From NCBI GenBank assembly GCA_963842085.1, contig CAWJET010000002.1, positions 1 to 64,000 of the forward strand: a stretch of 64,000 nucleotides of DNA, in the 5' to 3' direction. The DNA is from an uncultured delta proteobacterium. Lineage in GTDB: Bacteria > Desulfobacterota > Binatia > Binatales > Binataceae. Each line of letters opens with the position of its first letter. Position 1 is the stretch's first letter. The translations under genes and the position numbers were made by a program. The notes beneath the pieces were generated by a model. The model ran no database searches and was not told the DNA's origin. It saw only the letters and a program-made list of their open reading frames with translations. Of this stretch, positions 1-64,000 are shown in pieces.

Positions 1-980
1 CGCCCCATGTGAGCGTTAGCGAAGAAGACATTCGAAGGACGCATCCTTGGGACTATGGTGGAGTCGACGGTGAGACGACGGTATCGAGATTTCAAAATCG
101 ACTCGAAATACCACAGTCTCAACAAAAGCCGCTGATCGCGAATGCTGCGTGAAAAATCGCGATACCTAGACCCCGGGAATTCCTAGAGGAGCGCGAAAAA
201 GGATTGACAATCCGAATATCATTCAAGTATTTGATTAGCACTACACCAAGAAATAAGAGAGGTCTCACAAGGTACAAAAGTCGAGAAATACGATCGGAAT
301 GGTGTGCCTCGAAGAAGGGCGGCGAAAAAGTCAGGCGTTGGCACTTCTACCGAGGATGTAGTCGGCTGCATGCTGCGTGCGCGGCGGCGTCCACCAGGAG
401 CCTACGATTATCGCGGAAGTTTTGGAGCCAGCCGGCCACGTACGCCGCCTGATTCTCGATGACTGCGGTTGAGATTCCGGCTTCGGCGCGCAAAGGTAGG
501 CGGCTCCCATTTCCGCGCACAATTCTTCTTTTGAGTAGACCGCGGAACCGAACGGAGCGACTTCGCAAATGCCTTCTCGCGCAAGGCGCTTCTGATGACC
601 GGGCGCGGCGGTCATGCAGCGCTGTGGCGTAGTATTCTTCAGCGCTCGCGAAAAGCTCGCGCGGTGGCAGAGTGATTCGATCGGTGATTGGGCTGTAGAA
701 TGCTTTGAGCCGCGTGCTGAATCTCCGGCGGGTTGGCATTGCGGCGATGATTCGCTCGGCCGCTTCGATCGGATCGTGCTCGTGCGTCTCGACCTTCGGC
801 AGCTTGTCGAGGACTGCCTGCGGAAGCTCGCATTGTTCGAGGTCGAAAAGACGGGGCCTATAGTATCTAAGCAAGAACCTGTTCTCGGCGCGCCTTCGCG
901 TCGGCCGTCTCGTTGTCGAGGTCTTCCGTGCTCTGCTTCGCATCGTCAACCTTCCAGAAAACGACGACCGTGCTTTCCTC
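1..980 (-). repeat. Indel-rich inverted duplicate of ~1277-2257 (3' part of ardC plus 3' end of the DUF3644 gene); probable fold-back or chimeric-read artefact
   Basis: Base 1 cgccccatgtgagcgttagcgaagaagac is the reverse complement of ~2229-2257. The match runs to ...acgacgaccgtgctttcctc (~980) with many small indels that break the frames. Confidence 0.9.
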
Positions 981-1070
981 ACCACGCAACGGGAGAGCCG
1001 CGAAAGCGGTTCTCCCTCGACTATCGCAAATCACAATCGGAGACTACGGAAATGGACATCGCTACGCAAC

Positions 1071-1925
1071 GTGACCGACAAGATAATCAATCTACTTGAA
1101 CAAGGCGTTGTGCCTTGGCGCAAGCCGTGGACCTCGGCCGGACTGCCGCGCAACCTTGTGAGCAAGAAGCCATATAGAGGCATCAATCACTTTCTGCTTT
1201 CCGCATCGAAATATGTTTCACCGTTCTGGCTGACGATGCGCCAGGCCAACGAATTGGGCGGACACGTCCGCAAGGGCGAGGAAAGCACGGTCGTCGTTTT
1301 CTGGAAGGTTGACGATGCGAAGCAGAGCACGGAAGACCTCGACAACGAGACGGCCGACGCGAAGGCGCGCCGACGGTTCTTGCTTAGATATTATCGCGTC
1401 TTCAACCTCGAACAATGCCAGCTTCCGCAGGCAGCCCTCGACAAGCTGCCGAAGGTCGAGACGCATGAGCACGATCCGATCGAAGCGGCCGAGCGGATCA
1501 TCGCCGCAATGCCCAACCAGCCAGAGATTCAGCACGCAGGCTCAAAAGCGTTCTACAGCCCAATCACAGATCGAATCACTCTGCCGCCGCGCGAACTTTT
1601 CGCGAGCGCTGAAGAATACTACGCCACAGCGCTGCACGAGACCGTCCACAGCACCGGCCACCAGAAGCGCCTTGCGCGAGAAGGCATTTGCGAAGTCGCT
1701 CCGTTCGGTTCCGCTGTCTACTCAAAAGAAGAATTGTGCGCGGAAATGGGAGCCGCTTACCTTTGCGCCGAAGCAGGAATCTCAACCGCGGTAATCAACA
1801 ACCAAGCGGCCTACGTGGCCGGCTGGCTCAAAAAACTTCGCGATGATCGCAAGCTGCTGATTCACGCCGCCGCGCAGGCGCAGCATGCGGCCGACTACAT
1901 CCTCGGTAGAAGTGCCAACGCCTGA
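1071..1925 (+). CDS. ardC: ArdC-family ssDNA-binding antirestriction protein (DUF1738 plus zincin-like domain); true start may be ATG ~1052 with a frameshift
   Basis: PWRKPW, YRGIN, W.T..QA.ELGG.VRKGE, HETVHSTGH metalloprotease-like motif, YSKEEL.AE. Confidence 0.9.
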   Translation: MTDKIINLLEQGVVPWRKPWTSAGLPRNLVSKKPYRGINHFLLSASKYVSPFWLTMRQANELGGHVRKGEESTVVVFWKVDDAKQSTEDLDNETADAKARRRFLLRYYRVFNLEQCQLPQAALDKLPKVETHEHDPIEAAERIIAAMPNQPEIQHAGSKAFYSPITDRITLPPRELFASAEEYYATALHETVHSTGHQKRLAREGICEVAPFGSAVYSKEELCAEMGAAYLCAEAGISTAVINNQAAYVAGWLKKLRDDRKLLIHAAAQAQHAADYILGRSANA

Positions 1926-1997
1926 CTTTTTCGCCGCCCTCTTCGAGGCACACCATTCCGATCGTGTTCTTCGACTTTGTACCTTGTAGAGCCTCTC

Positions 1998-2984
1998 TTA
2001 TTTCTTGGTGTAGTGCTGATCAAATACTTGAATGATATTCGGATTGTAGAAATCCTTTTTCGCGCTCCTCGGATTGCCGGGGTCTAGGTATCGCGATTTT
2101 ACCAGCGCGGCGTTCGCGATCAGCGGCTTTCTGAGACTGTGGTATTTCGAGTCGATTTTGAAATCTCGATACCGTCGGACAAGTCTCGCCGTCAACTCCG
2201 CATAGTCCCAAGGATACGTCCTTCGAATGTCTTCTTCGCTAACGCTCACATGGGGCGCTGCAGGATCGTCTGTGACAAACACAGCTGCGGCCGCGTCGAT
2301 CTTCGAGCGTTGAAAGGACAAGTTTACATTAAGTGAAACGTGATAGTCGGGAGGATCGGCGTCAATCCCTTGTTGCGCTAGCGTAGTCAGAAATCCGACT
2401 AGGTTCTTTTCGTCGCGACTTGTCGCCAACGCGGTGGCGGTTGTCGCATGACCCAGAAAGCCCAGAGGCATCAGAAAGAGACTATAGTGCGAAAGGTCGC
2501 GTTTGAACCATTTGATTGTGAGAGTCATGTAGTTCCGGACCGCCGCTGTCCCGATCTCCAGAACCTGCTTTGCTAGTTGCGCGCCGGCGTTAAGATAATG
2601 CGCCGCGTTGTCGCGAATCTCGATTAGGGCATCTAGATTCGCCTTGATTGCAGCATCCAGTCGTGATGCGGCACTCGCATCAAGCAAGACGATCGCCTGT
2701 CCCAAAGATATTGTTACAGCGTTACCTGAACGGTTCTTCTTGATGTATTCTTTGCTTGAAAGCGTGCCGTCGCGTTTCGGACGTTTCTCGCGTACAAAAA
2801 TAGCCTTCGTGTCGTTGCCGGCGTCTGCCAGTACCTTCGCCTTGAGGAGGAGTTCCCACGCGTTTAGCGCCAGTAGTGCAAATGTCTCTTCTCGGTATTT
2901 AAAGTCCGGCTTGTTATAGATCTCAATCGCCGAGATCATCGCCGCCTCGGACTTCTCCACTAGGTTTATGTATCGATTGCGCAA
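1998..2984 (-). CDS. DUF3644-family protein with HEPN-like Rx4H motif
   Basis: N-terminal KSEAAMISAIEIYNKPDFKYREETF..L..NAWELLLKA typical of DUF3644; IRDNAAH gives R-x4-H. Confidence 0.75.
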   Translation of the reverse strand: MRNRYINLVEKSEAAMISAIEIYNKPDFKYREETFALLALNAWELLLKAKVLADAGNDTKAIFVREKRPKRDGTLSSKEYIKKNRSGNAVTISLGQAIVLLDASAASRLDAAIKANLDALIEIRDNAAHYLNAGAQLAKQVLEIGTAAVRNYMTLTIKWFKRDLSHYSLFLMPLGFLGHATTATALATSRDEKNLVGFLTTLAQQGIDADPPDYHVSLNVNLSFQRSKIDAAAAVFVTDDPAAPHVSVSEEDIRRTYPWDYAELTARLVRRYRDFKIDSKYHSLRKPLIANAALVKSRYLDPGNPRSAKKDFYNPNIIQVFDQHYTKK

Positions 2985-3117
2985 AGATTATGGTCAGGTT
3001 TTAACATGAATCACCCCTCTTCCCATACAGGATGCCCGCCACGGCTAGTGTCCGATAAGGGATACGTATCGGACCCCAACGCCATTCGGACAGCAGCCTA
3101 CCTGTAACTTTGGAAAT

Positions 3118-3149
3118 TATCTGGCGTAAAACTTTGCGCGCTATTTGGC
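3118..3149. repeat. 32-bp imperfect direct repeat, copy 1 (copy 2 at 4145-4176)
   Basis: tatctggcgtaaaactttgcgcgctatttggc vs tatttggcgctgaattttgggcgctatttggc, 26/32 identical. Confidence 0.6.
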
Positions 3150-3323
3150 ACGGGTGATCCTCTTCAAAGGCAGTCGCCCCCCATCTGAGTCCCAACTTCC
3201 AGTTATGCCGACAATCCGGACACAGATACCCCAGAAGCAGGGAAGACAGTCAAGCGGATGTCGCTGTCCGTTCTCTTGGAAAGCAGCGCCAAATCCTGAG
3301 AGACCAGGTCGAGCGGGGCAGTG

Positions 3324-4040
3324 TTAAACGTCGTATGCCAGGGAATAGTCAGCAGGATGGATGACGATGACGCGGTCCCATTCCGGGTGTGATAGCTTTA
3401 GAGTCTGATCGTCTGCAGGCCTGCCGTCAATGATGAAATCGACGAGAACGAGCCACCATTTCGGGTACTTTGATTTGTACCGTGCGATCTTCGTGGTTTT
3501 CTCAGCGATGCAGAGCGAGATGTTCTTCTCCAGTTCCTCGTTCACCCATCCGCCCCGGTCGTCGTCAGAGTCGCCGATCTGCACGAACGTCTTGGGGCCG
3601 GGCTTGCTCATCCGAGTGAACTCAATACGAAAGTGAGCGTGTAGGACGACCTCGTGTTTCCTGTCCGCGATTGATCCCGACTGAAGCTTCAGCAACTCAT
3701 TCTTGACAGTCGGTTCCCACTTCATCGATGGAAACGGTCTCTTAATTCTCGCGAATACCATCCAACTGACTCCGTTGCTCGGCGCTCCGAATGAATCGAG
3801 AAGTCCTGTCAATCTCTTCGCGACCGGGACTTCTGCGGCCTCCAGGGGGATCTCATCTCCCGCTGGCGATGTCCAATGCTGGTTAAGCCGTCGGACTTCA
3901 ATGGCAATCGTCTTCTGCACCAGAAAATCCGGTGGAACGCTGCCGTCAGGCTCAAAGTTGATTTCGTGCGCCGGATAGCCGCAATGCTTGAGGTAGTTTT
4001 CCGCCATTACCTCTTCTTCCTTCATCTTCCGACTGCTCAT
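3324..4040 (-). CDS. Hypothetical protein, possible PD-(D/E)XK nuclease fold
   Basis: 238-aa ORF; PPDF-x7-EVRR resembles a restriction-endonuclease-like active site. Confidence 0.5.
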   Translation of the reverse strand: MSSRKMKEEEVMAENYLKHCGYPAHEINFEPDGSVPPDFLVQKTIAIEVRRLNQHWTSPAGDEIPLEAAEVPVAKRLTGLLDSFGAPSNGVSWMVFARIKRPFPSMKWEPTVKNELLKLQSGSIADRKHEVVLHAHFRIEFTRMSKPGPKTFVQIGDSDDDRGGWVNEELEKNISLCIAEKTTKIARYKSKYPKWWLVLVDFIIDGRPADDQTLKLSHPEWDRVIVIHPADYSLAYDV

Positions 4041-4144
4041 CAGGACATCGTCTCCTGCACCGCTTTGTTGCCACCCATCGTACTATGCGTTCGTCGTTAT
4101 GCCGACGCCCCAAATCCCGGCTGGATGGGTGTAATTTTGATCAC

Positions 4145-4176
4145 TATTTGGCGCTGAATTTTGGGCGCTATTTGGC
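4145..4176. repeat. 32-bp imperfect direct repeat, copy 2
   Basis: Matches 3118-3149 at 26/32 positions. Confidence 0.6.
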
Positions 4177-4306
4177 GAATACCTGCCCACACGCTACCGG
4201 CCCGAATCTCTGAAATTGTCGCTCCGGAGGTTTAAATTTTAAACGGCACTTGGACCCGAAACGCAAGGATTACGGATCGCTCCGCGCGGGTCACCGCGAT
4301 TGACGT

Positions 4307-5346
4307 TCACCCTGCTCGGGTGATTTTGCGTGCTTCTTTGTCTGCCTGCAATGCTACGAATCTCGCGTGACGGAGGTGGTTATCGAGGGTCCATTCAAGG
4401 AACTCGATCGCCGCGACCAGTTGCGGCTTGAGCCAGCGGCATCTCTTCATGTCGTCGGCGGTTAGCCCGTCGCCCCATCTGCCCTTTCCGGATTCGGGAA
4501 GATTCCGAAACGGGCATTTGGAGATCGACAGACCCTCGAAATTCGAGAATACCGTCCGACGCGAAGCTGGTGTGAAGCCGTTCCGAATTCGGCCCGCATA
4601 CATCAGCTCGCTTCCCTCGTAATATCCGACCAGGATCGAATCAAAGGTTGTCGAGCCAGGAATGTATCCACCGATCACCAGTTCCTGAACTCCGATTCGC
4701 GCGTACCTTCACCCAGGCTCCGGACCGATCTCCGGGCTTGTATGAGCTGTCGCGGCGCTTTGCCACGACGCCCTCGAGTCCATTGGAGCGAACTGCCGCC
4801 ATCAGTTCCGCTGCTGAAGCGTCGAAGGTCTCGGAGAAGCGAATCGTGTCAGGCAACTTTGAAATCAGCTCGCGAAGCATCTCGCGACGCGTCGCCAGAG
4901 GCTTGCTGCGCAAGTCCGCGCCGGCGAGCACCGGCGCATCGAAAGCGTAGAAGAGAATCGCCGCGGCGCCGTCTCCGAAATTCTGGAGCGAGCTGAACGA
5001 CAGGCTGCCCATCGCCGTTTACAGCGACGATTTCCCCGTCGAGAACAGTCTCGACCGGCAACGCTTCGAGGGCGCGCGCGACGTTCGGAAAACGGCGCGA
5101 GAAGTCCCGCTTGTTTCGCGACCAGAGTTCGACGCCAGCTTTCGTCCGAACTCCGATGGCTCGATAGCCGTCGAGCTTTACCTCGTACTGCCAGGCCGGA
5201 CCTTCCGGCAGCTTCGCCACCGCGAGGCAAAGCATCGGCTCAACAAATTCGGCCGCCGCTGTGGACGAACTCACATTAGCGTTTTTCCCGTTCTTCGTTT
5301 TGACCGCCCCTCCGAAAGAGTATCCGAGCCCGCCGATTCTGGTCAC
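4307..5346 (-). pseudogene. ATP-dependent DNA ligase (LigD/LigC-type ligase domain) split into three frames by two frameshifts; pseudogene or sequencing error
   Basis: YEVKLDGYR (KxDG), VLDGEIV, EGVVAKRRDS.Y.PG.RS..WVKV, IGGY, WLKPQLVA.IEF.EWT....LRH. Confidence 0.85.
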
Positions 5347-5380
5347 TCGATCCAGTCTTCTTAGTTCGGGCCCGGTTGAC

Positions 5381-5400
5381 TACCACTCAATTGAGTGGTA
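5381..5400. promoter_or_regulatory. Perfect 20-bp palindrome, putative operator of the LexA-like repressor, abutting a TTGACT -35 box
   Basis: TACCACTCAATTGAGTGGTA is its own reverse complement; 19 bp before the lexA ATG; TTGACT at 5376-5381. Confidence 0.75.
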
Positions 5401-5419
5401 ACTATCTGCTTGGCCGTCG

Positions 5420-6055
5420 ATGGAGGGACTTACTCGAATGCAGGAGCTCGTGCTGGGCGCCTTACGGCAACGGGTCGAGCGGAGTGATCCGCCTCCGACC
5501 TATCGCGAACTCTGTCGGGAGTTCGGTTGGAGATCGACCGGCACCATACGCGATCATCTTCGAGCGCTCGCTCGCAAAGGTTTCGTGCAGCTTACTGCCA
5601 GACATCGGGGTGTCCGCCTCCGTGAGGACCCACCCTCGGCCGGTTTCGTGCCACTAGTAGGGCGCGTGGTCGCCGGTGTGCCCGTCATCTCAGAGCAAAA
5701 CATTGAGCAACGGCTCGCCGTGCCCAAGGAGTGGACGAAACGAGGCAGTCCGTTCGCTTTACGGGTGGTGGGCGACAGCATGCGCGATGCCGGGATTACT
5801 GAAGGCGACCAAGTGATCGTTCGTCAAACCTCTACTGCCCAAGATGGCGATATAGTGGTTGCGACTATCAACGGCGAGACAACGATAAAACGCATTCGAT
5901 TGCGAAAAGGGCGCGCTACGCTGTTCGCAGAGAATCCAGCTTATCGACCAATCGAGGTCCCGGCTGGCGATACGGTAATTCAGGGCGTCGTCGTCGGACT
6001 GCTGCGCTCATACCAGGAAAATGCTCATGGACGCACCTCGAGGCGCGGTTCATAA
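5420..6055 (+). CDS. lexA: LexA-family repressor with intact autocleavage motifs
   Basis: PPTYRELC..FGWRS winged HTH, GRVVAGVP (Ala-Gly site), GDSM catalytic Ser, TTIKR catalytic Lys. Confidence 0.92.
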   Translation: MEGLTRMQELVLGALRQRVERSDPPPTYRELCREFGWRSTGTIRDHLRALARKGFVQLTARHRGVRLREDPPSAGFVPLVGRVVAGVPVISEQNIEQRLAVPKEWTKRGSPFALRVVGDSMRDAGITEGDQVIVRQTSTAQDGDIVVATINGETTIKRIRLRKGRATLFAENPAYRPIEVPAGDTVIQGVVVGLLRSYQENAHGRTSRRGS

Positions 6056-6080
6056 AGTGTGCTCACCAAGGTGACCCGGC

Positions 6081-7001
6081 GTGAGTCCGCGAAAAAAAAT
6101 TGAGAAAGGCCACTCTTTCGGAGGGCCTTGGACGACCGCGAAACTCAGTGTGATCGCGGAATACCTCAAGAGTTACACCACCGCACTGAAGGACAAGCCC
6201 TCGAAGGATCGTCCGTTCAAAAAGGCATATATCGACGCGTTCGCAGGAACCGGTTATCGCGACGTTCATCGAGAGGACGCTGGCCAGAAATCGCAGAGTC
6301 TGCTGCTTCCGGATCTCGCCGAGCGAGAGCCTCAGGAATTGCTTGATGGCTCCGCCCGATTGGCCCTCAAGACCGAGCCCCGGTTCGACAGCTATGTGTT
6401 TATTGAGCGGAGCCCAATGCGAACGGCGCAGCTTGAGGCCCTTAAATCTGAATTTCCGGATCTGGCAAGCCGCATTGAGATCCGACAAGGCGATGCAAAT
6501 CTGGAAATTCAGAAACTATGCCGGAAAGACTGGAGTTCACACCGCGCCGTCTTGTTTCTCGATCCATACGGAATGCAGGTTGACTGGAAGACCATCGAAG
6601 CGGTCGCGGGAACCAAAGCGATCGATCTATGGATACTCTTTCCGCTTGGCATCGGAGTGAACCGCCTACTCACCAGGTCTGGAGATATTCCGGAGTCGTG
6701 GCGGAAACGCCTCAACCTCCTCCTCGGAACGGAGAGTTGGTACGAGGAATTTTATCGCGTTGAGCGAGAGTCCACTCTATTTGGTGAGGCCGACCACATA
6801 GTCAAGGCGACAACCGAAACCATCGGTCGCTATTTCAACGAACGCCTCAAGGGGATTTTCGCCGGCGTTGCGGACCAACCGAAGGTCCTCCGGAACAAGA
6901 ACTGTCCTCTGTATCTCCTTTGTTTTGCGGTCGGCAACAAAAACGGCGCTCCAATCGCGCTGCGTATAGCAAATCATTTGCTCAGAGAGGCAGTGCGCTG
7001 A
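6081..7001 (+). CDS. tcmP: Three-Cys-motif partner protein TcmP (SAM-methyltransferase-like fold)
   Basis: [42 protein letters not shown]; overlaps the downstream DUF5131 gene (TGATG). Confidence 0.8.
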
Positions 7002-7723
7002 TGGCTCAAGGTTCTGGGATAGAATGGACGGAATCCACATGGAACCCCGTGACTGGTTGTACCAAGGTCAGTCCGGGCTGCAAGCACTGTTACGCAGAAC
7101 GGATGGCCGAAAGGCTTCTGGCGATGGGCCAGGAGAATTATCGAAACGGGTTCAGGCTGACCTTACAGCCACACATGTTGGACGTACCGCTGCGATGGAA
7201 GAAGCCGCAAACTATTTTCGTCAATTCGATGAGCGACCTCTTTCATAGGGACGTACCGATCGATTACATCGTTCGCATCTTCGATGTGATGCGGCGCGCG
7301 CACTGGCATCGCTTTCAGATCCTGACGAAGCGATCCGATCGTCTTCTCCAACTCAGCCCGCTGCTCGATTGGACGCCCAACATCTGGATGGGCGTGAGCG
7401 TTGAAAACGACGAATATCGTGGGCGAATGAACGATCTCCGCAAGAGCGGAGCGCTCCTCAAATTCCTCTCACTTGAGCCGCTTCTCGGCCCTTTGTACAA
7501 CCTGGACCTCCGCGGGATCGACTGGGTGATTGTCGGTGGCGAGTCTGGCTGGGGAGCCCGAGCACTCGATCCGGCCTGGGTAGTCGATCTGCGGAATCAG
7601 TGCCTAGATTCTGGAGTGCCCTTCTTCTTCAAACAATGGGGCGGCAGGAACAAAAAGAAGGCCGGCAGACTGCTCGATGGCAAGACTTGGGATCAGATGC
7701 CGGCCACTGCGATGTTTGCGTAA
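7001..7723 (+). CDS. DUF5131 / phage Gp37-Gp68 family radical-SAM-like protein
   Basis: [24 protein letters not shown] (Cx6Cx2C), [33 protein letters not shown]. Confidence 0.92.
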
Positions 7724-8047
7724 GCGAGACCATTCGCGGGTATCACCACATTCGCGATAGCGCCAATAAATCCGGAAATAGTTGGTATCCAAGTTGGGCG
7801 GATCTATTTCTTCGCGAAATGTCGGTTTCGCCTATGTGGAAAACGCGCGAAGATCTGCGTCCGACCGATAGACCGCATCGGCTGGCCCGCTCATCACGAT
7901 CTCCTGGTTTGCGACGCACACTCCGAGCGGCTCATAGCACGGGCTAGGGTCCAAACAGCTCGACGTTTCGATTCGGGACTAAAGGCACCCGCAATTAGGG
8001 GGGTGCGAGCGCATCTCTATGCCGCCTCGAGAACACCGGTCTTGCTG

Positions 8048-8284
8048 CTAGGAATTCAACAGCCGCTCAAGTCGTTCTACGCGAACATGCGGTGGCAGCA
8101 GGATTCTATTCTCAAGCAGGCACCTTTCGGCATGGCCTCCGTACTCGATTCTGTAACGCCGCCATCCGCGGAGCTCGCTGGGGAGAGCATCGGGGTTCAT
8201 GATGAGTTCTTCGGTCACGTCAACGTAGAGTCGGTTCTTAGGTTCTTTCCGCAGAGAGCTGGCTTTCCGCTTTGCCTTTTTCAT
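8048..8284 (-). CDS. Small hypothetical protein
   Basis: 78-aa ATG ORF with no recognised motif. Confidence 0.4.
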   Translation of the reverse strand: MKKAKRKASSLRKEPKNRLYVDVTEELIMNPDALPSELRGWRRYRIEYGGHAERCLLENRILLPPHVRVERLERLLNS

Positions 8285-8445
8285 CTCGGGACCCCACTTC
8301 GCAACATCTCCGGAGAGTCGCTATTGTAGCATCGCACTCCCGGTCCTGTGGGCTACTCAGCGGCGCGAGCTTTCAGCCGGCTCTGGATCGGGTTACTTTG
8401 GAATCGGCAAACGAGCGCGAACACAAATCAGAACGGAGATGAATC

Positions 8446-8817
8446 GTGAAGAGCATGCGCAGGCCACGTGCAATTATCCTGGACACGACTGATAGAAACG
8501 GGTTTTTCGATCCCGAGAAGGTAGCGGACCTGCTCGATTGGACCCCAGACGAAGTGCGCCAATATCTCGACCAACAGCCGTTAAGCATCCCGAAGCGTGT
8601 CACAGTCTCGGCGACCCATGTGAGGCTGCATTCTCTCGCTACGCTCATTCAGGAGGTCTTCGAACTCATGCGCGAGGATATCTACGAGATGCGCGCATGG
8701 TTCCAAGCTCCAATCAAAGCGCTGGACGGTCGGTCGCCTCGGGACATGATTCTCGCTGGCGAGTTAGAGCGAGTCTCCGCTTTGGTTGACGAGACTGCTG
8801 GCGGGTTCGCCCTCTAG
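8446..8817 (+). CDS. Xre/MbcA/ParS-type antitoxin (DUF2384-like C-terminus); no adjacent RES toxin
   Basis: RAWFQAPIKALDGRSPRDMILAGELERVSALV matches the W...P..AL.G..P.D motif. Confidence 0.7.
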   Translation: MKSMRRPRAIILDTTDRNGFFDPEKVADLLDWTPDEVRQYLDQQPLSIPKRVTVSATHVRLHSLATLIQEVFELMREDIYEMRAWFQAPIKALDGRSPRDMILAGELERVSALVDETAGGFAL

Positions 8818-8979
8818 CGGCGAACCTTCCTCCGGCACAGCAGCGCCCGGCTATTTCCATCGGGCGCGGTCGTGAGGACGCGGCCAGACACCGCGCCTGT
8901 TCAATTCCTCAATTTCTAGATACTACCCGACCTGCCACGCGCGGCGAACAATCTTAAGTCTGTCCAGCCAGTGATGGGC

Positions 8980-9192
8980 TCAAGATTTCTGAAAGAAATC
9001 CGCGACCTGCACATCGAGAGCTCGGGCGAGTTTCACGATTGTGGTCAGCGAGGGGCTGCGTTTGCCGCGGAGAATCTGCGACAGGTGCCCTTTCGAGAAG
9101 TCGGTTTCCAGGTAGAAGCGGTCCAGCGAGCCGTATTTCTGGATCACGATCTCGCGTAGCCTTCGACGGAATAGAGCCTCCTCGTTTGCCAC
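8980..9192 (-). CDS. XRE-family HTH regulator
   Basis: SKGHLSQILRGKRSPSLTTIVKLARALDV. Confidence 0.8.
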   Translation of the reverse strand: MANEEALFRRRLREIVIQKYGSLDRFYLETDFSKGHLSQILRGKRSPSLTTIVKLARALDVQVADFFQKS

Positions 9193-9294
9193 ACCGCGCG
9201 TGTAGCAAAAGAGCGTCGGCCTGGCGTTTGCAATTGCAAACGCTCAGTGATGGATGGAACGATCAGTGGCCCCGCGACGCGAGGCGAAGTTTCT

Positions 9295-10278
9295 TCACGA
9301 GCTACCATTGCGGCCGTTACGATAAGGGCGGCCGTTGGAATGACCATTCGTCTCGTGCACGCTGTAGCGTTCGGGTTGCTTGTATAGAGTTCGCCGTCCG
9401 ACACCGAGGATTTGTGCGGCCCGCGACTTGTTGCCACCGGCAAATGGTATCGTTCGGGCAATCAACTCGTTTTCGACCTCCTCCAACGTGGAGCCAAGCC
9501 GAACCGTGAAGCCCAGCCTCGGCCCCGGTTGAGAGGAAAGCTCTTTCGGCAGATCACCAATCGACAGCATCGGCGACTTGGACATGATCACGGCGCGCTC
9601 GATCGCGTTGCGCAACTCGCGCACGTTGCCCGGCCAGGAATGAGCCTTGAGCGCGTCCAGGCAATCCGGAGCGATCCCCTCGAACTGCCTTGCCGATGCT
9701 CCCGGTTAAATGCGCGGATGAACTCTTCGGCCAATAACGGCACATCCTCGAGCCGGTCGCGCAACGGAGGAAGTTCGAGCGACACAACGTTCAGCCGGTA
9801 GTACAGGTCAGCGCGCAGTCGGCCCTCGCGGATGGCGCGCTGAAGCGCGACGATTGGAGGCGGCCAGAATCCGCACATCGACCGCAACCTCCCCGGAGCC
9901 TCCAAGCCGCGAAATCTTCTTATCTTCGAGAACGCGAAGCAGTTTGGCCTGCATCTCCGGCCGCATCTCTGTGATCTCGTCGAGCAGAAGGGTTCCGCCG
10001 TTCGCGCGTTCGAAACAGCCTTCGCGACGGCGATCCGCGCCCGTGAAGGCGCCGCGCTCGTGGCCAAACAGTTCGCTTTCGATCAGGGTCTCAGGAACGG
10101 CCGCGCAATTGATGGGGACGAAGGGCCGGCTACGGCGCGGCGATTTGTCGTGGATTGCGCGTGCGGCCAGCTCCTTCCCCGTACCGCTCTCGCCAGTAAT
10201 GATCACCGGCGCGCTCGTGGGAGCGGCTTCTTCGATCAGGCGTATGGCCCGGCGTATCGCTAGCGACTGACCAACCAA
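9295..10278 (-). pseudogene. Sigma54-dependent activator (AAA+ plus Fis HTH) with no N-terminal sensor; two apparent frameshifts
   Basis: [36 protein letters not shown], (W)[21 protein letters not shown] spread across ORFs 9808-10278, 9588-10067 and 9295-9624. Confidence 0.85.
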
Positions 10279-10562
10279 TTTTCGCTCGCGAGTAAAAAAT
10301 CAAACCCCGCCTCCTCCGCACAGCCGAGGCGTACACATAGTAGGACTGTGGATAACCTGTCAACAGATCGGTTCTTGTTTCTGTCCGGCTGTTAACAAAA
10401 TCTTAACGACCTCGCGGAAAGACGTTCTAGCGTGGCTCTGCCGCGTTCGTCTGATCTCAAACGCCGAACCAAGAAGAGCGATTGCGCGCTGGGCGAGAGC
10501 GAGCGAGGAGGCGACTCGCGCCTCGACCAACAGCGGGCGTTCGTGTGCGAGTCCTCCAGGCC

Positions 10563-10654
10563 GCAGTGTGCCGATTTTGCACACTGCATCGGCGAAATCG
10601 CCGAATCAGCTAAGCTTCTCGGGCGCTTTTCGCCAAGTGTGCAGAAAGTGCACA
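10563..10654. promoter_or_regulatory. Two TGTGC-N7-GCACA palindromes, putative enhancer (UAS) sites
   Basis: gcagtgtgc-cgatttt-gcacactgc (10563-10587) and tgtgc-agaaagt-gcaca (10638-10654). Confidence 0.65.
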
Positions 10655-10760
10655 GGCACACTTTCTCTTCCGCCAAATGATCGCCAAATTCCTCTGCGCG
10701 AGCGCGTGTCCAGAACCGCGTCGCCTCTGGTTGGTCACCGTTCAGGCGCGGATCGAGAAA

Positions 10761-10776
10761 CGGCATCGCCGTTGCT
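10761..10776 (+). promoter_or_regulatory. Sigma54 (-24/-12) promoter upstream of the excisionase-like gene
   Basis: CGGCATCGCCGTTGCT has GG-N10-GC spacing and is close to TGGCAC-N5-TTGCW. Confidence 0.65.
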
Positions 10777-10834
10777 CAATGAGTCCTCGGATGAGTGTGG
10801 GGTTGCGGGGATCTTTCGATGCCGGGGGTCTTCT

Positions 10835-11236
10835 ATGTCGTACCAACTGCCACACCCAGTCACGCCGCGGACACCCCTGTCGTCCGCAACGATCGACGAG
10901 CTTGTCTCCGATCCATCGCGCGCAAAAGGTCTGGTTCTCGAATCCGTTCCAGAACTCTTGACCCAGGTCGCGTCGCGCGTCGCCGCGCTCAAGACGCTCG
11001 AAGGCGCGCTGCTCTCCCTCATGCTGAGCCAGCGTATCGCGGCTCGAAGCTTCAGCAACACGAGTGCACTGTTGGCTGCGCCCGAACTCGCCAAGCTCTT
11101 CGGCGTCCCGGAATCGTGGGTCAGAGAACAGGCTCGCCTCGGCAACCTTCCATCGCTCAAACTCGGCCACTACGTTCGCTTCCGGATTGAAGAAGTCGAA
11201 CGCTACCTCACAGAACGCGCCAATCAAGCCGCTTGA
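10835..11236 (+). CDS. Excisionase-like HTH (HTH_17/MerR-like) protein
   Basis: C-terminal LLAAPELAKLFGVPESWVREQARLGNLPSLKLGHYVRFRIEEVERYL; just upstream of xre-int. Confidence 0.75.
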   Translation: MSYQLPHPVTPRTPLSSATIDELVSDPSRAKGLVLESVPELLTQVASRVAALKTLEGALLSLMLSQRIAARSFSNTSALLAAPELAKLFGVPESWVREQARLGNLPSLKLGHYVRFRIEEVERYLTERANQAA

Positions 11237-11270
11237 CTTCCGTTCGGTCGTGCTATACGCTACGTATAGT
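11233..11270 (+). promoter_or_regulatory. Sigma70-like promoter overlapped by an inverted-repeat operator; leaderless or near-leaderless xre-int mRNA
   Basis: TTGACT(11233)-N17-TACGCT(11256); CTATACG-cta-CGTATAG (11253-11269) lies just before ATG 11271. Confidence 0.6.
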
Positions 11271-11462
11271 ATGACTGCGGTGGAAATCCGTGCGCTCAGG
11301 GGAAAACTGGGCTGGACTCAGATGGCCTTGGCCGAGGCCGTAGGAGTAACCTCGAACACCGTGGCTCGCTGGGAGCGCGGCGAAATGGCGATCTCCGAAC
11401 CGGCCTCCAGACTGCTCCAGAAAATCGCCGCCGAAGAAAAGTTGCGGATTGGGAAGAGGTGA
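11271..11462 (+). CDS. XRE-family HTH regulator
   Basis: EIRALRGKLGWTQMALAEAVGVTSNTVARWERGE. Confidence 0.88.
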   Translation: MTAVEIRALRGKLGWTQMALAEAVGVTSNTVARWERGEMAISEPASRLLQKIAAEEKLRIGKR

Positions 11463-12736
11463 GGGCGCCATGGCTTCAATCAAACGGTTCCATCGAGAAC
11501 GGATGTAAGGGCGAGAATTGCGAATGCGCGTGGCGGCTTGACTACCGGCCTCTCGGAACCAGGGGGCCACGCAAGCGGCTTTATTTTCCGACCAAGAAGG
11601 CGGCTGAGAAGCATCTTGCCCAGACATCCATAAAGGTCACGCGCGGCGAGTATCTCGACCGCAGGCAAGTTCCCACATTCGCCGTCACAGCGGGGCAATG
11701 GCTCGAGTCCAAGATGGACCGCAGGCCCAGCTACACCGAGGCGCTGCGCGCCCGCCTCAACATTTATCTTCTGCCGCGCTTCGGCCCTCTGCGTCTCGAC
11801 CAAGTTTCCGTCGCACCCATCGAAAAGATGCGCGACGACATGCGCGAGCTCGGCCGCTCCACGATTACGATCAACGCCACCATCCGAATGATTGGCGGCA
11901 TTTATCAAATGGCAATCCGCCGCGGCCTCTGCACAGCCAATCCCGCCGACCGCGTCGAACGCGCCTTCGCGGGAGACCGAGAACTCAACGGCGGCGAAGA
12001 TATCCAAGCCGACCAGGCAACCCCTGAGACGGTTCTATCGCCGGAAGAAATCAGCGTCATGCTCGGCAACGCCGATCCCGGCCTCTACAAAACTCTGCTC
12101 ACGTTTCTTGCCGCAACGGGCCTGCGCTCCGGGGAGGCGCTGGCCCTGCGCTGGTCCGATTGCCAGCTCGGCGGACCCGAGCCAAAGATTTTCGTCCGGC
12201 GCTCCCTCTCTTGGACGCGCGTTCATGGCGAGGACGTGCGCGCGCGCTTCTATCCACCGAAAACAAAATCCGGCCACCGAGTGATCACCATCCCGCCGGA
12301 ACTCGCGACGGTCCTCAAAAAATGGCAGCTACAGTGCCCTCCGGGAGAACATGAGCTTGTCTTCCCAAATCCCGAAGGGAAGCCCCTGAGGCGGTCTGTC
12401 GCCCTCCGGCGCGGCCTCTGGCCGGCGCTTCGTAGGGCAGGGCTCCGGCGCGTCAATATCCACAGCCTACGGCATTCGTTCGCATCCGCCCTGATCGCGG
12501 CAGGCAGCCCCGTCACAGAAGTACAATCCATCCTTGGTCACAGCTCGCCGGCGATCACCCTAAACGTCTACGCGCATTGGTTCCGCGCGACCAAGACGAC
12601 GGCTATGGCGAGCGTCGTCCGAAACCTGCTTAAGACCGGACCGAAAAAAAGTGGGCAAAAAGTGGACAAAAATAGAGTGCCGAGCATCGCGCCCGGCGAG
12701 GGGCGCCTCGCCCAGATTTCTCGAAAACCCTTATAA
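11459..12736 (+). CDS. Tyrosine recombinase/integrase of island A
   Basis: TGLRSGEALALRW (R), KTKSG (K), HSLRHSFAS (HxxR), LGHS...ITLNVYAH (H/Y); ends next to the tRNA. Confidence 0.95.
   Translation: MRAPWLQSNGSIENGCKGENCECAWRLDYRPLGTRGPRKRLYFPTKKAAEKHLAQTSIKVTRGEYLDRRQVPTFAVTAGQWLESKMDRRPSYTEALRARLNIYLLPRFGPLRLDQVSVAPIEKMRDDMRELGRSTITINATIRMIGGIYQMAIRRGLCTANPADRVERAFAGDRELNGGEDIQADQATPETVLSPEEISVMLGNADPGLYKTLLTFLAATGLRSGEALALRWSDCQLGGPEPKIFVRRSLSWTRVHGEDVRARFYPPKTKSGHRVITIPPELATVLKKWQLQCPPGEHELVFPNPEGKPLRRSVALRRGLWPALRRAGLRRVNIHSLRHSFASALIAAGSPVTEVQSILGHSSPAITLNVYAHWFRATKTTAMASVVRNLLKTGPKKSGQKVDKNRVPSIAPGEGRLAQISRKPL
12650..12672. repeat. Tandem AGTGG(G/A)CAAAA repeat, possible arm-type integrase sites of island A
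   Basis: agtgggcaaaa agtggacaaaa about 85-105 bp from the tRNA 3' end. Confidence 0.45.
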
Positions 12737-12754
12737 TACTTGGTCTAAAAGAGA

Positions 12755-12838
12755 TGGTGCGAGAGGGGGGACTTGAACCCCCACGCCTTGCGGCACCGGA
12801 TCCTAAGTCCGGCGCGTCTGCCGTTCCGCCACTCTCGC
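12755..12838 (-). tRNA. tRNA-Leu (anticodon TAG), CCA encoded
   Basis: GCGAGAG TGGCGGAACGGCAGACGC GCCGGA-CTTAGGA-TCCGG, long variable arm, GGTTCAAGTCC, CTCTCGC ACCA. Confidence 0.97.
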
Positions 12839-12840
12839 GT
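12800..12840. repeat. att direct repeat (41 bp) within the intact tRNA
   Basis: atcctaagtccggcgcgtctgccgttccgccactctcgcgt is identical to 23920-23960. Confidence 0.95.
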
Positions 12841-12886
12841 GCAGAGAAAGTCCTTGAAGATACTACGCTTTCCTGAGACAGGACAG

Positions 12887-14104
12887 TCATTGGGCCGCTA
12901 CCAAGGGGCTGACTTTAGCGTGACTTTGGCGTTTCTGGGAATTTTCGGCCGAATGGAACGCTGAAAGCTTGAGTGCGGCTTCCTGAAGCATCGCTGAATC
13001 CACGATGGCATATCGCCGGTACACAGCCTCGGTCTTGTGACCTGTCATCTTCATCGCGGCCGAGCGGGGAATACCTGCGCGTTCCAGATTCCTCACCGCG
13101 GTCCTGCGGAAGTCGTGCACGAGGCGCCCAGGTATCCCGGCATCCTTGCACGCACTCTTCCAGGCGCCGCGAAAGTCTTTGATGCGGCTGCCCGCGGCAG
13201 AGCGCCCACCGCCCGGCGGATGCACGAACACCCATGGAATGATCTGGCCGATCGCCCGTTCAATTTCACTGACGCGTTCCCGCTGCGCTTCCAGGATCGT
13301 TCGCAGTTCGGCTGTGAAGGGGAAATCGCGGCCCTCGCCGTTCTTTGACTCGCCGGGCTCGAGCCGCACCCATCCGCCACTGAAATCTACGTGGCGCCAC
13401 TGCCGGGTGAGTAATTCCGACTTTGTGCGCCATCCGGTGATATACGCGACGGCCGCAACGGGCTGCAGGTACTCGGGAAGGTGCGTCTGGATGGCGCGGT
13501 GCTGTTCCAGCTCGAAGAAGCCCTTGCGTGCGTTATCGACGTGGAGCATTGAGAACTCAGGGCGCGCGCCAACCTTGCCGTCTTTGGCCGCCAGCTGAAA
13601 TCCGCGGCGCAGGATGGCCATCTCGTAGTTCACGGTTGATGGCTTGGCGCCGGCGGTGAGCCGATGCGCGCGATAGGCCGTGACTCTGCTGGTCGTGATG
13701 TCGCGGGCCTTGCGCAAGCCTTGAAAAAATTCCCGCAGATGAGTCGCCGCATACGCTACCCGGTCGCCGCTGCGCTGGGAGTTCGCCTTGTAGTCGTCGC
13801 CGACCATCTTGAGCAGGTCATCGAGCGTCGTCTTGTCGAGGGTCGGACCGACCGGCAGGCCGCATGCCGCATCGCCGGTCTTCTTTTTCAGCAGCCGGAG
13901 CGCATCCGCCCGGTTCTCAGAGTGCGCGTTCTCCGACATGCGCTTGCCGTTGACGTGGTAGACGATCCACCAGGTCGCGCAGGTTCTACTCGCTTGCTTG
14001 CGCGCCTCTTCAGCCGATAGGCCATCGGCCAGGTATTTCGCGAGGGCTCGCTTGTCTACGTATTTCGGCTGATAGACGTTGCCGAGTCCGCGTGCGGCCT
14101 TCAT
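12887..14104 (-). CDS. Tyrosine recombinase/integrase of element B
   Basis: AYITGWRTKSELL (R), ESKNGEGR (K), HDFRRTAVRN (HxxR), MTGHKTEAVYRRY. Confidence 0.95.
   Translation of the reverse strand: MKAARGLGNVYQPKYVDKRALAKYLADGLSAEEARKQASRTCATWWIVYHVNGKRMSENAHSENRADALRLLKKKTGDAACGLPVGPTLDKTTLDDLLKMVGDDYKANSQRSGDRVAYAATHLREFFQGLRKARDITTSRVTAYRAHRLTAGAKPSTVNYEMAILRRGFQLAAKDGKVGARPEFSMLHVDNARKGFFELEQHRAIQTHLPEYLQPVAAVAYITGWRTKSELLTRQWRHVDFSGGWVRLEPGESKNGEGRDFPFTAELRTILEAQRERVSEIERAIGQIIPWVFVHPPGGGRSAAGSRIKDFRGAWKSACKDAGIPGRLVHDFRRTAVRNLERAGIPRSAAMKMTGHKTEAVYRRYAIVDSAMLQEAALKLSAFHSAENSQKRQSHAKVSPLVAAQ
12911..12930. repeat. GACTTT(A/G)GC tandem repeats, putative arm-type sites of element B
   Basis: gactttagc-gt-gactttggc; the same 9-mer recurs at 23712, 23772 and 23783, and inverted at 23678. 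Confidence 0.75.
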
Positions 14105-14280
14105 GATTTTTCCCCTTCCCGCGCAACCGGCGTCTTAAGATAGGCTTCGAGCGCGGTAGTGGTAACGTCCTGAAGCGTTCGCCGCTCTTTGATGGCGCGG
14201 ATCTTCGCGCGCTCGATCAGATTCTCCGGTAGTCGCAAGGTCGTCTTTGACATTGGCTGAGTCTCCCGCTGTGTTTTCAT
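14101..14280 (-). CDS. Ribbon-helix-helix regulator coupled to the integrase
   Basis: SKTTLRLPENLIERAKIRAIKERRTLQDVTTTALEAYL; ATGA overlap with the int start. Confidence 0.75.
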   Translation of the reverse strand: MKTQRETQPMSKTTLRLPENLIERAKIRAIKERRTLQDVTTTALEAYLKTPVAREGEKS

Positions 14281-14316
14281 ATATGGGATACTGCCATATA
14301 GCCACACTACCGTCAA
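14280..14316 (-). promoter_or_regulatory. Sigma70-like promoter with overlapping inverted repeat; leaderless RHH-int transcript
   Basis: Minus strand TTGACG-N17-CAGTAT-N7-ATG; inverted repeat TATATGG-N7-CCATATA at 14280-14300. Confidence 0.55.
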
Positions 14317-14666
14317 GCCCTCTGAGTCTCGCGCCAGCGACGGACCTCGGTTGCCGAAGCGGTCAGGGACTTGCGGGATGTCCGGCGAATGAAGCTCAGC
14401 TTCTTGGCGTGCCGAAATACCCAGCGCCGCGTCTGCCCCAGCTCGGCCGCGATTTCCTCCGCGTTCAAGGTGCGGTCCGGTTGGGCCGAATCGGGCTTCG
14501 CCTTGGTGGTCGTTACCGGAGTCGTCACCAGCCGCGCCCAACACAACGCCTTCAACTGCTCAAGCTGGCCGATGAGCGACGCGAGCTCTTGCGGGTTCAG
14601 CTCTGCGATCAGCGCCGGTGGCGGTAGGTAGCTCGCGAGTTCTGTGCCGTTGCCGTTCAGGCTCAA
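14313..14666 (-). CDS. Excisionase-like HTH protein
   Basis: TLNAEEIAAELGQTRRWVFRHAKKLSF...EVRRW; same architecture as 10835-11236. Confidence 0.6.
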   Translation of the reverse strand: MSLNGNGTELASYLPPPALIAELNPQELASLIGQLEQLKALCWARLVTTPVTTTKAKPDSAQPDRTLNAEEIAAELGQTRRWVFRHAKKLSFIRRTSRKSLTASATEVRRWRETQRA

Positions 14667-14797
14667 GTCGGTCCTATGTGCACCTCGACGAGTCCGGGGG
14701 CCAGCGCGATGCGCGGCGAAGGAGTAGCAACTCCGCGCGATCTACGCGTCGCGTGGACGAGACGCGCTGCCAGCCCCCGGGGTGGGAAACACCACAT

Positions 14798-14974
14798 TCA
14801 TTCGCCCGCGACCGACGCCGCGACCCAGCCGTGCTCCAGGAACGCGCGGACGTCCTTTTCGTCGTTTATGACCAGGTAGCCGCCAGCGGACGGCGTATAT
14901 GTCGCGCCGCTCGCGCCCTGGTACACGGTCGCCAAGCTCAGCCCGGTGGGCGGACTTAATGTAAAGGTTGCCAT
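14798..14974 (-). CDS. Small hypothetical protein
   Basis: 58 aa, GGGAGA SD before ATG. Confidence 0.5.
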   Translation of the reverse strand: MATFTLSPPTGLSLATVYQGASGATYTPSAGGYLVINDEKDVRAFLEHGWVAASVAGE

Positions 14975-14993
14975 TGTCGTTTCTCCCATTATG

Positions 14994-15590
14994 TTATGCG
15001 CCGAGCGCTCGCGCCGTCCGCACGCGCGCCGCCGCCAGCTCGGCATTCATAGGTTTGATAGCTTGCGCCATCGCGGCCTTGACGAGGCTGACGATGGCCG
15101 CGGCGTTGGTGAAGTTGCCAGCGCGCCCATCGGGAGCAACGCCATAGCTATCGGTCGAAGTGCTAAGCCTTCTGCCCGGATTTGCGGCAACGATCCGATA
15201 AGTGTTCGTCGCCAAGTCCCGCATCCGCGACTGCTGGTCGATCGTCAGCGGCGCGACGACCTCTTGCTCCAGCGTCTGCACGTCGGCATCGCTAAGTCCC
15301 GGCGAAGTCCGCGGCCGGCCAAACGGTGCGACCTGCGGCGTGCCGCCGAGCATCTCCTCGGGCGTGATCGGCGTCAGATCGGCGGCGCGCTTCATCAGGT
15401 GGCGGCCCGCCAAGTGTGTGCGAACAAGATCGAGTCCGCGCGAGCCTTTCTGGAAGCGCTCCAGATCGGGTTCTAGCGACCAGCGGCCGTCGCTGCCCAT
15501 TACGAGCTTCTGCCCTTTGCTGATTTCGGGAATCGCCTTGCTGGTTGGCAGCAGGTTCAGGCGCCGTAGAGCGTCTTCTGTTGTACTCAC
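14994..15590 (-). CDS. Hypothetical protein
   Basis: GTG start with GGAGG SD; co-directional with neighbours. Confidence 0.55.
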   Translation of the reverse strand: MSTTEDALRRLNLLPTSKAIPEISKGQKLVMGSDGRWSLEPDLERFQKGSRGLDLVRTHLAGRHLMKRAADLTPITPEEMLGGTPQVAPFGRPRTSPGLSDADVQTLEQEVVAPLTIDQQSRMRDLATNTYRIVAANPGRRLSTSTDSYGVAPDGRAGNFTNAAAIVSLVKAAMAQAIKPMNAELAAARVRTARALGA

Positions 15591-15625
15591 TTTCTTGTCC
15601 TCCGTCGTTTGTGACACATAAAAAA

Positions 15626-16264
15626 TTAAAGAGTTTCCACCGCATCGCGGGCGGCGAGTAGGCGCAGAACGTCGCCCTTCTTTTCTGTCAGCACGCGCCG
15701 CTCGAGGATGCTGAGCGAGCCGCTGGGCCGGCAATCTATTCCACCGGCTGAGTTTGCCGTGACGATCACGCCGCGCGCGGCCAGGGCGTTCAGGACGTCT
15801 TCGACGGAAGTGTTGGCGACTTGGTCGGCCACGCGCGCAGCAGCTTGCGCCTCCCGCTGCGCAGCTTCTTGAGCGCGACGCGCGGCTTCGGCTTTCTGCA
15901 GCGACCGCGCATGATCCGCGACGGTCTCAATTACATCTTTCAAGGCGGCCCGCCCCGTCGGGCTGTCGAGCAACACGGTCAGCATTTCGGAGAATGCCCG
16001 CTGCGCCAGGTCGTACAGCGGCCCGCGTTGCGTAACGTGCGCGGCAAGATCGATTGCGGCCTCAACGTCAACAGCGTGGCCCTTCAGTTGCTCGAACGAT
16101 GCGTGATTGCGCTCAAGGATGCCGGCGTCGGCCCCATTAAATCGGGCGCTTTGATCAATCGCCGAGAGCCATGCCGTAGGGCTGGCGTTTCGCCAACGGT
16201 TGCGCCACTGCGCGATCTCATTCAATAGCGCCAGGTTTGCCGGTACTGGTTTCTCTTCCATCAC
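15626..16264 (-). CDS. Hypothetical protein with C-terminal TubC_N-like domain
   Basis: VEDVLNALAARGVIVTA...PSGSLS..ERRVLTEKKGDVLRLL resembles the TubC N-terminal docking domain. Confidence 0.5.
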   Translation of the reverse strand: MMEEKPVPANLALLNEIAQWRNRWRNASPTAWLSAIDQSARFNGADAGILERNHASFEQLKGHAVDVEAAIDLAAHVTQRGPLYDLAQRAFSEMLTVLLDSPTGRAALKDVIETVADHARSLQKAEAARRAQEAAQREAQAAARVADQVANTSVEDVLNALAARGVIVTANSAGGIDCRPSGSLSILERRVLTEKKGDVLRLLAARDAVETL

Positions 16265-16492
16265 TCAGTCTCCTTCGTTGCTCACCGACAGAAATTTTTC
16301 CAGCTCTTGTCTAGGCACCAGTCGGCGCCGACCTGCGTGTACGGATCGCAGCTCGCCTGATTGCAACATGAGCCTAATTTTGCCCGGACTTAGGCCGAGC
16401 GCCGCCGCGGATTCGAGCATCGAGAAGGCCAGCCGCTCAACGCTGGGGGCTTCGCCGTGGATGCCTTTGTGTGGGTTCACTTTTATCGCCAT
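16265..16492 (-). CDS. Excisionase-family DNA-binding protein
   Basis: LAFSMLESAAALGLSPGKIRLMLQSGELRSVHAGRRRLVPRQELEKFL. Confidence 0.8.
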   Translation of the reverse strand: MAIKVNPHKGIHGEAPSVERLAFSMLESAAALGLSPGKIRLMLQSGELRSVHAGRRRLVPRQELEKFLSVSNEGD

Positions 16493-16550
16493 GTCTCTAA
16501 GTGTTCGCTCTGGCAAATTGAGGCTCAAGCCCCAGAAACTTTTTTCTTCG

Positions 16551-16904
16551 TTAGTGGAACGCAGGCTCCCCATCGCTTTCCTCGCGGTGGCCAGTCTCGA
16601 TCTCGATGAAGTTGACGCCCTTATGCTGCTGAATGACCAAGTTCCAGACGTGCCCGCAAGATTCGCCGTCGATAACGATGACCACAGCGCTGCGGCGCCA
16701 TCCAGAGGAGACCTCCTTTGCGTGCGTTCCCGGGTACACGCGCGCCTCGTGTTCATCGCAGCCCATGCGGGTGAAGATTTCGCGGATATGTGAACAGTCG
16801 TCGCCACACACCGGGCACGCGAGGGTGACGTGGTCGGTGTAGGCTTCCCCGCCGCTTAACCAACGGATTGTTTGATCGCGAGTTACTTTTTTACGTCCGT
16901 GCAT
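16551..16904 (-). CDS. Hypothetical Zn-ribbon protein
   Basis: LACPVCGDDCSH...ESCGH; AAGGAG SD. Confidence 0.55.
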   Translation of the reverse strand: MHGRKKVTRDQTIRWLSGGEAYTDHVTLACPVCGDDCSHIREIFTRMGCDEHEARVYPGTHAKEVSSGWRRSAVVIVIDGESCGHVWNLVIQQHKGVNFIEIETGHREESDGEPAFH

Positions 16905-16930
16905 GGTTGATCTCCTTGTACACCGGTAGT

Positions 16931-17074
16931 TCTTGCAGCCTTCCAAATACATCAATAAAACAAACAACTATTACTATGTAAAAAATAGAATCTATTTTTG
17001 CACTCTTGCAGAGTTGGAAGGGCAAGAATGCAACAATGCAAGAATGCAGAGGTATAGAGAGATCTTGCAGCCTT
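16931..17074. other. Putative replication origin (AT-rich core, palindrome, iteron-like repeats)
   Basis: AT-rich 16945-17000; AAAAATAGA-A-TCTATTTTT (16981-16999); GCAAGAATGCA twice; TCTTGCAG at 16931, ~17004 and 17063; directly downstream of the primase-helicase. Confidence 0.6.
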
Positions 17075-17079
17075 GGACC

Positions 17080-19065
17080 TCATTCGGGGGGCGTTCTCCT
17101 GTCGGCCGGCGGTAGGCTCAGCCACCATTTGCCATCCTCTTTGCTAGACCGGACGCACAGATCCTTCCTCGCGGTGTTCAAGGTTCGAATCGAAATGCCG
17201 GCCGCAACGGCCGCTGCATCGACTTCTTTCGATAGCACCGGGCCTTCGCCTAGCATCTCCACGAGAAGCTGGCGCGCATCGTCGCGCTCTCGTGACGGTC
17301 GACCGCGGCCGCGGCTCTCGCCATCCTGTTCGCGTTCGCGTGCGAGGATTCCCTTCAGGTCGTCGTCAATCGCGCCCTTGACCCAGACCAGGCTTCCGCG
17401 GTCCTCGTTCTCTAGTCCCACGACTCGATAGGCCAATCCCGACATAGTCGGTCCCACGTTGCACTTGCCGAAAACCATGAACACGCGACCGTTGCGCATC
17501 TCTTGCCAGTCGGGATCTTCGGGATCCTTCACGAAGCCCCAAACGGCGCGAGCCGCTGCCGGGAATGCGATCGAGCCGCTTACCTTATCCAGTGCATTGC
17601 CGCTGTTGCCGCTGCCCTTGTTAAAGTGGGTCACCGCCAAAATCGCGACACCCCGTCGCTCGGCTAACTCAGCCAAGGGGTCGAGCACTTCTGACCGCAT
17701 CTCGGCGTTGTTATAGGTATCGCGGGCGCGCGACATGTAGCCGGACACCGGATCGATTAGCACCATTTTCGTGTTCAGATACTTATCCAGCAGTCGTTCA
17801 AGCTGAGGCAGGTCTCGTAGCAGGCTGAAACTCCGGCGCACGATCTCACCGGCCTCGTTCGCCTCGCGGATTCGCTTGACTACTTTGACGCGAGTCAGGT
17901 CTGCGCCGAGAAGACGAAGGCGAGGCACGATAGTGCTATCCATTGTATCCTCGGCCGAGAACACGATGCTGTCGACCTTTAGGTCATTAGGACTTCCGTC
18001 AGGCCATTCAGACCCATTGCTTAGCCGGGCCACGACGTCGAGAGCCGCGAAGCTCTTTCCTACACCGGGGATACCGACGAACAGGGTCAACATGTCGAGG
18101 GGAATCCTGTGATGCCAGAGCCATTCAACGGGCCTCTCTTTAACCAATGAGGCGTCGAACACCTCGAGTCCAACGAGCGGCAGCTCGACCTTGCGCGCTA
18201 CCATCACCAGTGCGCCCCATTCGCTCTCGAAGCCGCCGGGATCGCCGAGGCACCTTAGGTGAAGCTCATTCGCGTCTTTGACCGCGGCTCCCGCCATCTC
18301 GACAACGCGGACCTCGCCGCCGTATTCGATCTGCGCTAGCCGGCCAATGCAGCCCTTCTCGAAGGTCTCACCGCCAGGATCATTCTCGCGAACGATGTAA
18401 ACTTTCGAGAAGTCTTGAATGTGCGCAGCCTGCAATATTTTCGTGTTCTCAACACCCGGGATGCCGACCGCAGCGATGCCGTGCAACCAGAGGCTGAGGG
18501 CATCGGACTCACCTTCGACGAGCACCAACTCGCGCACATCGGCCTTGTGCCAGCCGGCTATGCGCCAAATTCCGTAGGCTGAGATGGGCCCGTCGCCCTT
18601 GCTCCAGATAAACCGTGGCATCGCACCCTTCTCCATCGTGAGCCGGATGTGCTGGCGCGCAGCCTTCTGCCCATTCATTAGGAAGTGATGAAACGTGAGT
18701 GCGCCGTTACTCTCGGTCACGCCGTGCTGTAATAGGAAGTCGAGCTCTAGGCCCTTGGCCTTCGCGAATGCCTCGAGTGTTAAGCTCGGCCTCGGCTTTG
18801 GCGCCGTTGGCGCTGTGCCGTTGCCCTTGCCGCGCTGCTCGTAGAACAGATCTGCGAGTTTCAATCCCAACGCCGCCGTGATCGTCTCGGCCGTGCAGTT
18901 CGCGCCCTTGCAGTTCACAAGAATGCGATCATCGCCCCGGCTCACCGATAATGCCGGCGTTTTCGTATTGTCGTGCGCGGGACAGAACGCTAGCACTCCA
19001 TTTCCTGCTCGCTGCTTGCGGCCTGGAAGCTTGTCAACAAAGGTTTCAAACCTCACCGCCCGCAC
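17080..19065 (-). CDS. Primase-helicase (Zn-binding domain, TOPRIM, RecA/AAA_25 helicase)
   Basis: FCPAHDNTKTPALS, LVEGESDAL, ENDPGGE, Walker A GIPGVGKS, SAED, Walker B VLIDP, VTHFNK. Confidence 0.9.
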   Translation of the reverse strand: MRAVRFETFVDKLPGRKQRAGNGVLAFCPAHDNTKTPALSVSRGDDRILVNCKGANCTAETITAALGLKLADLFYEQRGKGNGTAPTAPKPRPSLTLEAFAKAKGLELDFLLQHGVTESNGALTFHHFLMNGQKAARQHIRLTMEKGAMPRFIWSKGDGPISAYGIWRIAGWHKADVRELVLVEGESDALSLWLHGIAAVGIPGVENTKILQAAHIQDFSKVYIVRENDPGGETFEKGCIGRLAQIEYGGEVRVVEMAGAAVKDANELHLRCLGDPGGFESEWGALVMVARKVELPLVGLEVFDASLVKERPVEWLWHHRIPLDMLTLFVGIPGVGKSFAALDVVARLSNGSEWPDGSPNDLKVDSIVFSAEDTMDSTIVPRLRLLGADLTRVKVVKRIREANEAGEIVRRSFSLLRDLPQLERLLDKYLNTKMVLIDPVSGYMSRARDTYNNAEMRSEVLDPLAELAERRGVAILAVTHFNKGSGNSGNALDKVSGSIAFPAAARAVWGFVKDPEDPDWQEMRNGRVFMVFGKCNVGPTMSGLAYRVVGLENEDRGSLVWVKGAIDDDLKGILAREREQDGESRGRGRPSRERDDARQLLVEMLGEGPVLSKEVDAAAVAAGISIRTLNTARKDLCVRSSKEDGKWWLSLPPADRRTPPE

Positions 19066-19252
19066 CTCGCATCGTCACCGTGAGACCGGCCTGGCTCAGG
19101 GTGAAGGAAATCTGAAGGAGCAAGTCGCAGTCGCACGCGCGCGCACCGCACTCGGAGCACAGCAGGTATGCGGTATCGACGAACGGCAAGGATGGCTGAG
19201 CTATCTCACGGAGAGTGGCCTGTTCAGTGGTGGTCGCTGCCGCCCGTTTCAA
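19046..19252 (-). CDS. Small Cys-rich hypothetical protein
   Basis: LCSECGARACDC; overlaps both neighbours. Confidence 0.45.
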   Translation of the reverse strand: MKRAAATTTEQATLREIAQPSLPFVDTAYLLCSECGARACDCDLLLQISFTLSQAGLTVTMRGAGGEV

Positions 19253-19470
19253 CGTGATCGCTCCGCGGCGGATGCGCGCTCATCGAGCCACTTTGTGAGC
19301 GTCGAAAGCCGCCAGCCGATCGCGGTGCCACTATTGGAGAGTTTGAAGGGGGCTGGAAATTCGCCCTTTTTGATCCAATCGAGCAGGGTCATCCGGTGGA
19401 CGCCGGCGAAGCGCTCGACTTCGGGGAAGCGAACTATCCGGTCCGTTTCGGGGATCGTGAGTTTTCTCAT
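19249..19470 (-). CDS. alpA: AlpA-family phage regulator
   Basis: RIVRFPEVERFAGVHRMTLLDWIKKGEFPAPFKL....IGWRLSTLTKWL. Confidence 0.9.
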   Translation of the reverse strand: MRKLTIPETDRIVRFPEVERFAGVHRMTLLDWIKKGEFPAPFKLSNSGTAIGWRLSTLTKWLDERASAAERSR

Positions 19471-19752
19471 CGCGCTACCTCTTTGCTTCGGCAGCGCGAT
19501 CCAAAAAAAAACCGAGCGACCGAAGCGATAAAAATCAATCGCCTCAAAGCCCGCTCGATTTATTCGATACGGCCGAGTCCTTGCGGATCTCGGTCAGGGG
19601 CGCCCTTAACTGGGTTCGCCCTGATATGTTCTTACAAGATTAAGCTCTAGGAAATTGACACGCAAGACGGTGGCGGGGCGCAATCCACGCTGCACGCCAA
19701 GAGCACGAACGCGCTGTGCCCCAAGGGTTTCAGCACTTCTCCCTAACGACCG

Positions 19753-20148
19753 TTAGGCTTCGTCTTTTTTGGCTTTCGCGAGGATCTCGCGCACGCAGGC
19801 AGCGATAAGCTTCGGCGGCGTCGTCTCGCGCTCAGCCGCCAGGATTCTCAGTTGCCTTCGGTAAATCCCGGTCCCATGGCTGTGGACCGCGTGGCCGTGA
19901 GTCAATGGCGAGTAGCCGCGCCCGGAAGCGTTAACGTTTCGGATGCGCCGCTCGGCCAATTCATCGCGAAGGCATCCGCAACTCTGGGTTTTCCCGCGCG
20001 CCAAGCGTGAACCCGGAACGATTACGACCTTCCCGCATTCGCATCGACACCGCCATCGCGCGGGGCCGGTCTTGTCGTCGGCCCCGCGACCGGTAACTGT
20101 TAGTCGCCCATAGGTCTTGTCGGCACAATCGATGAACTTTCCCCTCAC
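19753..20148 (-). CDS. Phage protein with Cys-rich N-terminus of the AP2/HNH-associated type; no nuclease domain seen
   Basis: YGRLTV...WRCRCECG...L..GKTQSCGCL...THG. Confidence 0.6.
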   Translation of the reverse strand: MRGKFIDCADKTYGRLTVTGRGADDKTGPARWRCRCECGKVVIVPGSRLARGKTQSCGCLRDELAERRIRNVNASGRGYSPLTHGHAVHSHGTGIYRRQLRILAAERETTPPKLIAACVREILAKAKKDEA

Positions 20149-20154
20149 TCCCCA

Positions 20155-20340
20155 TTACCTCCAAAAGGTTTTTCCATCGTCACCCCTAGCCAAATATACC
20201 ATCGTAGTCCCCAATCGTCGCGCGCTCACGCAGCGCCGACATGTGTCCCTGCGCCCGTCCGGCTCAGAGCGCAGGTGCCCGAACAGGATCAGCGCCTTCA
20301 TCTGTCCGCACTCGCGGCAGCGCTTGGTTACTAACGTCAC
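20155..20340 (-). CDS. Small Zn-finger phage protein
   Basis: KRCRECGQMK...F...DGRRDTCRRC. Confidence 0.55.
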   Translation of the reverse strand: MTLVTKRCRECGQMKALILFGHLRSEPDGRRDTCRRCVSARRLGTTMVYLARGDDGKTFWR

Positions 20341-20344
20341 ACGC

Positions 20345-20704
20345 TCACTGCATCGGTCCTTCTGGGCTTCGCGAAAGAATCAACTGCGCTATTCGCGGCA
20401 GGCGCGTCGGCTCGGGATGCGCCGCCCTGCAGGGACCGCAGAGCGTGGCCAGGAAGTTCTCGTCGCTGAGAACGATCACCCAATCGCGAACGGCATGATT
20501 GACGTCAGAATCAGGCAGCCAGCGCGCCGCGCAGTTGTCGCACACCATGAAACCGGCTTGGCCCTTCGCGGCCGCCTTCTCGAATGCGAGGCGCAGACCG
20601 CTGGCCCGCGCCTCAGGCTCGTCAGCGCAGCTAGCGCAGAACCTTTGCCGCCACAATTTATCGAAGCGGTTAAGTTCGTCGAGCACGCTACGAAGTTCGA
20701 TCAT
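20345..20704 (-). CDS. Cys-rich hypothetical protein
   Basis: Three CxxC pairs; ATGA overlap with the terL stop. Confidence 0.55.
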   Translation of the reverse strand: MIELRSVLDELNRFDKLWRQRFCASCADEPEARASGLRLAFEKAAAKGQAGFMVCDNCAARWLPDSDVNHAVRDWVIVLSDENFLATLCGPCRAAHPEPTRLPRIAQLILSRSPEGPMQ

Positions 20705-22314
20705 GACTTCACCGCTACATTCACCGTAATCCGTTCGTAGCAGTCGCGATGAAATCTCTTGCGGCCCTCGTCAACGCCGGTGCCAATGACCTCACGGCGA
20801 CACACGGCACAAAGGTTCCGCAACCTGCGCCTTTCGTTGTCGTACTCGTCCTGCCAGGTGGTATCCGGCGGGCGTTCCGGCAGGCCGAGTGCTGCTCGTT
20901 CAGCGGCTTGACGAGTGAACTCGCGCACGCCCCAGCCGGCTCGTTCGTGATGCACCGCGGCCAGTGCGCTCATCGCCAGCGCGACCACCAGATCGATTTT
21001 CTTTCCGACACTCGGCTTGCCGATCTTGAAACCGCGCGGCGACTCGATGCCGACCGCGTTGCGAAGCGACTGGGCTAAATCAGGGTCCTCGTAGATCTCA
21101 ATGTTCCGGTCCTTGAACAAGCCCAGGAGATTTTCGCCCATCGCCGACAGGTTGCCGAGGGTTTGCGGAAATTCCTGCATGTCCACGCCGGCGTCCGTCA
21201 GTCGCTGGGCCAGCGCACTTAACTGCCACGGATCGTAGTTGACGCTCTGGAGCCAGAAACGATCCTTCAGCTCGAGCACGGCGCGCTCGATCGTGTTAGT
21301 GAAATCCAGCGGCTGACCCGGCGTGGGCTTCCATAGATAGTGCTTCACCAGCCGAACCTTCTGCCTTTCGTCGTCATAACTGGTCGCGACCACGGCGCAC
21401 CAGTCGTGCTTCGTCGACGCATCCACGCCGACAAAGACAGGCAGATTCGAATCGCCAAGACACGGCCGCAATTCAGGATTGGTGCACGCCTCGATCCATT
21501 CGTCTTGCAGGAAGTCGCCCTCGCCGCGGACCCATTTGTTCTCGATCATGCGGGCGAACTGATTGGGCCGTAGCGCCTGGCGCATCTCGCCGATCCAGCG
21601 CTCGCTCTGCCACGGCGCCCGGCATAGGTGCGTCCAGTAACAGAGCAGGCCATCGCTCCGGTAAAGGTCTGGACTGACTTCCTCGCCCGCGATCCCGCGC
21701 AGATAAAGCGACTCCAGAAGGTCCGACTCGTCCGTAAAGCCGGCATAGCTGACGGTCAACCTCGCCGACACCTTGCGAACCGGCGAGGGTACGGCTTCAT
21801 CCCACAGCCGGCGCGAACGCTCGGATACATATCCCCAGAGTTCGTCGAATATGCACAACGAGGGGTTGGCGCCCGCGAATGACGCGTAGTCGCTGGCCAC
21901 CGCCTGGATGAAGGAACCCGTCGATCGAAATTCGATTCTACCGGCGGTGATCTTCGCGCTATGACGTAGCAGTGGCGATCCCTCGATGATGCGCCGCGCA
22001 CTCTCGAACACCCGGCCGACGCTTTGCTCATAGTCGTTGCTGAGACAGTAGATTTCAGCCAGTGGGCCGCCGAGAACGACCGCCACGTAGATCGCAATCA
22101 TGCTGCCCAGCGCGCTTTTGCCGCCTTTTTTCGGACACGAGAAGATAAGTTCGGGGAACGGCAGCCTGCCATCCGCCGTCGGCGTCAGCGCGCGGCGTAG
22201 AAACTCGACCTGAGCCTCATACAACTCGAATGGCTTGCCGTTCTCTGGATTGATCAGAACATCGCGAATGAACGCGACCGGGTCAGCCTTCCATTCCTTC
22301 AGCTTGGCCCTCAT
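20701..22314 (-). CDS. terL: Terminase large subunit
   Basis: Walker A CPKKGGKS, Walker B CIFDELW, nuclease VGVDASTKHD, YDPWQ, KKIDLVVALAM; ATG 22314 overlaps the upstream TGA. Confidence 0.92.
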   Translation of the reverse strand: MRAKLKEWKADPVAFIRDVLINPENGKPFELYEAQVEFLRRALTPTADGRLPFPELIFSCPKKGGKSALGSMIAIYVAVVLGGPLAEIYCLSNDYEQSVGRVFESARRIIEGSPLLRHSAKITAGRIEFRSTGSFIQAVASDYASFAGANPSLCIFDELWGYVSERSRRLWDEAVPSPVRKVSARLTVSYAGFTDESDLLESLYLRGIAGEEVSPDLYRSDGLLCYWTHLCRAPWQSERWIGEMRQALRPNQFARMIENKWVRGEGDFLQDEWIEACTNPELRPCLGDSNLPVFVGVDASTKHDWCAVVATSYDDERQKVRLVKHYLWKPTPGQPLDFTNTIERAVLELKDRFWLQSVNYDPWQLSALAQRLTDAGVDMQEFPQTLGNLSAMGENLLGLFKDRNIEIYEDPDLAQSLRNAVGIESPRGFKIGKPSVGKKIDLVVALAMSALAAVHHERAGWGVREFTRQAAERAALGLPERPPDTTWQDEYDNERRRLRNLCAVCRREVIGTGVDEGRKRFHRDCYERITVNVAVKS

Positions 22315-22541
22315 GGTCGTCGCGCCTCTGCAGCCGTCTGCCGCTGGAATCGCCGCTGTTCTTCCTTGGCTCGACGGCGCTGGCTTTCGGCTCTTTTGCG
22401 CTTTCGGTGTTGGCTCGGTTTCTCGTAGAAAACATGGCGTTTCCACTCTCGAAAAATGCCTTCGTTCGCGAGCTTGCGCTTCAAAAGCAACAGCGCGCGA
22501 TCGATTCCGCGTGCGCTGTAGTCCGTGACCGTGACTTCCAC
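22311..22541 (-). CDS. rpsU: 30S ribosomal protein bS21 homologue
   Basis: GTG start after GGAGGTGGAGG; MEVTVTDYSARGIDRALLLLKRKLANEGIFREWKRHVFYEKPSQHRKRKRAESQRRR fits the bS21 pattern (AL...KRK....G....K....YEKPS..RKRK). Confidence 0.85.
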   Translation of the reverse strand: MEVTVTDYSARGIDRALLLLKRKLANEGIFREWKRHVFYEKPSQHRKRKRAESQRRRAKEEQRRFQRQTAAEARRP

Positions 22542-22668
22542 GCCTCCACCTCCACAACCTTGGAAATTCCAAAAAGGATCCGGCTCCGGCGTGCTCGCAC
22601 GTTCGATGCAACACAGCGCGGGGGTATTGCCGCGGCCCGAACGCCCGGATCCCGTTTTTCTATGCCTT

Positions 22669-22773
22669 CTATCGTTTGTCGCGCTTAGCCTGCCTGCGCG
22701 CTTCCTTACGGCGGCGCTTTTCTTCCTGCCGCTCACGCCGCGCTTTCTCGCGTGCCTTAGCCTCGACGTTCAT
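22669..22773 (-). CDS. 34-aa highly charged peptide, below the ORF-track cutoff
   Basis: MNVEAKAREKARRERQEEKRRRKEARRQAKRDKR; ATGA overlap with the upstream ORF. Confidence 0.45.
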   Translation of the reverse strand: MNVEAKAREKARRERQEEKRRRKEARRQAKRDKR

Positions 22774-22898
22774 GCCAGCCGATTCCCGTTCGTGTCGTTC
22801 ACAGTTTCGACGGTCGGATCGAGCAGCTTGACCAGCGCCGCAGTTGCCTCGCTGAGCGTGCGACCGTGAGCGATCGGATTGTCGAGTCCGCGCGCCAT
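22770..22898 (-). CDS. 42-aa hypothetical peptide
   Basis: MARGLDNPIAHGRTLSEATAALVKLLDPTVETVNDTNGNRLA; start and stop both overlap neighbours. Confidence 0.35.
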   Translation of the reverse strand: MARGLDNPIAHGRTLSEATAALVKLLDPTVETVNDTNGNRLA

Positions 22899-23152
22899 CA
22901 CATCACCCAAACGCCAGCGCCCTTGAGCGAGCGAACCTCGAATCGAACCTGATCGACATTCAAGCCAAGCGCGCGAAGCCCGGTCAGCCGTCGGGTTGAA
23001 GTAAACACGCCTCGGGCGCCGCTTGAGACTTCAACCGGCCAACCTATCGAGCGCGTGCGTCTAGCTGCGCCCCCCAGATGGCCCATTTTGCCGCCGTCCT
23101 GCGATTCTGGCCGTTCATAACGGGCGATCGAGCTAGTCGTCGTGTCATTCAT
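22898..23152 (-). CDS. Hypothetical protein
   Basis: ORF overlapping the terS stop. Confidence 0.4.
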   Translation of the reverse strand: MNDTTTSSIARYERPESQDGGKMGHLGGAARRTRSIGWPVEVSSGARGVFTSTRRLTGLRALGLNVDQVRFEVRSLKGAGVWVM

Positions 23153-23651
23153 CGGGTTTAATCTCCTGGGCACGTTGTGCGCGCTCTGCGGCCTTTACTT
23201 CCTTGCCGCCCGTTTCAACCGTTTCGGCATCCTCCGCAGTCGCCGCTATCGCGCCTGGCAGATCGAATGCGGTCCTTGAGCCGGTCGCCTTGATCGCCAT
23301 CCTGCTGGCCGGCGTCATTCCAAGTTCACGACTGTAGACGGCTTGAGCCAATCTCAACTTGCGATAGTCGTCGAGCAGGCGCTTGCCGTCGCCAGCGGCG
23401 TTCACGACGCTTCCAGCACGCAACACCGCGAAGACTTGCGTGGCTAAGACCTCAAGCTCGGCCCACGCCCTAACGGCCGGATAATCGCTAGGTTCAAGCC
23501 AAGTCAAAACGCTGCGAACCTTTCGGGCCAGCCGCTCGGTTTTCTTGTCCCTGAGCCGGTAGCCCGCAGAGGCCCGCACATAAAGGCCGGTGCTCGCGTG
23601 CTTCGACGCCGTCAGCTCTTTGCCGTTCTCGCTCATGTCCGGCTGGCTCAT
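23145..23651 (-). CDS. terS: Terminase small subunit, P27-family-like
   Basis: W.L...D...V..W.E...G.V....YSRELGMTPASRM motif; upstream of terL. Confidence 0.7.
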   Translation of the reverse strand: MSQPDMSENGKELTASKHASTGLYVRASAGYRLRDKKTERLARKVRSVLTWLEPSDYPAVRAWAELEVLATQVFAVLRAGSVVNAAGDGKRLLDDYRKLRLAQAVYSRELGMTPASRMAIKATGSRTAFDLPGAIAATAEDAETVETGGKEVKAAERAQRAQEIKPDE

Positions 23652-23677
23652 CGCGCCTCGCTCTCCGCGAAAGCCGC

Positions 23678-23791
23678 GCTAAAGTCGTTCATTTCGTCCA
23701 ATGAAATCAGGGACTTTAGCACACGCGCTGGATGTAGAATCCTGCGAACAAGGTAGGGCAGGGCGCCCGGCGACTTTAGCGTGACTTTAGC
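23678..23791. repeat. Four GACTTTAGC copies (one inverted), putative arm-type sites
   Basis: 23678-23686 (inverted), 23712-23720, 23772-23780, 23783-23791. Confidence 0.75.
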
Positions 23792-23846
23792 GGAACTATC
23801 GGCAAGAACGGGACGCAGGTGCACTATCGAGACTGCCCGATGGCGC

Positions 23847-23874
23847 AAAAGCCCAAGGATAGAGCCGATTGGGC
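23847..23874 (-). terminator. Possible weak intrinsic terminator between the half-tRNA and terS
   Basis: Minus strand GCCCAA-N12-TTGGGC-TTTT. Confidence 0.35.
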
Positions 23875-23919
23875 AGGTCTTGGGGGTTGATTGTGCAGAT
23901 GGCGACAGCGCTGGATTGA

Positions 23920-23960
23920 ATCCTAAGTCCGGCGCGTCTGCCGTTCCGCCACTCTCGCGT
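23920..23960 (-). repeat. att direct repeat: displaced 5' half of tRNA-Leu ending at the anticodon loop
   Basis: 41/41 identity with 12800-12840; sequence beyond the anticodon loop is not tRNA-like. Confidence 0.95.
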
Positions 23961-23968
23961 ATCGGTAA

Positions 23969-23996
23969 AGCATAAGAGTTTTGCGGCTCGGCGCAA
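23969..23996 (-). promoter_or_regulatory. Probable native tRNA promoter
   Basis: Minus strand TTGCGC-N16-TATGCT, 10 nt before the tRNA 5' G of the fragment. Confidence 0.6.
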
Positions 23997-24054
23997 CCGT
24001 CCTTTGACGGGCGACTACATTGCGCGGCCTACGTGAGACGCGTTCCTTATCGAT

Positions 24055-24897
24055 TTACCAACCTTCGAGAATATTTCTGCTGACCAGTTTCGGGATGACC
24101 GGCGTGATCGCGAACTGGAGATTCCACTTCTGACCAAAGACGTCAGGGTGGACCGGCATGTATTGTCCTTGCACTTGAAACTTCACCGGGAGTGGGCCGA
24201 CCTTGACGACCTTGCTGACATTGAGGCCGACAGGAACCGTGACCATGTTGCCACTTTTGTTGGCGTACCAGTTGACGAGCATGTTTGGGGACGTGCCTAT
24301 TCCCCAACCACCGCCCGGTAGATAGACAAAGAAGTATTGAAGGTTCATCTGGCTAACAGTCTGCGAGCCCGGCCCGCCAGTCGAGAACCACTGCTGGGGA
24401 AACACTCCAGCCAGCCATTTGCCACCCAGGTAGCCGAAGACCCCCGCGGGTCCGAGTTGCCACTTGTTCTGCCCGAGCCTCGAGTTGCTCGCGGTAGGGA
24501 AGATGAAACTGGGACCTGCCCCCAGCAGCCAAGGACCGGCAAGCTTCGGGCTGGGCGAGAGCAACGTCGCGAGGATGGTGTCGCCGAAGCCGGTGACGCG
24601 ATGAAGATGGAGGCTCTCGTTCACGTATGGCGTCGAGTTCATCACCTGGAACACGGGGCGCGTGATCAAATTCCAGTCGTCGGTCAATGCCAGTGGGAGA
24701 ACGGGCTGGAACTGCATGTTCACGACATTGCGATCGGGCTTGTTGAGCCAGTAGGTATTTTCTTGAAGCTGAAGCGCCCAGATGCTTGAAATCGGGTTCG
24801 ACAGTTCCTTGTTGACCTCGTCGAGCGATTTGCTATCCGCCGTTTGCGCATATGCACTCGCGACGACGAACAAACAAAAGATTCCGATCAGGGGCAA
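24055..24897 (-). CDS. Putative outer-membrane beta-barrel ('neuromedin U'-annotated type), sulfatase-associated
   Basis: Signal peptide, ELSNPISS, QFQPVLP, WNLITRP, GFGD, aromatic beta strands. Confidence 0.6.
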   Translation of the reverse strand: MPLIGIFCLFVVASAYAQTADSKSLDEVNKELSNPISSIWALQLQENTYWLNKPDRNVVNMQFQPVLPLALTDDWNLITRPVFQVMNSTPYVNESLHLHRVTGFGDTILATLLSPSPKLAGPWLLGAGPSFIFPTASNSRLGQNKWQLGPAGVFGYLGGKWLAGVFPQQWFSTGGPGSQTVSQMNLQYFFVYLPGGGWGIGTSPNMLVNWYANKSGNMVTVPVGLNVSKVVKVGPLPVKFQVQGQYMPVHPDVFGQKWNLQFAITPVIPKLVSRNILEGW

Positions 24898-24952
24898 TCA
24901 CCCGAGTGTATTGATGCTCCAAATCTGCGCCTCCCCATCTAACCTCGCTTGT

Positions 24953-27106
24953 CTAGAACCCGCGTGCTGGGCCGATCTGCGGCGAGCGCACCGGCTTCGC
25001 CAGGCCGTAAAAGACCGTCATTCCCTGACCGCCGCAACGAGTCGAGACACCCTCATCCGGTTGGCCGTAGCAAGAAGAGGGATCCTGCCAGTTGTTCGAC
25101 ACCCAAACGTTGCCTGCCGGATCGATAGAAGCATCGACCAGCATCTGCATACCACCACCCTTGTACCCTCCGGGCGGAGAAATCGGATCGCCGGTCTTCA
25201 TGCCGGGCGGACAGGTCTCGGGCCGTGCGCCACATAACTCCGTGACGCCGCCGCCGGGTGCAAAGTTGGAAACCCAGACATGGTCGTTGCCGTCGATCGA
25301 CACGGCCCATGCACCCCAGATGCTGCCGGTGGAGTTGAACGGTGACCCGGGAGCTGGCGTGCCGTCGGGGCGCAGCATGGATACGCTACCCAGGCCGGGA
25401 TGAGACAGCAGATCTTTGAGAGCAATCTGATCCATCCCAGTTGCCGTACCACCGGTCAACTTGAGCTTAAGCAGACGCAGCTTGGTTCCCAGAGTCATTC
25501 CCGCGCCCATGGTGTTGGTGATCCAGACATTGCCCTTACTGTCGATAGCCATACCCTTGCCGCTGTGGCCACCGGTGGGAAACACTTCGACCTTGCTCGG
25601 GTCGCTCGCTGGGAAGCGCGTGACCGAGCCACCGATCGCGTTATCGATCCAGATCCGGTCCTGCTGATCGATCGCAATGCCGAACGGGGCATTCAGCTTG
25701 CACGGGCTGTCCTTGTTGGGTTTGCCATCGGTGGACTCGCAATAGAACTTGGCCTTGTCGGGGTCGCCCTTGGGCAAATAGACAACCCTGTCGTTGGTGA
25801 AATCGACCGCCCAGACATCGCCACTGGGCGTGACGATGATGCCCTGCATGTAACCGAGTTTACCGCCAAAGTTGTAGCCCTCGGGCGGTGATAGCGGCTT
25901 GCCGTTGTGGTCGAACAGCGAGATCGTTTTGCCGCTGGTACTGTCGATCCAAATGCGATCATTGGCGTCGATCGCGGTGCCGAATCCCGGGCCTTGGAGG
26001 CCGCCGCCGGCAAATCCGGTGGTCATCGGCGCGAGCGGCCGGCCGTTGGGCGCAAACTCTGAAAGATTGCCGTCCCACAAAGCATCTTTCCCTTGCGACC
26101 CAACAATGAAATTTGCGCCGCTCCACGCGTTGCCCTCGCTGTCGAACATCACTTTGGCGCCGCCGCTGTAACCACCGCCGGTGAACTTGAGCGGCAAGAC
26201 CCATGCGCTGGGCGCGAAGCTGAGATAGGGCAGGAACGGCGTCGAACGCAGTTTCTTGCCCTCGGGAATTGGATAGAAGGCACTCAGCAGGGCAAACATC
26301 CTGGCGGGCTTGTACGCGGAATTCAGCGCGACCAACTCGGCCGCGGTCAGCGTATCGGTCGGAGCTGTTCCGCTCGGAGGCGTCGCGGCGCCCAAGAGGC
26401 TGTTGCACGCATCGGCGTTCACGCGGGTCACACATCCCGCCAGTACATTGGCGAGCGTGGCGAAGTTCGCCATCGTTGGAGTCTGAGTGCTATTGAGCGG
26501 GTCCTGAATCATCGTGCCGTAGCCGCCGGTTTCGAGATCGACGAAGTTGGGCACGTTGCCCGCGGCGATACGGAGTCCCAATGCGTTACCCTTGAGCGCG
26601 GTACCGTCGAGGAACTGCGCGTTGGTCCATACCGATGCCACGGTCGTGAACTCGTTGACGACCACATGTGCCGGAGGCTTGTTGCCGATCACAGAGATGA
26701 GCGCGATCGCGGAATTGTCGCCGCCTCCCTTGTTGGCAGTGGGTTCGCCACCTTTGGCAACTATATAGAGGATGCTGTCCGGCGATCCTTCAGCGCTCAA
26801 AGTGAACCGGCCGTCGTCGCCGGTCTGAGTCTGAGCTAACTGCTTGGGCGCGTCGGCGCTTGCGGACCATAAAGTCACCGTCGATTTGGCGATCGGGGCG
26901 CCGGCGCCAAGGACCTGACCTTCAATGCTATCGGCAGCGAAGGCGGGCGCAACCGCGATCAAGGCTAAGACGGCGAGCGAGGCGATAAATGAGTGACCCG
27001 CTGCGCATACGTTGCGAGCATTCAACATTGGATTCATTTCCTTCTTCTTGAAAGTCACTTCACTTTCGCGAAAATTGTTTTTCCCGTCGTTCTTCTCACC
27101 GATCAT
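24953..27106 (-). CDS. Secreted beta-propeller (NHL-like repeat) protein
   Basis: Signal peptide; repeated IAID..GN.W.N units. Confidence 0.7.
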   Translation of the reverse strand: MIGEKNDGKNNFRESEVTFKKKEMNPMLNARNVCAAGHSFIASLAVLALIAVAPAFAADSIEGQVLGAGAPIAKSTVTLWSASADAPKQLAQTQTGDDGRFTLSAEGSPDSILYIVAKGGEPTANKGGGDNSAIALISVIGNKPPAHVVVNEFTTVASVWTNAQFLDGTALKGNALGLRIAAGNVPNFVDLETGGYGTMIQDPLNSTQTPTMANFATLANVLAGCVTRVNADACNSLLGAATPPSGTAPTDTLTAAELVALNSAYKPARMFALLSAFYPIPEGKKLRSTPFLPYLSFAPSAWVLPLKFTGGGYSGGAKVMFDSEGNAWSGANFIVGSQGKDALWDGNLSEFAPNGRPLAPMTTGFAGGGLQGPGFGTAIDANDRIWIDSTSGKTISLFDHNGKPLSPPEGYNFGGKLGYMQGIIVTPSGDVWAVDFTNDRVVYLPKGDPDKAKFYCESTDGKPNKDSPCKLNAPFGIAIDQQDRIWIDNAIGGSVTRFPASDPSKVEVFPTGGHSGKGMAIDSKGNVWITNTMGAGMTLGTKLRLLKLKLTGGTATGMDQIALKDLLSHPGLGSVSMLRPDGTPAPGSPFNSTGSIWGAWAVSIDGNDHVWVSNFAPGGGVTELCGARPETCPPGMKTGDPISPPGGYKGGGMQMLVDASIDPAGNVWVSNNWQDPSSCYGQPDEGVSTRCGGQGMTVFYGLAKPVRSPQIGPARGF

Positions 27107-27132
27107 GTTTCGGCTCTTGAACCCCCGCCCCT

Positions 27133-28740
27133 CTAATCGCTGCTCTGTGGCTTCGTCATCATTTGCAACGCTTCACCGACAGTGAAGCTGCCCGGCTTCT
27201 GCCGCGGGGGAAAATCGCGGAAGGTCTGTATATACCGCCCGACGATTGCCTGCGCGGGAACCATCACGAATATGTGCTCGACGAACCACTTGGTGTAGTC
27301 GCCGGCCTCATCTTCCGCGCGCTCGAACGGGTCGGAGCGCAGGTTAAACAGCTTGGGCGCGCGCAGCGGGACCATCGGTTGTAGCCAGACCTCCAGGCCA
27401 TGCGCCTTCTGCTCCATGAACACGGCCTTGTACTGGTCGTAACGGAGGCCTGCCAGGTCGCCGTCATCGGTCCAATAGAAGAACTCGTGACGCTTGTCGG
27501 GAGCTTTGCCCGCAAGCAGGTCGCGCTGGTCGTAGCCGTCGAGGTGCACCTTGTAGGTCTTGTCACCGATGGTCATTCCCTTCAGCAGCTCGTCCTGGAC
27601 GTTCGGGTCGCCTGCCGCTCCCATCAGGGTCTGCACCCAGTCCTCAGCCGAGACGATGTCATTGATTTCCGTGTGAGGTTTGACGAGCTTGGGCCATCGC
27701 ACGAGCGCCGGCACGCGGTAGCTCCCCTCCCAGTTGGTGTTCTTCTCGCCGCGGAACGGCGTGGTGCCGCCGTCGGGCCAGGTAAAAGTCTCGGCGCCGT
27801 TGTCGGTCGTGTAGATGACGATAGTGTTGTCGGCGATGCCAAGGTCGTCGAGTTTTTTCAGGAGCTGCCCGACTTGCGCGTCATGCTCCACCATCCCGTC
27901 CGGATAGATACCGAGACCGGTTTTCCCTTGAGACTCGGGCTTGAGGCGAGTCCAAATGTGCATGCGGCTTGAATTAAACCATGCGAAGAACGGCTTCTTC
28001 TGATTGTTCGCGCGATCGATGAAGTCGAGCGTTGCGCTCAGGAACTCCTGGTCCACGGTCTCCATCCGCTTTTTGGTAAGCGGCCCGGTGTCCGTGCAGC
28101 TCTGCTTGCCCCACTTGCCGAAGCGGGGGTCTTCCCCCGGAGTCTCGGTAGTCGTCGCAGTGCATCGCAAGACGCCGCGCGGACCGAAGCGCAGCTTGAA
28201 TTCGGTATTCTTGGGATAATCGGGATGTTCCGGCTCGTCTTCGGCATTCAAATGGTAGAGGTTGCCGAAGAATTCGTCGAAGCCGTGAACTGTCGGCAGA
28301 TATTCGTTGCGATCGCCGAGATGGTTCTTGCCGAATTGTCCAGTCATGTAGCCAAGCGGCTTGAGCAACTCGGCCAGCGTAGGATCCTTGTCCGACAATC
28401 CCTCTTTCGCGCCCGGCAATCCCACTTTCAGCAGACCGGTACGTATCGGGCTCTGGCCGGTGATGAACGCCGCGCGGCCGGCGGTACAGGATTGCTGTCC
28501 GTAGTAGTCAGTGAGAATCGCGCCCTCGTTGGCGATGCGATCGATATTGGGCGTGCGGTATCCCATCATGCCCCGGTTGTAAGCGCTGATATTCCAGTAG
28601 CCGATGTCGTCGCCCATTATGACGAGGATGTTGGGTTTGTCGGCCGCTCGCGCTGGAACGGCGGCGATCAGGCTGATTAGCAGCGCAATTGCCAGGCAGT
28701 TGAATTTCCACTTAGTCGTCGAATTCCATGCTCGATTCAT
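27133..28740 (-). CDS. Arylsulfatase (Cys-type formylglycine)
   Basis: KPNILVIMGDDIG, SCTAGRAAFITG (CxxxR), GKNHLG, TTDNG. Confidence 0.95.
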   Translation of the reverse strand: MNRAWNSTTKWKFNCLAIALLISLIAAVPARAADKPNILVIMGDDIGYWNISAYNRGMMGYRTPNIDRIANEGAILTDYYGQQSCTAGRAAFITGQSPIRTGLLKVGLPGAKEGLSDKDPTLAELLKPLGYMTGQFGKNHLGDRNEYLPTVHGFDEFFGNLYHLNAEDEPEHPDYPKNTEFKLRFGPRGVLRCTATTTETPGEDPRFGKWGKQSCTDTGPLTKKRMETVDQEFLSATLDFIDRANNQKKPFFAWFNSSRMHIWTRLKPESQGKTGLGIYPDGMVEHDAQVGQLLKKLDDLGIADNTIVIYTTDNGAETFTWPDGGTTPFRGEKNTNWEGSYRVPALVRWPKLVKPHTEINDIVSAEDWVQTLMGAAGDPNVQDELLKGMTIGDKTYKVHLDGYDQRDLLAGKAPDKRHEFFYWTDDGDLAGLRYDQYKAVFMEQKAHGLEVWLQPMVPLRAPKLFNLRSDPFERAEDEAGDYTKWFVEHIFVMVPAQAIVGRYIQTFRDFPPRQKPGSFTVGEALQMMTKPQSSD

Positions 28741-28883
28741 TTTTTCCTTCCTTTCGGACCGTTTGCAGATTCGTCAATTTTTCGTGAGAGAGATATTGTA
28801 CTTTGGTACAATAGCCGCATCCGGATCGCGCGATGCAGAATGCGCTATCAATCAGTTTGCGCTTAACCTGGGAGGAACTACTG

Positions 28884-29630
28884 ATGAGGAAAGATCTCAT
28901 TCGAAGCGTGGCGACAGGTATCGCGGCTGCGGCCCTGGCATGCGTCGTAGCGCTGGCGGGCTGCTCGACCACCGTCCAGAGTACACCCGAAGCCGCCAAG
29001 GCGCTGGAGTCGGGTGCGGCACTGCCGCCGGCAGTTACGGGATTCTTCGGAGACGACGCGTCGAAACTGGCGCCCGGACCCGAAGGCGGTGCGGCCCTCG
29101 TCTACATCAACCCGAATGCTCAATGGAGCAAGTACACCAAGATCCAGCTTGTGCCGGTTGAGTTCTGGGCCGGTGCCGACACCAAGGTTTCGTCCGCTGA
29201 CCAGCAGACACTGACCGAATATTTCTACAACAAATTGACAGAGGACCTGGGGAAAAACTTCACCCTCGTCAATCAACCCGGACCCGACGTTCTAACCCTG
29301 CGCGTGGCCCTGATGGATGCGACCACCGCCGTCCCGGGATTGCGCAGCATCTCGGTTATCGTCCCGCAGGCGCGCGTCCTGAACGGGGTACAATCCCTGG
29401 CAACTGGCAGCTACGCCTTCGTCGGCTCGGCCGAGGCCGAAATGAAAGCCACTGACTCGACCACTGGCGAGTTGCTGGCGGGCGCGGTCGATCAGCGTGC
29501 TGGCGGCATGGGGATCAAGGGGGCGGCATCATTTCAGTGGGGCGACGCCGAGAACGTGATGGACTACTGGGCGCAGAAGATCGACAGCCGCATCCTGCAA
29601 TTGCAGGGCAAAGCACCCGCGCAGAGCTGA
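28884..29630 (+). CDS. DUF3313-like lipoprotein
   Basis: Lipobox LAGC; GFFGD...L, PGPDVL.LR.A, DS.TGELLA.AVD.R. Confidence 0.7.
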   Translation: MRKDLIRSVATGIAAAALACVVALAGCSTTVQSTPEAAKALESGAALPPAVTGFFGDDASKLAPGPEGGAALVYINPNAQWSKYTKIQLVPVEFWAGADTKVSSADQQTLTEYFYNKLTEDLGKNFTLVNQPGPDVLTLRVALMDATTAVPGLRSISVIVPQARVLNGVQSLATGSYAFVGSAEAEMKATDSTTGELLAGAVDQRAGGMGIKGAASFQWGDAENVMDYWAQKIDSRILQLQGKAPAQS

Positions 29631-29674
29631 ATCAAAGGCAATCTGCGCGCGGGGGCGGTGGTTGTACCGGCGCG

Positions 29675-32185
29675 ATGGCAGCGTACAGCGGCCTTAGTGG
29701 CGACGAGGCGGTCCGGCGTCTAAAGCTCTACGGGCCGAACCGCCTCGTGCGCGAATCGCGCGGCGCGGCGCTGCTGGCATTCATCAGAACGACCGCCGAC
29801 CCGATGGCCGTCATGCTGGCGGCGGCGGCCGCGGTCTACTACGCGCTGGGCGAGTGGACGGACGCCTACGTCCTGTTTGCGGCGATCGTTCCGGTGTTGG
29901 CCGTCGACGTGATCCTGGAGGCGCGCTCGCGCACCGCGCTGGAGAAGCTGGCGGGGGTCGTCGCTCCGCGCGCGCGGGTGTTTCGCGACGGCGTGCAGAG
30001 CGGGATTCCGACCGAAGATATTGTTCCCGGCGATCTTTTGCTCCTGAAAGAGGGCGACATCGTTCACGCCGATGCCGTTGTGCGCTCGAGTTCCAATCTC
30101 GCGCTCGACGAATCGCAGCTCACCGGCGAAGCCGAGCCCGTCGCGAAACGGCCGTGCGAAATTTCCGGAGATACGGCAGAAGCGCCGGAGGATAGCCGCG
30201 TGTATGCGGGCTCGCGCGTGCTCGAAGGCCACGGCGCTGCCGAAGTAACCGCGACCGGGGAGCGCACCCGCTATGGCGATCTGGCGCGGCTGGTTGCCGA
30301 AGTCGGCCCGCGTCCGACGCCGCTGGAGCGCAAGACGGCGCGGATGGTGCGCTGGATGGTCGGCCTGGCGGTCAGCGTTTCGGTTCTGCTGTTCGTCTTG
30401 CGGATTCTCGGCGGTGCGGGCGCCGGTCAGGCGTTTCTGTACGCGATCAGTCTCGCGATGTCCGCGGTCGGCGAAGAATTCCTGCTGGTGCTGACGATGT
30501 TTCTGAGTCTCGGCGCGTACCGCCTGAGCAAGCACGGAGTCCTGGTGCGCCGACTGGCGAGTGTCGAGACGCTCGGCTCAACCACGGTCATCTGCCTCGA
30601 CAAGACCGGCACGTTAACGGCCGGCGAGTTCGTGCTCGAGGAGAATGTGCCGCTGGGGCCGGAGATTTCGGAGGACGCGCTGCTCGAGGCGGCCGCGCTC
30701 GCATGCGAGCCGCAGGCCGCCGATACGATGGAGAGGATGATCCTTGCGCATTGCACGGAGCATGGGATCGACGTCGATGCGCTTCATTCGCGATGGCGCC
30801 TGATACACGACTACGCGTTCGACCCGGTTGGCAAACACATGTCGCACGTATGGAGCAGCGCGCAAGGGGGCCTGCAGCGAATCGTGGCCAAGGGCGCGCT
30901 CGAGGGTGTCGTCGAGCATTGCGGCCTGGCGCCGGCTGATTTGGATCGCGCCGAAAAGGCGAACGCCGAAATGGCGGGGCGTGGAATGCGGGTGTTGGCC
31001 GTCGCCGGACGCGATGTGGAGCGGGGCGGATTTACCGGGACGCGCGCGTCGGACGAGCGCGGGTTTCGTCTTTTCGGCCTGCTCGGGTTTCGCGATCCTT
31101 TGAGGCCCGCGGTTCCGGACGCGGTGGCGCAATGCCAGCGCGCAGGGGTGAAGCTCAAGCTGATTACCGGTGACCACGCGCTCACCGCGCATGCGATCGC
31201 CGAGGCGGCCGGAATCGAGCACAGCGACGACGGCATCGTCACCGGCGCGCAGCTCGACAGCGCTGACAAGGCGGCCTTCGAACGGCTGGTCCGCAGGTGC
31301 AGCATCTTCGCGCGCATCCGGCCGGAGCAAAAGTATGCGATCGTCGAGGCGCTCAGGCGGGCGGGCGAAGTTGTCGCGATGACCGGCGATGGAATAAACG
31401 ACGCGCCGGCGCTGCGGCGGGCGGATATCGGCGTCGCGATGGGCCGGCGCGGGACCGAGGTCGCGCGCGCGGCCGCGGATATCGTGCTGCTGGACGACGA
31501 TTTTTCGGCGATGGTCGCGACGATTCGCGAAGGCCGCATCCTGCTCGACAACCTCCAGCGCGCCTTCCTCTACCTGGTCGGCTTCAAGGTGATGCTGGTG
31601 TCGATGACCCTGTTGGCTCCGGTCTTTGGCCTGCCGCTGCTGCTGCTGCCGGTGAACCTGGTCTGGCTCGAGATGATCGTGCATCCGGTGTCCGCGCTCG
31701 CTTTTGAGGGCGAACCTCCGCTCGACGACGTGATGCGACGGCCGCCCCGTCCGCCGGCCGCGCCGATCATCGAGCAGCCGGCCGCCATCCGCGCAGCCCT
31801 GTCCGGGGCGCTGCTGACGGCAGTGGCGCTCGCACTGTTCGCGCTGCGACTCGGTGAAGGTGAGAATTACGCGCGCAGCGTCGCGATGGTTGTCGCGGTG
31901 GTCGGAAGCCTGTTTCTCGTTTGGGCGGAGTACGCCGGGACGCGTCGATGGTGGCGGGTACGCGCGCCGGACCAGCTCAGATTTTGGGTTGTGATCTTTG
32001 CCGTAGCCGTCAGTCTGCCGATATTCATGCTGACGGCGCCGATTGCCAGGCTGCTGATGATTAGCCCGATCGCGCCCGCTGATTGGGGCATCGCAATTTT
32101 CGGCGCGACGGCCGCCGTGTGCTGGCGCGCCTTCGGCTCGAGCCGCGTCAGCCCTTGGGTGGGCCCAGCGCGCGCCCGCCTATGA
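29675..32185 (+). CDS. Cation-transporting P-type ATPase (P2-like)
   Basis: DESQLTGE, DKTGTLT, KGA.E, DPLR, TGDH, TGDGINDAPAL. Confidence 0.95.
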   Translation: MAAYSGLSGDEAVRRLKLYGPNRLVRESRGAALLAFIRTTADPMAVMLAAAAAVYYALGEWTDAYVLFAAIVPVLAVDVILEARSRTALEKLAGVVAPRARVFRDGVQSGIPTEDIVPGDLLLLKEGDIVHADAVVRSSSNLALDESQLTGEAEPVAKRPCEISGDTAEAPEDSRVYAGSRVLEGHGAAEVTATGERTRYGDLARLVAEVGPRPTPLERKTARMVRWMVGLAVSVSVLLFVLRILGGAGAGQAFLYAISLAMSAVGEEFLLVLTMFLSLGAYRLSKHGVLVRRLASVETLGSTTVICLDKTGTLTAGEFVLEENVPLGPEISEDALLEAAALACEPQAADTMERMILAHCTEHGIDVDALHSRWRLIHDYAFDPVGKHMSHVWSSAQGGLQRIVAKGALEGVVEHCGLAPADLDRAEKANAEMAGRGMRVLAVAGRDVERGGFTGTRASDERGFRLFGLLGFRDPLRPAVPDAVAQCQRAGVKLKLITGDHALTAHAIAEAAGIEHSDDGIVTGAQLDSADKAAFERLVRRCSIFARIRPEQKYAIVEALRRAGEVVAMTGDGINDAPALRRADIGVAMGRRGTEVARAAADIVLLDDDFSAMVATIREGRILLDNLQRAFLYLVGFKVMLVSMTLLAPVFGLPLLLLPVNLVWLEMIVHPVSALAFEGEPPLDDVMRRPPRPPAAPIIEQPAAIRAALSGALLTAVALALFALRLGEGENYARSVAMVVAVVGSLFLVWAEYAGTRRWWRVRAPDQLRFWVVIFAVAVSLPIFMLTAPIARLLMISPIAPADWGIAIFGATAAVCWRAFGSSRVSPWVGPARARL

Positions 32186-32203
32186 TGCTCTGCCTATAGT
32201 GCC

Positions 32204-33484
32204 TTAGCTGGCAGGCTTGAGCTTGTAGTTGATCGGCATGTGCTTGATGCCGCCGACGAAGCTCGACCGCAGCCGCTCAACCGGTCCCGCCAATTCGGCG
32301 TACTCGAGGCGTTTGGCGAGCTCGCGGAATATCACTTCGAGTTCGAGCCGCGCCAGGTTCGAGCCGAGACAGAAATGCTCTCCAATACCGAACGCGAGGT
32401 GAGGATTCGGATTGCGGCCGATGTCGAACTTGAACGGCTCGTCGAAAACGTCCTCGTCGCGGTTCGCGGACGGGTAGAACAGGCACACCGACTCGCCGGC
32501 GCGAATCTTCTGTCCGCGCACAACCGCGTCGCTCGCGGCGGTGCGCGTGAACTGGATCACCGGAGAAGTCCAGCGCACGATTTCCTCGACCGCGGTTTTG
32601 ATCAACGCTGGATCGGACTTGAGCCGCCGGAATTGCTCGGGGTTTTCGATCAGCGCGAGCAGACCGCCGCTGGTCGCATTGCGGGTGGTCTCGTTGCCCG
32701 CGACCACGAGCACCAGCAGGTAGGAGAGAAGTTCCAGGGCGGGGATGGGCGCGCCGTTTATTTCCGCATTGGCGATGATGCTGGTGACGTCGTTGGTGGG
32801 ATGCTTGCGGCGCTGGTCGACCAAATTGGTGAAGTACTCGAACACCTCCATGCGCGCCTGGGCGAAGGTTTCGTTGGCGTCTTTGCCGCGCTGAAACTCA
32901 GGATCGCCGCCGCCGATGATTTCGTTGGTCCATCGGAACAATCGCGGCCAATCCGGACGCGGCACGCCCAGCATTTCCGCAATCACGGCCACCGGCACCT
33001 TTGACGAGATCTCGGTGACGAAGTCGCATTGCTCCCGATCCATCACGTCGTCGAGAATTTTCGCGGTTATGTTCGCGACCTCGGGCTCGAGCGCGCGAAC
33101 CGAACGCGGGGTGAAATAGCGGCTCAGGATCGTCCGATACTCGCCGTGCTGCGGCGGATCCATATTAAGGAGATGCTTCAGTGGCAGCTCGGGCGGCAAG
33201 CCAGTGTCGCCCTCGTCCAGCACAAACACCGCGAGCCGCGGTCCATTGAGCCACAACCGCGGCTGAACGCTGATCTCCTTGATGTCGGCCGCCTTGGTGA
33301 TTGCCCAAAACGGATCGACTCGCGGACGCTGCACGTAAAACACGGGGTGGTGCTTGCGCAAGTACGTCCACTCCGCGTGCGGGTAGCCGTTTTTCTGGTA
33401 GTGGTCGGGGCTGATCACATCGATCGTGTCGAGCGAGAATTCGGGGGCGCTCGCGACGCGAGTGCTTGCGGCCTGGGTTTCCAT
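32204..33484 (-). CDS. Cytochrome P450
   Basis: AGNETTR I-helix, EEIVRW (ExxR), FGIGEHFCLG heme Cys. Confidence 0.97.
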   Translation of the reverse strand: METQAASTRVASAPEFSLDTIDVISPDHYQKNGYPHAEWTYLRKHHPVFYVQRPRVDPFWAITKAADIKEISVQPRLWLNGPRLAVFVLDEGDTGLPPELPLKHLLNMDPPQHGEYRTILSRYFTPRSVRALEPEVANITAKILDDVMDREQCDFVTEISSKVPVAVIAEMLGVPRPDWPRLFRWTNEIIGGGDPEFQRGKDANETFAQARMEVFEYFTNLVDQRRKHPTNDVTSIIANAEINGAPIPALELLSYLLVLVVAGNETTRNATSGGLLALIENPEQFRRLKSDPALIKTAVEEIVRWTSPVIQFTRTAASDAVVRGQKIRAGESVCLFYPSANRDEDVFDEPFKFDIGRNPNPHLAFGIGEHFCLGSNLARLELEVIFRELAKRLEYAELAGPVERLRSSFVGGIKHMPINYKLKPAS

Positions 33485-33520
33485 GGGTCACTCCTGCTGG
33501 TATTGCTTATTTTCGCGCGC

Positions 33521-34030
33521 CTACGCGAACATCATCTTTCTGAGCGCCGGCAGCAGGCGCATTTCCTCGCTGTCGATCAAATCGTCGAGCTTGACCGCGA
33601 GCAGGCATAGAGCCTTGCCGGCGGCGGCGACGACCTTGTCGGGATCCTGCTCGAACGAGACTCCGACCAGCTTGGCGATCAGCGCGCGCAATTCACGGTG
33701 GCTCTTCTTGATTCGATCGATCACCGCGGGAGAAAGTCTGCCCGCACCCTCAGCCCAGGGCAGCACGGTTTCATCTTCGCTGAGCAGATGCTGATTGAGC
33801 TGCGGCTTCAGAGCTTCCCAGCATCGTTGCGCCTGCGCGCGCATCTCGCGATCCGACGGCTTGAAGCCGAGGATGACGCCCGCGACGGCCGCGTCGAGCA
33901 ATGGTATCCCGAGCTGGTATTCGTTGCGGCTGAGCTCTTCTGTGAGGTTTCTGATCTTGCGCGTGTCGGCGAGCTTTTCGGGTCGCATCGCTGACGGTTT
34001 CTTTGCGGTCGGCATGTTCGTCGTCCCCAT
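33521..34030 (-). CDS. Hemerythrin (HHE)-like domain protein
   Basis: HLLSEDETVLP...H....SEEMRLLP. Confidence 0.6.
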   Translation of the reverse strand: MGTTNMPTAKKPSAMRPEKLADTRKIRNLTEELSRNEYQLGIPLLDAAVAGVILGFKPSDREMRAQAQRCWEALKPQLNQHLLSEDETVLPWAEGAGRLSPAVIDRIKKSHRELRALIAKLVGVSFEQDPDKVVAAAGKALCLLAVKLDDLIDSEEMRLLPALRKMMFA

Positions 34031-34038
34031 TGGCTTGC

Positions 34039-34497
34039 CTACGATACCACGCTTCCGGCGCCGAGGCGCGTGTCGGCCGAGGGGTTACGGCGAAAATAGA
34101 TTTCCCGCCCGTCGAGAGTTTCCAGAAAGCCGTAACCATCGGGCGGAAAGATGGTGGTAACGCGAACGTCAGGAGAACGTCCCTGGGTTATCGCGTCATG
34201 GCGCAGCCGGTGGACGTATTCCTCGAGCTTGATTCGCGTCGCGGCGAAAGCCTCGCTTATAGCTTGCGACAGGTCGATGCTGTTTTGCTTGTCGATCGTG
34301 AGCTCACCGCCGGGAATGTCGAGATGAATTCGAACGCGGCCGGCCTTTGCGATGACGATGAACCGCAGGTGCTGCAGGCATCTCGTGCAGCCGGTCAGGC
34401 CGTTGACGTAATCCTCGAGCGCTTTGACCTGCCGGCTGATCTCGGTCTCAACCGCTTCGGCCATCGCCGGTTCGGATGGATTTATCTGAATCTGCAT
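34039..34497 (-). CDS. HPF/RaiA-like ribosome-associated protein fused to a truncated cold-shock domain
   Basis: VRIHLDIPGGEL, AISEAF, GYGFLETLDGREIYF.RN. Confidence 0.7.
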   Translation of the reverse strand: MQIQINPSEPAMAEAVETEISRQVKALEDYVNGLTGCTRCLQHLRFIVIAKAGRVRIHLDIPGGELTIDKQNSIDLSQAISEAFAATRIKLEEYVHRLRHDAITQGRSPDVRVTTIFPPDGYGFLETLDGREIYFRRNPSADTRLGAGSVVS

Positions 34498-34966
34498 TGT
34501 CGTCCTCCGAATCCAGAATCGTTCACACCGCCGTCATTCCAATTCATTCTTCGTGCCGAGCTTCCAGGGCTGTGCGAGGCCTGATATGAGGCGAATTCCG
34601 GCGGCAGCCCGCGCGTTTGTATCATTTGGACACAGGACACTGCTCCCCTTGGCAACACAAACGAAGCTTAGATGAGGCGGCGATTGCAGATGACCGGACG
34701 AAGCGGCGCGAGCGTCATGTCCTCAGGGGATATTCAGCCATCTCGTATGCGATCGGGCCCATTCTTTTTGACAATTTGATCATTTTGCGCAAGGTTTCCC
34801 CGAGCAGTCGGCCGGGTGCCTCGCAGTTCATTACGAGACGGTCGATAAATGAATTGTGGAGGTAGTTACAGATCTGGATGCTGGACGGATCAGAAGTTTT
34901 GGTTCCTGGGGCACAAAATGTTGCTGACGAATGCGCCGAGGTTTTGGCGCCGATTCGGGGAAAGCT

Positions 34967-36529
34967 ATGTCAACTGGACGAATTTTCTCGATGTCTCTGT
35001 GCACACTTGGTGTCGTGACGTTATTGCTGGGGGGACTGGCGCGCGCGGCTGACAGCGACGGCAGCGACGCCGCCGCTCTAAAGGAGATCAGAAGCGAGAT
35101 GCGCCAACTGCGGGAAGATCGCAAGCGTGACCGCGCGGTGATCCGCTCGCTCGAGATCAAGGTGCAGCAACTCGAGACCAAAGATCAAAAGGTCGAGAGC
35201 ACTACGCAGCAACTGCAGAACACCGATCAGAAGCTCAAGGAGACAACGCTCGAGCTGCAGCAGACCAACCAGCAGGTGAAGACCCTGCAGACGAAGGTCG
35301 ATGCGCCGATCGCCGAGTCGCAGTTTGGCGACGCCGTCCAGCGATACCTCGGATCGCACTCGTTCACGGTGACCGGGGCGGCCGGCGGCAACTTCATCTA
35401 TGACCAGCAAAGCGGCGCACTCGACGACCTGCATCACGCGTCGCAGAACTCGTTCTTCTTCGACTGGGAGCCGATGATCCTGTATCGCCCGGCTGACTGG
35501 ATCCTGTTCCAAGGGGTGTTCAGCGCGGGGTTTGGTGCAACCGGGACGGGAACCGACCTGTCCACGGCAGATTTCCAGATTTTTCTCAACAAGTACATGA
35601 CGGTCGTGGCCGGGCTTTTCGATCAGCCATTCGGCGACTGGTACGAGGCCCAGAGCCCGATGTGGGTGAACCGGTTTGTCACGGCGCCGCTGCCGTTCGG
35701 AGTCGAGCCGGTAGTGCCGCCAGGCGAGCTTGGACTCCAGCTTCGCGGCGGCATGCAGTTCGGCCAGCTCGGTCAGGATTTCGACTACACGGTCTGGGGT
35801 GGAAACGGCCCCAGCTACAGCTCGGATGTCCTTGGCGCCACGGTTTCGAGCCCGTCCTCGGTCGCGTCCACCGAGACCAACGGCAAGTCGATCGGCGCGC
35901 GCTTTCGCATCTATCCGCTCCCGGTCGATACGGAGTGGGGGCGGCTCGAGCTCGGCGCGTCCACCTACAACGGCAAGTGGGCGAACGGAAACTGGTTCAA
36001 CTCGTGGGGCGTCGATTTCAACTACTTCGTAGGCAACCTGCAGACCCGCGGTGAATGGATGCAATCGTACCGCCAGATGCCCGATGGGCAGGCCTCCGAC
36101 AATCGCCAGGGATGGTACGTGCAAGCCGGCTACTTCCTGACCGGGCTCAAAGTCCCGGGTCTGCCCGACGTGATCAATAACTACCTCCGTCGATTCGAGC
36201 CGTTGGTGCGTTACTCGGGAGTTAACCAGCGCGGTGTTTCAACCGACGATATCGAGGGCGCCACCGGCGTCGGTTTGGGCGGCACGCAGGTGGGACTGGT
36301 TCCCGATTTCGGCATCAACGGGTCGCCGGCGACGTACGCACCGCATTCGCGCGAAGTGGCGCTGGGACTCGACTATTGGATCGCGCCGTCGATCGTCTGG
36401 CAGAACGAATTCGACATCGAGCTGCCGCATGCGGGAGGAGTATTCGTGTCGTCAACCGGCGCGGAGACGCCCGCGGGTTCAATTCCGAACGATCACGCGT
36501 TCCTTAGCCAATTCACGATTGGATTCTGA
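34967..36529 (+). CDS. Outer-membrane porin-like protein with N-terminal coiled coil
   Basis: Signal peptide, Q/K-rich coiled coil, aromatic beta strands, terminal TIGF. Confidence 0.7.
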   Translation: MSTGRIFSMSLCTLGVVTLLLGGLARAADSDGSDAAALKEIRSEMRQLREDRKRDRAVIRSLEIKVQQLETKDQKVESTTQQLQNTDQKLKETTLELQQTNQQVKTLQTKVDAPIAESQFGDAVQRYLGSHSFTVTGAAGGNFIYDQQSGALDDLHHASQNSFFFDWEPMILYRPADWILFQGVFSAGFGATGTGTDLSTADFQIFLNKYMTVVAGLFDQPFGDWYEAQSPMWVNRFVTAPLPFGVEPVVPPGELGLQLRGGMQFGQLGQDFDYTVWGGNGPSYSSDVLGATVSSPSSVASTETNGKSIGARFRIYPLPVDTEWGRLELGASTYNGKWANGNWFNSWGVDFNYFVGNLQTRGEWMQSYRQMPDGQASDNRQGWYVQAGYFLTGLKVPGLPDVINNYLRRFEPLVRYSGVNQRGVSTDDIEGATGVGLGGTQVGLVPDFGINGSPATYAPHSREVALGLDYWIAPSIVWQNEFDIELPHAGGVFVSSTGAETPAGSIPNDHAFLSQFTIGF

Positions 36530-36539
36530 GGGAGTCACG

Positions 36540-36830
36540 ATGATGAAAAAAATATTCGTGGCAATCGCATTCGCGGCTCTCTTGATTGGAGCGGCGCACG
36601 CTCCCGTTTCGGCGCAGCAGCAGGACAATATGTCCCCGGCCGAGCACAAACGACTGTTCCGGGAGGGTGCGAAGCTCTGGCCGATATACTGCAATACTTG
36701 TCACAACGCGCGCCCCGGGTCCGAGAAGGCTCCGTATGAGTGGAACCTGATCATCATGCACATGCGTACGCTCGCAAACTTCCCGCAAGACGACACCCAG
36801 GCGATATTGGAATACCTTAAGGGCCGCTGA
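36540..36830 (+). CDS. Small monoheme cytochrome c
   Basis: Signal peptide, CNTCH, WNLIIMHMR. Confidence 0.85.
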   Translation: MMKKIFVAIAFAALLIGAAHAPVSAQQQDNMSPAEHKRLFREGAKLWPIYCNTCHNARPGSEKAPYEWNLIIMHMRTLANFPQDDTQAILEYLKGR

Positions 36831-36869
36831 AGCGGGGTGTGGCGCGCAAAAATTGAAACGGAGGACGAC

Positions 36870-37226
36870 GTGAACCGACTTATCTCCAGCCTTGGCGCAT
36901 GCGTAATAATCGCATGCGCGTTTGTGCCCGTGCGCGCGGCCGACATGGCCGCCGCCAAGCAGAACTACGACACGTTTTGCGTGAAGTGCCACGGCCCCGG
37001 CGGCAAGGGCGACGGTCCGGCCGCGGCGACCCTCTCCACCAGCCCGCGCAATTTCACCGATTGCGCCGCGATGGGCAAAATTTCCGACGAGACATTGTTC
37101 AACGTGATCAAAAACGGCGGCGCCTCGGCCGGTCTCAGCAAGGACATGCAGGCGTGGAGCTCCGGGTTCGAGGACGACGAGATTCACGACCTCGTCGCCT
37201 ACGTCAGGACCTTCTGCAAGAAGTAA
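36870..37226 (+). CDS. Monoheme cytochrome c
   Basis: Signal peptide, CVKCHG..GKGDGP, MQAW distal Met. Confidence 0.9.
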   Translation: MNRLISSLGACVIIACAFVPVRAADMAAAKQNYDTFCVKCHGPGGKGDGPAAATLSTSPRNFTDCAAMGKISDETLFNVIKNGGASAGLSKDMQAWSSGFEDDEIHDLVAYVRTFCKK

Positions 37227-37237
37227 GCGCGCCTGCA

Positions 37238-39157
37238 ATGAGCGATGGAAGTTCGATCGACGCGACTCCGCGCGACCTGTGGTGGTTTCGCAAGAACGTG
37301 CCGTGCCTTGACGCGTGCCCGGTCAAGACCGACGCCGGCCGCTATGTTCAACTGATCGCCGAAGGACGGCTGGCGGAAGCATATCGCGTCGCGCGCTCGC
37401 CCAATCCGATCGCATCGATCTGCGGGCGCGCTTGCGGCGCTCCATGCGAGGATGCGTGCCGCCGCGGCAAGATCGATGCGCCGGTGACGATTCGCGCACT
37501 CAAGCGTTTCCTCACGGAGCAATTCGGCCCCGAAGCGCTCTCCGCCAGGGGAATCCGCGACATGATAGCCGGACCATCGGGCGGTGGCAGTGTCACTCCG
37601 GGTCATCTCGATATTCTTGGCACAGGGTCCGAGGCGGGGTCATCGAAGCGCAAAGTCGCAATCGTCGGCGCCGGGCCGGCCGGACTGGCATGCGCAAACG
37701 ATCTGGCTGTGATGGGCTACAGCGTGACGGTTTTCGAGGCGATGCCGCATCCGGGCGGAATGCTTCGATACGGAATTCCAGCCTACCGCTTGCCGCGCGA
37801 CGTGATCGACTGCCAGGTCGGCGAGATCGAAGCGCTCGGTGTCGAGTTTCGGTACTCAACGCCGCTTCGACCCGGTTTCGGAGTTCAGGAACTGAAAGAG
37901 CAGGGTTATGAGGCTATTTTTCTCGCCGTGGGCGCGTCGCGCGGCCGCGCAGTGCCGATCGAGGGGAGCGATGCCGACGGGGTGATCAAGGCCATCGACT
38001 ACTTGCTCAATATCCATCGCGGCTTCCGCGTCCCGCTGGGCGGCAAGGTTGTCGTGATCGGCGGCGGCCTGGTCGCGATCGATGCGGCCCGAACCGCGGT
38101 TCGCACCCTGCTGCCGGGTCTGGTCATGTCGGAAGAGGAGGAGCAGGGCGTCGAGGCCGGCACGATGCGCGTGGCGCTGGATGCGGCGCGTGAGGCGGCG
38201 CGGCGCGGCGCGCTGGAAGTCACGGTCGCGAGTCTCGAGTCCGAACCTGAGATGCCGGCGATGAAATCCGCGCAGGGCCGCGAGGAACTCGACATCGCGC
38301 GCGACGAGGGGGTCTCTTTTTTGCCCGGCTGGGGCCCGAAGCGAGTCGTCGTCCGCGACGGCCACGCGGTCGGAATCGAACTGGTAAAATGCGTCAAGGT
38401 ATTCGACGAAGCGGGCCGCTTTCGGCCGCAGTTCGACGAGAACGATCGCCGTGTCGTTGACGCCGACGGGGTGATCCTTGCCATCGGGCAAGCGCCCGAC
38501 CTTTCGTTCGTCAGGCCCGAAGACGGGATCACGATCACGCCGGCGGGAACGCTCAAGATCGATCCACTCACGCTCGAAACCGGCATTGCGGGCGTATTCG
38601 CGGGCGGCGACGCGGCCTTTCCGCCGTCGCTTCTGATCACATGCGCCCAGCATGGCAAGATCGCCGCGCGCGGCATCGACGCGTACCTCCGGGGCAAGCC
38701 GCTCGGCCAGCCGCGGATGCACGTCACCATCGAGGAGCTGCCGACTGACACGTACACGATGGTCGATCGCTACGAGCAGAAGCGCCGCGAGATCCCGCTG
38801 GTTCCACTGTCGCGCCGCACCGGAATCACGGAAGTCGAGTCCACGTTAACCCCGGGCGACGCGCGCGAGCAGGCCGAGCGATGCCTCTACTGCCATATCC
38901 ATCCGATCTACGACGGCGCGAAATGCATCCTGTGCAATCGATGCGTGGACATTTGCCCCGAGCATTGCCTGCATTTCACACTCACGGGTGAGATCGCCGA
39001 CCAGGAGCGGGTCGCCGGCGTGATGGCGGAAGCGGATACGCGCAGCGCGTTTCTCTACGACGAGGCTAAATGCATCCGCTGCGGCCTGTGCGCGATCAGG
39101 TGCCCGACCTCGGCGATCACGATGGAGCGTTTTCAGTTCGAAGAGACGGCGGGCTGA
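37238..39157 (+). CDS. GltD/NfnB/DsrL-like FAD-NAD(P)H oxidoreductase with C-terminal 2x[4Fe-4S] ferredoxin
   Basis: [68 protein letters not shown]. Confidence 0.9.
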
Positions 39158-39618
39158 TGGACGGCGAGCGGCGAAAGATACTGCGCTTCATCGGCAAGGG
39201 CTCGGTGTTGGCGGCTTTCCTTGCGCAAATAGGCGCGGCCGGGCGCGCGTTCTTTCCCAACGTGCTCTACGAGCCGCCGAGCCGTTTCAAGCTCAAGCGT
39301 CCCGAGGAATACCCCGACGGCTATACCCTCGACGAGGCGCACCGGCTGTACGTGATTCGTCAAAAGGATTCGTTCCACGTCATTTCCGCGATCTGCACGC
39401 ACCTGGGATGCACCGTGCAGTGGCGCGACGCCGAGTTCGATTGCCCGTGCCACGGCAGCCGCTTTCGTCCCGACGGCACGGTGATTTCAGGACCTGCGCC
39501 GCGTCCGCTCGATTGGTTCGCAACGACAGTTTCGCCCGACGGATTCCTCGAAGTCGACAGCGCAACCGACGTTGCGCGCAACTTCAGACTGATCATCGGC
39601 GGCAAAGGCAAGGCATGA
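39157..39618 (+). CDS. Rieske iron-sulfur subunit
   Basis: Tat-like [25 protein letters not shown]. Confidence 0.95.
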
Positions 39619-39621
39619 GCG

Positions 39622-40923
39622 GTGGGCGATAAGATCAGCGCGCTGTGGCGCAAGATTTCGTGGGCATGGTCGCCCGAGAGCGAGCGCGAGTCGTCGGAAG
39701 CGATCGTCAAGAACTTCTGGCTCCATTGGTTCCCCGCCAAAGTCGCGCGCGCGAGCATGGACTGGAACTACTCGTTTTGGCTCGGCACGGCGTCGGCGTC
39801 GCTGCTGCTGATCCTGACCGTCACGGGCGTGATGCTGATGTTCTTCTACGTGCCGTCGACCGAGCGCGCCTACGGGAGCATCAAGGATCTGGAGTACGCC
39901 GTCAGCTTCGGCCGGCTGCTCAGAAATCAGCATCGATGGGCGGCGGAAGGGATGGTCGCCGTCGTGTACATCCACATGGCGCGAGTGTTCTTCAGCGGCG
40001 CGTACCGCGGCGACCGGGCAGTCAACTGGGTGGTCGGGGTAATTCTTTTCCTGGCGACTTTGCTGCTGTCCTTCACCGGTTACCTGCTGCCGTGGGACCA
40101 GCTGGCGTTCTGGGCAATCACGGTGGGGACCAGTATCGCGAAGCAGGCGCCGGTAGTCGGGCCGACGATCCAATTTCTTCTGCTCGGCGGTCATGAAATT
40201 GGACAGCAGACGTTGCTGCGCTTTTACGTGCTGCACGTTTTCTTCCTGCCGGTCTTCGTGATGGCGCTGTTCGCTTATCACATGTGGCGCATTCGCAAGG
40301 ACGGCGGGCTGGCGGCGATCGAGCGCGTCCGCCTCGAGCGCACGATGACGCCGAAGGCGACGCCGAAGACCAAGAGCTACTCGCTGTTTGGAATCACGCC
40401 GGGCACCTCCGTGCAGGTGATGAGCTCGACCGGACTCGAAGAGTCCGACCAGGTTTTCTCCTCGCCGAATATGTCGCGGCGAATCGTGCTGGTCTTCCTG
40501 GTCGTGTTCAACATCACGCTGCTGGCCGCGCTGCTGTTCAACGCACCGCTGGAGGGTCTCGCCAATCCGTCGGTGACGCCCAATCCGGCGAAAGCGCCGT
40601 GGTATTTCGTCTGGCTGCAGGAACTGGTCGCGTCGACGACGGTCCGGTTCGGCGGCTTCACCGTCAGCGGCGCGTTGCTGGGCGGAATACTGCTGCCGGG
40701 ATTTCTGCTCGGCGTGCTGACGCTGTGGCCGTGGCTGGATCGTTCACCGTCGCGGACCGAGGGGCAATGGCTCGCGCCTGAGCGCAAGCGTCAGAACGCG
40801 ACCTTCGCCATCGCGACACTCGTGATCATCCTGCTGATCCTGGTCGGGGTTTACCTGCGCGGTCCCTACTGGCGGATCTACTGGCCCGGCCAGCCGCGGC
40901 CCGAGACACCGCGGCTCTACTGA
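39622..40923 (+). CDS. Cytochrome b (b6 plus subunit IV-like fusion)
   Basis: RNQHRW...IHMARV, TGYLLPWDQ, LH-x14-H, PNPAKAPWYF. Confidence 0.93.
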   Translation: MGDKISALWRKISWAWSPESERESSEAIVKNFWLHWFPAKVARASMDWNYSFWLGTASASLLLILTVTGVMLMFFYVPSTERAYGSIKDLEYAVSFGRLLRNQHRWAAEGMVAVVYIHMARVFFSGAYRGDRAVNWVVGVILFLATLLLSFTGYLLPWDQLAFWAITVGTSIAKQAPVVGPTIQFLLLGGHEIGQQTLLRFYVLHVFFLPVFVMALFAYHMWRIRKDGGLAAIERVRLERTMTPKATPKTKSYSLFGITPGTSVQVMSSTGLEESDQVFSSPNMSRRIVLVFLVVFNITLLAALLFNAPLEGLANPSVTPNPAKAPWYFVWLQELVASTTVRFGGFTVSGALLGGILLPGFLLGVLTLWPWLDRSPSRTEGQWLAPERKRQNATFAIATLVIILLILVGVYLRGPYWRIYWPGQPRPETPRLY

Positions 40924-40924
40924 C

Positions 40925-41869
40925 ATGGCCGACAAGAACGAATCGTTCGAGACGAAGGACTTCGGCTGGATGGTCGCGATGTCGGTCCTGTTCCTGGTGC
41001 TGGTCGTGGTCTGCTTCTGGCGCGAGTTCAGCACCGAATGGGGAACGTATCAGGCGGAGTTTCCGCAACTGCTCGGCCACTACGGCAAAGTCGAAGACGC
41101 GCGCGACTTCCGCACGGGTATCAAACAGATCTGGATACCCAAGATCGGCGTGACCGACCGCTGCATCACGTGCCATCTTGGCTACGAATGGACTTCGGTT
41201 CTGCCCGCCACGATTGCCGAGCCGCTGACACCGCATCCGATGAACGATTGGCTCGTCAAGCATGAGTTCGCACGGTTCGGATGCACGCCGTGCCACGGTG
41301 GCGACGGATCGGCGACGACCGTCGCAGGGGCTCATTTGGGCGGCAGGGGATGGGAGGATCCGATGCTCTCGCCCGCCCTGGCGGGACGATACGGGCTCAC
41401 GATTAACGAGATGATCCAGATGCGATGCAATTTTTGCCATCGCCACGATGTAGCGACGCCCGGCATGGACGAGATCAATCTCGCCAAGCAGTTGTTCAAG
41501 AAGAAAAAGTGCCTGCTCTGCCACGTCGTCGAAGGGCGCGGCGGCGTCACCGGACCCGAGCTGACCTATGAGGGCGATCGCAATCCCGAACTGCTGATTT
41601 TCACGCACGTGACCGGCGAACACACGATGTTTAACTGGAACGTGCAGCATCTGACGAAGGCGAGCGCGGTTTCGCCGAACACGGCGATGCCCGATTTCAA
41701 CTTCAAGCCCGAGGAAGCGCGAGCGCTGACCCTCCTCGTGATGAGTTGGCGGCATCTTGCGTATCCACCCGAATACATTCCGGATCCCGAAGCGGCCGCG
41801 GCGGCGATGCAGCCCTCGCCAACGCCGGCGGCGACTCCATCTCCAGCCGCGACGCCCGTTGCGCGCTGA
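40925..41869 (+). CDS. Membrane-anchored tetraheme cytochrome c
   Basis: N-terminal TM helix; CITCH, CTPCH, CNFCH, CLLCH. Confidence 0.9.
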   Translation: MADKNESFETKDFGWMVAMSVLFLVLVVVCFWREFSTEWGTYQAEFPQLLGHYGKVEDARDFRTGIKQIWIPKIGVTDRCITCHLGYEWTSVLPATIAEPLTPHPMNDWLVKHEFARFGCTPCHGGDGSATTVAGAHLGGRGWEDPMLSPALAGRYGLTINEMIQMRCNFCHRHDVATPGMDEINLAKQLFKKKKCLLCHVVEGRGGVTGPELTYEGDRNPELLIFTHVTGEHTMFNWNVQHLTKASAVSPNTAMPDFNFKPEEARALTLLVMSWRHLAYPPEYIPDPEAAAAAMQPSPTPAATPSPAATPVAR

Positions 41870-41881
41870 GCACGGTTACAC

Positions 41882-42295
41882 TCAAGTTCCGAGCACGGTC
41901 GTGCCCAATGCTTTCGCGGCCTTGATCAGATCCTCGTCCAGGGTGGCGAGTGGCAGTTTCCTGCGCTGCGCAAGTTCCAGATAGGCAGCGTCGTACACGC
42001 TGAGCCGGTGGCGTTCAGCCAGCCGGGCCGTAGCCGTCCATGCCTGGTCCGCGGTCTCTGCATCTAAGGTGACGGGCAGGGCGCGCAAAAGACCCGCAAG
42101 ACGCTGTCGCCGCCTGGCGTCAACACGCCTTCTGCGCTCGGCCATCAGAAGCCCGTTCAAGGCCTCAAGTGGCCAGAGTGACGGAGCAAAGGCGCCGGTT
42201 TCAGCGACGCGATCCAGCAGATCCATTAGCGGCTGGGTGTGCTGATCTTCGAAGCACCACGCGAGCGCTACGGAATTATCGATGACGAAGCTCAC
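41882..42295 (-). CDS. vapC: VapC PIN-domain toxin
   Basis: FVIDNSVAL.W, LSVYDAAYLELA, LATLD. Confidence 0.92.
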   Translation of the reverse strand: MSFVIDNSVALAWCFEDQHTQPLMDLLDRVAETGAFAPSLWPLEALNGLLMAERRRRVDARRRQRLAGLLRALPVTLDAETADQAWTATARLAERHRLSVYDAAYLELAQRRKLPLATLDEDLIKAAKALGTTVLGT

Positions 42296-42534
42296 GGGCG
42301 CCCTTCATTGATCAGGTCCTTGATTTTGAGGCCACGGAGCCTGATCCCCTTGCTGGCGTCGCGCAGACCGGCGGCGGCGCGTTTTGCCTTGTTGCGGTCG
42401 AATCCCGGCTGCGCGGGCACGAGCTTGGCAACGGCTTTCCCGCGGCGGGTTATTACTACTTCCGCGCCGTGCTCGACCTGGTCGAGGAGCGCGCTCAACT
42501 TGTTCTTTGCCTCGAACGATCCGACTTCTCGCAT
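42292..42534 (-). CDS. Phd/YefM antitoxin
   Basis: EAKNKLSALLDQVEHGAEVVITRRGKAVAKLVP; overlaps vapC. Confidence 0.92.
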   Translation of the reverse strand: MREVGSFEAKNKLSALLDQVEHGAEVVITRRGKAVAKLVPAQPGFDRNKAKRAAAGLRDASKGIRLRGLKIKDLINEGRP

Positions 42535-42772
42535 AGTATTTCCAGCTAGCTTACAATCTAGCTTAATCTGTCAGCAGAATGAAACGCGCGAACTATTAAG
42601 CCGGAAGCGTTCTTTTGCGCGGGCCGTCGCGCCGGCCTTTGCCCACGCCACGTTGACCGGCCAATCGCCGGGTGTTAGCCGAAATAGAGAGGCTGCGTGT
42701 ATCGGACGGCACTGTGATGCGCGGCTTCGCATTTCAGCAAACCTTCGTTGGCGCCAATGCCGGAGGTGCTTC

Positions 42773-44182
42773 ATGAACCGCGCGCTTTCATTAGCAATCG
42801 CCATGATAACGATTCTGTACGGCGTCACAGGCGCGAGCGCCGCCGCGGTCAAGCCTGGCGACGTTATCACCAAGGAGAACGCCGGCGAGGTCGCCGGACT
42901 GCTCAGTCCGGGCAACTACGTGCTGGCGCGCCAGGGCATGGAGATGAAGATCGTTCCGACCAGGGACTATGACTGGCCGCCGCCCTACAAGAGCTCGACC
43001 GAACAATACTCGCCGCAGGTTCGGCTCGGTCCGAACGGCGAGTTGCAAAACTACCGGGGAGGATTGCCGTTCCTCGTGCTTGATCCCAACGACCCGAAAG
43101 TCGCGCAGAAAATCATGTGGAACTTCGAGTTTGGGCCGTCGTACACCGACGATCTCGATTCGCAAGACGACGAAATAGCCTCCTATGCGCCCGGGCGGTC
43201 GGAGCCGTGGTCCGTCTATCCTGTCGGGCACCTGGCGGTCTATCGCAACGTCGGGCGCGAGGAAGTCGCCCCCATTACCACCGACGACGAGGGCTCGGGA
43301 ATCATGCAGCGGGTAGCGCTGGGCGCCATTATCGTCCCGATCGAGCCGCCGTTCTGGCAGCACCCGTGGGATTTTATGGTGCGTTACCGCTACTCGGACC
43401 CGCAGCGAGCGGATCTCGTTTGGTCGGGACTATCCAACTGGGGATGGTGGAACGAGGACCATCGGGGCATGGGGCCGACGAGTTATCTGGTCGGGACCTC
43501 GTTCTTCGGTAACCTCGACATGGATTCGTTGTTCGGCTTTTCGGGTCGGTTTACAGACTTTGATTTCAAATATCTTGGCGAGAAAGAGATGCTGGCGGTG
43601 GTGCACGCAAAGAGTCTTCCAGCCAGATCATGCGCGGCCGATGGCGGCCGTACCATATGTCCCGAGGACTGGGAGTTGCGCCATGTTTACGTGATCGAGG
43701 CGGATGCGCGCAGGTCCGGCAGATTTGGCGATATTCCTCCGATCGCAAAGCGGATTCTGTACATCGATTCTCAGGGATGGTTTATCACAGCTTCGGATCA
43801 ATACGACCACGGCGGAAATCTATGGAAGACGCTGGCGGTCTTCAACACGGTGCGTGACCGCGAGTATCCGGATTCGAGAGCCGCGGTCTATTCCTTCAAC
43901 CGCGTGTTCCAGACCGCGATGGTCGATGAGGACGTGCAGAGCGGGTATTCGACGATTCTCTTCACCCCCAGCCCGGACCGGCCCCGACACGACACATGGT
44001 TCATCAACCAGGGCGTGATTTCGCCGCACTGGATAATCCCGAATCGGTTTACGACCTACCGGTCATATTTCTATTTAGGGGAGCGTCATCGCCGAGCGAT
44101 GTGCAGGAGGACGCAGTATGCGCGCGGGTGGCCGATGCTTGAGTCGACGCCTATCGCGCGTCGAGTATTTCGACTTAAATAG
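42773..44182 (+). CDS. DUF1329-family exported protein
   Basis: Signal peptide, KPGDVITKEN, GLPF..LDPNDP....KIMWN, WELR..YVIEA, KRILYID, YD..G.LWK. Confidence 0.75.
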   Translation: MNRALSLAIAMITILYGVTGASAAAVKPGDVITKENAGEVAGLLSPGNYVLARQGMEMKIVPTRDYDWPPPYKSSTEQYSPQVRLGPNGELQNYRGGLPFLVLDPNDPKVAQKIMWNFEFGPSYTDDLDSQDDEIASYAPGRSEPWSVYPVGHLAVYRNVGREEVAPITTDDEGSGIMQRVALGAIIVPIEPPFWQHPWDFMVRYRYSDPQRADLVWSGLSNWGWWNEDHRGMGPTSYLVGTSFFGNLDMDSLFGFSGRFTDFDFKYLGEKEMLAVVHAKSLPARSCAADGGRTICPEDWELRHVYVIEADARRSGRFGDIPPIAKRILYIDSQGWFITASDQYDHGGNLWKTLAVFNTVRDREYPDSRAAVYSFNRVFQTAMVDEDVQSGYSTILFTPSPDRPRHDTWFINQGVISPHWIIPNRFTTYRSYFYLGERHRRAMCRRTQYARGWPMLESTPIARRVFRLK

Positions 44183-44189
44183 CAAATCG

Positions 44190-44615
44190 ATGAAGCCAAA
44201 ACCTTTTGCGTCTATCGTTGCGTTGGGCATCGCACTCGTGTTCTCACAGCCTGCTCTGTCCGCCGGCAACGACGTGGCCGACGGGCATCATTATTTCATG
44301 CGCTTCTGCGCGTCGTGCCATGGCATCGACGGTCTCGGAGACGGTCCGGTGGCCAAGAGCCTGGTTACGCCGCCGGCAAATCTGCGCAAGCTCGGCGATA
44401 AATACGGCATGCCACTGCCGGCCCATCGCATAGCCGAGCTGATAGACGGCCGTGATACCCCCAGAGCCCATGGAACTCACGAGATGCCCGTATGGGGGGA
44501 GAAGCTTTACGAGGTCGGCGAAGGCGAAAGGGGCGAGTACGGGATCGGCGAGCTGATCGGCAAGATAATCGCCTACCTCGACACGATCCAGGATCGGCGG
44601 ACCGCGATGCGATAA
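44190..44615 (+). CDS. Monoheme cytochrome c
   Basis: CASCHG.DG.GDGP, AHGTHEMPVWG. Confidence 0.9.
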   Translation: MKPKPFASIVALGIALVFSQPALSAGNDVADGHHYFMRFCASCHGIDGLGDGPVAKSLVTPPANLRKLGDKYGMPLPAHRIAELIDGRDTPRAHGTHEMPVWGEKLYEVGEGERGEYGIGELIGKIIAYLDTIQDRRTAMR

Positions 44616-44621
44616 TCCGAT

Positions 44622-44763
44622 CATGATCATGCTCGGATGGACGACGGGCAGGCAGTACTCCCGACGCGAGCTTTCGGACATGCTGCGAGAGGCGGGCTTC
44701 AAAGATATCAGGGTCAAACCGACGTTCGGCTATATGAGCACGTCACCGGCGTGAAACCATAGC
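44622..44763 (+). pseudogene. C-terminal remnant resembling an O-methyltransferase
   Basis: MLGWTTGRQYSRRELSDMLREAGFKDIRVKPTFGY...; no N-terminal part present. Confidence 0.45.
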
Positions 44764-44793
44764 CCGCAGGGGGCGCCCTGCGCACGCGCGGTC

Positions 44794-46476
44794 TCACGAG
44801 AGCGCCTGAGTTGCGATGCTCGCGGAAACCGCATGCGCCAGGCGCTCGAGTGCGTCCTCGATTTCGGCGATGACGCGTTCGCGCTGCTGGCTGGTGTCGA
44901 TGCGCAGGTGGCTTTGCGGCGAGATTTTGCCAATCGGCTCGAACTCGGCGCGCTGCCTGCGGTACACCTCCGGCGTGGCGTCCGACACTTCATTTTCCAT
45001 CGATGCGCGCCGCTCGAGCCGGCGTATCGCTTCGTCTTCGCTGACCACGCATTCGACAAAGAGCACCGGCACCTTGCACCGCGCAGCCAGCGCCAGTGCG
45101 AGCTGCCGGTCGGCAGAGGCTTTGAACGTAGCGTCGAGAATCGCTCCGCGCCCTTCGCTGAGCAGGCTCTCCGCCTCGGCCAGCATCGTGTCATAGGCGA
45201 GCTTCGTAAACCGGTCCGAATATATGTTCACCCCGTAATCGGTGCGGACGTGCTGATGCGGCGAGATCGACGCCAGCCGCTTGCGGACGCGGTCGGAGTT
45301 GATTGCCTTGAAGCCTTTGCGATGCTGCAGCACGCGGGCGACGGTCGATTTGCCCGTACCCGAAAGCCCGCATACTATTATCAGCGCGGGCGACGCACCG
45401 CGGGCATAGCGCGACGCCAGCGCGAAATAGCTGCTCGCCAGCTGGCTGGCACCCTTGCGCTCGGCATCGCCAACCTCGCGCTCCAGGCTGCGCAGGCTCT
45501 CGACCTTGCCGCGCACGCACGCCCGGTAGCATTTGTAGAACGGGACGAACACCGCAAGCTCCTCGTCGCCGGCGAACTCGGCGTAAGCCTCGACCAACTC
45601 ATCGGCGAGCCCGGGCGCGCCGAGTCGATCGAGGTCCATCGCCAGGAATGCGACCTCGGAAGCAACGTCGCCATAGCGCAAGCGCTCGCTGAACTCGACG
45701 CAATCGATCACGTCAATCTCGTTGCCCAACAGGCAGATGTGCTCGGCGCGCAAGTCGCCGTGCCCTTCGCGGACGCGGCCCTCGAGCGCGCGGTCATTCA
45801 AGGGCCGCCAGTGAGCGGTGAGAAAGGCGCGGCAGAAAGCTTCGATCGAATTGAACTGGTCTTGGCCAAGCGTGTGACCGACGAAAGCCTCGTTCTGCGC
45901 GATCTCGTCCGTCACGCTGCGCCAGATCGCGGCGGCCGAACCGTAGACCCATCCATGATTTGAGTGGGCGCTGGCGTGAAACTCCGCGATGCGCGCCGCA
46001 ATCGCGCGAATCGCGGCGTTGTCTATCTGGCCCGCGGCCAGCAGCCGGTCGAGCATCCGGTCTTCGGGCAGCCGGCGCATCTTGACCGCGTACTCGACGG
46101 CTTCGGGATGCCGCGCATGCACCTCGGGTCCGAGCGCGAAGGAGTCTCCGCGCCCAAGAATCGCGCACACGCCGAGGTACACCCGCGGGGAAAGGCGCGC
46201 GTTGAGCCGCACCTCCTCGCAGCAGTAGTGGAACCGATCCGCAAGCCTGGAACAGTCCAGGAATGCGAAATGGGCCGGCTTCTTTACCTTGTAAACGAAG
46301 TCGCCGGCGAGGAACACGTAGGAAATATGCGTCTGCTTCAACTCGACGCGCGCGGGCGAATCCGGGTAGAACCCCGTCCGCATCATTGCCTCGACCAGCG
46401 GCGGCACATAGCCGGCCGAACGACCAGCGGGCATCGACATTCCGCGTGCGTCAGTGATTTCTACTGCGGGGTCCAC
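44794..46476 (-). CDS. Bifunctional aminoglycoside-phosphotransferase-like / AAA_33 kinase
   Basis: THISYVFLAG, KVKKP, HGDLRAEHI, DCVEF, GLSGTGKST, SDA. Confidence 0.9.
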   Translation of the reverse strand: MDPAVEITDARGMSMPAGRSAGYVPPLVEAMMRTGFYPDSPARVELKQTHISYVFLAGDFVYKVKKPAHFAFLDCSRLADRFHYCCEEVRLNARLSPRVYLGVCAILGRGDSFALGPEVHARHPEAVEYAVKMRRLPEDRMLDRLLAAGQIDNAAIRAIAARIAEFHASAHSNHGWVYGSAAAIWRSVTDEIAQNEAFVGHTLGQDQFNSIEAFCRAFLTAHWRPLNDRALEGRVREGHGDLRAEHICLLGNEIDVIDCVEFSERLRYGDVASEVAFLAMDLDRLGAPGLADELVEAYAEFAGDEELAVFVPFYKCYRACVRGKVESLRSLEREVGDAERKGASQLASSYFALASRYARGASPALIIVCGLSGTGKSTVARVLQHRKGFKAINSDRVRKRLASISPHQHVRTDYGVNIYSDRFTKLAYDTMLAEAESLLSEGRGAILDATFKASADRQLALALAARCKVPVLFVECVVSEDEAIRRLERRASMENEVSDATPEVYRRQRAEFEPIGKISPQSHLRIDTSQQRERVIAEIEDALERLAHAVSASIATQALS

Positions 46477-46489
46477 GCGCCACTCCTGC

Positions 46490-47323
46490 TCACTGGCCGT
46501 GCTCAGCCCCGTGCGTCAGCGCCTCGAGCACGTCGCAGGTGGTTATCACGCCGGCCAGCTTGCCATCCTCGATCACCGGCAGCGCTCCGATCTTGCGCTC
46601 GCGCAGCAAGCGCGCAGCCTCCCGAATATCGGTCGCCGGGGTCACGGTTATCAGCGCTTCGCTCATCGCCTTGAACGCCTCGGTTTGATCGAGGTAACCG
46701 GTGCGCTGGCGGATGTCGCGGTCGGTCACAATTCCGACCGGGGCGCCCTCACACACGATCGGCACGCTTCGAAAGCCGCCTGCGTGCATCTTTGCCGCGA
46801 TGGAGGAGAGCTTTTCCTGCGGAGTCGCGGTAACGGGATTCTTCGTCATCCAGGTGCCGACCAGATCGCTTTGAACCGGGGTGCATCGCACGGTCAGGAC
46901 CGGGCAGGTCGATTCGCGCAGTACGAGTTCGGCTATGCTGCCAAGGAAAAAGCGCTTGAAGCCGCGCCGTCCGTGCGTGGCCATTACCACCACGTCGGCG
47001 TTGGTCCTCTTTTCGGCGTTCAAGATGGTACCGGCGGGCTCGCCCGTATGGATCAGGAGTTCGTACTTGATCCCGGCGAGCCGCTTGTGCGCAATCTCGA
47101 GCAGCTTGGTGCGAGCAGTCTCTTCCTGGCCCTTGTAGAGGTCCACATAAACCGGCATTCCGGTTGGCGCGAGGATCATCGGAACCACGTGCAGGACGAA
47201 TACGATTCCATCGCTCTCGCGAGCGAGATTCGCCGCGGTATCGAGCGCTTGCATCGAGTTGTCGTCGAAATCGACCGGGCAAAGAATTCTGCTGAATTGC
47301 CGTGCCATAAAATTTTCCTCCAT
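46490..47323 (-). CDS. Universal stress protein plus CBS-pair fusion
   Basis: ILCPVDF, MATHGRRG....LGSIAE.V.R...CPVL, two CBS repeats. Confidence 0.92.
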   Translation of the reverse strand: MEENFMARQFSRILCPVDFDDNSMQALDTAANLARESDGIVFVLHVVPMILAPTGMPVYVDLYKGQEETARTKLLEIAHKRLAGIKYELLIHTGEPAGTILNAEKRTNADVVVMATHGRRGFKRFFLGSIAELVLRESTCPVLTVRCTPVQSDLVGTWMTKNPVTATPQEKLSSIAAKMHAGGFRSVPIVCEGAPVGIVTDRDIRQRTGYLDQTEAFKAMSEALITVTPATDIREAARLLRERKIGALPVIEDGKLAGVITTCDVLEALTHGAEHGQ

Positions 47324-47346
47324 ACGCAGTAGCGCTCATTTGTATT

Positions 47347-47362
47347 AGCCAATGCTGTGCCA
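47347..47362 (-). promoter_or_regulatory. Sigma54 promoter for the USP-CBS operon
   Basis: Minus strand TGGCACAGCATTGGCT (GG-N10-GC). Confidence 0.6.
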
Positions 47363-47490
47363 TCGTCGTGGCCTCGATTTCTCGCGGATATAAAGGCTCG
47401 CTGGATACGATGTCCTACGACTCTGTATCCGATCGCACCACTTACAAATTGTAGATGGAGCTAAATCGGCCTATTGACGCGTAATCTTGG

Positions 47491-47506
47491 TGGCAAGCGA
47501 ATTGCT
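47491..47506 (+). promoter_or_regulatory. Sigma54 promoter for the CBS operon
   Basis: TGGCAAGCGAATTGCT (GG-N10-GC). Confidence 0.7.
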
Positions 47507-47540
47507 CCTAATTCAAGTGAATGACCTGGAGGAACAAACC

Positions 47541-47933
47541 ATGCAGATTGTCAACTTGATGACTTCGGATCCGGTGACGATCGGTCCGCAAGATACGCTG
47601 GCGAAGGCCAAGACGATCATGGACGCCGGTCGCTTCAGGCGCGTGCCGGTAATGGATGACGGGCGGCTGGTCGGCATCGTGACTGAACGCGACCTGCGCG
47701 AATACACCGGTTACCTGGAATCAACGCGGGTCAACGCGGCGATGCGCACCGCGCTGGTCACGGTCACGCCATACAACACAGTGGAAGACGCGGCGCGCCT
47801 GATGCTGAAGCACAAGATCGGCGGACTGCCGATTGTCGCCAACGGCACCCTGGTCGGCATCGTCACCACGAGCGATCTGCTCAGGGCATTTTTGCTCGTC
47901 GTGGCCGGAACCCGCCAGATCATGAACCCCTAA
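47541..47933 (+). CDS. CBS domain protein
   Basis: GGAGG SD; LVGIVTERD, KIGGLPIV, GIVTTSDLL. Confidence 0.92.
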   Translation: MQIVNLMTSDPVTIGPQDTLAKAKTIMDAGRFRRVPVMDDGRLVGIVTERDLREYTGYLESTRVNAAMRTALVTVTPYNTVEDAARLMLKHKIGGLPIVANGTLVGIVTTSDLLRAFLLVVAGTRQIMNP

Positions 47934-47969
47934 CTGCATGCAAGCGGAAGAAAAAGGAAAGGGAATCCA

Positions 47970-48518
47970 ATGAAGCAGCAGACCACTAGCAACACCAGCA
48001 AGGGCCTCGCCCGCAGCCTCGACCGCCGCGGCACACGTTCCGACATGAGCCCGCCGGTCGCACAGAAAGGGCGCGCACCCGAAGATCCGTCCGTCTGCGA
48101 CATCTGTGGCAGCGTCTATACAGCCAAGACCTGGCGGCGCGACCGGCCACTGCCGGCGAAACTCCTGAACGCGGCGGCATGGACGATTTGCCCGGCGTGC
48201 AAGCAAGCGAAGAGTGGCAGGTACTTCGGGCGCGTACTGGTGCGCGGTTCGAGTGCCCTTTCAAACCTGGAGGCGATTCGCGCGCGGATTGCCAACGTCG
48301 AGCGGCGCGCCGAATTCACGCAGCCCGAGCGGCGCATTATCGCCAGCAACTGGAACGGGGAAACGCTCGAGGTGCTGACCACGTCGCAAAAGCTGGCGCA
48401 TCGGATTGCCCGCGAACTGCAGAAGGCGTTCGGCGGACGCGCGCGTTACACCTGGTCCGAGCACGACGGCGCGCTGACCGCCGTCTGGCAGAGCGAGACG
48501 GGTCTTACCGGCGCGTGA
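47970..48518 (+). CDS. BCAM0308-family (NMD3-like) Zn-binding protein
   Basis: VCDICGSVY...W, ICPAC, TTSQKLAHRI..EL.KAFGG. Confidence 0.75.
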   Translation: MKQQTTSNTSKGLARSLDRRGTRSDMSPPVAQKGRAPEDPSVCDICGSVYTAKTWRRDRPLPAKLLNAAAWTICPACKQAKSGRYFGRVLVRGSSALSNLEAIRARIANVERRAEFTQPERRIIASNWNGETLEVLTTSQKLAHRIARELQKAFGGRARYTWSEHDGALTAVWQSETGLTGA

Positions 48519-50081
48519 TCATTCGATGCCGTACTTGGCGATCTTGGCGTAGAGCTTTTTGCGCGAGATCTTGAGCAGCTTGGCGGCTTGGAGCTTGTTG
48601 CCCTCGGTCGCCTCGAGCGCGCCGCGGATAAGGTCTTGTTCGGCATCGGCGAAACTGCCCACCGGAATTCTTCTGCCGATGGGCGCGCTTTGGCCCGCGC
48701 TCAAACCGGAGATCGACGCCGGCAGGTCCGGCAATCGGATCACGGGCGAGCGGCTGAAGGTGAATGCGGTCTCGATCGCATTGGCAAGTTCGCGGACGTT
48801 GCCCGGCCACGAATAGCGCCGCATCGCTTCGAGCGCTTCGTTTTCGATCCCGGTGACGGGGACCGCCCGCATCTGCCGCGCGTTGAACAGCTCGATGAAA
48901 TGTTCGACCAGCAGCGCCACGTCCTCGGCGCGCTCCCGCAGCGGCGGTATGTGAATGACGCCCGCCTGGAGACGGTAGTAGAGGTCGTCGCGAAGCCGCC
49001 CCGCCTCGACCGCTTCCTGCGGCTCGCGGTTGGTCGAGGCGATCAGGCGCACGTCCACCGCAATCTCTTTGGTCGAGCCTACCGGACGCACCGTGCGCTC
49101 CTGCAGAGCGCGCAGCAGCTTGCTCTGCGTATCGGCGCTCATCTCCGTTACTTCGTCGAGGAACAGAGTCCCGCCCTCAGCCGCGCGGAACAGCCCCAGG
49201 TACTCGGTGTTCGCTCCGCTGAATGCGCCGCGCTTGTATCCGAACAGCTCGCTCTCGATCAGGTCCCTCGGTATAGCCGCGCAGTTGAGCGCGACGAACG
49301 GCGCCGCCGGTTGCGGGCCGCATTCGTGAATGGCGTGCGCCACCAGTTCCTTGCCCGTGCCGCTTTCGCCGACAATTAGAATCGTGCCGCGCGTGGCGCC
49401 TGCCGATTCCACCCGGTCGTACAACTGCCGCATTGCCGCACTGGCGCCGACCAGGCCATGGAAACGGCTGCGGGATTGATTTGGCATCCCGCCGGCCTCG
49501 CGTTCGAGCGCCAGGATTCGCGCTCCGGAGACGGCGGTCTTCGACCGGAAATAGGTATCTGCGAGCACGATCATTCGTATGTGGCTCAGTTTGTCGAACG
49601 AGTGGTAGGTCCGTGGCATCACCGGCGGAAACGATGGAAACGCGGTGGCCGCGCTCTCTTCGAACAGATGTATCGAGACGATCAGCTCTGAGAAGGGGAC
49701 GCCGCGCTCGGCGAGATCCTCCGCAACTCGGGCGATGTCGGCGGCGAAGCGGTCCATGTCTTTGTCGAGCAGATCCTTCAGCGTGGCATCGAGCTCGCCG
49801 CCGAAGATCGCCATGAATTCCACCCTGGTCAGCGCGCGTGTGTCGGCAAAGTGCAGCACGTAGAGCTGGTACCAGTGTTCCAGCACGCGGTCGCGATTTT
49901 TCTGGACGGACTCCAGGACCGGACGAAGGTCGTCGAGCTCCGCGTCCCACAGTAAGTGAAAATAGCGGGGCGTTCCGCTTGGCAGTGAAGCAGGAGGCGC
50001 TGAGGTGGTGTTGGGTTTCATTCCTTGAGGATTGGCTCGAAAGGCGTCAGTCGTGTGAAAAACCGCTACATGCGGGGACAA
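48519..50081 (-). CDS. Sigma54-dependent activator with N-terminal globin/RsbR-N-like helical domain
   Basis: [27 protein letters not shown], Fis HTH. Confidence 0.9.
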   Translation of the reverse strand: MSPHVAVFHTTDAFRANPQGMKPNTTSAPPASLPSGTPRYFHLLWDAELDDLRPVLESVQKNRDRVLEHWYQLYVLHFADTRALTRVEFMAIFGGELDATLKDLLDKDMDRFAADIARVAEDLAERGVPFSELIVSIHLFEESAATAFPSFPPVMPRTYHSFDKLSHIRMIVLADTYFRSKTAVSGARILALEREAGGMPNQSRSRFHGLVGASAAMRQLYDRVESAGATRGTILIVGESGTGKELVAHAIHECGPQPAAPFVALNCAAIPRDLIESELFGYKRGAFSGANTEYLGLFRAAEGGTLFLDEVTEMSADTQSKLLRALQERTVRPVGSTKEIAVDVRLIASTNREPQEAVEAGRLRDDLYYRLQAGVIHIPPLRERAEDVALLVEHFIELFNARQMRAVPVTGIENEALEAMRRYSWPGNVRELANAIETAFTFSRSPVIRLPDLPASISGLSAGQSAPIGRRIPVGSFADAEQDLIRGALEATEGNKLQAAKLLKISRKKLYAKIAKYGIE

Positions 50082-50155
50082 ACCTCTTTAACATATGTTC
50101 CCCCGAAAACCAAAATTGCGTGTATTTCAGCGGCGTTTCGGCGGAACAGCTGCGC

Positions 50156-50171
50156 TGGCATGCTTCAAGCA
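50156..50171 (+). promoter_or_regulatory. Possible sigma54 promoter
   Basis: TGGCATGCTTCAAGCA (GG-N10-GC). Confidence 0.5.
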
Positions 50172-50207
50172 ATAACCAAGCTCAGATTGCCGAATAGCGT
50201 GGAATCA

Positions 50208-50693
50208 ATGCTTGAGCCGTACAATCAGCTTAAACCGGGACCAGACCGCCGCGGCAGAGGAAGCCGCAATTTCGCTCCTCGGGTGGCGCTTGCGCAAGCG
50301 GCGGACTCGGCTGGAACCGGCGCCGGCCCGCGGGTTATAGCGGTTTTTTCGCGCGACCAATCGATCGTTCGGATGATCGCCGAGGCGCTGAACGATTCGT
50401 GGGTCATGGTCAACTTTACCAATCCGCAGGAGGCGCGCGCCTCGCTGCTGAAGCCGGGCATCAAGATAGTCGTAATCGACGACGAGGTGCTCGAGGAATC
50501 CAGCCGTGGCTGGCTGCTCGACCAGGTGCGGAAGTGGGCGCCCCACGCACTTGTCGCCTACATCGCGGCGATTCACAGTCACGCCACGGAGCGGCGCGCG
50601 CGTAGATATCGCGTCCAGTACTACACCTCGAAACCGATGGATCGAGAACGCACTCTCAGGGTCTTGCATTCGTTCGAGCGCGCGGCCCGTTAG
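50208..50693 (+). CDS. Atypical receiver-like protein
   Basis: IVVIDD, YYTSKP; flavodoxin-like pattern. Confidence 0.55.
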   Translation: MLEPYNQLKPGPDRRGRGSRNFAPRVALAQAADSAGTGAGPRVIAVFSRDQSIVRMIAEALNDSWVMVNFTNPQEARASLLKPGIKIVVIDDEVLEESSRGWLLDQVRKWAPHALVAYIAAIHSHATERRARRYRVQYYTSKPMDRERTLRVLHSFERAAR

Positions 50694-50707
50694 CCGCCAG
50701 GCGTGCG

Positions 50708-51202
50708 CTACTTCTGCTGCAGGCTCTCGACGTATCGCGCCATAGACTCGATTCTTCGTTTCACTGCGGCATTGCTTTCCGGAGTGAACTCCTCGCCCGG
50801 TTTTTGCAGGGTTGTCCCCAGGAAGGGCATCTGGATGCGCTCGTGAGACGGAACAACTTTGCGGCCGTCGATCGTATCCACGACCTCCTGGAAAGGAAAC
50901 TTGCCGCCATTTTCCCTGGTCAGCAGAGTAAGGTCGGACGGTGGCGGAGTCATTGGAATGGTCGAGACTGAGGGGCCGTTACCTTTGCCGTCGGGCCCGT
51001 GGCATTCGGCGCAGTAACTATCGTAATCCTGCTTTCCGGACTGAGCTACGGCAGGCCCGGCGGTAAGCGCGAGCGCTACCATCAGCAGCAGCAATGCGGT
51101 CGCCCTCTGCATAGTGAGCACTATGCCGACCAGGGGAATCGCGATGCCATCATGTTGATTTGTCACTGTGCGGGTCCTTCGTAGTGATTCCGTTGGCGCC
51201 AT
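50708..51202 (-). CDS. Monoheme cytochrome c
   Basis: CAECHG.DGKGNGP, IDGR, MP; paralogue of 44190-44615. Confidence 0.88.
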   Translation of the reverse strand: MAPTESLRRTRTVTNQHDGIAIPLVGIVLTMQRATALLLLMVALALTAGPAVAQSGKQDYDSYCAECHGPDGKGNGPSVSTIPMTPPPSDLTLLTRENGGKFPFQEVVDTIDGRKVVPSHERIQMPFLGTTLQKPGEEFTPESNAAVKRRIESMARYVESLQQK

Positions 51203-51243
51203 GACTGGAGCGATCGGCTACATGGTGCGCCAGTTCGCGAGCG

Positions 51244-51732
51244 TCACTGGATGACGCGAATGGTTGGCGTCGCCACCGGCTTCGGAGTTGACCGGATATG
51301 CTCGAATACGGTCTTGTTGGCGGTGGCTAGTTGACCCACGGCGGCCAGGATTCTATCCGACATCTCGCCGGTGGCGTCCTTGCCGACTCTAAACACGGAA
51401 GAATCTTCGTACACTTCGCCCGGCAGTCGGTCGGCATAGATGGTGAACGCGACCGACACCGCAGACATTGTGCCAGTGAGCTTGCTGTCGATGCCCGGAA
51501 GTCCCGTGAACAAATCCATGCACCAGAGATGCACTCCGATGCCGTATTTGTCGGTGTGATCGACGAGCATATATGCGGTCGAGTCTTTGACTTTGTCCTT
51601 GAAGGCGGAGCAAAAGTCTCCGCCGACCTGATCGGAGCAGTGACAATCGACGAAGACGCTCAAACGGTTGTCGTTTTCGTTGCCGGCCGCCCGGCCATTT
51701 GTGGGCGAGACAAGCAGCAGCAGGGCCAGCAT
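51244..51732 (-). CDS. Exported hypothetical protein
   Basis: Signal-like N-terminus, four Cys. Confidence 0.5.
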   Translation of the reverse strand: MLALLLLVSPTNGRAAGNENDNRLSVFVDCHCSDQVGGDFCSAFKDKVKDSTAYMLVDHTDKYGIGVHLWCMDLFTGLPGIDSKLTGTMSAVSVAFTIYADRLPGEVYEDSSVFRVGKDATGEMSDRILAAVGQLATANKTVFEHIRSTPKPVATPTIRVIQ

Positions 51733-51890
51733 TCCTAGCGAGGCTGCGAGATTCGTTTTCAAAGTAAGTGGCAGGGTAGCGGAGTGACGGCGATCCGGGC
51801 AAATGCTTCGTTTCACGCATCGCGACATCGCTCTCGCCGCATGATAGCATTTCAGGGTTATTTTGAACGAGGGAGTTTGAACATTATCCG

Positions 51891-52979
51891 ATGTTATTGA
51901 ATATGAGTGACGCAGGGCGCCGCCCTCAATCCGTGCGGCGTGTCGTTTTCGTTGTTGCCGCCGTCGCATTTGTGTTCGCAATCACCTCCGTGCCTCACGC
52001 ATGGGCCGACGATCCCAACGCGGTTGTCGCCACCGTCGGCGATCATAAGATCAGCGAGAAGGACCTCGATGCGAAGGTCAAACCGCAGCTCGAGCAGATG
52101 CGTGCGGCGCTCGAGAAGCGCGTCGATCAACTGATCGCCGATAAGACCTTCGATCTCAGGCGCCAGACGCTCGAGTCGATGACCGATGACTATCTGATCG
52201 AGCAGGCCGCCCAGCGCGACAAGCTGAGCGTCAATGACTACCTCAAGCAAGAGTACTCCGGCAAATCGGCGGTGACCGAAGCCGCCGCGAAGAAGTTTTA
52301 CGATCAGAACAAGGGCGCCGGTACCGCGCCGTTCGACCAGATCAAGCCGCAGCTGATGCAGATGTTGAACCGCCAGGCGCTGCTCCAACGCCTGCGCAAG
52401 GATGAGCCGGTCAAGATTTTGCTCGAGCCTCAGCGCGTAGCGGTGAACAGCAGCGGGCATCCGGTGCTCGGCGCCAAGGATGCGCCCGTCACCATCGTCG
52501 AGTTCACCGACTTCCAGTGTCCGTTTTGCAAGGCGACCGAAGCCACTCTGAAGCAGTTGCGCGAGAAATATGGCGACAAGATTCGCCTCGTGCATATGGA
52601 CTTCCCACTGCCGTTCCATTCGCATGCGCTTGACGCCGCGAAGGCCGCGCGATGCGCCAACGAGCAGGGCAAGTTCTGGCCCTACCGCGACGCGCTGTTC
52701 GCCAATCAAGGCAAGCTGGCGCCCGCCGACCTGAAGGCTACGGCCAAGACGCTCGGCATGAATACCACTGAGTTCGACGCGTGCTTTGACAAGGCGAAGT
52801 ACGACAGCCAGATCAAGAGCGATCAGGCTGCCGGCGAGAAAGCCGGCGTGGACGGGACCCCGGCGTTCTTCATTGATGGCCGGCCTCTGACCGGGGCGCA
52901 GCCCATTCCCAAGTTCGAAGAGCTGATCAACGACGAGCTGGCTAACGGCGGCGCCACCAAGCAGGCGTCGGCACGTTAG
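51891..52979 (+). CDS. DsbA/thioredoxin-4 family protein with SurA-like N-terminal region
   Basis: APVTIVEFTDFQCPFC, DFPLPFH, GVDGTPAFFIDG. Confidence 0.9.
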   Translation: MLLNMSDAGRRPQSVRRVVFVVAAVAFVFAITSVPHAWADDPNAVVATVGDHKISEKDLDAKVKPQLEQMRAALEKRVDQLIADKTFDLRRQTLESMTDDYLIEQAAQRDKLSVNDYLKQEYSGKSAVTEAAAKKFYDQNKGAGTAPFDQIKPQLMQMLNRQALLQRLRKDEPVKILLEPQRVAVNSSGHPVLGAKDAPVTIVEFTDFQCPFCKATEATLKQLREKYGDKIRLVHMDFPLPFHSHALDAAKAARCANEQGKFWPYRDALFANQGKLAPADLKATAKTLGMNTTEFDACFDKAKYDSQIKSDQAAGEKAGVDGTPAFFIDGRPLTGAQPIPKFEELINDELANGGATKQASAR

Positions 52980-53009
52980 ATTTTTCTCGACCTGCAGTTA
53001 CTTATGTTT

Positions 53010-53047
53010 TCCGGCGCCGACTTCGAGCCGGCGCCGGATTTTCTTTT
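53010..53047 (+). terminator. Rho-independent terminator
   Basis: TCCGGCGCCG-loop-CGGCGCCGGA followed by TTTTCTTTT. Confidence 0.8.
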
Positions 53048-53178
53048 GGCGTGCGCAGGGCCAAAATGACCCGCGCTTCCAACTTAAACGATGGTCGGCT
53101 TGCCTTCCTCAGTCGTTTAACCTTAAATTCATTCAGCATTGATCAATTTATTGGGAGGCCGGTGGGTTCATCGATTTT

Positions 53179-53619
53179 ATGGCGATTAGCTTTCCTTCGA
53201 CCGAATATTTCGAGGCGCTTAAGGCGCAGATGGCCGCGAACGAGGAAAAGTTCCGGCGCTTGGGGTTTATCGACACGACCTTCGGCGTCAGCGTCGGCCT
53301 CAACGGCAAGGCGCGCAACTTCGTGCTCGAGTTCGAGGTCTTCGACCTCAAGAACATCAGCGAAGTGCCGGCGATCGATCTCAAGAAAGTCGACTTCAAG
53401 ATCGAGGGCGACTCGCGCGTGTGGCGCGAGATGATCGAGAACATCCGGCGCAACGGCGAGGCGGATTCCTCGCACGACATCAATACGCTGGCGCATTTCG
53501 GCGAGCGTCTGAAGATTGTCTATGACGATCCCGACGGTCACGACAAACTTTACCGGTTCATGGAATCGATCCAGGAATTTTTTGACCTGTCGAGCAAGCT
53601 CGAAGTGAGTTTCAACTAG
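53179..53619 (+). CDS. SCP2-like (sterol-carrier fold) small protein
   Basis: FPSTEYFEAL, DFKIEG....W..MI pattern; first gene of a three-gene run. Confidence 0.55.
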   Translation: MAISFPSTEYFEALKAQMAANEEKFRRLGFIDTTFGVSVGLNGKARNFVLEFEVFDLKNISEVPAIDLKKVDFKIEGDSRVWREMIENIRRNGEADSSHDINTLAHFGERLKIVYDDPDGHDKLYRFMESIQEFFDLSSKLEVSFN

Positions 53620-53641
53620 CAAGCGCGGAGGCGCGGCGACG

Positions 53642-54787
53642 ATGGCATACCTTTCGACCACGGATTTCAGCCAGGACAAGGACTTCATCGACAAGTGGCT
53701 CTATACGATAAGGACCGGCGAGATGGACCTGTCGTGGATGAAGTCGGCGACCGAGAAAGTAAGTCCCGAAGAAGCCAACCCGCGCCGCGGGTTGACCTAT
53801 CGCGATCTTAACCTCGGAACCTATGGCTACACCGACATACCCGAAAAGGTCCGCTCGAATCGATCCTATGCGCCGCGCGGCGCCGAGATTCCCGAGGGCG
53901 TGCCCGATGCGCAGCCGTGGGTCTCGCGCAAGAGCGAGCTATGGGCGTTCAACACCGAGAGCTATTACGAGGAAGCGGTGTCGCGCCAGTGGAATGCTAC
54001 CACCGACATTCCGTGGGACCGCCTGGACGGGGTCGAGCTGCCCGAGGTGACGGGCAAGGCGCTGTCGCAGTTGATGACGTTTCTGACCGAAGTGGAAATG
54101 ATCGCGACCGACACGCCGGCGATGTGGCTGCCGCGGCTGAATCCCGACTTTATCGAGGTGCGCTCCTTTATCGCGGCGCAGGCGATGGACGAGGCGCGTC
54201 ACGCGGAGGTGTTCCGCAAGCGCGCGCTCACCACCGGCTGGGGCCTGATGCAGGCGAGCCCGATCAACGAGATGGCGCTGAAGCATCTGCGCGACGCCGA
54301 TTCGTTCAGCGAGATGTCGGTGGCGCTGCACCTGGTGGCGGAGGGCAACGTGCTGACGCTGTTCCGCTTCAGCGAATACCTGTCGCCGACCGATGTTGAC
54401 AAGAAAATTTTCAGGCTCGTGATGCAGGACGAAGCGCGGCACGTCGGCTACGGCATGCAGCATTTCAAATACGTGCTCGAGCACTTTCCCGAGAAGCGCG
54501 AAGTGCTGCACGCGCATCTGGACGAAGCCGAAAACATTTCGTTTGCCGGCGCGGCCGCGACCGAACTGACCGAGGCGTTTATTATTCTGGCCGGCGGCGG
54601 GCTCAAGAAGGAAAATATCGAACAAGGCATTCGCGTCACTACCCAGTTCAATCTCAAGCAGATGCAGGAGCATTTCGAGCGCCTGGATAAGTGCGGGATG
54701 CCGGAGCGCCGGGAGCGTTCGAAGCTCTTTATGATGTACGAGATGGGACGCGCCGCGGCCGAAGCTGCGGGAATCAAGCTGAACTAG
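53642..54787 (+). CDS. Ferritin-like diiron protein with intact ligands
   Basis: EVE...DEARH...AEG...DEARH. Confidence 0.85.
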   Translation: MAYLSTTDFSQDKDFIDKWLYTIRTGEMDLSWMKSATEKVSPEEANPRRGLTYRDLNLGTYGYTDIPEKVRSNRSYAPRGAEIPEGVPDAQPWVSRKSELWAFNTESYYEEAVSRQWNATTDIPWDRLDGVELPEVTGKALSQLMTFLTEVEMIATDTPAMWLPRLNPDFIEVRSFIAAQAMDEARHAEVFRKRALTTGWGLMQASPINEMALKHLRDADSFSEMSVALHLVAEGNVLTLFRFSEYLSPTDVDKKIFRLVMQDEARHVGYGMQHFKYVLEHFPEKREVLHAHLDEAENISFAGAAATELTEAFIILAGGGLKKENIEQGIRVTTQFNLKQMQEHFERLDKCGMPERRERSKLFMMYEMGRAAAEAAGIKLN

Positions 54788-54797
54788 ATCTTTGACT

Positions 54798-54838
54798 CCG
54801 GTTCCCCTTCCCGCGTGGGAAAGGGTCAGGGGTTAGGC
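54798..54838. repeat. REP-like hairpin element
   Basis: ccccttcccgcgtgggaaagggtcaggggttagg resembles the common CCCCTCTCCC..GGGAGAGGG intergenic repeat. Confidence 0.4.
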
Positions 54839-54887
54839 TAGCCAGACCTGCAGCGCATTCTGAGGAAGTTCTAACGAGGCAGCTTAA

Positions 54888-56003
54888 GTGGCATTTTACG
54901 CTGACAAGGATTACACAGTCGATGAGACGGTCCTCCAAGCCGCGCAGAAGGTGATGGAGGGGCACTTGGGCCTGCATTGGTACGATGCCAAGACCGAACA
55001 CATAGCGGGGCACGCGTCGGACCCAAAGCGGGGACTTACCTACCAGGACCTCGACATCGGCAGCTACGGCTACACCAGCATTCCTGAGGACGTCCGCACC
55101 AGCCAGTCGATGGTGTCGCGCGGGAGTGAGAAGGTCGGCAAGCTGCCCGACATGGGCTACGTCGTGAATCGCAAATCGGATGTATGGTCCGACAACGTCG
55201 CCGAGCTTTACGAAGAGGACAAGGCTCGGCGATGGGTCCCGGCGATCGACATCCCATGGACCGAACTGCATGCGCATCCGCTGGCGCCCGAACTCGAGAA
55301 GGCGTGCGCGCAGCTATACACGTTTCTGCAGGAATGCCAGATCGTGTCGATGGACTTCCCCTCGAAGTGGGTGGCGCTGATCAACCAGGACTTCCTCGAG
55401 CTGAAGAGCTGGATGTGCGCGCAGATGCTCGACGCGTCGCGGCTGTTCGAGGTGTTTCGCAAGCGCGCGCTCTTCGGCGGGGCCGGACTCGGGCGCGCCA
55501 GTGCGACGGCGGAGCAGGGACTCAAGGAATGGCTGTGGGCGGATCAGTTTCCGCAGGGCTCCGTTTCGATCAACTTGTCGCTCGCGGGATTCCTGCTGGT
55601 CGTATATCGGCAGATCGCCGCATTTGCGCCGACTAACGTCGATCGCAGGATCATGCGCTACGCGATGCAGGACGCGGCACGGCAGACCGCGTATGGACTT
55701 GGACAACTGCGCTACCATTTGAAGCATCGCCCGCTCGAAGCGAGCGCGATTGAGGGCTATCTCGATCACACCGAGCACGCGCTGCTCGGACTGATTGGGA
55801 GTCCCGAACTGCTGGAGCCGATGATCATCGTCTGCGGCGGCGGACTCGAAAAGGCGCAGGTCGATAAGGGCCGCGTCGCGACCGCGAAGTTCATCAAGCT
55901 GGTCGTACGCGAGTACATGGAGCGAATCGCGGCGGCGGGCCTGGCAGGACACGCCAAGCGCAGCAAGATCCCCACCCTCGTAGATCGCATCGCCGCCGCA
56001 TAG
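54888..56003 (+). CDS. Ferritin-like paralogue with degenerate iron ligands
   Basis: Aligns to the upstream gene (RGLTY.DL..G.YGYT.IPE.VR, DIPW, EVFRKRAL) but has DASRL and DAARQ in place of DEARH. Confidence 0.8.
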   Translation: MAFYADKDYTVDETVLQAAQKVMEGHLGLHWYDAKTEHIAGHASDPKRGLTYQDLDIGSYGYTSIPEDVRTSQSMVSRGSEKVGKLPDMGYVVNRKSDVWSDNVAELYEEDKARRWVPAIDIPWTELHAHPLAPELEKACAQLYTFLQECQIVSMDFPSKWVALINQDFLELKSWMCAQMLDASRLFEVFRKRALFGGAGLGRASATAEQGLKEWLWADQFPQGSVSINLSLAGFLLVVYRQIAAFAPTNVDRRIMRYAMQDAARQTAYGLGQLRYHLKHRPLEASAIEGYLDHTEHALLGLIGSPELLEPMIIVCGGGLEKAQVDKGRVATAKFIKLVVREYMERIAAAGLAGHAKRSKIPTLVDRIAAA

Positions 56004-56073
56004 GTTTTCCCCTCTCTGTTTCTTCCCCTCTCCCTGCGATTGATCTCGACAGGGTTCTTAACAGTCGCGATGC

Positions 56074-58146
56074 GTGTTTTCTGGCTTATGCGCGACTGCT
56101 AAAGTCTTTGGCATGCCAAATCGTGGTTCTGTTATGATTGCCGGCGCGCCGGAGACGGCGGATTGTTCCCTTGGGGAGCAGACCGGCGCTCCCGACGACC
56201 CCGACCAACCTGGCCGCGGCTTTTTCGAGCGCCTCTTTGATCGCTTCGTTCCGCGAACTGCCCTGGCGCGCTTCCTCGGTTACGTGCGGCCGCATCTGTG
56301 GCTGGTGGCGGGCGGCTCCGTCATGGGCATCCTGAAATTCACGCTGCCGCTCGCGTTTCCGCTCGCCTTCAAATACGTGTTCGACGTTTTACTGGTTCCG
56401 GAGGCGCATCCTGAGCGTTTGAACTCGATGATCGACGGGTGGTGCCGCGCAATTGCCGCGACGCTGCATCTGGGCGTGGGCTCTGCTGCCAAGCTCGAAG
56501 CTTTGACCGTTGCGATGTTCGCGCTGTTCCTCGTCCAGGCGATCGCGACCTACTATCGCAATTACTGGGCGAGCATGGCGGGGCATCGCTTGATCTTCGA
56601 CCTGCGCTACGCGCTGTACAAGCACATGCAGCGCCTATCGCATTCGTTTTTCGATCGCACGACGTCGGGTGCAGTGGTCGCGCGGTTCATCTCCGACATC
56701 TCGATGGCGCAGAACTTCGTCGGCTCGGCGATGATCAACATCTGGATGGACGGCGTGTCGCTGGGTTTCGTGATTTGGCTGCTGTTCTCTCTGAACGTGC
56801 GGCTGGCGTGGATTTCGCTGATCATCGTTCCATTTTATGTCGCGGTGATCAGGATTCTGTCGCCGAAGATCAAGGAGACGAGTCACGACCTGCAGGAAGT
56901 GGTCGAGGAGTTTTCGGGCGAGTTGCAGGAGCGTGTCGCTGGCATCTCGACCGTCAAATCGTTCGCGCGCGAAGCCGACGAGGCGCGCCGGTTCCATCAG
57001 CGCACAACCGAAATGTACGACCTGACGATCGAGAGCGTGAAGCTTTCGTCAACCCATCAGATGTTCACCGAGTTCATCTCGCGCGGCGCTCCGCTGATCG
57101 TGATCTGGGCCGGCGCGCTGATGATCATGCACGGCAAAATGACCATCGGCACCGTGGTCGCGTTCTTCGGCCTTCTCCCAGCGCTCTACCTGCCGCTGCA
57201 GCGCTTCTCGGAGTTGTCGGTGATTGTGGCGACAGCCCTGGCGGCCATCGAGCGGATCTTCGCGTTCTTCGACGAGACGCCCGAGGTGCATGACCGGTCC
57301 GGCGCGTCAGCGCTGAAAGTGAAGCGCGGACTGGTCGAGATCGAGCATCTGCGCTTTGGCTACAAGCCGCTCGACGGCGGGCCGCTGCGCATCACGCTGG
57401 ACGACGTGAACCTTGCCGTGCCCGCAGGGACAACGGTGGCGCTGGTTGGGCGTTCGGGGGCCGGCAAGACCACGCTCGCCAGCCTGATTCCGCGATTTTA
57501 CGAGCTCGCCGCCGGCCGCATTCTGATCGACGGCACCGACATTTCGACGGTGACACTGAAGTCGTTGCGCGATTCGATCGGGATCGTGCCGCAGGACGCG
57601 ATCCTGTTCAGCGCGTCGATTCGCGAGAACGTGCAATACGGGCAGCCCGGCGCGCCCGATGGGAACATCTGGCGAGCGCTCGAGCAGGCCAACATCCGCG
57701 ACTTCGTCGAGTCGCTGCCCGACAGGCTCGACACGATGATAGGCGAGGGCGGAGTGCGGCCTTCGACCGGCCAGCGGCAGCGCCTGGCGCTCGCGCGCGT
57801 GTTTCTGAAAAACCCGCCGATTTTGATTCTCGACGAAGCGACGTCGGGACTCGACTCGGAAGTCGAAAACCTGATTCACGACGCGGTGCGCCGCCTGATG
57901 AAGGGACGGACGTCGTTCGTGATTGCGCATCGGCTCGCCAGCGCCGTCGATGCGGACGTGATCGTGGTGCTCGATCGCGGGAAGATCGTCGAGGTCGGCT
58001 CGCATGCGGAGCTGGTGAAGCGCGCCGGCGTCTATTCACAACTCTTCAACGAGCAGACTCGCAAGCTGCGCCTGACGCCCGAGCATATCGCGCGTGCGCC
58101 TGGCTCGTTGAGTCCTGCGCCGGTTGCAGAAGATCGTACTGACTAG
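56074..58146 (+). CDS. ABC exporter, fused permease/ATP-binding; start may be slightly downstream
   Basis: TM domain, GRSGAGKTT, VPQD, signature variant PSTGQ, ILDEATS, IAHRL. Confidence 0.93.
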   Translation: MFSGLCATAKVFGMPNRGSVMIAGAPETADCSLGEQTGAPDDPDQPGRGFFERLFDRFVPRTALARFLGYVRPHLWLVAGGSVMGILKFTLPLAFPLAFKYVFDVLLVPEAHPERLNSMIDGWCRAIAATLHLGVGSAAKLEALTVAMFALFLVQAIATYYRNYWASMAGHRLIFDLRYALYKHMQRLSHSFFDRTTSGAVVARFISDISMAQNFVGSAMINIWMDGVSLGFVIWLLFSLNVRLAWISLIIVPFYVAVIRILSPKIKETSHDLQEVVEEFSGELQERVAGISTVKSFAREADEARRFHQRTTEMYDLTIESVKLSSTHQMFTEFISRGAPLIVIWAGALMIMHGKMTIGTVVAFFGLLPALYLPLQRFSELSVIVATALAAIERIFAFFDETPEVHDRSGASALKVKRGLVEIEHLRFGYKPLDGGPLRITLDDVNLAVPAGTTVALVGRSGAGKTTLASLIPRFYELAAGRILIDGTDISTVTLKSLRDSIGIVPQDAILFSASIRENVQYGQPGAPDGNIWRALEQANIRDFVESLPDRLDTMIGEGGVRPSTGQRQRLALARVFLKNPPILILDEATSGLDSEVENLIHDAVRRLMKGRTSFVIAHRLASAVDADVIVVLDRGKIVEVGSHAELVKRAGVYSQLFNEQTRKLRLTPEHIARAPGSLSPAPVAEDRTD

Positions 58147-58176
58147 GAGTCGCGGACAGCGGGTTCGGCCCGGCGG

Positions 58177-58485
58177 CTAGAGTTCCGTAATCACGTAAGC
58201 GAACAGCGCGAAGAACGCCGCCCCTACGATCGCGTACTCCATGACTTTTCCCGTCGCGACCCTCGGCGGAGCAAACGACTTATCGTGAGTCTGGTATTTC
58301 ACAACGACAGGTCCGCCTGGTCGGTGCAGCGTCGTGCCAAACACCGTGGGAGAATTGGCGATCGACAGCACGTTGATCCGCCCGTTGGCGTGCTTCAGCC
58401 AGTCTTCATAGTCGTCGGCGTCCGAGAACTGCTTGGTGAAAATAGCCATTGTAGCCACCTGATAGAGCTCAATAGGCTTGGACAT
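58177..58485 (-). CDS. Hypothetical membrane-anchored protein
   Basis: 102 aa with C-terminal TM helix. Confidence 0.5.
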   Translation of the reverse strand: MSKPIELYQVATMAIFTKQFSDADDYEDWLKHANGRINVLSIANSPTVFGTTLHRPGGPVVVKYQTHDKSFAPPRVATGKVMEYAIVGAAFFALFAYVITEL

Positions 58486-58549
58486 GACAAAAGTAGGCAG
58501 AGCGTCGAGCTAAATCAATCCAAGTGATTCAACAACTATCTAACTTCGC

Positions 58550-59863
58550 CTATCGATATGGATAAAAAACGTAAAATAGAGCCGACAAAATGCATAAAAT
58601 CCACAATCCGGCGTGAATCTCGCGATAGTGCCCGGCGGCCAGCTTGAAAAGGGGATAAAGAACCAGCCCGGCCGTGATGCCGACGCCGATGTTGTAGGTG
58701 AAGCTCATCAGGGCAATCACTGTGAATGCGGGAATCAGTTCGGTGTAATCGTCGAAGTCGATTTTGACCACCGGCGCGACCATCATGGCGCCGACTACAA
58801 TCAACGCCGGTGCGTAGGCGGCGGCCGGGATAGCGGCGACCAGCGGCGCGAAGAACAGCGACATCGCGAACAGTGCGGCGACCACCACTGCCGTCAGGCC
58901 GGTGCGTCCGCCGACATGGACGCCCGCGGCTGACTCGATGTACGCGCCGGCGGTGGTGGTGCCCACCAGGCCCGCGAACATCGTGGCAATTGCGTCGGCA
59001 AGCATCGGGCGTTCGATCTGCGGCAACGTGCCGTCGGCGTCGAGAAATCCGGCGCGCGCGGAGACTCCGATCAGCGAGCCCATCGTGTCGATCAGCGCCA
59101 TCACGAATATCGTCAGCAGGACGCCGAAAAATCCGACGCTCAACGCGCCGCGCAGATTGATTTGCAGCATGATCGGCGCGGGATTCGGCGGCATGCTGAC
59201 CCATTGTGACGGCGGCTTCGCGACGCCCGTGACGAATGCGATCGCGGCCGAGATCAAAATCCCGAGCAGGATCGCGCCCGGCACGCGGCGGACTATCAGT
59301 ATCGCGATCAGAACGAAGCTCAGAATCGCGATCTCGACCGACGGCGTCGCAAGGTTGCCGAGCCTTACCGGTGCGCCCGGCACGCCAATCGACACGATGC
59401 CGGATTCGTTGAGTCCGATGAAAGTGAGGAACAGGCCGATTCCCACGCCGAAGCTGTAGGAGAGGCCGGGCGGAAGCGCCTCGACTATCCAGGCTCGCAC
59501 GCGCGCGACCGTCAACAGCGTGAACATCACACCCGCCAGGAACACCGCAGCCATCGCGGTTTGCCAGCTGTAGCCGAGCACCTTTACGACCGTGTATGCG
59601 ACGAATGCGTTCTCGCCCATGTAAGGCGCGATCGCGAACGGGCGATTGGCGTACAAGCCCATCACGAGCGTTCCGACCACCGCGGTCATCACGGTCGCGA
59701 CCATCGAGGGTCGTTCGGGGATGCCCGCGGCTTTCAGAATCGCTGGATTGACCGCGATTATGTACGACATCGTGACGAAGGTGGTGACGCCGGCGAGCAC
59801 CTCGCGTCGAAACGTGGTGCCGGCGAGTTCCAGGCCGAAGTAATCTGCTATTCGCGATCCCAA
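58550..59863 (-). CDS. NCS2/AzgA-family purine permease
   Basis: EVLAGVTTFVTMSYII.VNP.IL, APYMGENAF, YIESAAGV..GGRTGLTA. Confidence 0.95.
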   Translation of the reverse strand: MGSRIADYFGLELAGTTFRREVLAGVTTFVTMSYIIAVNPAILKAAGIPERPSMVATVMTAVVGTLVMGLYANRPFAIAPYMGENAFVAYTVVKVLGYSWQTAMAAVFLAGVMFTLLTVARVRAWIVEALPPGLSYSFGVGIGLFLTFIGLNESGIVSIGVPGAPVRLGNLATPSVEIAILSFVLIAILIVRRVPGAILLGILISAAIAFVTGVAKPPSQWVSMPPNPAPIMLQINLRGALSVGFFGVLLTIFVMALIDTMGSLIGVSARAGFLDADGTLPQIERPMLADAIATMFAGLVGTTTAGAYIESAAGVHVGGRTGLTAVVVAALFAMSLFFAPLVAAIPAAAYAPALIVVGAMMVAPVVKIDFDDYTELIPAFTVIALMSFTYNIGVGITAGLVLYPLFKLAAGHYREIHAGLWILCILSALFYVFYPYR

Positions 59864-60026
59864 TAGAAACCCGCCTCCGGTCCGCGCGCGAGGCCTGAAT
59901 TACCACGGCGCGCCGAGTACATGCCACAAGAATGCGCGTAAACGCGGTTTGGTATATAAGGAACGAATCGCAAGGACGGACTCACGTGCGTCGCCGCCAG
60001 GGTTCCTTCAATCGCAGAGTGAACAG

Positions 60027-60851
60027 ATGAAAGAAGAACAAGCTCAGAAGATCCCCGCGGCAAAACCAATCGCGGACGGGCCCGCACCAACGAAGCCGCC
60101 CGCGCCCGCGACGCCGCCGGCGCCCAAGTCGATAACCACACTCGCCGTGGACGTCGGCGGTACTGGGATCAAGGCAGCCGCGCTCGACGAAAAAGGCAAG
60201 ATGATAACCGAGCGGCAAAAGATCAAGACGCCGCGTAACGCGACGCCGAAGAAAGTGATCGCAATTATCGCAGAGCTCGCGAAGATGGCCGGCGCGTTCG
60301 ACCGGGTGTCGGTGGGATTCCCCGGCGTCATCAAAAATGGTGTCGTCTACACGGCGCCGAACCTTGGCAAAGGATGGAAGAACTTTCCCCTCGAGGCGGC
60401 GCTGAAGAAGAAGCTCAGGCGACCGCTGCGAATCGCCAATGACGCCGACGTACAGGGTCTCGGATGCGCGACCGGCCGCGGCGACGAGCTGGTGATCACG
60501 CTGGGCACTGGATTCGGATCGGTGCTGTTCGTCGATGGGCATCGGATTCATCTCGAGCTGGGGCATCATCCGTTTCGCAACGGCAAGACCTACGAAGACG
60601 AGCTCGGCAACCGGGCGTTCCTGAAGAAGGGCAAGAAGAAGTGGAACAAGCACCTGCGCGAAGCGATTGACGAGATGGCCAAGACGTTCAACTACGACCG
60701 GCTGTACATCGGCGGCGGCAATGCGGAGACGATCAACTTCAAGCTGCCGCCGAACGTCAAGGTGGTAAGCAATACCGAGGGCCTGCTCGGCGGTATCAAG
60801 CTGTGGCAGGATCAAGCTGTCACGAAGAGGGCGCCGCAGCGCGCGGGGTAA
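60027..60851 (+). CDS. ROK-family sugar kinase (polyphosphate glucokinase-like)
   Basis: VDVGGTGIKAA, GFPG, NDADVQG, TLGTGFGS, ELGH. Confidence 0.88.
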   Translation: MKEEQAQKIPAAKPIADGPAPTKPPAPATPPAPKSITTLAVDVGGTGIKAAALDEKGKMITERQKIKTPRNATPKKVIAIIAELAKMAGAFDRVSVGFPGVIKNGVVYTAPNLGKGWKNFPLEAALKKKLRRPLRIANDADVQGLGCATGRGDELVITLGTGFGSVLFVDGHRIHLELGHHPFRNGKTYEDELGNRAFLKKGKKKWNKHLREAIDEMAKTFNYDRLYIGGGNAETINFKLPPNVKVVSNTEGLLGGIKLWQDQAVTKRAPQRAG

Positions 60852-60863
60852 ACGGGAGATGCG

Positions 60864-61784
60864 ATGAGAGTCATGCTGGCGGGCGCGACGGGCGCGATCG
60901 GTCGGCCGCTGATCGGTTGCTTGAGAGAAGCCGGTCACACTGTGTTTGGGCTGGCGCGTTCGCCGGAATCGGCGCGTGCGCTGGCCGAGGCAGGTGCCGG
61001 GGTGGTCATGGCGGATGCGCTGGAAGCGGCCGCTGTAAGAGCGGCGATTGCACGCGTTCAGCCGCACGCGGTCATCAACGAGCTGACCTCGCTGCCCGCG
61101 CACTACACGCCGGCGGAAATGAAAGCCGCGGCCGAGCGCGATCGCAAAGTTAGAATCGAAGGCAACGCAAACCTGCTGGCGGCGCTCCACGATGCGGGTG
61201 TGCGCCGCTACATTCTGCAATCGTCGGGATTTTGGTACGCGCCAGGCGCGGGGCTGGCCGATGAGTCGGCGCCGTTTGCACTTGACGCATCGCCGGCGGT
61301 GGCAGCCGGCGCTCACACCTATGCCGAACTGGAATCGTTGGCATCGCGAACGCCGGGTATAGAGTGGGTTGCCCTGCGCTACGGATTTTTCTATGGGCCG
61401 GGCACCTGGTATTGCAGCGAAGGCGACATGGGCGATCAGGTACGACAACAGTGGATCCCGGTCATCGGCGCTGGCGAAGGTGTGTGGAGCTGGGTGCACA
61501 TCGAGGACGCCGCCGCAGCCACGGTCGCGGCACTTGACTGCGCTCCGGGCGCGTACAACGTCGTGGACAGTGAACCGACGCCCCAGCGCGAATGGCTGCC
61601 CGCCTTTGCTCGGGCCGTCGGCGCGCCGCCGCCTCCCACCGTAACAGAGCAGCAAGCTCTGGACACATTTGGAGCGGATACCGTCTATTACGCGACGCGG
61701 CTGCGCGGGGCGTCAAACGACAAGGCCAGACGCGAGCTGCACTTTCGCCCACGCCCGCTCGAGTGGCTCCAGCCCGTCCCGTGA
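60864..61784 (+). CDS. NAD-dependent epimerase/dehydratase
   Basis: AGATGAIG, LRYGFFYGPG, WVHIEDAA. Confidence 0.9.
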   Translation: MRVMLAGATGAIGRPLIGCLREAGHTVFGLARSPESARALAEAGAGVVMADALEAAAVRAAIARVQPHAVINELTSLPAHYTPAEMKAAAERDRKVRIEGNANLLAALHDAGVRRYILQSSGFWYAPGAGLADESAPFALDASPAVAAGAHTYAELESLASRTPGIEWVALRYGFFYGPGTWYCSEGDMGDQVRQQWIPVIGAGEGVWSWVHIEDAAAATVAALDCAPGAYNVVDSEPTPQREWLPAFARAVGAPPPPTVTEQQALDTFGADTVYYATRLRGASNDKARRELHFRPRPLEWLQPVP

Positions 61785-61844
61785 ACTGCGCGGACACTCA
61801 GCTAGTCGCCCCGCCACCGCGAATGCGATAAATGCTTAAGCCCT

Positions 61845-61934
61845 GGAGGGGTGGCCGAGTGGTTGAAGGCACCGGTCTTGAAAACCGGCAGGGATGAAAG
61901 TCCCTCGTGGGTTCGAATCCCACCCCCTCCGCCA
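61845..61934 (+). tRNA. tRNA-Ser (anticodon TGA), CCA encoded
   Basis: GGAGGGG TGGCCGAGTGGTTGAAGGC ACCGGT-CTTGAAA-ACCGG, long variable arm, GGTTCGAATCC, CCCCTCC GCCA. Confidence 0.97.
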
Positions 61935-62145
61935 GGGAGTCCTCGAAACTGCAATTCCCGACAATCTCAGGTGGGTCTGCGCCGGCAGGGCGAGTCACGA
62001 GTGGGTCTTTTGGATGCATGATCGACTTTGGCAAATATATCCACGACTCAAATCTCCTCTCTCGGTCTGCCCTTTTTGTGACGCCGAGCTTGGCAGCAAC
62101 CTTGCTTCTGATTCGCAGCCTGTCTGCGAGGTCGAGGTAAGGCAG

Positions 62146-62757
62146 ATGCTATACATGATCGGCGGTGCCCCGCGTTCCGGCAAAACCACGCTTGCGCGGC
62201 GGATGCTCGCCGAGCACGGGGTCCCGTACTTCTCGATTGACACTCTGATCGCCAGTCTTGCGAGCGCGGCGCCTCAACTCGGAATGCGGGTGAGCGATCC
62301 AGCGCTCAAGCGGATGGAAGTAGTCTGGCCGACGATTCGCAAGGTCGCGAGCGACATATTGCAGAGCGGCGACGATCTCCTGCTGGAAGGCGATGTGCTT
62401 TTACCCAAGCATCTAATGGAATTAGGTCAAGGTGCTCACGCCGGCATCAAGGCATGCTTCATCGGCTATGCGGACGCGGACCCCGTACAGAAACTGCGCG
62501 CGATTCGGGAGCATGCCGCGGACGGAACCGACTGGACCGAGGAACTCGACGATGCCCGTCTGCTTAGCTTGATTGGCGAGCTTCGCACTTTCAGCCAATA
62601 TCTGCGACGCGAATGCTGCCACCACAAGATTCCGTACTTCGACGGGTCTACGTGCTTTGCGGGAGCGATCCGCGACGCCAAAAACTATCTGCACTCCGGC
62701 GCGTGGCCCGATCACCTGCACGCGCCGCAATCTCAATCCAGCTTGCGCTTGCCGTAG
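62146..62757 (+). CDS. P-loop kinase-like protein
   Basis: GAGG SD; IGGAPRSGKTTLA, LLEGD. Confidence 0.75.
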   Translation: MLYMIGGAPRSGKTTLARRMLAEHGVPYFSIDTLIASLASAAPQLGMRVSDPALKRMEVVWPTIRKVASDILQSGDDLLLEGDVLLPKHLMELGQGAHAGIKACFIGYADADPVQKLRAIREHAADGTDWTEELDDARLLSLIGELRTFSQYLRRECCHHKIPYFDGSTCFAGAIRDAKNYLHSGAWPDHLHAPQSQSSLRLP

Positions 62758-64000
62758 TAGGGCAGGGTAGTTTCGCCACTCGCGTCGGGGTTTGGCTTTT
62801 CCTTCGGGAGACTGGCAAGGCCGGCGCTGTACATCGCGAGAGTGCTCGGCTCGATTATGTCGCGGTCGGTGACGATGTTCAGGCAAGCAGGCCGTCCCGA
62901 CGCGAGCGCCCGCTTGAGCGCAGGCGCGATATCCGCCGCGCGCTCGACCAGTTCGCCCTGTGCGCCGAGCCCCTCGGCGGCGCGCTCGTAGTGTACCATC
63001 CCGAGTTCGGTGGCTATGCTGCGGCCTTTGCCCCACATCAGCTCCTGCCCATGCTTCGACATCCCCCACTGCTGGTCGTTGTTGATTACGACGGTGATCG
63101 GCAGGTTGTTCTTCGCAGAGGTATGAAATTCCGAGAAATTGAGCCCGGCCGATCCGTCGCCAACGATGCAGAAGACCTGCTTGTCGGGATGCGCCGCCTT
63201 GGCTGCGAGTGCGAACGGCAGACCGGTCCCAAGGCATCCGAGATAACCATGTGACAGGAATCGTCCCGGATACCGCGCCGTCCACGCATTGGACATCCAG
63301 GCGGCGGTCTCGCCGCCGTCGGCGACCACGATCGCGTCGGGGCTCAGGGTCTTTGCGATCTCGTGCACCATCCGCGCCGGATGAATCGGGCCGGGCCGGT
63401 CTTTGAGCGCGTCGTCGAAGCGATGGCTCGTCGCGCTGCGGATCGCGCCCAACCGCTCGAGCCATTCCGCATGAGGGTCGAATTTCTCGTCCTTCGCCGC
63501 TGCGCAGGCCTGGCGCAGGAATTCGCCGCAATCGGAAACGATGCCGAGTTCGATATTGCGGTTGCGCCCAATCTCCTCGGGCTCGATATCAACCTGGATT
63601 ACGCGCGCGTCGCCCGGAATCACCGAGTTGCGCCCGCCGGTGAACAGCCCAATTCGCGTGCCGAGCAGGATTACGAGATCGGTGTTGCCGCCGCTGGCCG
63701 CATGGATCGCAGGATGAATCGCGCCGAAGCTCCCGAAGCATAGCGGATGCTCCTCGGAGATCGAGCCGCGCGCCTTGGCGTTGGTCATTACCGGCGTGTT
63801 GGTAAGCTCGGCAAAGCGCGTCAGCTCCGCCGCAGCCTGCGCGAACCATACCCCGCCGCCGGCGAGGATGGCGGGGCGCTTGGCCTCGCGCAGCCAGTTG
63901 AGCGCCTGCGCGAGTGCAGCGCGGCCAGGCCCAGCAGCCTCCCTGGGCCGATAATCTTTGGGAAACTCGACTCGGTCTTCATCGGCGCGTGCGAAGAGCA
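62733..64000 (-). CDS. TPP-dependent enzyme (acetolactate synthase/benzaldehyde lyase-like), 5'-partial
   Basis: IQVDIEPEEIGRN, GYLGCLG.GLP, GDGS...NN-type TPP motif; frame open to the window edge. Confidence 0.92.
   Translation of the reverse strand, partial: LFARADEDRVEFPKDYRPREAAGPGRAALAQALNWLREAKRPAILAGGGVWFAQAAAELTRFAELTNTPVMTNAKARGSISEEHPLCFGSFGAIHPAIHAASGGNTDLVILLGTRIGLFTGGRNSVIPGDARVIQVDIEPEEIGRNRNIELGIVSDCGEFLRQACAAAKDEKFDPHAEWLERLGAIRSATSHRFDDALKDRPGPIHPARMVHEIAKTLSPDAIVVADGGETAAWMSNAWTARYPGRFLSHGYLGCLGTGLPFALAAKAAHPDKQVFCIVGDGSAGLNFSEFHTSAKNNLPITVVINNDQQWGMSKHGQELMWGKGRSIATELGMVHYERAAEGLGAQGELVERAADIAPALKRALASGRPACLNIVTDRDIIEPSTLAMYSAGLASLPKEKPNPDASGETTLPYYGKRKLD

What the first reader, a model, noticed from the sequence alone, without database searches (positions are those of the whole stretch)
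22311..22541. Ribosomal protein bS21 on an 11-kb satellite-like element, translationally coupled to terminase
Seen: a 76-aa ORF inside the longer track ORF 22311-22736 has a GGAGG SD, a GTG start and the bS21 signature (IDRAL...KRK...EG...K....YEKPS..RKRK). Its TGA overlaps the terL ATG (ATGA), inside the att-bounded element. Established: bS21 acts at the anti-SD region of the 30S subunit, and bS21 genes are known in some phages, often near late or packaging genes. Inference: a minimal satellite may retune host ribosomes during helper-phage late expression to favour its own SD-led packaging mRNAs. I do not know of this described for PICI-size elements.
Basis: partly seen in the sequence, partly recalled or inferred. 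Interest (0 to 1): 0.85.

Follow-up and report, generated by a model that had tools for sequence, protein, structure and literature searches.

The report
Ribosomal protein bS21 on satellite-like island
A small mobile island in a soil bacterium carries its own diverged copy of ribosomal protein bS21, placed directly in front of its DNA-packaging enzyme, and related islands have the same arrangement, which suggests that even minimal phage parasites tamper with the host ribosome.

Summary
Window 22311-22541 (-) encodes a 76-aa bS21 (PF01165 55.3 bits, TIGR00030 56.7 bits). It has a GTG start and a tandem GGAGG-T-GGAGG Shine-Dalgarno, and its TGA overlaps the ATG of a 537-aa TerL.

The gene lies in an 11,161-bp island bounded by a perfect 41-nt direct repeat at tRNA-Leu. 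The island encodes integrase, AlpA, primase-helicase, HNH, TerS-like and TerL. No capsid or portal gene was found, and no unassigned ORF exceeds 246 aa.

The copy is only 53% identical to the host rpsU, so it is not a recent capture. The same bS21-ATGA-TerL junction occurs in three further elements: a congeneric genome, another genus and a metagenome contig. It spans two unrelated TerL families. dN/dS among copies is 0.16-0.49.

Eight related TerS-TerL islands lack bS21. TerLs preceded by bS21 also carry a CxxC...HxxC C-terminal tail.

Phage bS21 near structural genes is already published. Carriage by a PICI-size island, with conserved translational coupling to terminase, turned up in none of my literature searches. 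The function is inferred, not shown. My leading reading is paralog substitution into 30S subunits during packaging. I rate this a new variant of a known kind, interest about 0.6.

The parts
12755..12838 (-). tRNA-Leu(tag). Its 5' half lies inside the left att copy (direct repeat 12800-12840).
   Evidence: ARAGORN; Rfam RF00005 58.7 bits; repeat D3.
12887..14104 (-). Tyrosine integrase, 405 aa.
   Evidence: PF00589 52.6 bits; phrog_1 E 1.1e-40.
14101..14544 (-). Arc-like/RHH small regulator (weak assignment).
   Evidence: phrog_2639 E 6.6e-4.
14994..16264 (-). Two ORFs of unknown function, 246 aa and 212 aa (14994-15734 and 15626-16264).
   Evidence: No Pfam or PHROG match. Homologues in the G001 element.
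16265..16807 (-). HTH_17 protein, excisionase/regulator-like.
   Evidence: PF12728 31.3 bits; phrog_66.
17080..19065 (-). Primase-helicase, 661 aa (Toprim + AAA_25).
   Evidence: PF13481 94 bits and PF13155; phrog_239 E 1.5e-23.
19249..19470 (-). AlpA-family regulator, 73 aa.
   Evidence: PF05930 39.6 bits, cut-off 21. 81% identical in the G001 element.
19753..20148 (-). HNH endonuclease, 131 aa.
   Evidence: phrog_374 E 2.3e-21.
20345..20704 (-). Cys-rich ORF of 119 aa, unknown function. Its ATG overlaps the TerL stop (ATGA at 20704-20701).
   Evidence: Homologues follow TerL in L023, L026, L031, L036 and L010. No Pfam match.
20701..22314 (-). Large terminase TerL, 537 aa. The C-terminal CxxC...HxxC tail is encoded at 20704-20952.
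   Evidence: phrog_9 E 1.2e-53; PF20441 and PF03354. Tail.
22311..22541 (-). bS21 paralogue, 76 aa, GTG start. Its stop overlaps the terL ATG.
22543..22553 (-). Tandem Shine-Dalgarno GGAGG-T-GGAGG upstream of the bS21 start.
   Evidence: Read from the sequence. The host 16S 3' end is ...GGATCACCTCCTTTCT.
22669..22773 (-). Small Lys/Arg-rich ORF of 34 aa between o91 and bS21, function unknown.
   Evidence: Read. A similar ORF fills the equivalent gap in G036.
22898..23173 (-). ORF of 91 aa, unknown function.
   Evidence: Homologues precede bS21 in L038 and precede terL in L010.
23145..23651 (-). TerS-like protein, 168 aa (P27/Terminase_4 type; weak for this member).
   Evidence: PF23931 E 0.006. 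7 of 8 aligned homologues match PF05119, best E 5e-8.
23920..23960 (.). Right att copy: a perfect 41-nt repeat of 12800-12840.

Best explanation
The gene encodes a functional, diverged paralogue of ribosomal protein bS21. It is carried by a family of small tRNA-integrated, PICI-like islands in one family of soil bacteria. These islands have their own TerS, TerL and HNH but no capsid genes.

bS21 is the first cistron of a translationally coupled string: bS21, then TerL, then a 119-aa Cys-rich protein. bS21 has the only strong SD of the three. Ribosomes that finish bS21 re-initiate on terL through the ATGA overlap. The protein is therefore made whenever, and only when, the packaging module is expressed.

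My preferred mechanism is the following. When a helper phage induces the island, the island's bS21 exchanges into host 30S subunits at the platform next to the anti-SD. This alters which mRNAs initiate well, in favour of the island or against the helper or host, during the packaging phase.

Shown: family membership, the overlap, the island anatomy, recurrence in other elements, and purifying selection.

Inferred: the satellite lifestyle, incorporation into ribosomes, and any effect on translation.

I put about 0.85 on the anatomy and on 'selected, functional bS21 paralogue of a mobile island'. I put about 0.35-0.4 on the ribosome-retuning mechanism. The overall confidence figure blends the two.
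For: Family. PF01165 55.3 bits, TIGR00030 56.7 bits, phrog_21469, and PDB bS21 chains down to E 1.3e-8.

Not a fresh capture. The copy is 53% identical to the host rpsU over 53 aligned residues. The nearest of 1.84 billion cluster representatives are 57-63% identical.

Recurrence. The bS21 stop overlaps the TerL start as ATGA in four distinct elements:
- the window;
- G001:C51, same genus;
- G268:C5 at 312 kb, another genus;
- metagenome contig L038.
Their TerLs belong to two unrelated families: PF03354/PF20441 in the window and L038, PF03237/PF17289 in G001 and G268.

Synteny. The G001 element shares the order terS-bS21-terL-o119-o61...AlpA-primase-HTH-o212-o246 with the window, followed by an integrase.

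Selection. dN/dS is 0.16 (G001 vs L038), 0.20 (window vs L038) and 0.49 (window vs G001).

Expression logic. bS21 has a tandem GGAGG. TerL and o119 have no SD and both start inside ATGA overlaps. The host 16S carries the canonical CCUCC anti-SD.

Satellite-like content. The island has int, AlpA, primase-helicase, TerS-like, TerL and HNH. No unassigned ORF exceeds 246 aa.

Precedents, from search listings and abstracts only. [quoted passage not shown] From passages read: phage bS21 is co-expressed with late structural genes (PMC9723584).
Against: No RNA, proteomic or functional data exist for this gene.

bS21 is dispensable for the island type. Eight related TerS-TerL islands in the genus, each examined over about 20 kb, have none. 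Neither do 60 IMG/VR contigs carrying relatives of the G001-type TerL.

A second G268 element has a shortened bS21 (51-56 aa) separated from TerL by 758 nt. A G004 copy lies in another context with no TerL found next to it.

No helper phage is identified. PF05065 capsid and PF04860 portal models find nothing in the 100%-complete host genome. The satellite lifestyle therefore rests on gene content alone.

The island's genes are not notably SD-rich, so what a changed ribosome would prefer is unknown.

The bS21 tree is unresolved. The element copies group with only 78% SH-aLRT.
Confidence: 0.45

Rival explanations
1. Coupler and gate. The bS21 cistron serves mainly as a strongly initiating leader that delivers ribosomes to terL. 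Its protein feeds back on its own extended SD, as rpsU does in Flavobacterium. The amount of terminase would then be set by the bS21 occupancy of the ribosome pool rather than by global reprogramming.
For: bS21 has the strongest SD in the island (tandem GGAGG). TerL and o119 have none and start within ATGA overlaps. The overlap is conserved in 4 elements, even where the TerL family differs. The host rpsU also carries GGAGG. In a crude census, GGAGG lay upstream of only 3.7% of 427 long ORFs with an unambiguous ATG start, against 0.9% in control windows. Autoregulation of an rpsU with an extended SD by ribosomes lacking bS21 is published for F. johnsoniae (PMC9976891 and PMC13000453, abstracts only).
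Against: The Flavobacterium mechanism depends on anti-SD sequestration, which is specific to Bacteroidia. Nothing shows it operates in this host. Related islands express TerL directly after TerS without any such leader. Any short ORF could act as a coupler, yet the bS21 sequence is kept under purifying selection.
Confidence: 0.2
2. Extraribosomal role. The small basic protein works with the terminase itself. It could act as a nucleic-acid-binding accessory of packaging, possibly together with the Cys-rich C-terminal tail of TerL, and not as a ribosome component.
For: bS21 sits between terS and terL in 5 elements. All 4 intact TerLs preceded by bS21 carry a CxxC...HxxC tail. That tail is shared across two unrelated TerL families: 48% identity between window and G001 over window TerL residues 441-528. 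Eight tail-less relatives have no bS21. An extraribosomal partner of bS21 (the OLE RNP) is reported (PMC12054373, title and abstract only).
Against: G036 has a tail-bearing (broken) TerL without bS21. The co-occurrence may simply reflect shared ancestry of flanking DNA, with the TerL core swapped between conserved flanks. The protein keeps the family-wide bS21 motifs that contact the ribosome, and its Pfam match is near full length (positions 9-54 of 55).
Confidence: 0.12
3. Conflict tool. The island bS21 is made to sabotage translation of the helper phage (satellite interference), or to bypass a host defence that stalls translation. It would not boost the island's own mRNAs.
For: Satellites commonly interfere with helper late functions (general knowledge, recalled). 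Chen et al. raise escape from translation-stalling defence as a possibility for phage bS21 (PMC9723584, passage read). Expression is tied to the packaging module.
Against: No helper or defence partner is identified. No data bear on it. It overlaps with the best explanation in requiring ribosome incorporation.
Confidence: 0.13
4. Passenger. A captured rpsU copy hitch-hikes in a recombination hot spot between terS and terL and has no function for the island.
For: Most related islands lack it. One copy is shortened and uncoupled. P0005 is a mosaic of element-type ends and a host-type middle, which shows exchange with chromosomal rpsU.
Against: dN/dS is 0.16-0.49. The start, the SD and the ATGA junction are conserved across two genera and two TerL families. 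Divergence from host rpsU is deep, at 53% identity.
Confidence: 0.08

Closest known systems
Phage-encoded bS21 (Mizuno et al. 2019 and Al-Shayeb et al. 2020, both recalled; Chen et al. 2022, PMC9723584, passages read)
   Same: A virus-associated bS21 gene placed beside packaging and structural genes and inferred to act in late expression. In Chen et al., TerL lay within ten genes of bS21 in 78 of 900 phage genomes.
   Different: Those are complete, often huge phages with capsid, portal and tail genes. In the five clades studied, bS21 is on the opposite strand to the structural genes. Here the carrier is an 11-kb integrative island without capsid genes, bS21 is co-directional with terL, and its stop overlaps the terL start. 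tblastn of this protein against 50,697 phage records gave no match at E 1e-3.
PICI phage satellites (SatelliteFinder definition, de Sousa et al. 2023, PMC10085698, passages read)
   Same: About 11 kb, integrated at an att site, with integrase, AlpA-type regulator, primase-replicase and a small terminase. No tail, holin or portal.
   Different: It also carries TerL and HNH, which that paper treats as cfPICI markers. No capsid-morphogenesis gene was recognised. The host is outside the Proteobacteria and Firmicutes that dominate known PICIs. The word 'ribosomal' does not occur in that paper's main text. Its supplements could not be seen.
Capsid-forming PICIs (cfPICI)
   Same: Satellite with its own TerS, TerL and HNH next to an int-AlpA-primase module.
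   Different: cfPICIs are defined by capsid, portal, protease and head-tail adaptor and connector genes (PMC10085698). None is found here, and no unassigned ORF is long enough for a portal.
Chromosomal bS21 paralogues (Francisella tularensis, PMC13374519, abstract only)
   Same: An extra bS21 copy that could yield ribosomes of altered selectivity.
   Different: Those paralogues are chromosomal and regulated by the cell. This copy is on a mobile island and tied to terminase translation.

Membership tests
Ribosomal protein bS21 (PF01165 / TIGR00030) | Sequence scores above the curated family cut-offs. | tested here: met
   PF01165 55.3 bits vs 27. TIGR00030 (equivalog) 56.7 bits vs 28.95.
Ribosomal protein bS21 (PF01165 / TIGR00030) | Small basic protein homologous over its length to bS21 chains seen in solved ribosomes. 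| tested here: met
   76 aa. 25 distinct PDB bS21 sequences matched; best E 1.3e-8 over residues 3-66.
Ribosomal protein bS21 (PF01165 / TIGR00030) | Physically part of the 30S subunit. | not testable with these tools
   Needs ribosome purification and mass spectrometry.
PICI (SatelliteFinder core components, PMC10085698) | Integrase and flanking att repeats. | tested here: met
   PF00589 and phrog_1. Perfect 41-nt repeat.
PICI (SatelliteFinder core components, PMC10085698) | AlpA, MerR or Stl-type regulator. | tested here: met
   PF05930 39.6 bits.
PICI (SatelliteFinder core components, PMC10085698) | Primase-replicase. | tested here: met
   PF13481 94 bits, Toprim, phrog_239. SatelliteFinder's own profiles were not run.
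PICI (SatelliteFinder core components, PMC10085698) | Small terminase. | tested here: inconclusive
   The window protein is below Pfam cut-offs (PF23931 17.5 bits, PF05119 14.9 bits). However, 7 of 8 aligned homologues match PF05119, best E 5e-8, and the gene sits directly upstream of terL in relatives.
PICI (SatelliteFinder core components, PMC10085698) | Capsid-morphogenesis component. | tested here: not met
   No such match for any ORF in Pfam or PHROGs.
PICI (SatelliteFinder core components, PMC10085698) | Induction and packaging by a helper phage. | not testable with these tools
   No helper identified. PF05065 and PF04860 find nothing in the host genome.
cfPICI | TerL and HNH present. 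| tested here: met
   phrog_9 E 1.2e-53; phrog_374 E 2.3e-21.
cfPICI | Own capsid, portal, protease and head-tail adaptor/connector genes. | tested here: not met
   None detected. The largest unassigned ORFs are 246 and 212 aa.
bS21-encoding phage (PMC9723584) | bS21 within a complete phage genome beside capsid, portal and protease genes. | tested here: not met
   11,161-bp island without structural genes.

The most novel reading that the evidence does not exclude
A lineage of minimal phage satellites has recruited a ribosomal protein as an integral part of its packaging operon. bS21, the terminase and a Cys-rich TerL tail form one co-inherited unit, which is kept even when the catalytic core of TerL is exchanged for that of an unrelated family. 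The satellite bS21 would enter host ribosomes, or act with the terminase, at the moment of helper hijack. Ribosome specialisation would then be a weapon in satellite-helper conflict, not only a feature of large phages.
Probability: 0.3. Interest if true: 0.8.

Novelty: new variant of a known kind. Interest (0 to 1): 0.6.

Why it matters
Virus-encoded ribosomal proteins have so far been discussed mainly for large phages, where they are one gene among hundreds. Here a bS21 paralogue takes up 2% of an 11-kb island, and its translation is physically tied to terminase translation. That makes the gene hard to dismiss as a passenger.

It also gives a very small, tractable system. There is one operon and one overlap. 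Close natural controls exist: related islands without bS21, and one with an uncoupled, shortened copy. With these, one could test whether exchanging bS21 changes what a ribosome translates.

The work also points to a type of satellite-like island outside the well-studied phyla. It has its own TerS/TerL/HNH but no capsid genes.

Tried and rejected
Searches for close relatives that found nothing:
- IMG/VR scanned with the window bS21, P0012 and P0009.
- Genome contigs scanned with the single protein and with alignment A2.
- tblastn against 50,697 phage records.
- The word-index protein search gave only the window's own cluster and P0005.

IMG/VR with the window TerL matched no pattern.

The metagenome scan returned 80 loci. 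Only L038, L040 and L042 scored better with the island query than with host rpsU, and L042 is the G001 element again. The other 77 are host-type rpsU or too short to show context.

Tree. With 153 rows and 84 columns it is unresolved, so I draw no origin or donor from it. Before building it I dropped P0001-P0004, P0006-P0009, P0013 and P0015. These were the window's own reads, non-bS21 proteins, a duplicate of G001, and two internally duplicated sequences.

No att repeat was found for the G001 or G268 elements. No promoter-like site, no excess of terminator-like sites and no Rfam family lie between o91 and bS21. No noncoding block upstream of bS21 is conserved apart from the SD.

Sequencing runs. 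No RNA holder was listed. Contigs of four soil DNA runs from two studies cover the island with identical sequence. They show no joint across 12800-23960. The one large joint (14202 to 19947) has only 20 letters on its shorter side, so I disregard it. Contig depth inside the island is lower than in the right flank in X2 and X3, but depth here is not a share of cells, so I draw nothing from it.

Complex prediction of the TerL tail with bS21 gave no verdict (score 0.00, controls not folded). It is neither for nor against binding.

SD census. The census is crude. It uses ORFs of at least 250 aa with a single ATG start candidate and no gene finder, so it is only a rough background.

Phylum sample. 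By my count of the table, about 39 of 301 genomes have two or more PF01165 hits, but 168 match rows were not listed. I did not examine any of their contexts.

The host taxon could not be named with the tools available.

Considered and rejected:
- Decayed prophage remnant. Against it: perfect att repeats, intact genes, synteny across genera, purifying selection.
- cfPICI. Against it: no capsid or portal genes.
- The longer 141-aa ORF as the true gene. Against it: the N-terminus is conserved only from M-E-V.
Full report
WHAT IS THERE

On the minus strand, window 22541-22311 reads GTG GAA GTC ... TGA and gives a 76-residue, very basic protein. GGAGGTGGAGGC lies directly before the GTG.

The protein is a clear bS21:
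- PF01165 55.3 bits against a cut-off of 27.
- The NCBI equivalog model TIGR00030 56.7 bits against 28.95.
- PHROG 21469 'ribosomal protein S21'.
- 25 distinct bS21 sequences from solved ribosomes, the best at E 1.3e-8 over residues 3-66.

Its TGA shares two bases with the ATG of the next gene. That gene, 22314-20701, is a 537-aa large terminase (phrog_9 E 1.2e-53; PF20441 and PF03354 above cut-off). The TerL stop in turn overlaps the ATG of a 119-aa Cys-rich ORF in another ATGA. So the three genes form a translationally coupled string. Only the first has a Shine-Dalgarno, and it is a tandem one. The host 16S rRNA ends in ...GGATCACCTCCTTTCT, the canonical anti-SD.

THE CARRIER

A perfect 41-nt direct repeat lies at 12800-12840 and 23920-23960. 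It brackets 11,161 bp. The left copy is the 5' half of tRNA-Leu(tag).

Every gene I assign lies on the minus strand:
- integrase;
- an Arc-like protein;
- two unknown ORFs (246 and 212 aa);
- an HTH_17 protein;
- a 661-aa primase-helicase;
- AlpA (PF05930 39.6 bits);
- an HNH endonuclease;
- two small ORFs;
- TerL;
- bS21;
- a 34-aa basic ORF;
- a 91-aa ORF;
- a TerS-like protein.

The TerS call is weak for the window protein. However, 7 of 8 aligned homologues match PF05119, best E 5e-8. Plus-strand ORFs in the island match nothing.

No capsid, portal, protease, tail or lysis gene was found, and no unassigned ORF exceeds 246 aa. In the terms of de Sousa et al. (PMC10085698, passages read), the island has four of the five PICI core components, plus TerL and HNH, the two that paper treats as cfPICI markers. 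It lacks the capsid and connector genes that define a cfPICI.

The host genome is 100% complete in two contigs. It gives no hit to the HK97-type capsid model PF05065 or the portal model PF04860. If there is a helper phage, it is not resident, or its capsid and portal differ from these two models. The satellite lifestyle is therefore an inference from gene content.

NOT A FRESH COPY OF THE HOST GENE

The genome has one other PF01165 locus, the chromosomal rpsU on contig C1. The two proteins are 53% identical over 53 aligned residues, and the island copy has a 4-residue insertion near the N-terminus.

HMMER was run against 1.84 billion cluster representatives. The best non-self hits are 57-63% identical. 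The host-type rpsU group appears at about 62%.

A maximum-likelihood tree of 153 rows has too few columns to resolve the origin. The island-type copies fall together with only 78% SH-aLRT, and the host-type group has 93%.

One database protein, P0005, is a mosaic. Its ends are island-type and its middle is host-type: 20 positions are shared only with the window copy and 17 only with host rpsU, in three blocks. This suggests exchange between the two kinds of gene.

RECURRENCE

Among the 47 genomes of the genus, 44 have the conserved rpsU at about 68 bits. Extra, lower-scoring copies occur in G000, G001, G004 and, at a contig end, G062.

G001. The copy sits in an element syntenic with the window's, in the order terS, bS21, terL, o119, o61, AlpA (81% identical), primase (47%), HTH, o212, o246, followed by an integrase next to a tRNA-Gly. 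Its stop again overlaps the terL ATG. Yet this TerL belongs to a different family, PF03237/PF17289. It resembles the window's TerL only in the last ~90 residues.

G268, another genus of the same family. It has terS, bS21 and a PF03237-type TerL next to a tRNA-Lys, again with an ATGA overlap.

Metagenome contig L038. It has o91, bS21 (85% identical to G001's) and, through ATGA, a TerL of the window's type (65% identity over its first 204 residues).

So the junction is kept in four distinct elements and across two unrelated terminase families.

A fifth element is the second in G268. It has terS, a shortened bS21 (51-56 aa), a 758-nt gap holding an opposite-strand ORF, and then a window-type TerL.

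The G004 copy lies elsewhere, upstream of a DUF5681 protein and a TIR-domain protein, with no TerL found beside it.

Pairwise dN/dS among the coupled copies is 0.16, 0.20 and 0.49. This is purifying selection on the protein.

WHERE IT IS ABSENT

Relatives of the window's TerL (50-57% identical) occur in 9 of 36 other genus genomes sampled. For eight such loci I fetched about 20 kb each. In five of them (L027, L028, L029, L030, L033) a TerS homologue lies directly before terL. A bS21 HMM built here recovers every known copy, yet it finds none in any of the eight.

G036 has terS, o91, a 340-nt gap holding only a small Lys/Arg-rich ORF, and then a broken TerL.

Sixty IMG/VR contigs with relatives of the G001-type TerL hold no bS21 within 6 kb.

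A sample of 401 genomes of the class, searched with the window protein, gave no island-type copy other than G000 and G268. G001 and G004 were not in that draw.

Scans of IMG/VR, of 185,579 species genomes and of 50,697 phage records found no close relative.

The island bS21 is therefore a rare accessory of one branch of an island family, not a hallmark of the family.

AN UNEXPECTED COMPANION

The four intact TerLs that follow a bS21 all end in a CxxC...HxxC tail. They are the window's, G001's and both of G268's. The tail is alignable across the two TerL families, and the four metal-ligand-like positions are invariant. The eight TerLs without bS21 have no such tail.

In all 165 genomes of the family, the window's tail finds only G000 (the island and a remnant on C1) and G001 at E 1e-5. 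G036 is a counter-example: it has the tail but no bS21.

The simplest reading is that bS21 upstream and the tail downstream are conserved flanks between which the TerL core has been swapped. Whether the two interact is open. The complex prediction gave no verdict.

HOW IT MOST LIKELY WORKS

Shown: a selected bS21 paralogue whose synthesis is locked to that of the island's terminase.

Established elsewhere:
- bS21 lies at the 30S platform beside the anti-SD helix, and its absence disturbs initiation (PMC9723584 introduction, passage read).
- Ribosomes of Francisella can carry one of three bS21 paralogues, with gene-specific effects (PMC13374519, abstract only).
- In Flavobacterium, bS21 helps hide the anti-SD, and rpsU with an extended SD is autoregulated (PMC9976891, PMC7797042, PMC13000453, abstracts only).
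- Phage bS21 is co-expressed with late structural genes (PMC9723584).

Inferred: on induction, the island bS21 exchanges into host 30S subunits and shifts initiation preferences during packaging.

I cannot say in which direction. By my reading, about 5 of 15 island genes have an SD-like motif. A crude census found GGAG or GAGG upstream of 17% of 427 long ORFs with an unambiguous start, against 7% in control windows.

The main rivals are these:
- The ORF is chiefly a coupler and gate for TerL translation.
- The protein acts with the terminase rather than with the ribosome.
- It is used against the helper or against a host defence.
- It is a passenger.

KNOWN OR NEW

Phage-borne bS21 and its neighbourhood with packaging genes are published. 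Chen et al. found TerL within ten genes of bS21 in 78 of 900 phage genomes.

I found no paper linking bS21 to phage satellites or chromosomal islands:
- 'bS21' + 'satellite' gave 12 papers, none on phage satellites by title and abstract start.
- 'ribosomal protein S21' + 'chromosomal island' gave one unrelated genome paper.
- 'ribosomal' occurs 0 times in the main text of the satellite census PMC10085698.

I file this as a new variant of a known kind. It is a virus-type bS21, but on a PICI-size island with its own terminase and no capsid genes. It is joined to terL by a stop-start overlap that survives a change of TerL family.

VERDICT

- Observation: confirmed.
- Interpretation: partly supported. 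The anatomy is right and recurrence is shown. The mechanism is untested, and its SD-specific form is unsupported.
- Interest: 0.6.

Noticed in passing
window 20704-20952 (-); L023 10707-10955; L035 11444-11692; L181 8383-10044 (C-terminus): A CxxC...HxxC C-terminal tail is shared by TerLs of two unrelated families (PF03354/PF20441 and PF03237/PF17289). It is present in all 4 intact TerLs that follow a bS21 and absent from 8 relatives without bS21. G036 (L010) has the tail but no bS21.
   Followed up: partly
window 12755-12840 and 23920-23960: The att repeat duplicates the 5' half of tRNA-Leu, and the integrase lies next to the tRNA's 5' end. From recall, tRNA-targeting integrases usually duplicate the 3' part, so this orientation looks unusual.
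   Followed up: no
G268:C5 (L035 and L181): This genome (95% complete, 8 contigs) holds two islands with bS21. PF01165 found no family-typical rpsU (about 68 bits in other genomes of the family); the only two hits, at 37 and 33 bits, are the island copies. Either an assembly gap or real loss of the chromosomal gene could explain this.
   Followed up: partly
window 22669-22773 (-); L010 about 1280-1450: A small Lys/Arg/Glu-rich ORF (34 aa in the window) lies between o91 and bS21. A similar ORF fills the gap between o91 and terL in the G036 island, which lacks bS21.
   Followed up: no
protein P0005 (database protein, context unknown): A mosaic bS21. The N- and C-terminal blocks match the window's island copy and the middle block matches the host-type rpsU. 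This suggests recombination between island and chromosomal genes.
   Followed up: partly
G000:C1:579458-579865 (L036) and G000:C1:1277979-1278215 (L037): The host chromosome holds two remnants of related islands. One is a TerL C-terminal fragment, 88% identical to the window's, followed by an o119 homologue. The other is a TerS homologue followed by a TerL N-terminal fragment.
   Followed up: partly
L024 (G004:C8) 7845-10023: Another extra bS21 copy precedes a DUF5681 protein and a TIR-domain protein, about 4 kb downstream of a primase-helicase. The context is different and possibly defence-related.
   Followed up: partly
L029 (G009:C6) 2448-19189: A roughly 16.7-kb island lies between a tRNA-Arg and a second tRNA-Arg-like copy. 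It has an integrase, a primase-like protein, TerS, TerL and a weak ClpP/head-protease-like ORF, but no recognised capsid or portal. TerS-TerL islands without capsid genes therefore seem common in this genus.
   Followed up: partly
phylum sample: By my count, about 39 of 301 genomes have two or more PF01165 hits, and in some families nearly all members do. These look like lineage-wide bS21 paralogues. Their contexts were not examined.
   Followed up: no
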